Of a stretch of DNA of 64,000 nt, positions 1 to 64,000 are shown piece after piece (position 1 is the first letter of the stretch; each line of letters opens with the position of its first letter). The notes under the pieces are model-generated. The model did not search any database. It saw only the letters and a list, made by a program, of their open reading frames with translations, and was not told the origin of the DNA. Location: positions 75,144,001-75,208,000 of the forward strand of contig CM060733.1 in assembly GCA_030704615.1 (NCBI GenBank), given 5' to 3'. The position numbers and the translations under genes were made by a program. This DNA comes from Takakia lepidozioides. Its lineage: Eukaryota; Plantae; Bryophyta.

Positions 1-1090
1 AATGCTTATTTAGGGTTTGTTTGTGAAGAAGCGGTGAAAAAAAAAGTTAAGCTCTATCATTGTCAAACTTGTTCAGGTTTCTTTTATTGAAGAAGAGGTG
101 GAAAAAGAAATCAGATGGTCATTATGAATGTTTGTTTAGGGTTTGTTTGTGAAGAAGAGGTGAAAAAATTGAGCTCTCATTCTCAAACTTGTTAAGGTTT
201 CTGTTATTGAAGAAGAGGTGAAAAAAATATCAGATGGTCATCATGAATGCTTATTTAGGGTTTGTTTGTGAAGAAGAGGTGAAAAAAAAAGTTGAGCTCT
301 ATCATTGTCAAACTTCTTCAGGTTTCTGTTATTGAAGAAGAGGTGAAAAAAAAACTTGAGCTCTACCATTGTCAAACTTCTTTGAGTTTCTGTTATTGAA
401 GAAGAGGTGAAAAAAAAGCAGATGGTCATCATCAATGCTTATTTAGGGTTTGTTTGTGAAGAAGAGGTGAAAAAAATTGAGCTCTATCATTGTCAATCTT
501 GTTTAGGTTTCTCTTGTTGAAAAAGAGGTGAAAAAAAAATCAGATGGTCATCATGAATAAATTAGGGATTGTTTGTGAAGAAGAGGTGGAAAAAAAACTT
601 GAGCTCTATCATTGTCAAACTTCTTTAGGTTTATGTTATTGAAGAAGAGGTGAAGAAAAACCAGATGGTCATCATGAATGCTTATTTAGGGTTTGTTTGT
701 GAAGAAGAGGTGAAAAAAATTGAGCTCTAGTCAATCTTGTTCAGGTTTTTGTTGATGAAAAAGAGGTGGAAAAAAAATCAGATGTCATCATGAATAAATT
801 AGGGTTTGTTTCTGAAGAAGAGGTGAAACAAAAACTTGAGCTCTATCATTGTCAAACTTCTTCAGGTTTTTGTTATTGAAGAAGAGGTGAAAAAAAAATC
901 ATATGGTCATCATGAATGCTTATTTAGGGTTTCTTTGTATAGAGGACGTGGAAAACAAATGAGCTGTCATTGTGAAACTTGTTGAGGTGCCTGTTATTCA
1001 AGAAGAAGTGGAAAAAAAAACAGATGGTCATCATGAAGCTCATTTACGCAATGCTTCTGTAGAGGCCGTGAAAAAATTAAATGAGCTTTC
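1..1090. repeat. Tandem satellite built from ~60-bp subunits (GAAGAAGAGGTGAAAAAAA core) in ~120/180-bp higher-order units
   Basis: AATGCTTATTTAGGGTTTGTTTGTGAAGAAGAGGTG and GAGCTCTATCATTGTCAAACTT recur throughout and degenerate toward 1090. Confidence 0.9.
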
Positions 1091-1366
1091 ATACAGACAC
1101 TTGTCCATGTTTGGCAACCCCGCGAACAAAAAACAGTTTTTTTTTTTTTTTTTTTTTTTGCCCGGGGCAATGTTGGGGGTGGGGGCAGAAGTGGTGTGCG
1201 TTGACGCACACAATTTTAGAGGCTCGTAAACCAAACCCGATGAAAAAAAAAACTACCTTTCATAACGAGACATCGCCTGCTTGTCAAGATTTAAGAACTG
1301 TGTATACATGTTCTACAAACAAGGCAGCCCTTTCCGACATTGCGAAAAATCGCAACATATGCAACA

Positions 1367-4300
1367 CTACTCGATATTGCCAATGTCTCGCTGCAAAAGT
1401 GTCCGTACCTCACCAGGACCAAGTGTCGCCTGGTGAATGATTTGGTCTCTTTTGGGATCACAATACATCCTGCGCAAAAATATGTAGTAAAGATGCTTGT
1501 AGGGAACCCATTTCCTTCTCTTTCCTAGAGCTTCCTCACGCATGCACACGAAGTCGGGACAGGTACACCCCGGAAAATTTCCCACCGTCACCTGATAGGC
1601 CCTGTCGTGCAAAACAGACCCAGATGTGACCAAAGTATAAACCCGTCCATACCCAGGTGAAGGTACTTCCATAGTTCCTGTTACCCGAGCCTGAAGTAGT
1701 CTGGCCGATTCCACCTTCGCATCGTGATCAGGCCCCGAAGCCACCCTATGCACTGTTTTGCCATTCCTTCTCGTGGGATGCGAAGTATCGTCTAGAAGAG
1801 GCACCATAGCAGCAAGGCCACCAAGAGTCGACGCCACAGATCGGTGCAGACGAAAGCTGACGTCCTCCAACTTGCCAATCTCCAGTGCTGTTAGGGAGGT
1901 TCCCACCCGCACTGGCCAAATGGTGGGTGGGGGAGGCTTAGCAATGCAGGAGTCGCGGACGGTACCATTCACACAGCAAGCCATATCGTCTGGGCAGAAC
2001 CAGAATTTGTGCGTCTTCGACTCCTTCGACATATATGGCCGAATTAAACCTGTGAACGTCGGAGCTGGAGTACCCGCTGAGCCTTTGGCTATCCTGGACT
2101 TACACTCTCATAACTAATGGCCCTCACTGCAGCGCAGCCAACTCTAGACCCTGGAGTAGTTCGCTCGATGTGCCATTCGGAGTCAGCACAAGGTGACTCC
2201 TGCACTGCCCCCCTATGGTCCTACTGGAAACCCGCCATCACAGGGGTTGCAGGTAGAGGACAAGTCTTTGTGGAAGAGGATGCACCAGCAGCCTCTTTCC
2301 TAGTGGACGCCATACTTTGTAGTAGAGAAATCTTGGGTACAGAGAAGTTGTCTCTGTCATGGCGATGTGAATCCCCATCTTATCGTGGAGGTGTATTTAG
2401 CTTGCGTTTGCAAGTCCCGAACCTTTTCTCTCCTTACAGATGGGGCTCCCTTGATTGGAGAGGCAAGCCCATTGTGCACCTGTTCGCTGCCTTTTTGCCA
2501 TCTTCGTTGGATCCCCGGACCTTCTTGCAGCCCTCAGCATCAACTCTGTTGTATCTGGTCCCTTGCCCCCACATCGCCCCCTGAGGAAGTCACGATATCT
2601 TGTTTGCTGGGTTAGAGCTCGTACCTGATCATCTGTTGTAGCAATGTACAGATCTCTTCCTCCTTTGCCAGATTGCTGCTTCTAGGCGGCGTGAACGCTT
2701 TCTGCCAAGTTGCAGGACGGCATGTCCGCAATGTCCTCAAGGGACATGTCCTGTGAAAGGAAAATGAAAGAGCGTCATTCATGCAAGCGCGGACCATTCT
2801 GGGAACAAGGAAAGAAACTGGGCACATACAAGGGATTGCATAGGTGAAAGGCAGCTTACAGTAGTCATGAAAGCCCCCCATTGCCGGTATCTGAAGTGCC
2901 AGAAGACCAACCAGTCTTCCAATTCTTTGACACCGTCCTGATCAGTAGCCCCTGACGAGAACCACCATGCTCTCATTGTCTGATACCTGGTCTCAACCTC
3001 TTCCATTGTAGTCGCATTCTTGTACATGAAGCAGAGCCTCATGTGCTCCACCTGCAGATCTCTTCTGATGCACCTCTTCGTATGTTTCTGCAGGGACTGA
3101 GTCCAGTGGAATAGACATGTGCGCTCCCTATCAGGCATGGGTACCTTTGGATCACCAGATCCAAAAACTCGGCGCACAGCATTGAAGTTAGCCTGTGCAC
3201 TATCCGCCATAAACCCGTTGAAATTTATGCCTGTATGTCCATTGGACTCCATGACTGAAGGAAACAATTCCACATTATCATCTGGGACTCTGTATCTTCA
3301 GACTGCATGTCACAGATGGCAATTGTCATTATTCTTTGGTAGTTCGGGTCGTAAACATGGCAAGACATGGTTGTCCAGCCCATCACTCGTTTGCAATGAT
3401 CGAACATCATCCAGGCTTTCTCCAGATCCCCCCTGGTTGCATACGTCTGGCCAGGCTGACGCCACTGCCCTCGCCCACCATAGACATCTTGAACAAGTAA
3501 ACCTTTGAAGATCCCTGACCCGGGAAGACGCTAGATTGGATAAAGTCATATTGACTTATTCGCTTGAGCTCCATAATGCTGTCGATGGACCCTATGTTTC
3601 CACCGTGCACTCTCAATGCATTCACCTGATTCCTAAATATTGGGGGAGCTCAACACGGAGAAGTGATCCATCACTGCATCCAGAGCGCCCCCTCAAGTCT
3701 TGAGCTGGATTCGCTTCCTTGCCCCAGAATGTGCCTCTCCAGGAAACTTTTGCTGGCAGCCAGCGCTATGGCAGATGGTTTGGCTGAAGGGGACTTTGCA
3801 AACTCCTCCGTGACAAGCCCACGCGCCAACTCCACACTATCTCTGCAATTGCCGTGAAACACAAGATGGTCGTGAGTCCCAAAATGAATGTAGGCCCGAG
3901 TCATGGTTTTGCAACGGTGAGTAACGTAGTACATGCGAGCAGGGCAATGTGCAATGCAGGAGGGGGCCACCTTGCAGAACTTACAAACAAGTGTACTGGC
4001 AGACGGTGGGGCACAACCAAGGATAAAAGGATTGTCGGAGAGCCCTTCCCACTCACTCTCATTTTTAGCACCGCTCTTCGTGAAACGCAGGCAACTTGCA
4101 TTCACACATCTCAGATACCCCACACAAACGATCCTTCTGAATGTCAAGTTTACATTGTTGTGGATATTGGACGTTTTGGTTCTGCACCATGGATGGCCGT
4201 CATGCTTTTTATCCATTCCTTGCAAGAGACCTGCGAGGCCCCCAGCACAAGTTGGTGGATTCAGCTCAAAGAGGATGTCACCGTCAAAGGAAGGTGGAAG

Positions 4301-5047
4301 GAAAGGAACCATTTTTGTTGCGAATGAATCCCACAGTATCCCTGCGATCTTGTTTTTGGATCCTGGTTTTTCTGACAATGCTTTAAGATGTGGGATGACG
4401 CTAACGATTTCCTGAACATCGATGTCCCCTTCAGGAAGACTGTTCATGGGAGCCAGTATTTCGGCGAATTCATCATCCGAGGAATCCAACAGTGTCACAA
4501 AAGTAGTGGTGTCCTCCTGCTTCACAGTCACATGCCGCTTTCCTTGAACGACAGAGGCAGCTTTCCCATGAGTCACAATGGAGCCACCGGATTGTCTCCT
4601 TTCACTTCGGAACACACGATATTTTCCAGGAAGAACTCTCCATTCCTTGTGTTTCTGTGCAACATTCGGTTTCTGGAACGACGTTCTTTGAACGTTTCCC
4701 TCCAAGTCATAGATCTCTTTCTCGACAGAAACACAACCAATGTCAAGCTTGAACCTTGCTGCTAGAACATGTTCCTCCACCACAACAAAACCGTCATCTT
4801 CAACCGTGGCACTGAAAGGGCAAGGTTCTTCAGTATACTGAAACTTGGCAAAGGCCACGTCATTAGGAGAAGCCATGTGGTGAACATACGATGGTGAGCA
4901 CCAATACAACTGTGCGACATGGACAGGTAAAAACCTTCCGGAGGCGATTGCCAAATCCCAAAAGTGTTTGCTAAGGCAAGAGGCAGTTGTACAATTGGCC
5001 CCACACATTAACCAATAACGGTCAAGGGTATTGAACCACACCGCCAA
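1367..5047 (-). pseudogene. Mutator-like (MULE) transposase, family B: GCM-like domain + DDE core + SWIM finger; frameshifted, with an intron
   Basis: HDGHPW..CVGYLRC..C..HFGTHDH (3671-5047); MFDH (D1); FMADSAQA (D2); CLFH (CxxH); NLAESVH (E, ~2700, after a GT-AG intron at ~2860-2752); SWIM-like CTCPDF..PYKH (1367-2032). Confidence 0.8.
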
Positions 5048-5506
5048 AACAGTTGGGCAGTTGCCAAATTAATGGAGAAGGGAACAAAACTGTTTATTTT
5101 GTCAGTGTCACACCACCGGGAAAAGACGGCGCTGTCTTGGATATGGCAATCCAATCGTTTTGCGGCGTTCCACAACGTGAACCCGGACAGTGCATTGAGT
5201 GCCGAACCCGGGAAATATCCGACGCCGGATGAATGCGGACATGGCGTTCCTGACGTTATGTATGTTTTCGTTTTGAAGAAGGAAAAATCCGTGTATGATA
5301 GGGCGATGGCATATCTCATGTGCGCAATATTTCATCCAAATCACTAAACATCCACATTTGAAGAAAACGGCCTTATTGATGGCATTAGGGGCGCCCAATA
5401 AACCGCAGCCAGTGATAGTGATCCATTTGGGGGGTTAGAAGGCAGACACGCACGTCATTAACCACATGCATAACTGACGGCTTTAGAGGGTTCCTTACTT
5501 TCTCTA

Positions 5507-5917
5507 TTGTTGTTAGTCAAGCTGGAGAGCTGCGGGAGTGAGAGAGAAGACATAGTAAGAAGACGTAGAAGGCAGTCCCTTTACTTCACGAGTGCGAGAG
5601 AGAGGAAAAACGCGCGAGTCAGAATGAGAAAGTTGCGCAATCTGCAAAACGCTGATGAGCAGGTTGCACAGGATACGTCCACCCAGGAATCACAACAGAT
5701 CACAGAGGAGGTCCAGCCTGAAATGGAGGGAAGAAGGGAAGGGGAGGAGACTGCCCCGGATACCATTGTGCATGACATGGACATCGACACCACCACCGTT
5801 GGTGAGAAGGAAGCGACACCAAAGGAGGCGGTGAGGACGCAGCAAGAAGAGGCATCAGGAAGTGGTGTCATGAAACCCAGGGTAATCCTTCTCCCAAACT
5901 GCATGAATCTCGCTTGA
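5507..5917 (+). CDS. Basic then acidic low-complexity ORF; possible 5' exon of the family-B ParB-like gene
   Basis: ORF track; divergent from the transposase; NLS-like RRRRR..RKLR; no recognisable domain. Confidence 0.25.
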   Translation: MLLVKLESCGSEREDIVRRRRRQSLYFTSARERKNARVRMRKLRNLQNADEQVAQDTSTQESQQITEEVQPEMEGRREGEETAPDTIVHDMDIDTTTVGEKEATPKEAVRTQQEEASGSGVMKPRVILLPNCMNLA

Positions 5918-5959
5918 CTGTCGTACCAAGAGCATAGACAGGATACGAGAGATCCCCTG

Positions 5960-7015
5960 AGAATTGGGTGCGGCACCGCACTCAGTTTTGAGGGGAGCTC
6001 TATCACTTCCATTGTGGGCCGAGGTGAATACGTTAGTCTTAGAGGCAGCAGGATCTGAAATGGAAGCCTGAGAGGGACATGGGGAAACTGAGTGCGGTGG
6101 CGCACTCATTTCAACTGGATGCTGGGCGATCCATGGGCATTAGGGAAAGAGGAAGGTGATGTTCACAGTTTAGGTCCGAGAGACAGTGGATTGGTCACCC
6201 AGAACTGAGTGCGCCACCGCACTCAATTTCTGAGCTCCATGGAATGATTGCTATTTACTGAGGTGAACGGTAGATATGAAGTATGTTTATTCCATAGTGA
6301 GATCTGTTATGAGTTCTGAGAATCACATTAAGTCTAACCTGGAAACTGAGTGCATTGGCGCACACAGTTCAAAGGTGTGATCGACAATGTTTTTGGACAG
6401 ACGTGAAGACCCCAATGAACTCAAAACAGAAGTAGGCAGACAGAATGGAGGGCTCCCAGAACTGAGTGCGCCACCGCACTCAGTTTCGGATCACCATAGA
6501 ATGGTCAGTTTGCTTATGAGAGAGGTGATACGATAGTTAGAAAGTGTGTTTCATTCAAAGTGAGATCCCTTTTGAGTTTTCAGATAGACAGAAACGATAA
6601 CCTTGAAACTGAGTGCGGTGACGCACTCAGTTCTGAGGTGAGGTCGACCATCTTCGTGGACAGAGGTAAAGACCCTGGTGTGCTCGCAAGAGAAAGCAGG
6701 CAGACAAAGTGGAGGGCTCCTAGAAATGTGTGTGCCACTGCACTCAGTTTTTTTAGCACCTGTAGATGGTTGATTTGATGATGTCTAAGATGAACTATAA
6801 GGTGAAAATGATTGTGGAAATTGGAAAGCATTCTTTTTTAGTTATGGGAAGAACATCAAAACACCCTGGAAACTGAGTGTGGTGGTGCACTCAATTTTAA
6901 CAGTGGACTCGCAGATATTTGAAGACAGTATGTAAGTCGAAGTTGATTTGGAATCTGGTTTTTCACTGAATATATATTTGTATAGTTTTGAGTGTGGTGG
7001 CGCACTCAGTTTCTA
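5960..7015. repeat. Array of ~9 interrupted palindromes AAACTGAGTGCG-N4-CGCACTCAGTTT, alternating orientation, ~260-bp higher-order period
   Basis: Copies at about 5966, 6084, 6202, 6342, 6458, 6606, 6722, 6868, 6988. Confidence 0.85.
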
Positions 7016-7457
7016 CCTCTAGAAATTGACAAGGGTTGGGGTTTCTGTTTGGGGTTGCAGGGTTAATATGGATGAAGACGTGTTTCTGCGGTAATGGGTC
7101 CTCTTCCACGGAAATAGACACCGCATCTTTCCCAAAATCATGCCACGTGTCTTGGGCTCACGCCAGGCTCTCACAGGCTCCTGGGCCCACACTCTAGCAT
7201 CCCCCCCGTTGTTGCTTTCCCGGAAGATATCCTGTCTCTCTTTGACGGGAGGTCTCCCGTGCTCGTAATGACCATTCATTTCTGCCTGTTTAAGATGACC
7301 AGTCTGACACAAAACACTATTAATAACCCAGGTGATTAACCACAATGATTAATTGGTTTTCAAGAGTGCATGATCAAACTTACCATGTAAACCACAAGAC
7401 TTTGTGTAACATTGGCAATGTTATATAAGATCTTGTGGTTTACTTGATAAGTATGGG

Positions 7458-7512
7458 GGTGCTATTTCATGAGCGGAATGAGCATGAGCGGGAAAAAAAA
7501 AAGCATGAGCGG
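7458..7512 (+). mobile_element. Orphan left terminus of the ParB-MTase Mutator-like family
   Basis: GGTGCTATTTCATGAGCGGAATGAGCATGAGCGGGA(n)GCATGAGC is near-identical to 8829-8881. Confidence 0.75.
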
Positions 7513-7583
7513 ATGGTTTTCTTCCGAAGTTTCCCTAGCTTTTTTGGAGGTCTACCACCCTCACGACATCACAGGAAGGCGAA

Positions 7584-8272
7584 ATGGTATCTACAGTGGC
7601 CACCCTGTCCATAGACCGCCCTCCTATCTCCCCCATTTCTGCAACCGGTGCCTCGCCAGGTCCAGCCACGAGCGCACAGGGAGGAGGACCTATGTCAAAT
7701 GTTGTGAGTGTGCAAGAGACAGTGCTGGCTGACGTTGTTTTGACTGGCGACATGCGCAAGCAAGCCCTACTGTCACTCACTACAAGTGCGATGAACCACA
7801 CAATGAGCTCTATTTTGCACTCGCCGAGGAATGGGGCTCCGCCAAGAATACCATTATGCAGGATGAAGCCCCTCCCGGCTGTGCGAATGACTGAGCGCCC
7901 TGGCATCAACAAGCTGAAGTTGTATTAGGCGGACAGGTATAACGATGCTCTTGCATCACTTTTTCTTTTTACCAACGATGACGGTGGACAGAGCCAAGAA
8001 ATCCAACAGGCAGATCAGGATGCATGGTCTCTACATTGGCAGGCAGCGGATGCGGCATTTGAGGAAGATATAAAGAACACGGAGTGGGAATTTCTCTCTA
8101 ACAAATGGCTGCACGTCTACGACGGGAATCACAAGTGGTACGCCTGGATGGAGGTAATATCCGAGCAGCATCCAGACGAAGCGAGCTGGCACTACCAGGT
8201 GAATGCAAATATCATGGATGTGAAGAATTCGGATTTGGGGCTCATACGACGTGCAATGAATCGTATGAATGT
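7584..8272 (+). pseudogene. ParB/Sulfiredoxin-like domain exon (family-B paralog of 13216-13720)
   Basis: RIPLCRMKPLPAVR..GINKLK*..WLHVYDGNHKWYAW..WHYQV..AMNRMN; premature TAG at 7926-7928; DGNHK at 8121-8135; GT donor at 8273 in the same phase as in family A. Confidence 0.75.
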
Positions 8273-9045
8273 GTGAGTTTCTATCCCCATTTCTGCTCAC
8301 ATGAGCATAGGTGTCATGTGAGCATAAGAGCTTAGCATTTTGGGGATCTCCATTAGAAAGGGTTGCAGGTCAAGCATAAGTAGTCGTTGTGGGTGACCGA
8401 GGCAGTGGGTGTAATTTAGCAGGTTGCAGCGATGTAGCTTCATTGACTGATTTTTGGATGTGATCCTCTTCCCTAGATTTGGAATGTGCAGTTATAGTCG
8501 GAGCCGACTATAACTGCGGGGGCTGACTTTTTCTGAACCTCCACTACATTCCAATTTATTAATTAGAAGTGCAGGGTGAGAGGGATTCAGAAGTAGTGCC
8601 AGGTGAGAGGGAGTTGTGAGAGTGGAAGGTTACTATTCCTATTCTGAGGCCTGCCTTATTACAACAGTTATGATCTGCGTCGACTATGGCAGTTTAGGTG
8701 CAGTTTGTGGAGTCAGAATTCCACAGCTTTAACTATGTCATTCATGCCCGGCTGTGTGTCTCGCCCTGGCGTCCACGTGTCCATTTTTAAACCTGCCTCC
8801 GTCCACTTTTCCGCTGGCCACTCTCCGGGCTGCTATTTCATGAGCGGCATGAGCATGAGCGGAAAAAAAAAAAGCATGAGCAGACCATTGTGAGTCCACG
8901 GAAATAGGGTCAGGAGGCACGGAAATAGGGTCAAGTGAAGTTGGAATGTGGCACCAGTGGACTTGAAATGCAACATTTTATTGCAAATTTTGTGGCAAGC
9001 CACGTCTATACAAGTGTGTTCTAACTGTCATAGCCGGAATGGGCA

Positions 9046-12000
9046 CTACTCTCCTACACCCTCCGAGGAACTTGCCCCACCTTCTTCCTCATCCCCCTCA
9101 TCCCCCTCGTCCTCCGAGCTCTGTGATGCATCAGTTCCACTATGCCTCTCAAAAATCCCGTCCTCTCCTTGGGGGACTGTCCACCTCACCTCCTGGGAAT
9201 CTTCTGCGTCTTCTCCCCCACTTTCCTCAGCAGAATCCAAGACAAATCTACGAGCCCGACGGGCTCTAATAGCTGCTGCCTCCTCCCTCATCTTCATTTT
9301 CTTGAGGCTTGCCTCGTCTAAAATCTGCTGTACATGACTACGTTCGGAACACCTCCTAATGGACACCGAAGCAAGCCGGGCAGCATAAGTAGGAAGGATG
9401 TACTCCCTTTCTGGACTAGGCATGAAATCCCCCCTGGCAAAAAAAAGCACGTTCCTCCTGCCCATGAACTCCGGTGTAGACGTCCCTCCGGCAGTACTTG
9501 GCATCCTACAGTAAGAACAAATCCACTTCAAGAATGTCAATACCAGCACAACCACAAAGGGTTTTCAATGAAATAAGAGAGCGAAGGGAGGTGCCTCACA
9601 AAATCTGGAGGCAACTTACAATGCCACCACTCACTCGTAAACCGGGGGCTCCTCGGCCTCGATCCCAACTTCCTCCCCCTGCTCCTTCTCGGATTCTTCC
9701 TCATCCTCCGAGGATGCCTCTTCCTCTTTCGGCAGACGTTCAGCCGCTGCAAGTTCGGAGTTGTGGAGGGCAGTATCTGGCTCGAAGGCGAACACATGCC
9801 TGTCGGACAACGTCCCTGCCCACATTGAAGCACCTGAGGAACAAAGCGGGCGGTTAATAGCTTGCGGCATGCAATTGCAATCGGGCCAGGGGACAAACTG
9901 AGCACGTGAAGGCTTACCCGTGCCACATGTGAAGTCCAGAATCCGCCCTTGGACATCCGAGCACGTCTCCATGAGGGTTTGGATGAAAGCAGGGCTCCGG
10001 GTCCGGCTGTACCGCCACGGTTTGCCTGTCTTTGTGCCCTTCGGCATACTAGAGTAGGGCACATAGTTGTAGAGGACATCGTAGGTTACAGGGTCCACAG
10101 CGGCATCAACAAGACGACCGTCGTTGCGGAATTTGAACGTAGACCCTCTCTTCACAAAGCAATATGCCTCAAACACCAATGTCTGCACATCCAACAAAGA
10201 AGGGATCAACTCCAGGGTCTACTTAACATACACCACAATATGAAGTGAATGCAATAGATTGATAACTTACACTTTGGCCCTCTGTTCGCAACCCCTGTGT
10301 ACTGATGCAGAACCATTTTCTGAGGAGGACCGGGGTGACACTTTTCGGTGTCCACCTTGCCACCGCATTCTCTGTGGTCTTCCCTCTCGTGGCAAGGACA
10401 ACCACACATCCACCGTCATCCAGAAGCATCCCCGCCAGCCCAAACCCGGCTTTCCAGTAGTCCTCAGTAAACCTGTTCTAGGTGGGCACACCATCCAGGC
10501 CCTCCAACAGCTCCCCATCTGGAATGTCGAGGAGAATCATGTCGCAAGCTCTCTCCACCTCAACCCCCCCCCGAGTGCTCTTGCAATTCGTGCTCACAGC
10601 CGTGAAAAATTCCATCATGGCTTCAAAACCAGGGGTGTCTTTAGGCTCTGTACCGCCAGCCCTCTTCTTGGCTTTCCCCTTCTGCTCCGCCAGAGACTTG
10701 TTGTGTGCCACCTTCTTCACCCTGGCAGCGAGAGCGTCAAGGAAGCTCTCATTGACGCATTGGATGATGGTTGGAGGTTCTAGCTTTGGCCTGTGCGTAA
10801 ACGTCACCGCCGTATACCGCCGTGTAGGCTCGCCCTCAAATGCCAACTTCTTGGCAGAGCCAGTCCCACTCCGAACTGACTTGGGAACCCGGACGACCGG
10901 TGACTGGGTAGGAGCAACAGCAGTCGCAGGACCTTGAACAAAGTCGTCGTCCGAGTCACTCTCTTGGGTCCCCTCCTCCGCCTCCTGCGATGCCCCGATG
11001 GTTTTCTTCTTTTTGGGTGTTACTGCACTCACCTGTTTCCTTGTCCTTTTCCTTTGGCCTTTACTCTTCTCATGCAATTTCTCCTGAATTCCTGCCTGAG
11101 CAAGCTCTGCCGCTTTCCTGGAATTCGCAAGCGTTTTTGCCTCTTTTGCACCCAACGGAGGCAGCGGAGCCCGGTTTCGTCGGAATTCAGCATCCAGCTT
11201 CAATTGAAACTCGGATGGGTCGAGCGAGCCGGGCGGAAGGTCCACATACCAAGGGCAATCACGCAAATGTTCCAGATGCCACTCCTTCACAATATCGTCA
11301 GTGTACATGGAGTCAGCCCCAGGGTTCCTCCATGCCAGGAAGAATAGTGGCTCGAAAGACAGATGACCTTTCTCCAAAAGGGAGAACTTGCAGTACCTGC
11401 ATTCATGAAAAACACAATGAGGTCCCTGAAATGCATATTCCGCACCATTTTCCCAGGTTGGGGCGGATGTGAGTGGGCCTAGAAATGGAAAAATGGCGCT
11501 GAATTTCGGTTTTCGGTGACTCCCACCCTAGGAAATTCGGCGCCGTTTTTCCCGGTTTGGCCCGAAGATGGCTAAGTCCCAGAACTGCAATAGGGCCTAG
11601 AACTGGAAAAATGGCGCCGAATTTCCAGTTCAGGTCCAGCCACCCTAGGGACTTAGCCCGAAAATAGCTAAGTCCCTGAACGGCAATAGGGCCTAGAACT
11701 GGAAAATGGCGCCGAATTTCCACTTCAGGGCCAGCCACCCTAGGGACTTAGCCCAAAAATGACTAAGTCCCTGAACGGCAATAGGGCCTGGAACTGGAAA
11801 ATGGCGCCGAATTTCCAGTTCAGGGCCAGCCAGTCTAGGGACTTAGCCATTTTCGGAGCCCTGACTGGAAATTCCGCGCCATTTTCCCTAACACCACATG
11901 AGGCCTCTAACATCTTGAAATGCAAGGACTTGAAAGAAAGACAACGCGTATGTACCTGTACAGAAGGCGCATTGCTGCTTTGTCCGCGTTCGGCTGGTCG

Positions 12001-13720
12001 GTGAACTCGTGGCTCCGGCGAGCATCTGCTATCTCCCGAAAGAATAGGTTGGTTTTGTAGAGCAGAAAGTACCTCGTCACATAGTCACGTAGGCTCTCTG
12101 CTGCAGGAGATATCTCCATCTTGAACTGATGTGCTTGTGTGTCCAGCTGCTCTTGCGCATTCGTCGTCACCTGTGGAGATTCTCCATCAGATCGCTTTCC
12201 TCAAAAAATACAATGAATCCACCCCCTACTAGAGTAGAAGCCCAAACGAAGCGTGGGGAAGTACCTGAAACCACCATGTCATGCGGTTCATCCACATGTC
12301 GAATGTGGGGTCAGAGAGTTTGTCCAGTTTGGGGAAGCTCCACATGTCCTTGGTACTTTGGGAACCATTCCAGATTTGGAGCCACCGGGTCTGTCCAACC
12401 ACCCAGCATATTCGTAAGCGCCAAACACCACAAAAAGGAGTTGTTGCCACCACAATTTGGTTAAGAATGTATCACCTTTTCTGTTGCATCCACACAGGAT
12501 GTGGCTAGACGATGGAGCTTCTCCAATGTCATCGTGGGCTTCAGAGCGCGAGAGTAGTGCTTCCCCACCTCCACCAGAAAGTCGGCACCAAGGGCGGGAT
12601 CAGCTATGGCCACGTACTTTACCATCCGCGACTTCTACTTTATGCGGGCCCTCACCTCCGTAGCTTTGACATACGATTCGAGTTCCGGGAGGGTTGGATT
12701 CGACTCCTTTGACTCCATGTAGAACCTCCGCGCATGTGCCAAATCCTGCTGTATTTTCGTCTGTCAAGAATGCGCACATAAGATTAGAGATCCTGCTCAA
12801 CACAATTTCTTCTATTGGGGGAGGAGATTAGAAATCACGGCGAAGACCTTTTCTTCTATTGGGGGAGGAGAGACAGATTAGCTCAACAAAATTGTCAGGA
12901 GCTTTACCCGAAATATGTAGTCCACCATGGAGTCGACGCTCAGCCTATACCAGGTTCTGTCTGCCTTTGCCTCCGACTTGCGCAGGAGGTCGGCACTGAG
13001 GGAATTGGCAAACTCTTGCACCCCCTGCTTCCCGACATCCTTCACTCGGAAGAGCATATGGGACAAGTTGGTGGCAATGAAGGCATTCTCAGTCACCCTG
13101 CAGTGCCACATTTCCATGAAACAATACTGAAATGGGAATTTCCATCATATATGAGGATTCGCAATGAAATGACTTCCAAATTCAAAGTCCAAAAGCGAGA
13201 GGGGTTGTAGCTTACGAGTTGATGTCGGCCATTGCAGCTTTGAGAAGACTGCGATCTTTGGGCCCCGCAACCTTCAGCACAACACAATCCACGGCGAAAT
13301 GCCAATCAAGGTCGTTGGGGTGGGCTTGGGCAATGTGCTCCATCCATGCCAGGACGCGATGATTGCCGTCCCACACGTAGAACATCTTACCGGACAAGTG
13401 CTGGAAAAGAGGATCACTAGCAATCGATCTCTCGAACTCCTCATTTCGCGTTTGCCAATGGGGACCCCATTTGTCCACCTCATCAGAAGTGTGGGCACGG
13501 GAAGCTCCGTGGTCGTTCTCAATGGAAACGTAAAACGCGGCAGACCCCATTCGATATCCATCCCGGAAAGAGAATTTCAGCTTGTCGATATCGCCTGGGA
13601 GGGCAGGTCTCACCACCTGCAATGACACCAAGCGGCAAAGGGGAATTCGAAGCTTGGCCGGGTACACCATGCCCCCCAGCACCCTGCCAATGTTGCTGTG
13701 GGTTGCCTCCAACATCTTTG
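9046..13720 (-). CDS. Multi-exon gene: ParB/Srx-like domain + beta-class N4-cytosine/N6-adenine DNA methyltransferase-like domain; some frameshifts; further 5' exons possible up to ~14220
   Basis: FYVWDGNHRVLAW (13356-13370); CDMILLDIPDG (10517-10528, DPPY position); splicing the 84-nt GT-AG intron 9917-9834 gives SPAFIQTLMETCSDVQGRILDFTCGTGASMWAGTLSDRHVFAFEPD (motifs X-I-II); other GT donors at 13215, ~10270, ~9635. Confidence 0.8.
11480..11885. repeat. Intronic tandem repeats with GAAAATGGCGCCGAATTTCC and GGGACTTAGCC/GGCTAAGTCCC motifs
   Basis: About 6 GGCGCC-type palindrome copies between predicted exons. Confidence 0.85.
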
Positions 13721-14529
13721 GGCGATTCAAACATGCGATGAGTTGGAGCTGTCGATGATACCACCAGCGTGCCGGGCTCGTCGTCACTCTGTCATTGACA
13801 AAAATCGTGAAAACCAACATCGGTGCAAAACCAGCATCGCAACGAGCAGCGCAACCACCATAGCAACAATCGTGTAGCAAAAATGAAAACATAACAAGTT
13901 TAGGAAGTATGGAGAGCCATGCAACAACAATGAAAACAAATGCAACCATTGCCTGAGAATGACATGCACAAGCAGCCTTCTCCAGAGCTGCCGGATTTGC
14001 ACACGCATTGCAAACAATCTAAGGTTCACTCAACTATCTAAAGTTCATCCAGCGAAGCCAGGATGAAGATGCAAAAACAAAGCGAGGTAACAAAGCGAAA
14101 GCAAAAAAGAAATCGAACAAATCGAAAGCAGAAGTGGCTTGCCTGAGAGTACTCGGCTTCAGTTGGCGCGGGTTGTGAGCAAGACACTGGAATCTCCTGC
14201 TGGAGCTTCAGTTTGGCCATGCAAGAGATTGGCCGTCGTCCGTAGTACAAAGCTTTCAACTTCCGCCGCGGTCTGGATGTGAGGTCTCTCTCAGGAGAGC
14301 CACGCCCTTCAGGCGGCATAAGTCCCAGCCAAAAAGATCTCCGTTTTTGGGGTACATGCCTCGAATAGCATGTTAAGCCAAGATTAGCATGAGATTTAGG
14401 GTACGTATCCAGGAAGCCATGTGTCGCCAGCCCGAATGAGAACCGACGGCGGTGGACATTTATTGCCCAACTGCGCAATTAAATGTCGGATGAAGCCCTC
14501 CATGTCGGATGAAAATCGACGTAAAGAGG

Positions 14530-16400
14530 CCCGGAATTTCCAACGTAGACGTAATTCGGAGCGCTGCACGATGGAATTCCGGCGCCGGATTTCCATCCTG
14601 CAGGTAATTTGGAGCGCAGCAGGATGGAAATTCAGCGCCGAATTTCCATCCAGCAAGGTAGGGCGGCGCTGGAAATTTCCCTCACGCAGGTAATTCAGAA
14701 GCGGATGGATGGAAATCCGGCGCCGGATTTCCATCCGCAAGGTTGGGCGGAGAGCGGATGGATGGAGAACCGGCGCCGAATTTCCATCCTGCAGGTAATT
14801 CGAAACCCCGATGGATGGAAATCCGGCGCCGAATTTCCATCCAGCAGGTAAGTCGGATCGCTGGCGTATGGATATTCGGCGCCGAATTTCCATTCACCAG
14901 GTATTTCATCGCTCAGAATTACCTTCCTGCAGGTAATTCTCATCGATGAACTACCTTCCTGCAGGTAATTCTGATCGATGGATTACCTTCGTGCAGGTAA
15001 TTCTGAGCGAGGAATTACCTTCTTACCTTCATCGAGCAGAATTACCTGCAGGAACGTAATTCTGAGCGATGAAATACCTGGTGAATGGAAATTCGGCGCC
15101 GAATATCCATACGCCAGCGATCCGACTTACCTGCTGGATGGAAATTCGGCGCCGGATTTCCATCCATCGGGGTTTCGAATTACCTGCAGGATGGAAATTC
15201 GGCGCCGGATTTCCATCCATCGGGGATTCGAATTACCTGCAGGATGGAAATGCGGCGCCGGATTTCCATCCATCCGAGATTCCACTTACGTGCTGGATGG
15301 AAATTCGGCGCCGGATTTCCATCCATTCGGGATTGCACTTACCTGCTGGATGGAAATTCGGCGCCGAATTTCCATCCATCGGTGATTCGAATTACCTGCA
15401 GGATGGAAATTCGGCGCCGGATTTCCATCCATCGGGGATTCGAATTACCTGCAGGATGGAAATGCGGCGCCGGATTTCGATCCATCCGGGATTCCACTTA
15501 CGTGCTGGATGGAAATTCGGCGCCGGATTTCCATCCATCCGGGATTGCACTTACCTGCTGGATGGAAATTCGGCGCCGAATTTCCATCCATCCGGGATTC
15601 CACTTACCTGCTGGATGGAAATCCGGCGCCGAATTTCCATCCATCTGTGATTCGAATTACCTGCAGGATGGAAATGCGGCGCCGGATTTCGATCCATCCG
15701 GGATTCCACTTACGTGTTGGATGGAAATTCGGCGCCGGATTTCCATCCGGGGGATGGTCTCTGTCGGAGAGGTGCCGGCCTCTCCGCCGCTCTGTTGGAT
15801 ATTCGGTGCCGAATTTCCGTCCGGGGGTTGAAATATGACGGCCAGGTGCCGACCTCTCCCCCCTCCCCGACTGCATTGGAACGGCCCCGGATTGAAATTC
15901 GGCGCCGTTTTCCCATCTGGGGAGGTTTTTATGTCGGCCAGTTTTCGGTCCGACCCCCCGACACGACTTCCTTTGGGAGGGCCCGGATGGAAATTCGGCG
16001 CCGAATCTCCATCCAGGGGATGCTCTCTGTCGAACACGTACCAACCTCTACGCCCGAGGCGACTTCATCCGGGCGTCTCCTGTTCGATATTCGGTGCCGA
16101 ATTTTCCGTCCGGGGGTTGAAATGCGACGGCCAAGTGTCGGCCTCTCCCCCTCCCCGAGTGCATCCGAACCGCCCCGGATGGAAATTCGGCGCCGTTTTT
16201 CCATCTGGGGATGTTTTTATGCCGGCCAGTTTTCGGCCTGACCCCCCGACACGACTTCCTTTGGGGGGGCCCGGATGGAAATTCGGCACCGAATCTCCAT
16301 CCAGGGGATGTTCTCTATCGCACACGCGCGCCGGCCTCTGCGCCCGAGGCAACTTCATTTGGGCTTCCCTGTTGGATATTGGGTGCCGAATTTCCATTTG
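14530..16400. repeat. Palindrome array GGATGGAAATTCGGCGCCG(A/G)ATTTCCATCC: 53-bp tandem units, then ~290-bp higher-order units
   Basis: Unit spacing 15137 to 15190 = 53 bp; dozens of copies. Confidence 0.95.
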
Positions 16401-16644
16401 GGGGTAGTAATGTGACGGCACGGTGCCGGCTTCTCCCCTTCAGCCGTCATCATCCGGACGGCCCCCCACTTTCTGACTGCATACCGTTGGCAGTTATTGC
16501 GCAAAAGACCAGGGGCCGCATTCCGGAGACAAGGTTCATTAACACTCTGACTGTGGATTTTTGAGATAGTTGGCTCCCTGGATTTGGATCAGGCTTCGTC
16601 GCTCGGACAAATCGGCATCGCATTCATTCCCATCGCTGCATACC

Positions 16645-17362
16645 TGACGCACACCTCAGTTCGGTAAACTCCCCTTCAAGTCATAGTTACTCGCTTTGAT
16701 GCGCGCGCCTGACTCCCAACCTGGCCGCCGGCCAACTTGGAGTTTCGGCTGCTCACCGGGACATAACGGTCCCTTCCGCTTCCCTCTAAACCTCCACCTA
16801 TTTGGGACTAGGAGAATTCCCTTTGGTAGATGGCAGTCCGGAACAGCTCCCCACTCTTTGGTCGCTTTCCGGCTCGCTCGCTTACTCACTAGTTTTTGGT
16901 CACCAACGGGCTTGCACCGTTCTCGGGGTTACTACTCCCTATATATACTTCTGTAGCTGTCCGCGGGGTTTTCATAACCAGCCATGCCATTTTATGGCGA
17001 ACCACCACGAAAACCCTCGACTCCCGGTGGTGAGCCGCGGTGAGTCTTGGCCCACTCACCGCGGCCCCAATGGACCGTGATGAGTCCAAGACTCCCCACG
17101 ACTCCCACCTCGAGGTCTCCACCCCATGGTGAGTCCTATGCCACCCCCACTAAGTCCCACTAAGCTACCACCACCCCTTGTGGAGCCACCTCCACCGCAA
17201 CCCGGCGTGCGGGGCTCCACCTAGTGAGCGCCTCCGCCTCCTTGAGTGCCTTGGGCACTCAAGGGTGCTTCAGCCCCCCATACCTATCGCTGCCGCTGCC
17301 CCCACCACAGGGCAGCCCCTCATGTGTCCCGACCCCCTGCCCTCAAGGCAAGGGCCGCGACA
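16645..17362 (-). repeat. 3' LTR of the chromovirus; PPT-like GGTAGGGGTGTG adjacent at 17363-17374
   Basis: Direct repeat of 22861-23569. Confidence 0.93.
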
Positions 17363-18265
17363 CACACCCCTACCAACAGGGAGTCGATGTCCTCATCGAC
17401 TTGTCCATTTTGTAGAAACGAACATCCAAGTTGTGGCGTCCCACATCAAGGAGTTTGTTTCCGTACCATGGCGTCCCATGGCAAAGAACCAAACCCCACA
17501 CTTGACTCCACTCTCCACTAGCTAGTTCGGCCGACTTCCTCCAAGTCCCGGCCAAGGGTGGAGCCTCTCCAGCTCCTCCCAGTGCACTCTTCTTGGCCTA
17601 CTTCAAGGCCAAGGAACGATCCTCCCCGAGGATCGAATCGCCTTACTGCAACACATTGCTTGCGATCGCTCATGATGCCGCTTTTGGCATCACCTTGAGC
17701 AAGGGTTCACCTGGAACCCTCTTTGACTAGGAAGATAACCTTGAACCAACCGTGCGCCCCAATCACTACAATTGGGTCCGCCTTGGAATGCTGGCCTGAG
17801 GTACGGGAACACGCCGAAGCCGCACTACGACTTCGTCCCGAGGCTACACGATTATAGTACGTGAACGGAAGCACGTAGCTTCCGCGTTAGCCCGCACTAC
17901 AAGGCAACCCCCTCGGTAGCGCAGTTATAGTACGCGCACGCGCCAGGTGCGCACTAGCACTTGAACTCCCAAATAAGGCGCAAGTTTCCTTGCCCTTGGA
18001 TGGGAGTCACCCGATTTCGGCACTGCGCAAACACACGATTAACCCAATTTACCTCTCCCACTTTTGTAAGCTAGCATGCATTCTACACACCAGCCAACCA
18101 CACCATGCATCACCATTCCAAACACAATAGGACGCACAATATTTGGAACCCATTTCCTTTATCACAAATTTTTGTACAATACAAGTTTTTGCAATCGGAT
18201 TCCTGAGCTAGCTAACCGGGCTAAGCATGCATTTCCTCCCCCACGCTCCAAGGTTGATGTCCCCA

Positions 18266-21200
18266 TCAACGCTTCTTCCGCTTTTGAGGTCGCCCTTCGA
18301 ACGCTGCAACCTGCCTCGGATGCGTTTCCCATTTCTGAGGCACGCACCCAAGATGCCTCCACAGATGATAGCCCTTCCATTTGACGAGATACTCCGTTTC
18401 TCGGTTCTTGAACCTCCTCGACTTAAGTATTGCCTCCACCTCGTACTCGGGTTCATTTTCATGATCCAACAGCATAGGTGGCGGACGCAACACTTGCTGC
18501 CGATTCGGACGTGCTTCATCTTTGAAGTAAGGCTTCAAAAGGGAGACATGGAATACTGGGGCACCTTGCTGTTTGCTGGCAGCTCCAATTCATAACACAT
18601 CCTCATTCATAACCCCGAATGCGAAAGGGACCCGCATACGGAGGTACGAACTTCGGACTCATTTCCGGAGGTAGTCGAAAATTCTTGATGTTCAACCAGA
18701 CCTCTGTGCCTGCCTCAAACTTCACTTCCCTCCGCTTCCGATTCGCCTGCCTTTCATACCGTTTCCTAGCTTTGGCAATGTTGTACTTTGCGAGCTTCAA
18801 CAAACGCTCGCTGTCTTCCAGTACCGCCGCTACTGCCGGTTCCTCAACGTCCTGGGCGGCCCAACTTGTCGGCACCAGAGGTGCTTTTCCATAGACCAAC
18901 ACAAAAGGGGAAACTCCCGTTCGCGGAGTGTTCTGTGTTATTATAACAGAACTCTGCCGCGTCTAAGTGTTCCATCCAGTCTGATTGGTCTGCCGACACG
19001 TAATTCCGCAAGAATTGCTTCACTACGGAATTCACTCTTTCCGTTTGGCCGTCCGTCGTAGGTCGGAAGGCGGTGCTCATCTTCAGCCTCGTCCCCATCT
19101 TCTTCCAAAGTGCTCCCAGAAATTTACTCGTAAACTTTGGTCGCGGTCCGAGACAATATCCTTCGGGACTCCATGATGCTTTAAGACGTGGGTGAAGTAA
19201 AGTCGCCCTGTCTCCTGCGCAGTTGCCGTCTATCCTTGGTGGGATGAAATGGCCCATTTTACTGAACCTATCTACCACCACCATGATTGCATCGAATCCT
19301 TTTGACAGCGGCATAGCAGTCATGAAATCCATCGAGACGCTTTCCCAAGTCCCCTCTGGAATCGGCAAGGGTTGTAACAGCCCGCTTGCTTTTTATACTC
19401 GCTCCGGTTTTGTTGGCATGTGGTGCATGTCTTGACATACTCCTCTGCCTCCTCCCTCAGTTTGGGCCAGAAATACTCTTTCTTCAAGAGTGCCGCAGTG
19501 CGCTTGGCTCCCCGTGGCCCGCAAGCGGGCTATCATGGCATTCTCTCAAGAGACTATCCTGATCCCTCCCTTTGGCACATAGAGACGTTTTTGCTTATAC
19601 CGGAGCAGTCCGTTTTGCAAGTGGAACTGCGATTTAACCCCGTCTCAAGTTCTGCATCACGGACTTTGCCAGCTCATCCTTCCGGCAAGCCTTCCGGATC
19701 TTCTTTGGAGCGCGTCTCGCCCTTGTAACACCAACAAGAGCTGCTGCTTTCTACTTAAAGCATCGGCCACCATTGTCCGTCCGGTTTGTACTGGATATCC
19801 ACGTCGAACACTGCCAAAGTATCTTGCCACCTAAGTTGTTTTGGGGACAACTTGGGCTGCGTGGCAAAATATTCACCGTGACATTGTCCGTGAACACCTT
19901 CACTGGGTTGGAACCAACATAGTGGCGCCAGAGTTCAAGGCAATGTACCACCGCCTTCATCTCTTTTTCGTGCGTCGGCCACGTCGCTCCACTTCATTCA
20001 GTTTCTTACTTTCGTAAGCCACTGGACGTCCATCTTGCATAAGTACACCCCCAATTGCGAGTCCGATGCATCTGTATGAATCTCAAACGGACCGATCGAA
20101 CTCCGGGATTTTAAGACTGAGCTTCCGATCATCCGCTGCTTCAATTCAGCAAAAGCTTGGCCACAAAATGTGTTCCATACCCGACTTTGGATTTACACAG
20201 AAGGTCCGACAGCGGCCCGCGATCTTGGCGAAATTTCTCAATACTTCCGGTAATAGGAGGCGAGTCCTAGGAAGGATCGCACTCCCGGGACCGAAGTCGG
20301 AGGCTCCCAGTCCAAGATCGCCCTCACCTTTCTGTCATCCATTTTGATCCCATCCTGTGTAATCACATGCCCCAAGAACTCCACTTTTGTGACCCCGAAT
20401 TCGCACTTTGAAGCTTTGGCATACAGCTTCCCTTCTCGCAATTTTTGGAACACCCTTTTGAGGTGCTCCAGGTGCTCCTCCTTTGTTTTCGAGTACACCA
20501 AGATGTCGTCGATGTACACGATCACAAAGTCATCCAACCACTCCTGGAAAAGGCTGTTCATCAGCGTGCTAAATGTCGCTGGTGCATTGGTGAGCCCAAA
20601 AGGCATCACCAAGAACTCATATGAACCATACCTTGTCCTGCACGCGGTCTTCTCCTCATCTCCTTCCGCCACCCGAATTTGGTGATAGCCGGAGCGCAAG
20701 TCGATCCGGCTGAAATACTTCGCTCCTGCCAACCGATCGAAGAGGTCGTCGATCCTTGGCAAAGGGTACCGGTTTTTGATAGTCACCTTATTCAGAGCCC
20801 TGTAATCGACACACATCCGCAGCGTCCCATCCTTCTTGTCTGCAAATAGCACCGGGGCTCCGTAAGGTGACTTACTCGGCCGGATGTACCCCTTTGACAT
20901 TAGATCTTTGAGCTGAGTCTTCAGCTCGACCAACTCTTTGTGGCTCAACCGGTAGGGCGCCTTGGCAGGCGGTTCCGATCCCGGTATCACCTCAATTTTG
21001 TGGTCAACTCCTCTTCGCGGTGGCAAGCCGCTTGGTAAATCCTCCGGCATCACATCCTGGTATTTCTCCAAAATCCCCTTGATCCAATCTGGGCTCGGCT
21101 CCCCATCGCCTTCTCCTTTCACTTCTCTAATGTAAAGCAAAAACTGGGACTCGTGTGCCTCCTCCACGGCCCACTCCTTTGCTGATAGAAGGTTTATTCG

Positions 21201-22868
21201 CCCTCCCACGGATTTGGGCGTTTCCGACACTCGTAAAACCTCGCCACCATTCCCACATGGCAGCGTGACTACTCTCTTGCGGCCATCTATGACCGCTCCG
21301 GATTTGCTCAAAAAGGTCATCCCAAAATGAGATCCACTCCATCGATCTCGCAGATAGTGAAGTTCTCACGTCCCTCCCAACTCCCCAGTTGAAGAGGAAC
21401 ATCAAACGCCAACCTTGTCGCCAACTGAGGTTCTCCTTTGGCAGAGCGCACCTCAATAGAGGCCCCCACGTCACTTGTCGGGAGTCCCAACTTTCGCGCC
21501 GCCGCCGGCGTCATGAAGGAGTGCGACGCTCCTGTGTCCACCAACAACGACACATTAGTTCCGGATATTATCCCATCCACGAACAATAACTGACTCCCTT
21601 TTCGTAAGGCGCCAGTTTCCTGATACAACTCACAAGAAAATTTGCCTACCTTGCAAGTCCTGGCGACCACCGCTTCCACCAAGCGACTGATGGTATCTTC
21701 CGACAGCTCCGTGGTCGCCCGAGTCATGTTCAATTGCCGGGGCTTCGTGCACTTCTTGGCCATGTGCCCGGGCTCCCCGCAATTGAAACACACTCCATCA
21801 AAGGTCGCCTTCTGTCCGCCATAAGTCGCTCCACCCGCTTTTCCTTTCGAAGCACCGGGTGCCGCCTTGACGTGTGAAGGCCCTCCCTTCGATTTCCACG
21901 TGCCATTTTCGCCGCGTGGCCTATCCCACTTCTTTTCCGGTCGGAGGAGTCACCTTCCCGCCGGGTCTTCTTGTGGTTCAGCTCCGTACGGCCTTGTCTC
22001 TCACCCCTAGGGACATCCGAGAAACATTCAGCCTCTCAATTGCCTCGTTCAAAGTCTTGGGTGGCTTCTCTCCAACTTCCGCCTAGCCCATGGGGCCAGT
22101 CCCGCCACAAAGTTGAAGACCATTTCTGGTTCTGCCATGTCCGCGACTTCGAGCAACAGCACATTGAAAGCCTGGACATACCCCCGAATGTCATCTGTTT
22201 GCTTCAAATTCCTCATCTTGTCCCGGGCAAGCCAGGACGCGTTGAGGGGCACAAACTGTCTCTTCATCAATTCCTTGAACCACTCCAGTTCAAGGTTTCC
22301 GGGCTTGGGCCTCGGTCGTGAAGGCGTTTCTGCCACCATTGTTGAGCATAGCCCCTCAAATAGGTGGGAGCCACTTCCACCCGATCCTCGTCACTCAACT
22401 TGGCCGCCCGGAAGTACTGCTCTAGCTCCAGGAGCCAGGTGTTGAGTGCCTTCCGTTTCGAACGCCCTCGAAGGTGCCGGGTTCCTTAGGCTTCACCTTA
22501 AACTTTGCCTTGGTGGAAGTGGCATTAGCCGCCTTCAACACGTCTTTCAACGTCCCGCCAAACTGCGCCAACAACCCTTCCCAAAAAAGGCATGCCGGCA
22601 TGGAGGCATCTCTTGGTTTGTCGGAGCTCTCAAAGATTCCTCGGGCTCCGACTCCTCGGATTTCCCGCTCCTGAGCGGCCTCGTTTTCGGAAACATTAAT
22701 CGCTTCCTCAAACGGCCGCCTCGGTGACACGTCCCCCCCATCGGGCTCACCGGGATCATCATCTTTTGGGCCGTTCCGCTTTCGCTTCGGCTTGCCCGAC
22801 CCCATGATGAGGCCAATCCCAAGGACGATCGCGTACTGAACTCTAAGCTCTGATACCAAGTGTCGCAC
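18266..22868 (-). pseudogene. gag-pol of the chromovirus (frameshifted)
   Basis: CFNCGEPGHMAKKC knuckle; LVDTGA protease; YIDD RT (20238-21320); integrase SMDF..DGQTER; chromodomain EYEVEAILKSRR..EYLVKWKGY. Confidence 0.93.
22847..22858 (-). promoter_or_regulatory. Primer binding site, initiator tRNA-Met
   Basis: TGGTATCAGAGC on the minus strand, 2 nt from the 5' LTR. Confidence 0.92.
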
Positions 22869-23569
22869 ACCTCGGTAAACTCCCCTTCAAGTCATAGTTA
22901 CTCGCTTTGATGCGCGCGCCTGACTCCCAACCTGGCCGCGGGCCAACTTGGAGTTTCGGCTGCTCACCGGACATAACGGTCCCCTTCCGCTTCCCTCTAA
23001 ACCCTCCACCTATTTGGGACTAGGAGAATTCCCTTTGGTAGATGGCAGTCCGGAACAGCTCCCCAACTCGTGTCGCTTTCCGGTCGCTCGCTTCACTAGT
23101 TTTTGGTCACCAACGGGCTTGCACCGTCTCGGGGTTACTACTCCCTATATATACTTCTGTAGCTGTCCGCGGGGGTTTCATAACCAGCCATGCCATTTTT
23201 ATGGCGAACACCAGCGAAAACCCTCGACTCCCGGTGGTGAGCCGCGGTGAGTCTAGCCCACTCACCGCGGCCCCAATGGACCGTGATGAGTCCCAAGACT
23301 CCCCACGACTCCCACCTCGAGGTCTCCACCCCATGGTGAGTCCTATGCCACCCCCACTAAGTCCCTAAGCTACCACCACCCCTTGTGGAGCCACCTCCAC
23401 CGCAACCCGGCGTGCGGGGCTCCACCTAGTGAGCGCCTCCGCCTCCTTGAGTGCCTTGGGCACTCAAGGGTGCTTCAGCCCCCCATACCATATCGCTGCC
23501 GCTGCCCCCACACAGGGGCAGCCCCTCATGTGTCCCGACCCCCTGCCCTCAAGGCAAAGGGCCGCGACA
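22861..23569 (-). repeat. 5' LTR of the chromovirus
   Basis: TG..CA termini; adjacent PBS. Confidence 0.93.
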
Positions 23570-26569
23570 ATACCCCTTCTACCAGGGAGCTTCCCCGCAC
23601 GCCATCCTGGCAGTCTTGTGTGCACATCTCCCATGGCGGAAAACCCGAGCGCTACAGTGTACTGCCCTCCTCACGAGCATAGAGCTTCATTTCCGTGCAG
23701 AGGGGACATCTGCCGGGTGATGGAGAAATATCTGTGCGTTCGATACCACCTGAAACCGGGTCGGTTTTTTGGAGGAGGAAAGGAATGACTCTAACGGCCT
23801 TGTTGTCGAGAGTATTGTTGTGATCCACGATGATTTCGGCGATGGCAGGAATGACGAGTCCACCATCGGACAGCGTCATATACAGGGCTGTTGGGGACTT
23901 CATTTGCCCGCCAAATGCACCTTCTATCCTGGCGCCTTCCACGAAACAATCCGCGAATCAGAGTGGCTACCTCAAAGAGAGAAGTCCGCAACGAAGTAAA
24001 TCCAGAGCCGAACCCATCCATGAAGACGAGCGAGAAGGGTTGTTCACAACCTGTCCGACTCAGACGAGGTCATGGAAGTTCCGAGGTCGTCCTGGAGATC
24101 AGGCAAGTCCTCAATGGACGTCAGTGGAGGAGGGAGTCATATTCCCAGCACGAGCACCGCAATTCGATCTATTCTTGAAATTCTGCGAGGGCTTCACCTG
24201 GAGGGACACCGGTCGGAGCTGGCCGGGCTGGACTACAGCAAGTTTGCAATTAAATCGGTTAAATGCCTTCCGCCGACGTCGACGGTAATATCTTCTTTGA
24301 GTTCCCTCCTCGGGCGGACTACTCGAGGGCGTCCGGAATGTTGACAGATATGGATAGAAAACATGACGGTCATCCTTGGTGCGTTACCGAAACCACCAGC
24401 ATGAAGATGCTCGATGGTGTGCGGGTGCGCTACGTTGTTTGTGCGGGCGCGTTGCGGTGTTTCCCCAACTTGCTTCCACTTTAAATCCAGAGGTCACAGG
24501 AACGAGACCGATTGGACAGGCACAGCTCATCAACCATTTTGAGCTCAGGAGAAGGTTCCGAACTCCACATTTAAGTGTGCGCATTGCAAAGAACCACCAC
24601 ACTGCATGTCTGTTTGTAATGCCAAGCAGTTCTATGTGTTGCACCGTTTCCCTGACCTCACCCGAGCTTGCATACACGTTGGTTCCCATTGTCACAAATT
24701 GGCGAGGGGAACTCGCGGGAGGCTGCCCACGAAGCAGAGCTCGTTCAGGAGGAGGTTAAGTTGAGACCGGGTGCCAAACCCAAACAGATACAGCTCCAAG
24801 CCGCCCATAAGATGGCATTGGCCAGAATTATGTCGAAAGACGGCTCCGATAGAGTTCCTCTCGACGAGAAGGAAATGGAGGCATGCTGGAGTCGGTGTCC
24901 CACGTATGTTCACCGAATGTACAAAACCACATTGTCTCATGCAAACAGAAAATTGGGCGTGGCTCGGATATGCACTCCATTCTGGGAGGTGAAGCGACGA
25001 TGTGGATATGACTACATTCATGGAAGTAGGTTTCCAGGACAAGGGACTGAGGCAGATCGTTGTTTCGTATCAAAATGTCCACGTGTGGACCTGGCAGCGG
25101 CGTCGAACTGGTCGACAGGATGACGAGTGGGAACTTGTCAAACAGTTGGGTCATGTTCGACCATATCAAGCGAATTACAAATCACCAGTGGGTGACAATG
25201 GGTGCACATGTCTACGACACCCACTGCAGGATGCTAATGACAATTGCTATTTGTGAGATGAAAGGAGAGGACACACAATCGGAGATGCTTCTTTGCAGGG
25301 AATAAACGAACAGATGGCCAAGGCGGGATTGCCCCCTCCCAATTTCCGTGGTTTCATGGCGGACAACGCACAAGCAAATTGGGCTGCCATCCAAAGGGTG
25401 TACGGGCAAGACCCCAATGTTCCCATGGAAGGCAAGGAGAGATCTTGTGGGTTCCATTTTCTGCAGAGCCTTTCGCAGTACACAACCAGGCTCGTGGCGC
25501 CAGATTTCAGAGAGGAGCACCGTTCCATGTGCCTTGCGTGGAAGCGCGCTCCCACCTTGGATGATGCAGAATCACAGTTTGCATGCATACGAGCTTGGTG
25601 GACATCGTCAGGTGCTGTAAGGAAATCAGACGAGAGAGCAATGGTCAGTTGGCTAGCATGGTGGCATTATCGTTTCCTCCAGTTCGGCGACTATATGCGG
25701 GAGGTGAGTTGCACGAATTTGCGTCCCGTTGAATATTATTCTTGGCCATATTTGTAACTTGCTTGTAACCTGAACATGTGCTTGTGCAGGAAATGTGTCT
25801 CGACTCCGACACCGACATGCCCACGACAAACATGGCCGAATCAGTGCACTCTTCCTGGCGTGCCTCCTCTGCAGCGCATCTAGTGGACATCCTCACTACC
25901 ACAACGAAGGACATTGTGAGGTCAATTATGCAGCAATGCAGGTACAACGAGTTCTTGAAAGGGAAACAGTGGGGCTTGGGGCCGGACAGGCAGGAAATGC
26001 TGATGCGGACTGCCTCTAGATCAAAGAATCCTCGGAAGTGGGCGGCGGCCTTGCGAGAGGGCCTTCGGGACACGCCATTGCTGCGAAGAGGCCAACATCT
26101 GGAAGGAGATGTTCATACCCGTCCAGTGAGACGAAGACTTGACGAGGCACCTGGCGGAGAAGAGGATTCATGGCAAGCTGACAAGAATATTCGCACGCTC
26201 CCTCGTGGTCCGGTGATGTTGCCCGAGGAGGTCTCGTCGAGCACCGCAAGTCCTGCACGTTCAAGATCGCCATCTCCTTTGAGCACAGGGCGCGTGCCCC
26301 GGCAACATAACGAGCCATCTGTAGTAAAGCAGTACAACATTCCCATTGTGGAGACAAGAGTGTCGGAGTCACAGTGGAGAATTGCGAGGACATTGCCGGC
26401 ATTTCGAGGGAAGTGCTGCGCCCATCCGGTGGATACGAGAGCACGCTGTGGTGAGATGATTCGGAGGAACCCACACGGTGCTGTACCTGCACCTTGTTTC
26501 AGCGGCAGATTTTTGACTCTCACATTTGCTTACGCCACAACGCAGACATTTTGGTTCTGTAGGCACGAC

Positions 26570-27010
26570 ATGCACTGGTACCTGTGTCTGGGAAAATGGC
26601 GCCGAATTTCTCTTTTTTGGGCCGAAAACTGGCTAAGTCCAACATGCACTGGTACCGAAAAAATGGCGCCGAATTCTCTTTTTTTTGGCCGAAAAACTGG
26701 CTAAGTCCCAACATGCACTGGTACTGTCTGGAAAAATGGCGCCGAATTTCTCTTTTTGGGCCGAAAAACTGGCTAAGTCCCAACATGCACTGGTACAGTG
26801 TCTGGAAAAATGGCGCCGAATTTCCCTATTTTGCGCCAAAAACTGGCTAAGTCCAAACATGCACTGGAAAAATGGCGCCGAATTACTTGTCATGAGGGGA
26901 CCTATAGCCGCGGAATTCGGCACCATTTTTCGCCAGAGAGACCTATTACCGCGAAATACGTCGTCGTTTTTTCAGGTTACGGACCCTATTACCGCGAAAT
27001 TCGGCGCCAT
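26570..27010. repeat. Subterminal tandem repeats (~70 bp) with AAAATGGCGCCGAATT and GGCTAAGTCC
   Basis: Same motifs as 11480-11885 and 62400-64000. Confidence 0.85.
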
Positions 27011-27319
27011 ATTTGCACATGTCGCTGGGAATTGGCATGAGCGGAAGACGAAATATCATGAGCACAACTGTCAAAACTGCAATTTTCCCTTCAAGGGGAC
27101 GAATAATATATTTTTGTTTTTCCTGACACATTGCATTAAATTATTGTTTTTTATTGTTTTTTATTTTCGAAATTTGTACTTCTGCTCATGAAAACCGATT
27201 GTCTTACTACTCTGCTCATGCCGCTCATGCCGCTCATGCTCATGAAATAGCAAACCTCCTCTCCGGATGTTAACCCACGTCCACCTGTCACTGATCCTAT
27301 GGACTGTGTATCCCTGGTA

Positions 27320-27582
27320 GGCTGTGTTGAGCTGTGACAGGCTGTGTCATACTGTGGTACGCTGTGATATGTTTGTTTGCACTGTGGTAAGCTGTGATAG
27401 GCTGTGACACGCTGTGGTAGGTTGTGATAGGCCGTGTCACGCTGTGATGGGCTGTGATAGGTGTGACACTGTGATGGGCTGTGATAGGTGTGACTGATGG
27501 GTTTTGATAGGCTGTGCCACACTGTGATGGGTTGTGATAGGCTGTGTGACACTGTGATGGGTTGTGATAGGCTGTGCCACAC
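27320..27582. repeat. Minisatellite (CTGTGATAGG/CTGTGACAC-like)
   Basis: Directly visible short tandem repeats. Confidence 0.8.
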
Positions 27583-30500
27583 TTGTACTACCCGTCCTGG
27601 TCATATACACTCGGCTTAGCGACAAGTGCTCCATACTCTGTTGGTATCACTGGCGCAGCCCGTGACTGCTTCTGTGTTTCAACATGCAAATCATGTTGCA
27701 ATGGTTTGTCATGGATTCCACTGTACCCCTTCAACTTATTGGCATTGACTCTTCCCAGCATCTCCTTGTTAATGGTTTGTAACATGGTTGTGTTGTTATC
27801 ATATCTTCTCTTCTGTATGACATAAGGTCCTTTCCATGGTGATTTAAGCTTATAAGCTTTAATCTTCCCCTTCTTCTGCAACCAGAGAACCAAATCTCCC
27901 TTTATTTTGCCTTCATCAAACTGTTCCTTCCTCTTCATCTGAATTCTCTGGTTATCAGCTGCATCAGCACGTACTTCTTCCACATGGTATAATTCATGTT
28001 TCCTGACCTTAATTGAATCTTGCAATTCCATTCTCTTTCCCCATTCCGTTCTCATGGTAGGTAACAAAGAATTCCACTGGAAGTAAAGCTTCCATACCAT
28101 AAACTAATTGGAATGGTGTATACTTAGTGGTGACTTTATATGAAGTCTTGTATGACCACAAAGCTGTCAGCAGCTTCGTATCCCAATCCGTTCTGTTTGC
28201 ATTGACTATCTTAGCCAAGATAGTACATATTTTGTTGGTAGCCTCTGCCTGCCCATTACCTTGTGGTAACGTTGTACTCTTCCTATGCACAATCATGAAC
28301 TCTTTAGTCAATAGATCAATGGTCTCAATAATGAAGTGACTTCCCTTATCACTGATAAATTCCAAGGGACAGCCAAATCGTGTAAGTATGTTCTCATACA
28401 GGAACCTTGCTGTGGACTTGGCTGTGTTGTCCCTCAAAGCTTTAGCTTCCACCCACTTCATAGTATAATCAGTGGTTGTAATTATGTACTTGTTCTGTGT
28501 ATTCTTGGCCGGTGGGTTAATTGGTCCAACAAAGTCTAGTCCCCATTTCTGAAATGGTTTCAGTAGGCATCGTAGGATGCAAAGCCATCTTCCCAGATCT
28601 CTGCAAAGGTCCTAGCCTCTGACATTCATCACAACTCTGACAATAGTTGTGTACATCTTTGAACAAAGTAGGCCACCAGTAACCTGCAAGTAGTATCTTC
28701 CTACTAGTAGTCTTTTCTCCATAATGACCTCCAGCCACTCCTTTATGAACTTCTTCCAAAACTTTATTTACTTCATGGTGGTACAAGCATCGTTTAAGTA
28801 CTCCATCAGGTCCTAGCTTATACATTCTGCCCCCTACCATAGTATAAGGTAAAGCCTTGATAGCGATTCTCTTCCTCTGCTCCTTACCATAACTAGGTGG
28901 GCCCTGACCATGAGTAAGGTAATATCTGATTGGCCACTGCCAATCTAACCATTCATCTGCACTTCCTTGCACCTCCATTGCGAATAAACTCGCATCAGGT
29001 AATTGGTCGTCTACTCCTGTGGCGGCCTCTCCTGTTGTTAGGCGTGACAAATGAACTGCCACAAGATGCAAACGGCCAGGCTTGTAAACAACTTCGAACT
29101 CAAACTCGTGCAAGATTATTAACCACCTCGCTATCCTTCCACTTATCAAAGGTTTGTTCACCAGATATATCAGAGCATGGTGATCCACAAAAAACATAAA
29201 CTTTCTTCCCAATAGGTAATGTCTGAATTTCTTGATTGCATAAATCATTGCCAGTGCTTCTCTTTCAGTTGTGCTATAGTTCCTTTCAGCACTGTTCATC
29301 AACCTGCTAGCATAGTACACAGGTGAATCTATATTTCCTATAACATTTTGGGCTAACACCGCTCCCAACGCTTCTCCTGAGGCATCAAGTGAACATGGAA
29401 TACTACATGCCAGTGAGGGTTAATCAGCACAGGTGTAGTTGTTACTGACAATGTAAGTTCCTCAAAAGCCTGTTGACATTCAGCTGTCCATGCAAACACT
29501 GCATCTTTCTTCAGAAGCTTGCTCAATGGTGCTGCTATCTGTGCATACATTTTGACAAATCTTCTGTAATAACTGGTTTGTCCAAGGAATCTCCTTAAAC
29601 TCTTAACATTTACTGGTGGTGGTGAGGCTTTAATGGCCTCTGTCTTCTTGGGATCCACAAGAAGTCCCCTCTTACACACAATGTGTCCCAGAAGCACCCC
29701 TGAGTTCACACAGAAAGTACACTTCTCTGGATTCAGGCCCAGACCTCTCATTCTGCATCTGGCCAAACATAACTCCAATTTATGCAAGTGCTCATTCTTA
29801 GAGCTGTACACACTGAAATCATCCAAGAACACCTGCATGAAATCATCCAGATACTCATGAAAAAATTCACTTATCACTCTCTGAAAGGTTGCTGGTGCAT
29901 TACAAAGTCCAAAAGGCATGACTTTGTATGCATAAGCACCCCAGTCTGTGATGAAAGCCGTCTTTCCCTGGTCTCTTCTGCCACTTGCACTTGATTATAA
30001 CCACTGAAGCCATCCATGAATGAGTACATCTCATGGCCTGCCACAATGTCCAATACCGCTTCTGTATGGCAAAGGGAAAGGATCTTTCTTCGTGCAAGCA
30101 TTCAACTTCTTATAGTTCACACAAACTCTCAGTTTACCATTCTTCTTGGGAACTATCACAATGGGTGACAACCAAGTTGTATACTCTATCGGGTATATAA
30201 ACTTAGCCTCAGCCAACTTCTTGATCTCTTCTCCAACCTTCTGTGCATAGTTGGGATTCATTCTGTACCTTGCCTGTTTAATTGGTACTGACCCTGGTTC
30301 CAGTTCAATCTTATGCTAACAGATCTCAGGTGGTATCCCTTTTAGATCCTCGTAGCTCCAAGCAAATACATCTCTGTATTTGATGAACAAACTCTTAGCT
30401 TCCTCAAAGAATTCTGGCTCCAAATCAGCCCCTACCTTCACCATCCTCGGTTCCTCTTCAGTTCCCACATTCACTTCTCTCACCTGCTCATCAGCTGTGA

Positions 30501-31543
30501 TTGTCCAACCAGTCACCACTTCATCCTGTAAACTCACAGTGGCTGGTTCCTCTAGGATTTCCATTTCTCCTTCTCTTTCATAAAAATGTGTGGTGGGTAA
30601 CTGCTTATTTCACCCTCAATTGGTGTTGTTGTCACTACACCACAACAGATACCTTTTAAACAACTTAGGCCTTCCAGTTGCAGCTCTGCAACCTGTTCCC
30701 ACTCTGGATGTGCAGCGAATAGGGTAGCTTCCTGCTCCTCATCCAGTCCTCCCCTCCAGTCATACTCCCTGACCCCTCGAGGTCTTCTCGTAGCAGGTAA
30801 TCTACTAGATTTCTTAGTGGTAATTTGTATCTTGTGCATCCATTATGCACAGTTAGTAACTGGGAATTCCAGTCATGGAATACCCTGGCCTGTTTTCAGC
30901 CACGGACGTCCCAACAATAAGGAGTAAGCTTCCATGACTTCATCCATTTTTAACACAGTTACTGTGATCATAAAGATCATCTTTTGAATCTGTATCTTAA
31001 CTCCTCTTATCAATCCCAATGGCTGTACACTTCTTTGATCTGCCATTGTTACTGTAAATGGGGCTGGTTTCATGTTACTTAGACCAAGCTTCTGCCTTAA
31101 TTGGTCTGTCATGATATTCACTCTAGAGCCTCCATCTATCAGTACATCAGTTAGTTCTGTGCTTCCAATTCTCAATTGGATTACTGGCATAGAATCATCA
31201 AAGTCCATGACTGCTTCTCGCCCTTCCGGCTTCACATTATAACTAGTCACCTTGCTGTTCAGGTCTGTGTTTCTTGTCACATGGGCAATTCGATTGATTG
31301 CTTGATACAGCCTGTGTCTACAATAAGGTGCCACAGCCAATAGCTGTCCAATGGTAATCTCTGCTTTGGTCTGGCAAATTACTTCAGCCAAAGTCCCTTC
31401 ATTACTCTGCATGTCTGCAACTTCTTTCTTCCTTTCATCCTCACTCACTTCTTCTTCTCCATCAGAATCAGATGAATCTGCCATAGGAATATCAGTACTC
31501 TTCTGCATTTCCCTTATGGTATCTGCCACTTCTTTGTGCAGTT

Positions 31544-31881
31544 TGTCAAGTTAAATAAGCACAGTGTGAAAACAGCTAGAATAAAACTAGTTATTTGTAT
31601 TTAACACTTGGATTTAGGTCAAGTGTTAAATCAGGTGTCAAGTTTAGTTTGACACCTGGTCCGTCTTATCTTCACGAGAGCGGCAGTCGCGCAGCTCATC
31701 TCTCTCGAGTTGAGCCTGCGCGACCGAGCTCCTTCATGTGCTTATGATGGGAGTGTAGGTTGTTGTGGGGTGGAGTCCCCATAGCTTGGGGTGCCCTTGG
31801 CTCGACTTCTGTTTTAAAGAGTGATAGCGATGGATTCATGTTGTTTCTGGTGTGAGCAGTGTGTTTTCTAGTTTTCTTATC
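31544..31881 (+). repeat. Terminal repeat A1 (338 bp) with two internal hairpins
   Basis: Near-identical to 42977-43313; TTTAACACTTG..CAAGTGTTAAA and CAGGTGTCAA..TTGACACCTG. Confidence 0.93.
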
Positions 31882-31898
31882 ACTCGAGAGAGATGAGC
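31882..31898 (+). promoter_or_regulatory. Putative self-priming PBS
   Basis: ACTCGAGAGAGATGAGC is the exact reverse complement of 31694-31710 inside repeat A; no tRNA-type TGG start. Confidence 0.7.
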
Positions 31899-31956
31899 GT
31901 TATCTAGTGTGCTGGTGCTAAGCTAGATACAATGTTTGTTTTTAGCACTATTATAA

Positions 31957-32400
<444 letters not shown>

Positions 32401-33067
32401 TAAGCAGCTGCGCAAGAGCTGCAAAGCTGGGAAAATGTTGACGAGGATGCTGCGACAGCAACCAAACCCTGCAAGCCATAACCAAATTTGTGGCCGCTTG
32501 AGCAGGAAGTAGGGAATAATCAGGTGTACAAGTCATGTGGGGCCTCTCTGTTTCGGGAGAGACGTCTTCAAGATCAACACTCGCTTGTGAGGGAGCAGGA
32601 GCCAGCGCAAGGCAGGGGAGGTGAATCAATCCAGAGACGGCGTTTCTCTGAGAGGTGAATCAATCCAAAGACGGCGTTTCTCTGAGAGGTGAATGCCATC
32701 GGAGATACACTGTCCACAAACTGCATCCTGAAGAGATTGTCTGCCCAGAACGTAGCGGTAAATTGCGAGCTGGGTTGTAGTGTTAGGCAACTCGATGTCG
32801 GGGGCTGCTGCAGAGCGGCAGAGCGGCAGATGCACTCCAAAGTAGTGGTTTGCAGGAAGAGAAGTAGCAGCTCATGTGGTTTGAGGGTCAGGCCCGCAAG
32901 AAGACTTACAGTTATCTAGTTATACACGTCCTGAATCGCATGTCGTCCGTGCTGCACCATTGGGGAGTCCGGTCTCATTAAGGGGGCCAGCTTGAAGCGC
33001 AGGTCATTGGGCTGTGTGTAGTGCCATCCATACTTAGGTATTTGGGCCTCAGGAACCAACAGCAGGG

Positions 33068-33280
33068 TTGCAAGCGTGGCGATCTTCTCATGCTCCCCTT
33101 TCCATCGCGTCCCGGCCTCAGCCCACAACGGTGGTGAGAGCTGTGGCAGCTATTGCGGAAGTACAGAAGAAGTGGGAAAGTTTGGATGGTGACATAGACT
33201 ACCTTACCAGGTCTACGAGACTTGTCCAGTGGTATCCTGGGCACATTGCCAAAGCGGAAAGATCACTCAAGGAGCTATAA
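33068..33280 (+). pseudogene. Captured N-terminal fragment of an organellar RbgA/YlqF-type GTPase
   Basis: VQWYPGHIAKAERSLKE motif preceded by transit-peptide-like sequence. Confidence 0.75.
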
Positions 33281-35528
33281 GATCAAGCCTTGCGGATGTT
33301 GTGGGTGTCGTGCTTGTCCTTGTGTCGCTAGCAAGAAAGCCCTGTGTGTTTATGCTGGGAGGCGAATACACCTCTGATACAGTGTCTGCCACAGGCACTT
33401 GAGAGTGGAGCGCTGCATCCCTTAGAGAACCCCCAGAACTTCCAGAATGGTCAAACTGATGGTGAGAGTCCATAACCACGCCATCTGCAGATGCTCGTGA
33501 TACACTCACCTGTTCTTTTACTCCATCTGCTCCTGAGTCTCTCTGTCACCTCCATGACAGCTACAACAGATCCTCTAATCACCTACACTGAAGAGGCTGA
33601 GTTGACAGTCCGTGCCGGATCTATCCCTTGGCTGGTTAAAGACTGTTCAATGCCTCCCAAGGGACTATGAATCTCACTGGCGAGGTCCTGTGGGGGGGAA
33701 CGGCCTCGGGAACCCGTAGATAACCTGGGAACAGGTTGTAATGGCGAGAACGTTTTGGTGTTAAAAATTTATAAAAAAAAGAAAAAAAGAAAAAAAAAAA
33801 AAGTGTTATGTTTAAATAGCTTGGCTGGTCATATCTTTGTCAAATGGACTCTGTTTGACCCAGTTTTTGAGGGGATAGCTGCAGAAAGGGGAAATCTACC
33901 AATCTAGACCTGGTTTTTGTTTTTAGGACTCTGCTAAAAATCTATGGAATTTTTTTTAGAGTGTGAGTGTGCCATGAAAGATCCACAATTCTGTTTCTAG
34001 AACCTGTGCTGGTCTATATGAGAGACAAATTGGTGGATATACTCCTTGCATGGCTGGGGGAAATGAGGACGTAAATTGAAGGGCAGGTCTCTTCTCTTAG
34101 TCTGTGCACACAAGGGGACAGGATTTATGTTTCCCAAGGAACTCAGACTGATTTGAGTGGAGAACAGTTGGACGAGTTGATTGCATACTGGGAGTCAGGC
34201 ATTAGCAGTAGACAACAGACTGCTGTAGTTGGCATTGAGGGCCTCAATATCGCCTTGGACAGTCAGAACTCTGTTGGAGCCAGCAGTTCTGCAGCTGTAG
34301 GTGAAATACCAAAGTGGGTGAAAGCTAGGCTTGGAACACAGCCAAAGACAGCCCCGGGGACCAAGGTGTTTAGCCACAAGGCCGTGGTGTACTGGAGCAG
34401 AGGAGCAGGAGCTACACAGGTTTGTGCAATCAGACATGGTTGCAGCCGGATACGCTCTGGCACAGGGCAACCACGAGCGGGGGTTCATCAGCAATGACAT
34501 GTTTGTTGTGCGTGAAGGAGATGCAGTCATTCGCAATGAGGACACCCGCAACCGTCTCAAAGCTTTCGAGTTGAGAGACTATCAGACCCTACCTTTGTTT
34601 CTTTAGTGTTCAGTGAGCGGGAGATAGGGGAGTATTGCTTTGTCTCTACCTGGCAGAAAGAGGAGGATGGTTGGTTAGAGCGAGCTACTGTAGCTTGGGA
34701 CAAGGTTAGTGGCAGGTTTCTGGACATAGATATACCTCCTACACCTTACCATCATGCAGAGCGAGGCACTTTGAGAGAAGTCTGGCAGTTGATAGCATAG
34801 ATCAGGATTAGATCTTGCTTGGTCGGGCTTCTATTTCTCCCCTCCATCTCTGTACTATTTTCATTACCTTGTACTTGTAGTTGCCAAAGCCTCTCTTGGT
34901 GGAGGCCAGTCAGTCCGGGGTTTTGGGCTGGGCTATTCTGCAGGATCAGCATTGCAGCTGGATTTTGGTGTGGGGGTGTTGATGTTTTGATTTCTTGTGT
35001 TTGGATCCCCCCCAACACCTGCATGCTTGACTGTGCGCCATGTTGGTTTTGTGTGGCGCTTGCTTTCATAGGGATTAGGCCGGATTTGATCACCGGTCAA
35101 TCCTAGAGTATGCTATCCGGTGGTGAGGCTGGAGTGATGACCAGCAAGACCACCAGTGTTTTCTTCTATGGTGAGGCTGGGTTGATGACCAGCCAACCAT
35201 AGGAGTTCTTGCGGTGGATGCAGGTGCAGGTGCCCTGAGCCATTGGGATATGACCCTTAAACTGCAACAGGTGCCCACCCGTGTCACTATTAGATTAGTA
35301 CTAGAGCCTTATAGTGTCACGTGGAGGAGGTGCACATTGTGAGTGTCATTACGGAGTTACCCAAGGGTTTTGAGGGGAGTACGGGCTACAGGCAGTAACA
35401 ATGAGAGTGGGTTCACAAGACGAGGTATTCGGTTCATACCACCTTCACCGCCACTCAATTACTGTAGAGTCAGGACTCGGAGGCTTCATCAACAGGTGTG
35501 CACTTTCATTCGCCATTGTTGTGGGACG

Positions 35529-36777
35529 ATGGAGGAGATGTATGGAGCTACCAAGGGACCTCGTAGGTACTCTGGAGCTGTGGGCACAATCGAGTTGGAT
35601 GACTTTATCCAGGAGTTCGACAGCTGGTGTGATTTGCAGCAGATGCGCAATCCACAGCTATTCACCCCATTCATGGCGTGGAAGGGACTGTTCCAGCATT
35701 TGGAAGGCCTGCCTATGGACGATTACCACGAGTTCAGGCGAGGACATGAAGCAGAGATTGAGGAGTGGAGGATGTATTGGTCACCTGACTACGTCTCCAT
35801 TACTCGAGGCATGACGCGACCAGTAGCTGCATCAGTACCAATAGCTCCCACTGCCAGCACTAATAGTGGAGCAAGTAGTGCTGGTACTTCTGTAGGTGGT
35901 ACCAGTTCAAAAGGTGCTACTACTCCTCTTGCCACGACTACAACACATGTGCCTAGATTCAACCCGGTGGTGGAGTTCTTCCAGGAGTTGCGGAGGAACT
36001 ACCAAGGTGTACGGACAGAGAAGCTGCGAAGTTTGCAAGACTTCCAGCGCAAACCCAGTGAGAGCCTGCGAGAGGCGTACACTCGTATGAGGCGCTTGAT
36101 AAGTGTGACCCAAGGGGTTTACTGAAGCTCAGGCAATCCAGTTTTGGTATGGAATTCTGGATAAGGAGCTCAAGAGAAGGGTGCAAGATGCAACCCTACA
36201 AGCAGCCCAACCCACATTAGCAGATGTGTTTCTGCTGGCTGAGCGGATTGAGCTCAACATGGTGGAGGAGCGAGTTGTTACCATTGGATTTGGCAAGGAC
36301 ATGCCTACACGAGGCGTAGCTGCCAGCCCACAGGCACAAGGAACCGCTCAACAGCGTGGTCAGGGGGGCAAGGTTGTCCAGCCCAAGTTCCATGGAGCTT
36401 ACAGGGGACCTCAGGTGCAGAGGCCCGTGGCATCTTTTGCAGGCCAACAACAACCAGGGGTGATATGTTGGACATGTGGAGGACCCCATGTCAAGAGAGA
36501 TTGCCCAGAGAGTGGCAAAAGGCCGGCACAAGCACAGCCTGCACAGTTGCAGTGTGGGCATTGTGGCAAGTATGGGCATGGAGATGCCCAATGTTATGAC
36601 TTGCATCCTGAGTTGCGCCCAGGCCAGTTCCAAGGGAACAATGGTGGCCGGGGGCGAGATGGACCAGCCCAAAGAGGACGAGGTGGTCGGGCACGAGGTG
36701 CAGGCCAAGGGCAAGCTCCACATGGCCAAGGACGCGGAGGTCAGGGTGTTGACCAAGGCATGGCCAATCGGCTTTAG
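35529..36777 (+). pseudogene. gag with two zinc knuckles (frameshift ~36120)
   Basis: FQRKPSESLREAYTRM; CWTCGGPHVKRDC; CGHCGKYGHGDAQC. Confidence 0.8.
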
Positions 36778-37197
36778 CAGCTAGAGCAGAGGCTCGCTGC
36801 CATGGCTATAGCTCAGGCGGTACCGGCTCCCAGGCGGGATGGTCCACCTCCTGCTCCTGAGGGAGGAGATATGGGAGGCATGGGATTCATGTGCAGAGCA
36901 GCACTACCACTAGAGCAGGTGGAGTCTGCTGCAGCCGTGACTCGAGGAGCAGCACGAGTTCCTGAGCCCACGAGGTGCAGAGGTGGAGTTGGATCCACAC
37001 GTGGGGAGGCAAGCCGTCAGGCAAGGCTGCCTCAGTCGTTCACCTTGGCGAGACAGTGTCAACGCCATCCATGGCACCTAGTTCTCGCGCCGACTGTTAC
37101 CGAGGCGGACATTACTATGCCATTGGGGAGAGCTACACGTGTAGCACTGACACCTGCCACCAAGGCTAGTGCAGCCGGTGTGTTGTTGGGGGCAGCC

Positions 37198-37900
37198 ATC
37201 CTCCCAGAGATGTCTGTATCTGGAAAGGACAAGGCTCCATATCCGCCTCCATGAGGCCCAAACCTGCAATAGCAGCTCTGCCCAACATCAGTGGCTGGGC
37301 TCCCGAGTCCAACAAGACCCGCAGTGACCGGTACTTCTTGCCTGCCGGTCCACTCAAAGTGAAAATGCCTCCCTGGTTGTCTAACAAGACAACTCCAGGT
37401 GTCACCGTGGCGCGCTCAAAGGTTGGCCTAGCTGGCAGCTCCGTCAATCTGGCAGCTGCAGCTTGCCAGGGCGCTGCCGTGGCAGTCTTGACCCTCAAAT
37501 CCGAGGATCCTTCTGCCACTACACCTTCCACTAACTCCGCAGAAGATGAAGTGACCTCCCCACTCTCACAGAGTGTTGCCGCTAGTCTGAACACTGCAGC
37601 TGGTCTCACTCCCGGCGTCGCAATCATGGTTGCCGAGAACAGTGGGGCTTGACACACATCAGTTGGCTATTAGACTGCAGCCGGATCATCCTGTAGATGG
37701 CTCAGTGATGCGAGCCAAAGCCATTGTGACAGACGCGGTCTCTTACGATGTCCTCATTGGTGGGGCAGTTTTATACCCCATGGGCTTCACCCTGGACTTC
37801 TGGGAGGAGTCAGCATTCTACAGGCCTGGATGGCAGTCAGGGGATGGTTGCCGTGCACAGCTCCCCGTGACATTCATTGGGGGTATTGCAGCTGCCCAGC
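37198..37900. pseudogene. Aspartic protease; N-terminal half inverted (~37198-37653, minus strand), C-terminal half on plus strand
   Basis: VLLDSGAQ..QIQTSLGG on minus; SYDVLIGGAVL on plus. Confidence 0.75.
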
Positions 37901-38229
37901 GGGGCAAGATACCAACACTAGCTGCCTTCACAGCTGCAGTTAGTTGGCCTGGAGAGTTGCTGGAAGGCAATGCCCATGCAGAGGATGTACCACCTCCAGC
38001 AGAGCAGGATGACATGCATGGTACGGTGGAGTTGCCTGCCATGGTTGCTCACACTCCATTGTGGGGTACAAGCAAGGATTTGCAGCAAGCAGCTGCTGAT
38101 AGACGGGTGCAACAAGCTTGGTTAGAAGCTTTTGTACCGTCAGGAGAGGAGGAGAGTGCGGTGATTGCACCAGGGAAACCTCAGTTGTTGCCATTGGACA
38201 CCACACCTCTTGTGTGGCAGCGGCCGGAT

Positions 38230-39200
38230 GAAGGCATATGCCTTCTGGACTTATTTGGCGGGATCAGCACTGGATTGGCTGCAGTGCTTCAGGCAGGTGT
38301 ATGAGTTCGACGTTACCTGTATGTGGAGAGGGATGAGACTGCACAACGCATCTCACTGCGCCATGTTGCTCAGATGGTGCAGCAGCACCCTGAGTTGTTG
38401 CCGGTGTCTGCAGTTCGTGGATATCAGCAGGCCTTGCCAGCAGACATTGCGTTGCTGGGGGGCAGGATTTGGAGCGGGTTGGCTCTATTGATCTGGTAGG
38501 GCAGGTTGGCCCTGCCAAGGGCATTCATCAGCCCGGCATGGCAATGGATTGCGAGACTCGAGGACGGGTCTGTTTTGGGAGATGGTGCGGATTTTGCGCC
38601 ACTTGCAGCTTCATCAGGCTGTATCTCCGGCATACATCTTGGAGAATGTGCCACTGATGGGTGATTCTCGGGCCAGGGTGATGGCCAGTGTGCATCAAGT
38701 CCGGTCGTGGCTTGGGTCAGCAGTGTTGCTGGATGCAGCGCTGCAGTGGGGTCACGAGCTCATCGTCCACGGCTTTGGTGGACTAACTTGATTGCCCACC
38801 CGCACTGCTCAAGCGTGCATTTGATGGGGTGCAGCGCCCAAACACCTCACCATGGTGGCATTTTGGACACAGGGAGGTAGTCTCAACGTGTGAGACATAA
38901 TGACCATTCGCCGTTGGCAGTGGTCAACAGGATGGGTCACCCACGAGCAGCATTACCTACATTGCTCAGCTTCCCAAGCTCCCATGCTTTTCGGGATGGT
39001 GGACCTGGCCTCCTGTGGGATGCTCAGTTGCAGCAGTTAGTGGAGCCTAATGCCGACGAGCGGAGAGCGGGCTATGGGGTTTTTCCACTGGGACCACGGC
39101 GGTGCCTTCTCTTTCTGAGGCATCACGTCGTCAGGTGTTGGGCAAGCAATGGATCTCAATTGCTGACCTGGATTGTCAGCTTGGCTATGGCTGAGCAACG
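38230..39200 (+). pseudogene. DNMT3-like C5 cytosine methyltransferase domain within pol
   Basis: LLDLFGGI (I); YVERD (II); GWPCQG (IV, ~38505-38522); ILENV (VI); HRPRLWWTN (VIII); ERAMGF (IX); RRQVLGQAM (X); several frameshifts. Confidence 0.88.
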
Positions 39201-39629
39201 TAGAGTGCGGAGTGCACTTCCCTTGACGGTCTCTCTCTGCCTACCGAGACGGTACAGGCAGCGAGTGGGGGCGAGCCGGTGAGGACCACGGGGTGTAAAC
39301 ATCCATGGCACACGTGGGAGATGCTCGAGGTTCAGAGGGAGTTGGCAGCCAAAGCAGCTGTGATGGATGAGGTGGGGGGGGATTCTTCTCGGGATGAGAG
39401 GTTCTCAATGATGAGATGATGGGGCAGGATGAGGCCTTGTCATTGACTGAGCAGGAAGGAAGTACTGCTCAAGAGGTTGCAGCATAGCAACCCGGGACGC
39501 GTCCTCTACCCCTAAGCCCACTGGACTTAAGGTTGCAGTTATGGAGGACAACTGGGAGCCTGACATTGGACCCATTGTCACCGGAGAGAGAGACGACATA
39601 TAATACGGCGGTTCCTGAGGGCTTACAGG

Positions 39630-42300
39630 AATTGCTTTGCCTTCAGTTTGAAGGACTTGGGAGCACTGAAGGGTCAAGAGATCCGTATTGAGTTGGCCAC
39701 TGACACGCCAATCTTTTGGAGACCCTATAGATACAGTGACATGGAGAGGTCTTTGATTCAGATGAGGACTCAAGATCTCTGGGAGGCAGGTTTGGTGGAG
39801 CTCTCTGGTGGAGAGTATGCTTCAGCCACAGTGATGCCAGCTAAGAAGGATGTCTATGGCAATTGGACGGAGAGACGTATGTGCGGTGATTACCGGCGTG
39901 TAAATCGTCAGACCAAGTCCGATAGGTATGCCATGCCAACCCCAGAGGGGATCTTTGATGCCATTGGGCATTCCAAGGTCTTTAGCACGTTGGATTTACG
40001 ATCCGGATATCACAGTTGCCGATCAAGGAGGCGGATAAGCAAAAACGGCATTCTGGGGGAATCAATGAGCACGGGAAGGATTGCCTATACCAGTGGCGGT
40101 TTCTTACCATTTGGGGTAAAAAAAACGCTCCCGCTGAGTTTCAAAAGAGTCATGGACAGGATTCTAGCAGGGGTGGAGTTTGCTCGGTGCTACATAGATG
40201 ACATCATCATCTTTAGTGCTACGGTGGAGGAGCATGAGAGACACCTTCAGGGGGGTATTTGAGCGCTTAGGACGCACGGATTGAAGTTACATCCGGGCAA
40301 GTGCAAGTTTTTCCACACCCAGATTGAGTATCTGGGTCACATGATAATCCCTGGAGGATTGGGAGTACAGCAGACTAAGGTTGAGTCCATTTGCACAGGT
40401 TCCACGCCCCACGGATGTGAGCCGAGTTCGAGCTTTCATGGGGTTAGCAAAACTATTACAGACGGTTTGTTAAGGGATTTCAGTGCCATTGCAAAGGCTC
40501 TAACCAAGCTGACCAAGGTGGACCAGGAGTGGCAGTGGGAATATGAGCAAAAGAACAAGCTTTTCAAGAGCTCAAAGGCCGAGGTTTGACCCTCGGCGCC
40601 CATCTTGAGACGACCTATCAGGGGCCCTTTTCAGCTGATACAGATTGGAGCATGCTGGGGCTTGGAGCGGTGCTCACACAGGTGGATGATGAGGGAAGAG
40701 AGTTCGTAGTGGCTTATGCTAGCCGCTCGAACAATGCTGCAGAGTCTAAGTATAGCTCATATGAGGGAGAATGCTTAGCTGCAGTGTGGGCCGTGGCACA
40801 CTTCAGGTGCTATCTATATGGCAATCTCTTCACCCTTGTCACGGATCACCAACCACTCAAGTGGTTGATGGAGTCAGACAAGCTTACGGGGAAGCTTGCA
40901 CGGTGGGCACTCATCCTTCAAGAGTATGACTTTCAGGTGGTGCATCGACCGGGTTTGGTCAATCGCAATGCAGATGGGTTGAGTCGCAATCCATGCACGA
41001 GCCAGCAGGATGACACTGGAGCTCGGTGGCATGGTGAGACGGACAAGGAGATGGTGCCCGGATGGCATGCATCTGCATTTCTGTGTATTTGGCAGCGGAA
41101 GGCCAGGTTGGACCTGCAACAGGGATGACTGTAGATCAAGTGTCTGAGGACCCTGAGGCCAGCAATGAGCAAGGTGGCACCAAAGATATACATGAGGATT
41201 CAGTTGTGTTGGACTACCTCCGCACTGGAGACACGACAGCCACTGTGACTGCCAAGGAGAGGGATCGGATCCTACAACGAGCCAAGAGGTTCAAGTGGGA
41301 GGGGACACACCTGCTCCGAGTGTGGGAGGATGGTCGAGTGAGGATTGTGCCTCACCCAACACAGCGGGCACGGTTAGTGCGCCATGCCCATGAGGAGTTG
41401 GGGCATTTTGGGGTGCGACGCACTCATAGTCTACTGCAGGGGCAGTATTGGTGGCGTGGTATGCACACAGAGGTGCAACAATTTGTGGCTAGGTGCATGG
41501 TGTGTGACAGGGTGCGTGCTTCATTCAACGCCCCTAATCCACAATTGCACCCTCTTCCGATCATGGGATTGGGCTACAGGTGGAGTCTTGACTTCGCAGG
41601 GCCGTTGCCACTGACCATGCGCCACAACAAGTACGTGTTGGTGATGGTGGAGCACTTCTCCAAGTGGATTGAATTGGTTCCATTGCCTGATAAGGCTAGT
41701 GAGGGAGCTGCGTATGCATTCCTGGATTGTGTGCTTAGCCGATTCGGTGCTCCAGCTGAGGTACTCACGGACCAAGGGAGAGAGTTCTTGGGGGAGTTTC
41801 AGGCTTTGTGTGACAAGGCCTTGATAGACCACCGCACCACTTCTCGGGATCATCCTGAGGCCGATGGCTTGGCAGAGAGAGTTGTTCAGACAGTAAAGAG
41901 GGGTTTGCGCAAGTATGGCTTGCAGAAGGGACACCTAGAGGATTGGGACCTTCAGTTACCCTAGTTAGCCATGGGCTACAGGTTCAGCAAGCAAGCATCA
42001 CTTGCCTCCTTCTCACCATACTTTCTTCTCTTTGGCCGAGAGCCGGATTTGCCTACATCCATTCGCAGAGAAGCTGCTACAGTTCTTAACCTTGACGATC
42101 CGGACGTGTGGGCACGTGCATGTGAGCAGCGTGCAGAGTTGTTCAAGAGAGTCATGCCCATGGCTTTCGAGAACCTTGCCATTGCACAACACCGTGATAC
42201 GTTGAGGTATGTACCATACGTGGTGGGGGCTATCGTCCTGGGGTTCGGAGATTCAACCCTGGTGACTATGTCTATCTGCAGCAGACTGCTCCTACGACCC
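39630..42300 (+). pseudogene. RT - RNase H - DDE integrase
   Basis: CYIDD; YEGECLAAVWA..TDHQPL; H-H-C-C then WSLDF, LTDQG, AER. Confidence 0.93.
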
Positions 42301-42483
42301 TGGATGTGACTGCAGGACGTGTTATTTTGAGGGTTCGAGAGGTCTTGCCCTCAGGCGTCTTGGTCTTGGAGGGTCGGGATGGCATAACTTGGAAGGACCA
42401 TGTGCGTAATTGTGCGCCATGTCACCTTCCGAATGTCGATGGCAGGATTGACCCAAACCTGGTAGTGGTATCTGCAGGTTTGA

Positions 42484-42629
42484 GGTGCATGTTGTGTGGG
42501 TCTGCTAAAGGGGCAGCCACCATGCTGGTGTGTGATCGATGCTCTAGAGGTTGGCATATGGGATGCTTGACTCCACCTCTTGAGGTGGTTCCGGATGGGG
42601 ATTGGTTATGTCCACATTGCATTGGATAA
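42484..42629 (+). CDS. C-terminal PHD finger on the integrase
   Basis: CMLC..MLVCDRCSRGWHMGCLTPPLEVVPDGDWLCPHC (C4HC3). Confidence 0.9.
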
Positions 42630-42878
42630 TGGGAGTGGATACAACCATGGAAGGCTAACAAGAAACGCAAGGCCCAGCTACTAGGAGACCTTGAACACAC
42701 GAGGTCCTGGCTCAAGTTCACAGATTGCAAGATGGCGACTAACGATGGGGCTACTCTTGTACCCGGCCTCTTGGTCTATAGAGTTTGAGTACAATAGGGA
42801 CAGTGATAGAGGACTTAGTACGGCTGTGGCTATTACATCTTGTAGCTATCTGGAGGTAGAGGGACCTATCCACCAGCT

Positions 42879-42887
42879 AGGGGGGCG
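42879..42887 (+). promoter_or_regulatory. Polypurine tract before B1
   Basis: AGGGGGGCG immediately upstream of ATTGTGGCAG. Confidence 0.6.
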
Positions 42888-43401
42888 ATTGTGGCAGACT
42901 ACTTTATTGTGCATATATGTGTGGTGTGGTTTGGACAGCGATGTAGTTGTGTAGCGATATGTATGCGCACGACAGCTGTCAAGTTAAATAAGCACAGTGT
43001 GAAACAGCTAGAATAAAACTAGTTATTTGTATTTAACACTTGGATTTAGGTCAAGTGTTAAATCAGGTGTCAAGTTTAGTTTGACACCTGGTCCGTCTTA
43101 TCTTCACGAGAGCGGCAGTCGCGCAGCTCATCTCTCTCGAGTTGAGCCTGCGCGACCGAGCTCCTTCATGTGCTTATGATGGGAGTGTAGGTTGTTGTGG
43201 GGTGGAGTCCCCATAGCTTGGGGTGCCCTTGGCTCGACTTCTGTTTTAAAGAGTGATAGCGATGGATTCATGTTGTTTCTGGTGTGAGCAGTGTGTTTTC
43301 TAGTTTTCTTATCTATTGTGGCAGACTACTTTATTGTGCATATATGTGTGGTGTGGTTTGGACAGCGATGTAGTTGTGTAGCGATATGTATGCGCACGAC
43401 A
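42888..43401 (+). repeat. 3' terminal block B1-GC-A2-T-B2
   Basis: B1 and B2 are 87-bp copies; B1/A2 junction GACAGCTGTC. Confidence 0.93.
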
Positions 43402-44959
43402 AGTTCTTTCTCATCCCTCCAAGCCTCATCATCTTCAGGCACATCACTGCCATCTTCATTATCATCATCTTCCTCAACTACTGGAGGTATTAGTTTGGCT
43501 TTGCTTCTCGTTTCTATCATTGTACTTACTTCTGGTACAACACATGGCCTAACCATGTGAGCTGCCACCATTGGGCCCTCATTCACAGGAGCTCTCATCT
43601 CATTCTGGTGTCTAATCCAGAATGAACAGGCTGCCTTGCAATGTCCTGTCTGATTACAATAGTAACACAGTTCTTCACCATTGGGTCCTCGCCCTTGGTC
43701 TGCTCTAGGATTATTTCTGTAATCCTGATTCCCTGGCTGGTAATTCCCCCTTGGATTACCCTGATAGTTGCCTCTGGAATTTCCTTGGTAATTCCCTCTT
43801 AAATTACCTCTCCCTTCCATGCCATTGTTATAACCACCAGGCCTACCATAGTGGTCCTGATCACTGTTTCTTCTTGGCTGGGGCTGCACTTGATGCACCC
43901 TTACTTGCCTAGGTTCTCTAACTGCTGTCCTTCTGTTATAGTAACAATTCTCAATAGAATGGTTATCCATTTTACAGATAGTATAGTGTTTCTCCTTCAT
44001 GTGGCATTCAGTGGTGGTATGGCCTTCATTCTGGCACTTTGCACACCAAACACCCTTCCTCCAATGTGTTGCAGCCTCTGTGGCATACTTCTTCAAGATT
44101 TCTTCTAATCTTTTCTCATAGTTATCCCTCTTCAACTTCTCCTTTCTCTTACTCTTCCTTTTCAGCTCTTGCTCTTCTTCCTCATCCGACTCATCCTCAG
44201 AGTCCTCATCATCCCTTTTCTCTATCCCAATTGGGAATTGAGCATTCCCAATTGCTCAATTTTGTTCGCTGTTTCAAATGCCTCCTCCACTGTATTATGG
44301 GGTAACATATCCACTTTCTTTTGCAACTCTGGTCTTAGTCCACTCACAAACCAAGTCTTCTGTAAACCTGGTGCTGGTACAGCAGCCAGCTTTTTCATCA
44401 TCAATTCCATCTTTTCCATATACTCCTCAACAGTTTCATGCTTCTTTTGCTTTAACTGTTGTAAACTTCCATATACTTCATCCTCAGTTTTACTTGTCCT
44501 GAACCTATTTCGGAATGCTGTATTCAAGCCATTCCAGGTTAGGAAATGATTATCAGGAAATCTTGCATACCATTCACTTGTCTTCTTGATAAGGGAACAA
44601 GGAAACAGTCTCATCTTGGCATCATCGCCATTCTCATTGTTCACTATACACATGTGCTCAAATTGGCTAATGTGTACATCGGGATCCCCTTTTCCTGAAT
44701 ATATTGGAAAAGCTGGCTTTACCCGTGTTGGTTGTAATGCCATCTGTGGCCCTACCCTCTACCCACTGACAGATGCTGGCACCCTTGCTGGTGCTAGTCC
44801 TTGAGGACCTGTTGTAGTTGTGGTGGATCTTCCACCCAGTGGTGGCCCCTGAGCACTCCCTGCTACTGGCCCCACGATATTCACAGTATTCCCAGCTCCA
44901 GTTGCAAGGTGAGTTCAGGTGAGTCCTATGATTTGGACATATGCCATTTATGTATACCA

Positions 44960-45440
44960 CCAACAGTACAGTCATTGGGCTTCAAGTCCATGTATGCTTA
45001 CGGCAATCACTTTCGAGCAATAAGTGATGGGACTGGCGCCAGAGACAGGGTGACATTTGATTCTGGAGTTGCTCAAGTATTCCATCAGGAAAGCGAAAAC
45101 AGAGCAGGTATGTCCAGACGAGTGTTATCCCAATTGGAATATGTGGGTGTTGTAAGAGAAATAATTCAACTGGATTACGGAATTCTTCACCCAATTCTAT
45201 TCTTGTGTACATGGGTGAGGTCACAAAATGGGGCTGGAATGCCACCATGAAACGAGATGATTATGACTTTCTCTTGGTTGACTTCAGTCGCATGTTGCCT
45301 GGGATGGAGCAGCCCTGGACATTCCTAGTCAGGTGGAGCAAGTTTTTTCTCGGATGAAAAAAGTTCACGAGGGAACTAGAAGGTGGTCCTTCACAAGGAC
45401 CCTCGATCCCGACGAGTGGTTCACGATATACAGAAGTGGC
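44960..45440 (+). pseudogene. CACTA/EnSpm transposase-associated fragment (DUF4216-like)
   Basis: YGNHFR..TFDSGVA..EYVGVVREIIQLDY..LFLCTWV..QVEQVFF; homologous to the 3' part of 56135-57349. Confidence 0.7.
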
Positions 45441-45537
45441 ACTGGGTGAGGGAGACATTTAGTAGGCATGGTGCCTCCTGAAATTCCTCATAACATCATG
45501 ACTGAGCTTGCTGTTTGTGTTCCTTTGAGTGAGGCAG

Positions 45538-47245
45538 ATGAATTGGCCATTGCCAACTTGAATGCACCTGCAAGGCAAAGGCGAAATGGTAGAAGGCGGG
45601 GCAAGCTCCACATGGGAGGTTACCAAGCCAGTTGTGCTATGGTGTAGAGTTGGTTTCTGCTATTGCATGTACTTTTCCAGGGTTTAGACTTGATACAGCA
45701 TGGTGCCTTCCATGGGTGGGAGTGACTGAACTGTTGGGGTGGGCAGAATTCTGACAAACACACTTTCATTTGTGACAGTGAACCCTAAACAGTCATGAAG
45801 CTGTGGCATGAATACTTTTCTGACCCTAATCAATGGTGGCCCAATTGTGGGAAAAAGGTGAATGCATGTTGGATTATAGAGAGTAGCAGATGCAATTGAG
45901 CATAGGAAATAGTGTGAGAAGTTGAGTTGGGTGTTTCCTTGAACAAATGTAGGCTGTTATTGTCAATTGCTACCAGCAAGGCAAAGATGTATGCATGATT
46001 TGTGAGAGGCATGGATAGCTGAAGGAGCAGGGATAGAGTGTGGGTCCAGATTCATCCAAGAGGGCCACCATTTCAAGCACAACATTGCCTATGATTCCTT
46101 GTGGAAGGATTGGTACAAGAAACCTGCATGGGTAGATGGTCAACTGGAAGCCGCAGCAGCGGCACAATTGGTAAAATCAGGCGATGAGGGCACCTTCTTC
46201 AACACATTTCAGCCTGTTTTTCCCCCTTATCACAATCGGCCCTAAATTTTGAATTATGCAAGTTAGCTGGTTGACTGAATCTTTGATAGATTGGAGTGAC
46301 TTTGACATGATACTGCCAATGTGACAACAGGAAAGTATCCAGAAACAGGTACAAGAGATGAGGAGAAGGTGTGGAATGAATACTTTTCTGATTTGGTCAA
46401 GTTTAGGGAGTGTTCAACACCATGGCTGAACAAGATGTGGTGTCGTGGAGCGCGATGCTTGCAGGATGTGCACAGCAGTGAAGTGGGATGGAGCCTTTGA
46501 ATTGCTGAATTGGCCATTGCCAACTTGAATGCACCTGCAAGGCAAAGGCGAAATGGTAGAAGGCGGAGGCAAGCTCTACATGGGAGGTACCAAGCCAGTT
46601 GTGCTATGGTGTAGAGTTGGTTTCTGCTATTGCATGTACTTTTCCAGGGTTTATACTTGATACAACATGGTACCTTACATGGGTGGGAGTGACTGAGCTG
46701 TTGGGGTGGGCAGAATTCTGACAAACACACTTTCATTTGTGACAGTGAACCCTAAACAGTCATGAAGCTGTGGCATGAATACTTTTCTGACCCTAATCAA
46801 TGGTGGCCCAATTGTGGCAAAAATGTGAATGTCTGTTGGATTACAGAGAGTAGCAGATGCAATTGAGCATATGAACTAGTGTGAGAAGATGAGTTGGGTG
46901 TTTCCTAGAACAAATGTAGGCTGTTATTGTCAGCTGCTACCAGCAAGGCAAGGATGTATGCATGATTTGTGTAGAGGCATGGATAGCTGAAGGAGCAGGG
47001 ATAGAGTGTGGGTCCAGATTCATCGGTGAGGGCCACATTTCAAGCACAACATTGCCTATGATTCCTTGTGGGAGAATAGCTACAAGAAACCTGCATGGGT
47101 AGATGGTCAACTGGAAGCCGCAGCCGCAGCGACACAATTGGTAAAATCAGGCAATGAGGGCACCTTCTTCAACACATTTCACCCTGTTTTTCCCTCTTAT
47201 TAGAATCGGCCCTAAATTTCCATGTTGAATTCTGCAAGTTAGCTG
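45538..47245. repeat. Direct duplication of a ~730-bp segment (45538-46270 and 46507-47245)
   Basis: Both start TGAATTGGCCATTGCCAACTTGAATGCACC and end TGCAAGTTAGCTGGT. Confidence 0.85.
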
Positions 47246-47256
47246 GTGGTGGACAC

Positions 47257-47620
47257 ATGTATAGCAAATGTGGGAGCACTGAGGATGCGTGTTCAACACT
47301 ATGGCTGAACAAGATTGTGCGTTTGCAGTGCGTGTGCAAGTCTGGCAGCTTTGGATGCATCACCAAAGTTGGAATTGTAACAGATGCGATCCAAATGTGG
47401 GGAGCATCAAGGGTATGCCAAATGCCTCGTATGCCAAATGTGGGAGCATCAAGGGCAAACCTGGCAGCTCTGGAAAAGGGAAGAGGTCCATGGCTTCATT
47501 GTCAAAGCTGGAATTCTACCTGATGTGATTCTGAACAATGCCCTCGTGGACATGTATGCCAAATGTGGGAGCATCAAGGATGCGAAGGCAGTTTTCCAAC
47601 ACTATGGCTCTTGGAGTGAT
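47257..47620 (+). pseudogene. PLS-class pentatricopeptide repeat fragments (another at ~46390-46500)
   Basis: MYSKCGSTEDA; EVHGFIVKAGILPDVILNNALVDMYAKCGSIKDAKAVF. Confidence 0.8.
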
Positions 47621-49814
47621 TTTGACATGTACCAGCGAAGGGGAGAAAGTGGGCCCCTCAGTAGACGAGTTGAAAAGCACTAGTTAAAAAGCACTGGCGC
47701 TTGATAGGGTGGGGCATAATTCAGGCTGGGGTGATCATTGATATCCCGGACGCAATGTAAAAAAGATGGTTGTGAGTGAAGGACACCCATAGCAAAAAAA
47801 CCCTGCTGTCTCAAAAAGGAGGCAGTCACAAAGAGCAAGGCACTTTGTCCAAGCTTCTCGAATCTAGCAACAATGTGGACAGGGATTGAGTCATTGGGAA
47901 CAATTTATGTAAGGTGGCGAAGAAAACCTTGTCTGAGGATCACTGGATATTTCTCTAGTACGGTTGGACTAGTAGAGATTGAAATCTGTGCTCAGCTCAG
48001 CTTCAGACTGTCTCATTGTGAAGGGTCACGGTTGACTGGACAGAAATGGGATTGACATTGTCGGGCTCCCAAATCTCTGAGACGACATGTGGTAGTTTTA
48101 TCTATAGCTTCTCAAAGCAATTGTTTTACATTGTTCATTATAGTGTGACATTCTCATAACGATATTGTCGTCAGCTGCATGAGCAGTGCATCTTTTTGGA
48201 TTGTTGGTCCCCATAACCCTAATAACCTTTTTGAACTTTTTAAATTCTCTAAACAAAAGTCTATGTGTTATGTCGTCCAGGGCATGTTGAATAGAGGTGG
48301 AAGTCATTTTATCCATCCATCTTCCACCTGGATGGTCAATGGGCCAAGTCATATCCACCTTGTTGGTCAATGTGCCACGCCATATAATTGCCCCAAATTC
48401 CTGTAGGACATCTGACACTCACCTCACACTCCATGACTCATTTGACACTCATGTCAAATGCCCCATATGAATTATCTTGGTCAACGTCTGTTGACCGTAT
48501 GGGTGTCATTCGAGTGTGAAATTTGTAACACCATGTGGCTTTTCCTACAATGATCCAAATCACACCTTGCCTCGTCTCACATGGGTGTAAGAAGAGCCGT
48601 TCAAAGTGCCAGGTGTGAACTATGGGTGGTGTTGGAAAAACCGGTTTCTGTAGTAGTGTATAAAGCCCTGGATTCCTCGTGCTCAAAACGTAAGGCACTC
48701 ACTGCACCACGATCACCATCGCTCTGCAGTCCACCATCAGTTTGCTCTAGCACTCCATCTGTGTCCCATTGGCCCTGTGTTCCATCTCCCGTTTCCTCAT
48801 GTGCATCACTTGTTTGCACCCCGTTATCTATGGTTGCAAATGTCTCCCGAAGCATTCTAAGCATGTTACGATTACGATCCAAGGTATCAGGACCACCTGT
48901 AGGGCTGGTTTCCGTCCTAAACCCCTCATGTTCGTCTCCAGAGTTTTCCTGCTTAGTACATATCAGATGCCACATGTCAGTTCACTATAAGATGGGGAGT
49001 TTTTTCATTTGCAGTAGTGGATGTGGAACGTGCCATTATACACACGTGGCAATAGGAAAACGGGCATGTACAATACTCTACACCTTACAAAAATACCGCT
49101 ACCAGGAATTTGAACTGTTTCTTATAATTTCAAAGTATGCATCTGCAAAGGGAAGAGAGTCCAGAGAGATGCACCGAGAGTTCTCATAAGTTAGGATCTC
49201 GCAAGTTCATAAGTAGATGACGCTTAGCCCGGCCAATGGTTTGCCAGTCCACCATGGCAGGCATTGCATGGACGTAAAAACCTTCAGATTTTTTGGCTTT
49301 GTTAAAATTAGGGCTTCCCTGACAGGAATTTTCCCTCGCACGTGATTACAGGTTTTTGCCCCGAGACGGGGGCTGTAATCCCAGATTATGGAATTTGTCC
49401 CCTGACAGGTTGGCATATTTTATTCTTAATATTGGGCAGACGATTTTCAAACTTGGGCAGCGAGCTACAATGACATGAAAATGAAACCCTAGTGGCAACG
49501 TAGAGGAGAAACGGGCAGTTTCAGAAACGGGCAGCTTCATTTTTTACGAAAGGTAAAGCTCTCGCCCTTGGACTTTCCTGGATTTTCGACCCCTGCCTTC
49601 GGGCTCCGCCCTCGGGACAGGCGCCTCAAATCCAGGAAAGTCCTCGGGCGAGGGCTTTACCTCTTACATAGAATTTTCCGAAGACCCAGTCTTCTTGCTC
49701 GCGCTTCCTCTAGTTTCCACAGTTTGTCATCGTCATGTTCTGCTTGTCTCCGCCTTTGCAACCGACGGGCAGTAGGAGGGATCATCTTAGCGAGTGAGCG
49801 AGACTTGTCAAGAA

Positions 49815-52800
49815 ATGGAGACCGAAGTAGAGTGTCCAGAAGTTATACCAGGGTGCAAGCCTACAACGAGGGAGGTAGAACGAGCAAAGCGTCAAGCGGA
49901 GAACAAGGCATTCTTCGCGCGGCTCAAGATCTACGACATTGCAAAGAGGTCTGAACTTCCGTTTTTTTCATATCCCCTACCTAGCCCTAGCCATGAAACC
50001 GCATTAAAAGCTCCAAACCTGCGGAGAGGATATGTTAGGGTTTTGCAGCTGCTGACTTTGTCTTTCTTCTTCTTTGTAGCGTTGAAGAGAGCTTGAGTCG
50101 CCCTAAACGCCTCGTTGAGGAAATCCTCAAACATATAGGTCCTCCTCGCCGAAGTCACAGAGTTCAACTCCTGCACTCTACAATGTCACAACGGGAGAAA
50201 GAGGTAGAGCAAGAGGAGGAAGCACAAGTTCAAGCGGAGTCAGACGCAGAGGAGGCACGAGAGCAAGAACTGCAGCGAGACCAAGATTATGCCGCACATG
50301 AAGACCTGAATGAGACCAGCTCGGAATCAGAGATGGAAACGATGAAAGAAGCCCTAGCAAAAACAAAGCGCGCAAAGCACCCTACAAACTCCCCAACCCA
50401 TCAGCAGGTTTGCGATCTGCACCAAAGTTCTATCTCCATGTGCATATGAAAAGGCAGTCAGGGTAAGAAACAATTACAGCAGGGTTGTTGGGCATGAGTC
50501 TTGCATATGAATTTGGGTGGGAAAAGGCTCACTAGAATGTCAACTCCATTTGCCTGCTTTCTGGCTTGGTCTGGATTGTAATGAGGCCAGTAGTTGTGGG
50601 GGTCATACTTCTTCTTCAACAAAGCCAGATAGACAATGCAACACTAGAGGCACTTGAAGTCCTTACCCCTAAACCCTCCAACATCTCTTTGCCAATTCAA
50701 CTTGTGGACCATGTGCCTTTGTTTTCAGCAAAGTGAGTGCTAGTACTCTTATGGTATGCTTGACTCTCCTTCATGATGGTATATAAATGTTGCCTCTTTT
50801 TCCTTTTGAGTACCTCTCTGGACAAATTTAGGGGTTGTTCAAATATAACCCGAGCCTCAGCCTGAAATTTTGAATACGCTGAACAGAGGTACAGACACAA
50901 TGCCATGTATGGAATGTTATAGAAGTCTGGGCCTCTCAAGTTTGGAAAGTTCACTCCCTCCGACTTCAGAGATTTTTGGGTCAGCATTATGGGCACCTTT
51001 AACGTTTATGTATAGGTTTCCAGCCCCAGTTTAGATGGCAATGAAGCATTGTTACAATTGCTTCTGGAATTCATGCATGTTCAAGTGGACAAGTATGAGA
51101 ACTATATTGTTTCTCATGTTTATGTTGAGCAATGTGTGCAGAGTTCAGTCAAAAAAAGGAAGGGAATTGCAGGGAAGGATGCAAACGAGCATAAGTCTCT
51201 TACTCCAGCAAAGTGTGCACCAACTATTGCGCTAGCTGCTGTGACGAGTGGCACGGCTGTTCCAACTTACGAGAAACCAGCCCCGCCCACTCCACAGACC
51301 GACATTCCACCATGATCCTAGTCAAGGTGGGTATTCCATTTACCACCATTATGGAATGCATCCTCATAGTATGTATCCTCCTCGGCCTATGTACAACCAA
51401 CCTACTTCCTCCCTCTATAGCCCTGCAAGACCACACCAGGGGCAGGTCCAGTATGGTGGCCACCAACCTTCAGCATCCAACTACAGTGGAGTACATTAGC
51501 CGGCACCTTCGAGCTTCGCTGCACCGCGACCACCTCTTTATCCGACATCTCCAGGTACACCTAATATCCTGAAAGGGAAAGGCATTCTGAAACAGACCAA
51601 GGATGCATCTGCTCCGCATCATATTGTGGGGTGGGAGACATCAGTCCAGCCGCAACAGAGTGAAGGTGGTAGCATGCAAGGTACTGCTGAAACCTTGCAG
51701 GATTCCAGCCTTACTCCTGGGGGGACATCAGGTGTGACTCCTGTAGAACGCAAAAATGCTTTAAGGAGGGAAAGAAAGGCACTTGCAAAAGATATGAGGA
51801 CCAGGCTGCTCAGAATGTGGCTGTAGGGAGGAGGAAAATTTTCATTGCTTGTGATGAACTTGGAAACCCTGAAGGTCTTGCTCGAAACCAGTGGATGACA
51901 GCACTACGAGGCCAGTGTCAACGTTTGTTGGACTGGTCATTGTATGCTTAGGATCAACCATTACTCTTAATTGAAAAGATCATGGAGATATTGGCGTCAG
52001 ATTGGGAATACGGGCCTCCTGGTCTTAACATAAAGGCTATTACAAAAACAATTTGAGGCCAGCTCAAGTACCAACGAAATAAGCTGTTCAAAAATTACTA
52101 TAGTGTGGGACTGCCCAAACCCCCTCATGTGCCAGACAAGACATGGGCACAACTAGTTGTTAGTTGGGGTTCCACAGATTTCAAGAAATTCCAAGCAAAT
52201 GGTGTCAAGGCGCGGGGATGTGTGAAGAATGCATCTCGATCGGGGTCGCAGTGGAATCAGTGGTGTTGTAGCACAACTGATATACTTCTCTTACAACATA
52301 GGAAGTTCCCACATTGTTTTGCATTGACAAACTTTATGTGTTGGGTTTTTTTGGCTGGATCTCATAGTCTATTCCTATATGGATGGAATTAGTGCACATC
52401 GCTACTACTTGGGGGTCTTCTCAGAGCTGGGCGCCAGCAAGAAACTGAGCACTGTTATTGAGGGGGAGTCATTGACGCTATCCTAGATAATTCTTTACTG
52501 TTGGCAGTGTGCTATGCTAGTCATTTACACTTGCAAGTTTGTTGCAATCATAGGAGAAGGAGACTGGATGTACACCAAGATTGCAGGAGATCGCCGGTAG
52601 CGCCAGGAGTGACAAAGGCTACAGGTCGGGGTGTACAAGTAGTGCAGCCACATCGGTATATAAATTCAGTCCCAATTCTGGTGTGAATTACATATTCATG
52701 ATTTCCATGCCATTCCTAGTTGCCGTTTGGTTCTCTTTTCTTACTAGTTCATCAGTTTAGTATAGTGAATTGTTACTTTGGAGGTGTTCTATGTGTTGGG

Positions 52801-53134
52801 GCAGGGAATTGGTTCACTAGCAGCTCGCCTCGATGCTATGGAAAACAAGCAAGTGCAGATGGAAGCCAACTCCAAGGCAGCTTTGGAAGCAGTCCAAGTT
52901 CAGTTGGAGGCAGAAGCTGCATTCAACATTGCGCTCGCAGCTAAACTTGGCATGAATGTGCCAGATTCACAGCTTCCACCACGCACCACCTCTGTGCCAC
53001 AGACAACAAATGAGACTATTTCTCATGTTGTGGGCTCACCACTCAACCTGTTCAAGGCAGTTTCTTCACCGCCACTGTCGCGCGGCTTTTACTCACCCAT
53101 CCCTTCGCTATCCGAGGCGGAAACTCCAAGATAG
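49815..53134 (+). pseudogene. Degenerate multi-exon gene, probably CACTA TnpA-like (Ptta/En/Spm) ORF
   Basis: PKPPHVPDKTWAQLVVSWGS..ARGCVKNASRSG at ~52110-52245; coiled-coil last exon; internal stops. Confidence 0.45.
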
Positions 53135-53699
53135 AAGAGTTGGAAATCTCTAAGTACTCAGCCCGCTCAGAACAATCAGTCATGACCTACAGCTAGTGTA
53201 TCATGGGGGTGTTTCCTATTTGTTTTCCTTTCCGCATTCATGTTAGCTAGCTACCTTACTATTGATAATTGAGTATCAGTTTGCACATCAACTCATCCAT
53301 TCATTCCACAGCTTCACTCAGATCTCTCTACACAGTGTGATTGTATCGTATAAGTATCAGATTATGATTTATCAGGTATCAGGCCGAAGCCATTGTGTCT
53401 CTAATCTCCTCTACAATATCACTACAGCTTTGCATATAACAAGCATTTACTAATCATCTCTCCTCCTTCACCGTTCTCTCCATGTTTGCTTTCGTTCTTG
53501 CTCTCCGCCCGATCCCCTCTCATCCATCACCAAGAATCCTTCCCCTCCAGTGCTTCCAAGATTGATCCATTTCTCAGTCCTTGCTTCTCCCTTTATCTTC
53601 CTACTCGTGGCTCTAACCGTTTCCCTCACTAACCGTCGTCCGTGAACTAACATGTTCCAAGTACGCGTTGCCACTGAGCCTTCGTCGATCAAGCTACAG

Positions 53700-53925
53700 G
53701 TTCTCGCATCTACCCACGCCGAAAGGTGTTCGATGGCTCCCAATTCCCACGCTATTGTGTACTGTCCTCCTCATACTCTGAGAGCAAAGGTCCCTTCCGT
53801 GGGAGGACCTTGCCAAGTAAAGGAGATTTTCCTTTGTACCAAATTCCACCTCAAACCAGGCACAGTGTTTGTGGAAGAAGAAAGGAAGGATTTGCATGGA
53901 GAGGTCGTGGAGATAGTCAAGAGGC
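53700..53925 (+). pseudogene. N-terminal fragment of another GCM-Mutator transposase relative
   Basis: AIVYCPPHTLRAK..FLCTKFHLKPGTVFVEEERKDLHG aligns with ATVYCPPHEHRAS..YLCVRYHLKPG..EEERNDSNG of element A. Confidence 0.7.
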
Positions 53926-54340
53926 CAGGCGGGGGAGCCAAGAGGCCCAATCGCGGCAACCCCGGGCCGTGGCGTTGCTCCCAGGGGGGTGAGGCGGCGG
54001 GGGAGGGGCGGGCCACGCAGGCACACCCACCCAAGGCACATTCAACACCCGGGCCTTTTCTATTAGTTGGCTTGAGCTTCAAACAGCTCAAGAAGTAATT
54101 TTTGGTTTTTTTGGGCAGTCCGGGCAGGTTATACTCGAGCTTCAGAGTTTTTATGTCAGTGGGCATGGACAAAAATGATTATATTTCTTTTCGTGGTATT
54201 ACTTGATAGTTTAGCCAAACCCACAATGATGGGTGATCTTGCCCGTCACCATTGTTGATGACGAACGCCGTGAGCCGTCTCCGTCTCCCCCCAAATAGTA
54301 CACCATATTTTTTTGTAATAAAAAAAGTTTCATAAAATTT

Positions 54341-54998
54341 GACTCCCCACGACTCCCACCACAAGGTCTCCGCCCCATGGTCTTATGCCACCACCACTAA
54401 GACCCACTAAGCTACCACCACCCCTCGTGGAACCACCCCCACCGCAACCCGGTGTGCGGGGCTCCACCTAGTGAGCGCCTCCGCCTCCTTGTGTACCTTG
54501 GGCACTCAAGGGTGCTTCAGCCCCCGTACCTATTGTTGCCACTACCCCCACCACAGGGGCAGCCCCTCTTGTGTCCCGACACACACCCCTACCAACAGGG
54601 AGTCCTCATTGACTTGTCCATTTTGTAGAAACTAACATCCAAGTTGTGGCGGCCCACGTCAAGGAGTTTGTTTCCGTACCATGGCGTCCCATGGCAAAGA
54701 ACCAAACCCCCACTTGACTCTACTCTCCACTAGCTAGTTCGGCCAACTTCCTCCAAGTCCCGACCAAGGGTGGAGCCTCTCAAGCTCCACCCAGTGCACT
54801 CTTCTTGGCCCACTTCAAGGCCAAGGAACAATCCTCCCCGAGGATCGAATCGCCTTACTGCAACAACATTGCTTGCGACCGCTCATGATGCTGCTTTTGG
54901 CATCACCTTAAGCAAAGGTTCACCTTGAACCCCTTTTTGACTAGGAAGATGACCTTGAACCAACCGCGCGCCCCAATCACTACAATTGGGTCCGCCTT
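54341..54998 (-). mobile_element. Truncated piece of the chromovirus family (part of LTR + PPT + 3' UTR)
   Basis: Matches ~17090-17782. Confidence 0.88.
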
Positions 54999-57900
54999 CA
55001 CTACAAGAAAAGGGGGGCCTTTGCGACGCCCGCGCCACGCCGCAGCGTCGGGAAAACGCCCTTTTCGGGCATGCGGCAGGCGCAAAATTTGTGACGTCCG
55101 GCAGTCGCATGGACGTCGCCATGTTCTTCATGAGGGATTGCCAACCATGCTCCTTGGCGTAGTTGTACTCTACCAGAGATGGCTTCCTCTCAAACGCGCG
55201 TTGCTACACATGCCACAAATTAAAGTCAGTTCTTCGCGATGATGGAGCCAGAAAGAAGACATAACAAAGTACGACTTACAAATCGCAAGATAAAATCCTT
55301 GGATCCGCCAGCGCCCCACTTGTGTGTGGATTCGTGCTTGTCAAGGCGGACTGTTGTTGCTTCGCGTGCCCGGTCAAATTTGGCTTCTCCCTCTCCCTTC
55401 TCTCTCTCTCCTCGGCAGCCCCTTCATTGATGGTAAAAATGATCTCGGGAGATCGAGGCCTCTTCTTCTTACCTTTGGTGTTCGGGTCCTTCATGAACAC
55501 CACATGCTCTCCCTCATTGGCAACCCCACTGGACTGCACCAATGAGGCCAGCCATGTTGTTGCCTCTTGAAGACAAATAACCCCTCCAAATTCAAAAAAA
55601 GAAACAAACAACAAAGAAAATCATGCATGCAAAGGAAAGGTTGCTGACCGCTCAGGCTCAGGGGGCGGTGTCGCTGATCGGCTAGGCTGCTCCAAACCGG
55701 CCCATACGTCCTCCTCTCCCCCCCCCTCCCCCCCAAATGCGTATCAGGGTAGAAGCCCTCACCCAGCTTGACTTCTTCGAGGCGCTTCGCTATCTTGGCC
55801 ACTTCATTGGCCCTCCTCGTCTCCTCCTCCCTCATCGACAACAATGGGCTGGCAATGGAGGCTTTCAAAGGCCCTTGAACCTGACGTTGGGCCTTGGCAA
55901 GTGCAGCCTTTGTTGCGGAGGAAGGGGTCGCTATGGGGGTGACATCCAAAAGGTGCCCATACCGGGCCCCCGAACGGGTGATGTACTTGCCAAGGTACAT
56001 TTCACCCGTCTTGGTGGCCGGGGGTGTGCTCAACTGAGCATCCAGCTCAGCAACAACCTCCCGAATAGGAGAGCTGGCTGAGCCGGCCCCTGGCGCATCC
56101 AAGATGTGGACAAGAGGGGGGGTACTGGCCTCGGGTGAAGAAGGAGGCGGCGGAGGTAATGTGTATGTTGGAGATGCACCTTCCTCCCTCCTTCTTTGAC
56201 ATCCAAGTGCACTTGGTAGTGCACTTAGTGGAAGAGGCTTCGATTGCCGACCCCGTTCATTCTCGGTGGATGTACTTCCTTGAGCGTTATATGAAGACTT
56301 TGAAAGGATTTGTAAAACAAATGGCGCACCCGGAGGGTAGCATGGCGGAGGGGTATACGTTGCAAGAAGCTATGTTCTATTGCACGGAGTACATGGCAAG
56401 GGTGGATGAGGAATCCCCTCGGATGTGGAAGGAAGAGGAGGATGCACGAACCAAGGACATCGTTTTGCCCAAAAAATCAAAGAGGGTAAAATTGCCGACC
56501 TTGGTGATTGAGCAAGCGCATGACTTCATACTGAAGAATACCCCATCCATACATGAGTGGGAGGCAAGATACAATAATCTTGTTCAGCAACGAAAGGAGG
56601 AGACGTTTGCATGGAGGCGGAACCATCCAAGGCTGGTTACTAGACGTCCACGACGAGGAGCGGGCTGCCGGAATGTTCCTTCACAAAATTTGCCCATGGA
56701 ATTGCAGCCTCTAAGTTCATTCCAACAGTGGCTTCGGACTTCAGTTTATGACGTCGTTGCTCAAGGAGAGGTGGTTTCAGATTTGGTGCAAGACATTGCA
56801 AGGGGCCCCTCTCAATTCGCGACCTCATACACGGCGGTTTGGGTTCACGGTCGTCATTTCCGCATTCGTGCTCTTGACATAAAGCGCAAAACAACCTTTG
56901 ATTCTGGCTTATGTGCCACATATTGGCAAGACTCCGTGTGGGGCAAGGGAGATACACGACCTGCTATGAGCAAACTTGAGTACATTGGAGAGCTTGAGAG
57001 CATACTCCAACTTCAGTATACAAGGTACCGGCCTCTTCTCTTCAAGGGAAGGTGGTTCCCGCCACATCTTGTGGGGCCCTCCGCAACACTAGTGCAAGAT
57101 GATTGTGGTTTCATGCGCGTCAATGCAGATAGGCTCAACCCTACTCATCGTCCCTCCGATGAGCCTTTTTCACGGCCTTCAGACATGGAGCAAGTTTTCT
57201 TCTCCAAAGAGGGGGGAATTGGAAGGTGGTTGTGCATGCTCAGCCAAGAGGAAGACGTATCTATCATGGTCTCGGATCTCCATGGGGTGAGGCAATTGCG
57301 GTGGACGGAGAGACTGGTCATAATGATGCTGATGATGGAGGTTGGGTAGAGGGAGTAGAGGAGGATGATGACGCCCCGGACAATGCATCCTGGATCCTAT
57401 ATGATGAAGCTCTAGAAGATACGGATGTTGGAGAAGGAGACGAAGACACGGCCATTGACAACGAGGTGGAGGATGATTCGGGGGTGCATTTTGAGGGCCG
57501 GGCCATTTATGACGATGACTCCGATGACCAAGAAGACTTGCAGCTTGATGAGAATGAAGAGGCTCCGGATGATGATGTTCAAGTTGATTAGACACAAAAT
57601 CAAAGCTACATAACAATCCTCGCACCGAACTGGACCCATCCCTTCGATTGATTGTATATGTACATGCATATTGTACTTTATTTCTATGATTCATCAAATA
57701 TGGCTGTGGCTGGTAGTCTTTCAAGAAAGAAGGCAGAAGCAATGAATATGTTGGAGCAACACATACAGATGTGGTATCAAGAGAATTATCAAAATGAATG
57801 TCACAATCTACAAGAAGGTCCACAACAACAAGCTAAACCATAAAGAAAAACAAACACCCTACCCCAGTACCATATGAAAAAAAAAAAAAACTAAGAACCC

Positions 57901-58477
57901 CCAAAGGCCCTAAACCTAAACCTAGAAAGCCCTGCCGTCGCCTCCTGCGACCCCCACGCGTCGCAAACTGCGACGCGTTTTCTTGGATTTATGAGGCCGG
58001 GGGTCGCAAACGGCGACGGACAGCCGTCGCAAACTGTGATATGTTTTTTTTGTTTTGAAAGAATAGGGCAACCGAGCAGTTTGCGACGCCCGGCCGTCGC
58101 AGGGGCCTTTTGCCCTTCACGCCACCATGCAACGGCCAGGCGTCGCAAAAAAGGGCTGCGATGAAAGAAATGGCAAGAAATGGTTTTTTCTTTTCCGGCG
58201 TGCGACGATCGGCCGTCGCCAGAAAGGGCTGCCTTCTGCCCTTCGCTGGGGGCGACGCTTAGGCGTCGCATGGAAGGGCTGTCATTTTCCCTTCATCACT
58301 CCGTGCAATGGCCAGGCGTCGTCGCCTGGCCCCGGCACCAGGTTTCACTCCCGCGAGGTTTGGCTGCGACGGCCCGGCGTCGCAAACACGCTCCGCGGAG
58401 TTGGCGTCGCATCCTCGACGCCGCGCGGGGCGTGGGGCGCAGCTGGCGTTGCAAACCCCCCCCCATTTGTTGTAGTG
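54999..58477 (+). mobile_element. CACTA/EnSpm deletion derivative
   Basis: CACTACAAGAAAAGGGGGG ... CCCCCCATTTGTTGTAGTG termini; subterminal TGCGACG/CGTCGCA repeats; flanks CTT/CAA do not match. Confidence 0.8.
56135..57349 (+). pseudogene. C-terminal part of CACTA transposase (DUF4218/DUF4216-like)
   Basis: LPPSFFDIQVHLVVHL..RWMYFLERYMKTLK..PEGSMAEGY. Confidence 0.88.
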
Positions 58478-58899
58478 CAATTAGCACCCCAATGGAGACC
58501 AGGGAGAAGCTAACAAAGTCAGATTGCCCAGAAACTGGAGGTTAGCTATTTCATGAGCATGAGCGGCATGAGTGGAGTAGTAAGACAATCGGTTTTCGAA
58601 AATAAAAAATAAAAAAATAAAACATTAATTTAATGCAATGTGTAAGGAAAAACAAATATATTATTCGGCCCCATGAAGGGAAAATTGTAGTTTTGACAGT
58701 TGTGCTCATGATATTTCGTCTTCCGCTCATGCCAATTCCCAGCGACATGTGCAAATATGACGCCGAATTTCACGGTAATAGGGTCCGTAACCTGAAAAAA
58801 TGGCAACGTATTTCGCGGTAATAGGTCTCTCTGGCGAAAAATGGTGCCGAATTCCGCGGCTATAGGTCCCCTCATGACAGGTAATTCGGCGCCATTTTT

Positions 58900-60220
58900 G
58901 TTTCCCCTCGCCAATTTGTGACAATGGGAACCAACGTGTATGCAAGCTCGGGTGAGGTCAGGGAAACGGTGCAACACATAGAACTGCTTGGCATTACAAA
59001 CAGACATGCAGTGTGGTGGTTCTTTGCAATGCGCACACTTAAATGTGGAGTTCGGAACCTTCTCCTGAGCTCGAAATGGTTGATGAGCTGTGCCTATCCA
59101 ATCGGTCTCGTTCCTGTGACCTCTGGATTTAAAGTGGAAGCAAGTTGGGGAGAAACACCGCAACGCGCCCGCACAAACAACGTAGCGCACCGGAAACCAT
59201 CGAGCATCTTCATGCTGGTGGTTTTGGTAACGCACCAAGGATGACCGTCATGTTTTCTATCCATATCTGTCAACATTCCGGACGCCCTCGAGTAGTCCGC
59301 CCGAGGAGGGAACTCAAAGAAGATATTACCGTCGACGTCGGCGGAAGGCATGTAACCGATTTAATTGCGAACTTGCTGTAGTCCAGCCCGGCCAGCTCCG
59401 ACCGGTGTCCCTCCAGGTGAAGCCCTCGCAGAATTTCAAGAATAGATCGAACTGCGGTGCTCGTGCTGGAAATATGACTCCCTCCTCCACTAACGTCCAT
59501 TGAGGACTTGCCTGATCTCCAGGACGATCTCGGAACTTCCATGACCTCGTCTGAGTCGGACAGGTTGTGAACAACCCGGTTCTCGCTCGTCTTCATGGAT
59601 GGGTTCGGCTCTGGATTTACTTCGTTGCGGACTTCTCTCTTTGAGGTAGCCACTCTCTGATTCGCGGATTGTTTCGTGGAAGGCGCCAGGATAGAAGGTG
59701 CATTTGGCGGGCAAATGAAGTCCCCAACAGCCCTGTATATGACGCTGTCCGATGGTGGAACTCGCCATTCCCTGCCATCGCCGAAATCATCGTGGAGCAC
59801 AACAATACTCTCGACAACAAGGCCGTTTGAGTCCTTCCTTTCCTCCTCCAAAAAAACCGACCCCGGTTTTCAGGTGGTATCGAACGCACAGATATTTCTC
59901 CATCACCCGGCAGATGTCCCCTCTGCACGGAAATGAAGCTCTATGCTCGTGAGGAGGGCAGTACACTGTAGCGCTCGGGTTTTCCGCCATGGGAGATGTG
60001 CACACAAGACTGCCAGGATGGCGTGCGGGGAAGCTCCCTGGTAGAAGGGGGATGCAGCGATGGGAAGGAATGCGGTGCCAATTTGTCCGAGCGACGAAGC
60101 CTGATCCAAATCCAGGGAGCCAACTATCTAAAAAATCCACAGTCAGAGTGTTAATGAACCTTGTCTCCGGAATGCGGCCCCTGATCTTTGCGCAATAACT
60201 GCCAATGGTATGCAGTCAGA
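58900..60220 (-). pseudogene. 5' part of the transposase (through the GCM-like domain); DDE core deleted
   Basis: ..HVGSHCHKLARGN joined directly to the subterminal repeats at ~58900. Confidence 0.82.
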
Positions 60221-60289
60221 AAGTGGGGGGCCGTCCGGATGATGTCGGCTGAAGGGGAGAAGCCGGCACCGTGCCGTCACATTACTACC

Positions 60290-62581
60290 CCCGAATGGAA
60301 ATTCGACACGCAATATCCAACAGGGGCCGCACGGATGAAGTCGTCTGGGGCAGAGATGCCGGCACTTGTCCGACAGAAAACATCCCTAGGATGGAAATTC
60401 AGCGCCGAATTTCCATTCGGATCCACCCAAAGGAAGTCCTGTCGGGGGGTCAGGCCGAAAACTGGCCGACATAAAAACCTCCGCGGATGGAAAAACGGCG
60501 CCGAATTTCCATCCAAGGCCTTTCGGATGTCGTCGGCTCGGGGGAAAGGCCGCCATCTGGCTCTCACATTACAACCCCCGGACGGAAATTCGGCACCGAA
60601 TATACAACAGGGGAAGCCCGGATGAAGTCGCCTCGGGCGCAAAGGCCGGCGCGTGTGCGACAGTGAATATCCCTTGGATGGAGATTCGGCGCCGAATTTC
60701 CATCCGGGCCCCCCCAAAGGAAGTCGTGTCGAGGGGTCAGGCCGAAAACTGGCCGGCATAAAAACATCGCCAGATGGAAAAAACGGCGCCGAATTTCCAT
60801 CCGAGGCCTTTCGGATGCAGTCGGCTCGGGGGAAAGGCCGCCATCTGGCCCTCACATTGCAACCCCCGGACGGAAATTCGGCACCGAATATACAACAGGG
60901 GAAGCCCGGATGAAGTCGCCTCGGGCGCAGAGGCCGGCGCGTGTGCGACAGAGAACATCCCCTGGATGGAGGTTCGGCGCCAAATTTCCATCCGGGCCCC
61001 CCCCAAAGGAAGTCGTGTCGGGGGGTCAGGCCGAAAACTGGCCGGCATAAAAACATCCCCAGATGGAAAAACGGCGCCGAATTTCCATCCGGGGCGGTTC
61101 AGATGCAGTCGGGGAGGGGCGAGAGGCCGGCACTTGGCCGTCACATTTCAACCCCCGGACGGAAATTCAGCACCGAATATCCAACAGGGGACGCCCGGAT
61201 GAAGTCGCCTCGGGCGTAGAGGCCGGCACGTGTTCGACAGAGAGCATCCCCTGGATTGAGATTCAGCGCTGAATTTCCATCCGGGCCCCCCCAAAGGAAG
61301 TCGTGTCGGGGGGTCAGACCGAAAACTGGTCGACATAAAAACCTCCCCAGATGGAAAAACGGCGCCGAATTTCAATCCGGGGCCGTTCCAATGCAGTCAG
61401 GGAGGGGGGAGAGGCCGGCACCTGGCCGTCATATTTCAACCCCCGGACGGAAATTCGGCATTGAATATCCAACAGAGCGGCGGAGAGGCCGACACCTCTC
61501 CGACAGAGATCATCCCCCGGATGGAAATTCGGCGCCGAATTTCCATCGGGGCCCCCTCAAAGGAAGTCGTAAAAACCTCCCTAGATGGAAAAACGGCGCC
61601 GAATTTCCATCCGGGGCCGTTCCAATGCAGTCGGGGAGGGGGGAGAGGCCAGCACCTGGCCGTCATATTTCAACCCCCGGACGAAAATTCGGCACCGAAT
61701 ATCCAACAGAGCGGCGGAGAGGCCGGCACCTCTCCGACAGAGACCATCCCCCGGATGGAAATTCGGCGCCGTTTTTCCATCGGGGCCCCCTCAAAGGAAG
61801 TCGCAGAAACCTCCCAGAATGGAAAAACGGCGCCGAATTTCCGTCCGAGGCTGTTCCGATTTGCCTCTAGCAGTGAAGGATTCCAAGAAAAATCCGAAAA
61901 ATCAATCGGACACGCTCAGAATTACCTGCAGGAAGGTAATTCAGCACTTCGAAATTCCTGGCGAATGGAAATTCGGCACCGAATATCCATACGCCAGTGA
62001 TCCGACTTACCTGCTGGATGGAAATTCGGCGCCGGATTTCCATCCATCCGGGATTCGAATTACCTGCTGGATGGAAATTCGGCGCCGGATTTCCATCCAT
62101 CCGGGATTCCACTTACCTGCTGGATGGAAATTCGGCGCCGGATTTCCATCCATTCGGGATTCGACTTACCTGCAGGATGGAAATTCGGCGTCGGATTTCC
62201 ATCCATCCGGGATTTGAATTACCTGCAGGATGGAAATTCGGCGCCGGATCTCCATCCATCCACTCTCCGACCAACCTTGCGGATGGAAATCCGGCGCCGG
62301 ATTTCCATCCATCCGCCTCCGAATTACCTTCTTGAGGGAAATTTCACGCGCCGACCTACCTCGCAGATGGAAATCCAGCGCCAGATTTCCATCCATCCGC
62401 TCTTCGAATTACCTGCATGACGGAAATTTTGCGCGCCGACCTAGCTGGCGGATGGAAATCCAGCGCCGGATTTCCATCCATCCACTCTTCGAATTACCTG
62501 CATGACTGGAAAAATGGCGCCGAATTTCCGATTTTGGTGCAAGTCAGATCTGGCACTTAGCCATTTTCGGCCCCGAAATAG

Positions 62582-62614
<33 letters not shown>

Positions 62615-64000
62615 GCCATTTTTCCAGTTCGGGGCCGAAAACGGCTAAGTGCCAAATCTGATTGGCACCCAAAATCGGAAATTCGGCGCCATTTTTCCAG
62701 TCATGCAGGTAATTCGAAGAGCGGATCGATGGAAATCCAGCGCCGGATTTTCATCCATCCGCTCTTCGAATTACCTGCATGACGGAAATTTTGCGCGCCG
62801 ACTTACCTGGCGGATGGAAATCCGGCGCCGGATTTCCATCCATCCGCTCTTCGAATTACCTGCATGACTGGAAAAATGGCGCCGAATTTCCGATTTTGGT
62901 GCCAGTCAGATCAAGGACTTAGCCATTTTCGGCCCCGAAATGGAAAAACGGCGCCCAAAAAAAAAAACCAAAAAAAAAAACAAAAAAAAACCGCCATTTT
63001 TCCAGTTCGGGGCCGAAAACGGCTAAGTCCCAGATCTGACTGGCACCCAAAATCGGAAATTCGGCGCCATTTTTCCAATCATGCAGATAATTCGAAGAGC
63101 GGATCGATGGAAATCCGGTGCCGGATTTTCATCCATCCGCTCTTCGAATTACCTGCATGACGGAAATTTTGCGCGCCGACTTACCTGGCGGATGGAAATC
63201 CGGCGCCGGATTTCCATCCATCCGCTCTTCGAATTACCTGCATGACTGGAAAAATGGCGCCGAATTTCCGATTTTGGTGCCAGTCAGATCTGGGACTTAG
63301 CCATTTTCGGCCCCGAAATGGAAAAACGGTGCCAAAAAAAAAAACCAAAAAAAAAAAAAAAAAAAACGCCATTTGTCTATTTCGGGGCCGAAAACGGCTA
63401 AGTCCCAGATCTGACTGGCACCCAAAATCGGAAATTTGGCGCCATTTTTCCATTTCTGGGCCCAGTCAGATCTAGGACTTAGCCATTTTCGGCCCCGAAC
63501 TGGAAAAATGGTGACGAAAAAAAAAAAAAAAAAAAAAAAAAAAACGATATTTTTTTTCCAGTTCGGGGCCGAAAACGGCTAAGTCCCAGATCTGACTGGC
63601 AACCAAAATCGGAAATTCGGCGCCATTTTTCCAATCATGCAGGTAATTCGAAGAGCGGATCGATGGAAATCCGGTGCCGGATTTTCATCCATCCGCTCTT
63701 CGAATTACCTGCATGACGGAAATTTTGCGCGCCGACTTACTTGGCGGATGGAAATCCGGCGCTGGATTTCCATCCATCCGCTCTTCGAATTACCTGCATG
63801 ACTGGAAAAATGGCGCCGAATTTCCGATTTTGGTGCCAGTCAGATCTGGGACTTAGCCATTTTCGGCCCCGAAATGGAAAAATGGTGCCGAAAAAAAAAA
63901 ACCAAAAAAAAAAAAAAAAAAAAACCGCCATTTGTCCAGTTCGGGGCCGAAAACGGCTAAGTCCCAGATCTGACTGGCACCCAAAATCGGAAATTCGGCG
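60290..64000. repeat. GGCGCC palindrome arrays of copy C: ~288-bp units, 53-bp units, then poly-A-containing units
   Basis: AAAACTGG(C/T)CG at ~60459/60745/61034/61322; same palindrome as in A. Confidence 0.93.

Follow-up and report, generated by a model that had tools for sequence, protein, structure and literature searches.

The window analysed here, a stretch of 64,000 nucleotides from Takakia lepidozioides (contig CM060733.1), contains a minus-strand gene of nine exons and 1121 codons, running from 13715 to 9046, that encodes a ParB/Srx-like domain followed by a beta-class methyltransferase-like domain. Exons 1 to 5 occupy 13715-13216, 13097-12908, 12760-12476, 12390-12265 and 12170-11956, and exons 6 to 9 occupy 11396-10271, 10182-9918, 9833-9635 and 9505-9046. 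Joined, they amount to 3366 nt, a length divisible by three, and the model keeps one frame throughout; all eight introns are of the GT-AG type (118, 147, 85, 94, 559, 88, 84 and 129 nt, in order). The 84-nt intron of the original prediction lies at 9917-9834, and its removal yields ILDFTCGTGASMWAGTLSDRHVFAFEPD exactly as described there. This splice has independent support, because an intronless homologue at 10969-11418 of locus L001 aligns without gaps to the 28-residue stretch that spans it. Two in-frame TAG codons interrupt the model. The first (12637-12635, codon 272) falls within a conserved block, opposite a Trp (K-W-K) of L001 in a register set by eye from the open reading frames, while the second (10480-10478, codon 745) follows the motif IV position and precedes the LLDDGG strand. 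An intronic placement of the codon 745 TAG was rejected, as the GT..AG pair around it is just 14 nt apart and too short. Neither the two TAG codons nor the transposon setting described below had appeared in the original prediction.

The model is collinear with the Riccia sorocarpa protein P0207 (1207 aa) and with locus L001: residues 23-491 match P0207 175-661 (E 1.5e-24) and residues 718-957 match P0207 953-1191 (E 4.6e-6). The conserved blocks follow the same order in loci L001, L005, L006 and L007, and both domains are present in two deposited Riccia models (1191 and 1207 aa). Between the two domains stands a helical, low-complexity middle of about 550 residues, and the last exon carries a C-terminal tail motif, EREYILPTYAARLA (9370-9411, minus strand), which tblastx places at L001 11601-11675 and which is also present in Riccia P0216, P0217 and P0213. 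Frame continuity over eight introns, together with the Riccia models, argues that the two domains would share one transcript. The nine-exon model, the fold matches and the Pfam matches of relatives uphold the claimed intron-containing fusion, as one of a ParB/Srx-fold domain with a beta-class methyltransferase-like domain.

The ParB/Srx-fold domain is encoded by exon 1 (13216-13715, minus strand), with the motif WDGNHR at 13373-13356. Its sequence found zero matches in Pfam, NCBIfam and the PDB sequences, and in 49 relatives the Pfam traces are faint (E of 0.09 or above) and solely to DUF1015, DndB and DUF6551 of the ParB clan. The predicted structure (AF2; pLDDT 87.5, pTM 0.84) retrieved from the PDB, at Foldseek ranks 1 to 45, members of the ParB/Srx superfamily throughout, including Noc, Srx, PadC, ParB, KorB, SbnI and Atu1540 (E 0.016-0.8, probability up to 1.00, TM 0.31-0.45). 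At E<=1e-3 the exon has 1184 database relatives. Its loop DGNHRVLA (residues 116-123) is of the G-x-x-R-x-x-A type; across 49 homologues D116, G117, N118 and H119 never vary, and R120 shows conservation of at least 90%. Phosphate-binding loops of this type are exemplified by ParB box II, GCHR of Srx and DGQHR of DndB, and by inspection we take DGNHRVLA to be the equivalent of box II. No helix-turn-helix was identified after the ParB-like domain.

The C-terminal domain is, to judge from the Pfam and Foldseek matches of its relatives, a remote beta-class N6/N4 methyltransferase-like domain. The pieces of the window gene match nothing in Pfam. Among relatives, P0210 (31.7 bits) and P0216 (27.0 bits) exceed the PF01555 gathering cut-off of 26.7, and six further ones score 19.8-26.6 bits. 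P0216 aligns to profile positions 16-217, with the motif IV part first. The family profile aligned its motif I block with that of M1.HpyAVI (E 5.4e-4) and of CcrM (E 0.011). A structural model of Riccia P0207:915-1180, which is of low confidence (pLDDT 51.9, pTM 0.54) and represents a relative rather than the window protein, gave top Foldseek matches that are all beta-class amino-methyltransferases (E 8.7e-8 to 1e-4), namely M1.HpyAVI, CcrM, M.BceJIV, MboIIA, RsrI and the rotifer N4CMT, the last at E 6e-5.

In the window gene the motif IV position, DMILLDIPDG (10543-10514, minus strand; residues 724-733, with DIPDG at 729-733), is followed by a block aligned with CcrM. Motif I, ILDFTCGTG/AS (9826-9942, minus strand; residues 895-905), is split by the 84-nt intron, and since DIPDG precedes FTCGTG (898-903) the beta permutation is as originally proposed. 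The SAM loop, DFTCGTGAS ... VFAFE, aligns with DPFMGSGTT ... FIGIE of M1.HpyAVI. G-x-G is retained in the window (DFTCGTG) and in Riccia (DFAGGWG), one or both glycines are lost in the L001, L007 and L009 lineages (DISASTRAS, DISASTGAS, DCTVSTGK), and the acidic residue past strand 2 is conserved (VFAFE, FIGFE, CIVAE). Where the canonical motif would read (D/N/S)-P-P-(Y/F/W/H), the window gene has DIPD, the non-canonical form already pointed out. Relatives have DHPHG, DVPDG, DLPTG and DMPSG, and also DLSS; among the members examined the D-x-P-x-G variant is family-wide and DPPY never occurs. From these readings the family ancestor already lacked DPPY. The suggestion that DIPD is a decayed DIPY thus fails as to the motif, although the copy is indeed decayed, by two nonsense codons.

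The gene lies within a bounded element of 18,430 bp (8829-27258), or about 11.5 kb without a nested retrotransposon. Both ends bear GCTATTTCATGAGC in inverted orientation, a sequence present four times without mismatch in the window (0.41 expected), and also share inverted CATGAGC repeats. A direct repeat, CTCTCCGG, flanks the element at 8821-8828 and 27259-27266 as a target duplication of 7 or 8 bp, an ambiguous length read from the one complete element of which both ends were seen. The nested LTR retrotransposon (16645-23589, minus strand) is inserted into the element and not part of the element proper; its direct LTRs (16645-17383 and 22861-23589) are 95% identical and its RVT_1 open reading frame spans 20238-21320. 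The 64-kb window holds three units in all. Beside the site where the main element inserted is a truncated, divergent ParB-like exon (7539-8273, plus strand; 32% identity by tblastn, one stop, DGNHK), which matches the A1 profile at E 2.1e-27 (hmmsearch). A partial third unit in inverse orientation (58537-62529, minus strand) comprises a terminus at 58545, a partner-gene fragment (59360-58918) and, at 60049-62529, an array of palindromes; 23570-24711 and 60053-58902 are 97.5% identical, with array homology in addition.

The partner gene, here called Y, occupies 24275-26701 on the plus strand in several exons, the frames of which are broken in the window copy, and was identified by tblastx and tblastn to the Y genes of Riccia and L001. 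It has a Cys-rich module, D..D..E-like motifs and a SWIM-like finger. A further copy (1370-5068, minus strand) shows the SWIM-like CxC..(C/Y)xH block in the open reading frame 2107-1370. Y has no profile match, Pfam included, and no match among PDB sequences. Motifs read by eye, the linkage and the ends of the element make it a candidate transposase, with Mutator-like and Zisupton/KDZ-like as candidate superfamilies. Y lies divergently upstream of the ParB-methyltransferase gene in L001, L005, L006, L007 and L009, and was not found at L008. Beyond the window, the gene pair recurs at two loci of Riccia sorocarpa and at three of an ENA assembly; linkage is seen at six or more loci, drawn from three genomes. 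With two nonsense codons, a nested retrotransposon and broken frames in its partner, the window gene is a disabled copy without function of its own.

Between the divergent genes, at 14528-16644, lies an array of the 22-bp palindrome GGAAATTCGGCGCCGAATTTCC, with periods of 53 and 96 nt (TRF). Allowing up to three mismatches, 60 sites occur in the window, where 0 would be expected, and this array accounts for about 24. A tandem repeat in intron 5 (11475-11848) carries variant half-palindromes, GGAAAATGGCGCCGAATTTCC. The palindromes are lineage-specific and the arrays are usually placed between the two divergent genes; none was detected at L007, L008 or L009. Such variation by lineage fits a co-evolving site-specific binder, whichever protein that may be. 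The palindromes could instead be transposase sites or promoter repeats.

Taken together, we consider it probable that the gene plays an accessory part in a cut-and-paste DNA transposon with two genes, found in bryophytes and ferns. In intact members, the ParB-like module and the region following it would load on the palindrome arrays of their own element, as ParB does on parS, and so bring the methyltransferase-like domain to element DNA. This domain may be a DNA- or SAM-binding pseudo-enzyme, or one of altered chemistry, which would be likelier than a standard 6mA/4mC writer because D-x-P-x-G replaces DPPY in every member examined and several have lost SAM-loop glycines. The element would probably gain a means of governing its own chromatin or expression, and might in this way escape silencing. 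More speculatively, and more doubtful than not, DNA transposons of land plants may harbour a eukaryotic counterpart to bacterial ParB-parS, in which a fusion of a ParB fold and a rewired methyltransferase-like domain acts on co-evolving arrays of its own and shields the element from silencing by NTP-dependent spreading or unusual DNA modification.

It is scarcely credible that the chain of exons is fortuitous or misjoins two adjacent genes. Support for the chain does come from a gene model rather than from transcripts, and Pfam is blank on the pieces, but the frame holds across eight canonical introns for all 1121 codons, block order is constant in four loci, the two long Riccia models unite both domains, and the tail motif is conserved. 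The original prediction saw in the introns an old domestication: a gene that the host took over long ago, after horizontal transfer out of a phage or a bacterium, and that would now work for the cell, either as a DNA amino-methyltransferase or by reading methylated DNA. ParB plus PF01555 is an architecture typical of phages (PMC12704722), introns are present, and the family's conservation reaches from liverworts to ferns. Spliceosomal introns are, however, normal in the genes of eukaryotic transposons and do not show domestication, and a tblastn search of Riccia P0207 against 50,697 phage records gave zero matches. A host gene would be intact, single-copy and free of transposon structures; this one has two stops, belongs to a multi-copy family and sits in an element whose two ends match and are flanked by a duplication. 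Dozens of paralogues exist in Riccia (26 of the C-terminal domain alone, on several chromosomes), and the ENA assembly, ERZ25073694, has at least five loci. These paralogous loci share the entire unit, not the gene alone, and the transposase-like gene is constantly linked to it, at six loci or more. The claim of domestication is contradicted by these observations, and we regard it as very improbable.

If the gene is a transposon accessory gene, its product could still act in other ways than the one preferred here. It is unlikely, though not strongly so, that the protein methylates DNA by means of an unusual catalytic loop, marking its own element with 6mA or 4mC to block 5mC silencing or to flag the element for the transposase. 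The D and P of D-x-P-x-G and the acidic residue past strand 2 are conserved, G-x-G is kept in the window and in Riccia, the fold matches include active enzymes, and the authors of the Ectocarpus study suggest likewise for their protein (PMC12477816). Against this, the motif's aromatic residue and its second proline are both absent from every member examined, and three lineages (L001, L007 and L009) have lost one or both SAM-loop glycines. METTL14, which carries EPPL, is inactive, and by analogy speaks against activity here. Somewhat less probable again is that the ParB-like domain is no DNA clamp but a nuclease or NTP-dependent enzyme, like Srx, SerK or ParB-type nucleases, with the arrays serving the transposase or a bidirectional promoter. 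Srx, SbnI and PadC do stand beside ParB and Noc among its structural neighbours, no helix-turn-helix was identified downstream and three loci lack detectable arrays; yet the palindromes vary with the protein lineage while keeping their place between both genes.

The preferred reading, an accessory protein acting on its own element, has parallels. Ectocarpus Sola1-1_Ec32 encodes, on the strand opposite its transposase, an accessory protein of 1104 aa with ParB-like and DNA methyltransferase domains, which its authors propose binds and modifies its own element (PMC12477816). Compared by description, the two systems share both domains in a protein of about 1100 aa, the opposite strand and a large DNA transposon; they differ in that the former is a brown-algal element with a Sola1 transposase, and the latter a land-plant element with Y and its SWIM-like finger. 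A target duplication of 7-8 bp is not known to fit Sola. Among red-algal Plavaka-associated genes, PAG2 joins PF01555 to SET and PAG3 a ParB-like domain to a 2OG oxygenase, tandem inverted-repeat arrays adjoin the ParB-domain accessory genes, and the cassette moves among the Plavaka, Zisupton and Mutator superfamilies (bioRxiv 10.1101/2025.02.11.637652). The accessory domains (ParB-like and PF01555) and the repeat arrays next to a ParB-domain gene are alike, but in PAG2 and PAG3 the domains are on separate proteins, whereas the present gene fuses the two and shows no SET or oxygenase domain. ParB-N6_N4 methyltransferase fusions are also known from phages and bacteria (PMC12704722; PMC5512222). 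These resemble the present gene in their N-terminal ParB fold, C-terminal PF01555 and association with mobile elements. Prokaryotic fusions are shorter and intronless, and usually keep DPPY.

Marchantia DN4MT1, the catalytic motif of which is TSPPY (bioRxiv 10.1101/2021.02.12.428880), and bdelloid N4CMT are likewise eukaryotic beta-class amino-methyltransferases of bacterial ancestry. Unlike the present family, DN4MT1a/b and N4CMT are host genes with a canonical motif and demonstrated 4mC activity that are not transposon-borne, and the studies consulted mention no ParB domain in either. VANC of Arabidopsis VANDAL elements binds short repeated motifs across its own element. TET/JBP genes are carried by KDZ and other fungal transposons (PMC12730594). 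Like the Takakia gene, VANC and TET/JBP are accessory genes beside a transposase gene and are thought to counter silencing, but the folds are unrelated, and for the Takakia gene the function is one that we infer.

Chromatin-acting accessory genes of transposons are rare and, as with VANC and TET/JBP, mostly understood only in outline. ParB plus methyltransferase accessory proteins have recently been noted in brown, red and green algae; we found no published report of one from a land-plant transposon, although algal reports exist. Liverworts and ferns have the same kind of protein in abundance, as one fused polypeptide. Two features make the idea testable, namely the lineage-specific arrays between the genes and the family-wide loss of the canonical motif. 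Such genes should not be taken for domesticated eukaryotic 4mC/6mA writers. Several Riccia members carry the UniRef label 'Trimethylguanosine synthase', one of the database names that the finding corrects.

The gene on the minus strand at window positions 13715-9046 was modelled by joining conserved ORF blocks of the minus-strand three-frame translation at GT-AG sites. The resulting chain comprises nine exons and eight introns, and runs in a single frame over 1121 codons to a terminal stop at 9048-9046 (minus strand). The 84-nt intron of the original prediction lies at 9917-9834, and the 28 spliced residues, ILDFTCGTGASMWAGTLSDRHVFAFEPD, match position for position the intronless copy at L001, a locus of ENA assembly ERZ25073694. 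The motif IV position had likewise been correctly placed upstream: DMILLDIPDG, at 10543-10514, stands 165 residues ahead of motif I. Two in-frame TAG codons had been overlooked, however, and neither can be removed by any intron. One (12637-12635, minus strand) falls within a conserved block, opposite a Trp in by-eye register with L001, while the other (10480-10478, minus strand) comes after the motif IV position and before the next strand. Because of these stops, the window copy is a pseudogene, lightly damaged and without a frameshift.

The N-terminal ParB-like domain was not recognised by any sequence profile searched: Pfam gave no relevant match for any of the eight ORF pieces of the gene, NCBIfam, run on both domains, returned only a weak match to a DNA methyltransferase subfamily (17 bits), and neither phmmer with the ParB exon nor the family profile found a match among PDB sequences. 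Despite this blank, the alignment of its relatives indicates a well-conserved family, with 57 members inside the length window of the search and 1184 at E<=1e-3 in a library of 1.84 billion representatives; D116, G117, N118 and H119 do not vary, and conservation at R120 is 90% or higher. The loop DGNHRVLA displays, by inspection, the G-x-x-R-x-x-A pattern that we take to be that of ParB box II. An AlphaFold2 model built with the relatives' alignment reached a pLDDT of 87.5 and a pTM of 0.84, and a Foldseek search of the PDB with this model placed only members of the ParB/Srx superfamily at ranks 1-45, including Noc, sulfiredoxin, PadC, ParB, KorB, SbnI and Atu1540, with modest E-values (0.016 upward) and probabilities close to 1. 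On the strength of the predicted structure, we accept a ParB/Srx fold for this domain, as had been proposed for one half of the fusion.

A homologue search with the methyltransferase exon (9634-10218) retrieved nothing, for which word seeding and the length window are the likely causes. The ParB exon was used to reach relatives instead, and those with protein identifiers served as proxies for the spliced window protein. The profile search yielded two full-length annotated relatives from Riccia sorocarpa, P0207 (1207 aa) and P0197 (1191 aa), together with shorter Adiantum models; both halves of the window model are collinear with P0207, and the C-terminal fragment P0208, used as query, retrieved 26 more Riccia proteins. 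Pfam PF01555 (N6_N4_Mtase) scores above its gathering threshold in P0210 (31.7 bits) and P0216 (27.0 bits, profile positions 16-217), and just under the cut-off in six further relatives. Against PDB sequences, the family profile matched M1.HpyAVI (E 5.4e-4) and CcrM (E 0.011). Both alignments take in motif I, and that with CcrM also takes in the stretch following motif IV. AlphaFold2 modelled P0207:915-1180 with low confidence (pLDDT 51.9, pTM 0.54); Foldseek with this model placed beta-class amino-methyltransferases uniformly on top (M1.HpyAVI at 8.7e-8, CcrM, M.BceJIV, MboIIA, rotifer N4CMT and RsrI), followed by MT-A70 proteins. Since these matches are uniformly beta-class, PF01555 matches relatives and the family profile matches PDB methyltransferases, the C-terminal domain of the window protein, judged via those relatives, is predicted to be a distant representative of the beta-class fold, correctly permuted, which sustains the methyltransferase half of the proposed fusion as well.

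Several Riccia members, among them P0205, P0207, P0208, P0211 and P0212, carry the UniRef name 'Trimethylguanosine synthase'. This identity was rejected: the name looks like a mis-annotation, because Pfam gives only N6_N4_Mtase and TGS1 has the reverse motif order, with motif I before motif IV. Two further family members are joined in gene models to sequences named profilin (P0229) or haem peroxidase (P0233), and these fusions are probably chimeric predictions.

In the family-profile alignment, the residues at motif IV are DIPDG in the window, DHPHG at L001 and L007, DVPDG at L008 (the last two also ERZ25073694 loci) and DLPTG or DMPSG in Riccia, with DLSSR in P0210; every member aligned lacks both the second proline and the aromatic residue of the motif. 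The suggestion that DIPD, one base from DIPY, might mark a decayed copy is right at the codon level but not as decay, for relatives carry DxPxG; the variant being ancestral to the family, the single-base distance is irrelevant. The G-x-G of motif I is present in the window (DFTCGTG) and in Riccia (DFAGGWG), one or both glycines are missing at three ERZ25073694 loci (DISASTRAS, DISASTGAS, DCTVSTGK), and strand 2 is still followed by its acidic residue. As read from the motifs, this pattern suggests a pseudo-enzyme or an altered chemistry.

The gene does not stand alone. A divergent partner, Y, lies upstream of it in the window, at the Riccia loci L005 and L006 and at L001, L007 and L009 of ERZ25073694, and is conserved between the window and Riccia. 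Three such units occur in the window. The first is complete, with the gene at 13715-9046, a palindrome array at 14528-16644 and Y at 24275-26701, and it harbours a nested LTR retrotransposon (16645-23589; direct LTRs at 16645-17383 and 22861-23589, 95% identical; RVT_1 ORF at 20238-21320, minus strand). In the second, Y (5068-1370) is accompanied by a ParB-like exon that is both divergent and truncated (7539-8273). The third (58537-62529) is partial and inversely oriented, and shares 97.5% identity with the first over 1.15 kb. Both ends of unit 1 share the 14-mer GCTATTTCATGAGC in inverted orientation, of which the window holds four exact copies against 0.41 expected, and additionally bear CATGAGC repeats. 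Because the direct repeat CTCTCCGG flanks the unit at 8821-8828 and 27259-27266, one complete element is delimited at 8829-27258, with a target duplication of 7-8 bp. A single 48-kb element, in which the 14.5-16.6 kb and 60-62.5 kb arrays would be subterminal repeats, was considered and rejected, since the real termini are at 8829, 27258 and 58545 and the Riccia arrays also lie between the genes.

The fourth exact 14-mer is at 7461-7474 (plus strand); the ~60 nt after it share about 90% identity with the terminus at 8832, and the inward-reading ParB-like exon 7539-8273 follows. This layout does not fit a standard unit, and what is seen here may be an element, rearranged or chimeric, that received the insertion of the main one.

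Y combines a cysteine-rich N-terminal module, the conserved blocks W-x-x-F-D, G-F-M-A-D...E-R-x-C-x-F-H-W and N-x-A-E-S-V-H-x-x-W, and a SWIM-finger-like C-terminal C-x-C...C-x-H block. Because no match was found in Pfam or PDB sequence searches, which included a 511-aa uninterrupted Riccia ORF, Y is termed only a transposase candidate, for which Mutator-like and Zisupton/KDZ-like affinities both fit. Zisupton duplications are 8 bp (PMC12730594). The Sola class, prompted by an Ectocarpus precedent, was set aside in view of the 7-8-bp flanking repeat. Beyond Y, a third small gene (199-207 aa) was seen at L005 (2362-3683) and L006 (1102-2421), the latter with a coiled-coil-like ORF at 2255-2626; the two copies are linked by short DNA similarity only.

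Palindrome arrays sit between the ParB-methyltransferase gene and Y. The window palindrome, GGAAATTCGGCGCCGAATTTCC, occurs at 60 sites with <=3 mismatches (0 expected); that of L001, TCCGTTCGGCGCCGAATGGA (3 sites), shares with it the core TTCGGCGCCGAA, and the Riccia loci carry ATTCCGGCGAG(S)CTCGCCGGAAT (L005, 9 sites) and CTGCCGGCGGAGTCCGCCGGCAG (L006, several). Variant half-sites are also found within the gene's intron 5 and on the 3' side of Y, and no palindrome arrays were found at L007-L009. In the mechanism that we favour for intact members, drawn from anatomy and analogy, the ParB-like module would load on the element's own palindromes and bring the rewired methyltransferase-like domain to the element's chromatin, where it would act. 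A 378-nt-period array at 62366-64000 (copies 93% identical, with poly-A runs and variant palindromes GGAAAAATGGCGCCGAATTTCC) reaches the right window edge, where the ParB-methyltransferase gene of unit 3 is expected.

The gene had been read as an anciently domesticated methyltransferase. The observation behind that reading was confirmed and extended, but domestication gives way, in view of the stops, the termini and the linked Y, to an accessory gene of a transposon, present here as a dead copy. Marchantia DN4MT1, which has a canonical TSPPY (bioRxiv 10.1101/2021.02.12.428880), and rotifer N4CMT are host genes and represent a different case. Among eukaryotes, the giant Ectocarpus element Sola1-1_Ec32 has been described with a 1104-aa ParB-like and DNA methyltransferase protein that is encoded opposite the transposase (PMC12477816). 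Red algae possess PAG2 (PF01555 + SET) and PAG3 (ParB-like + 2OG oxygenase), the latter adjoined by tandem arrays of inverted repeats (bioRxiv 10.1101/2025.02.11.637652). The literature searched contained no account of a ParB-methyltransferase transposon family in land plants. Fusions of the ParB fold with PF01555 are enriched in phages (PMC12704722); tblastn of P0207 against a phage collection gave no match and so leaves no direct phage donor to name. The nearest relatives are from a liverwort and ferns. ERZ25073694 is deposited as a metagenome. Its contigs measure 0.18-0.9 Mb (GC 43% on L001) and carry at least three subfamilies of the element, with 37-50% identity across the ParB domain; L009 additionally has ordinary eukaryotic genes (UBX, SEP, UBA), and the assembly looks like a plant genome.

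The window, 64 kb of eukaryotic DNA rich in repeats, is plant-like and not human. It has many tandem arrays, ORFs for Ty3/gypsy reverse transcriptase, RNase H and integrase, and no tRNA genes. A 404-aa DUF4218 ORF (56135-57349, plus strand, E 1.3e-30) is typical of CACTA/EnSpm transposase genes and unrelated to the element studied. Direct repeats of 338 bp, 99.7% identical (31544-31881 and 42977-43313), bracket gag-like (35343-36125) and integrase (41062-41964) ORFs, and 31544-43313 is probably a young Ty3/gypsy element; the minus-strand protease (30873-31529) and RNase H/integrase (28517-29368) ORFs to its left come from another copy. An AT-rich tandem array with A runs (periods 64 and 121 nt) occupies the left edge at 1-1104, and a CTGTGAYAGG-type array of 10-, 20- and 30-nt units (27318-27583) lies just outside the right end of the main element. 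Two further repeat pairs, dispersed or direct, were noted, 17090-17784 with 54341-54998 (88.5% identical) and 45539-46271 with 46506-47247 (94% identical).
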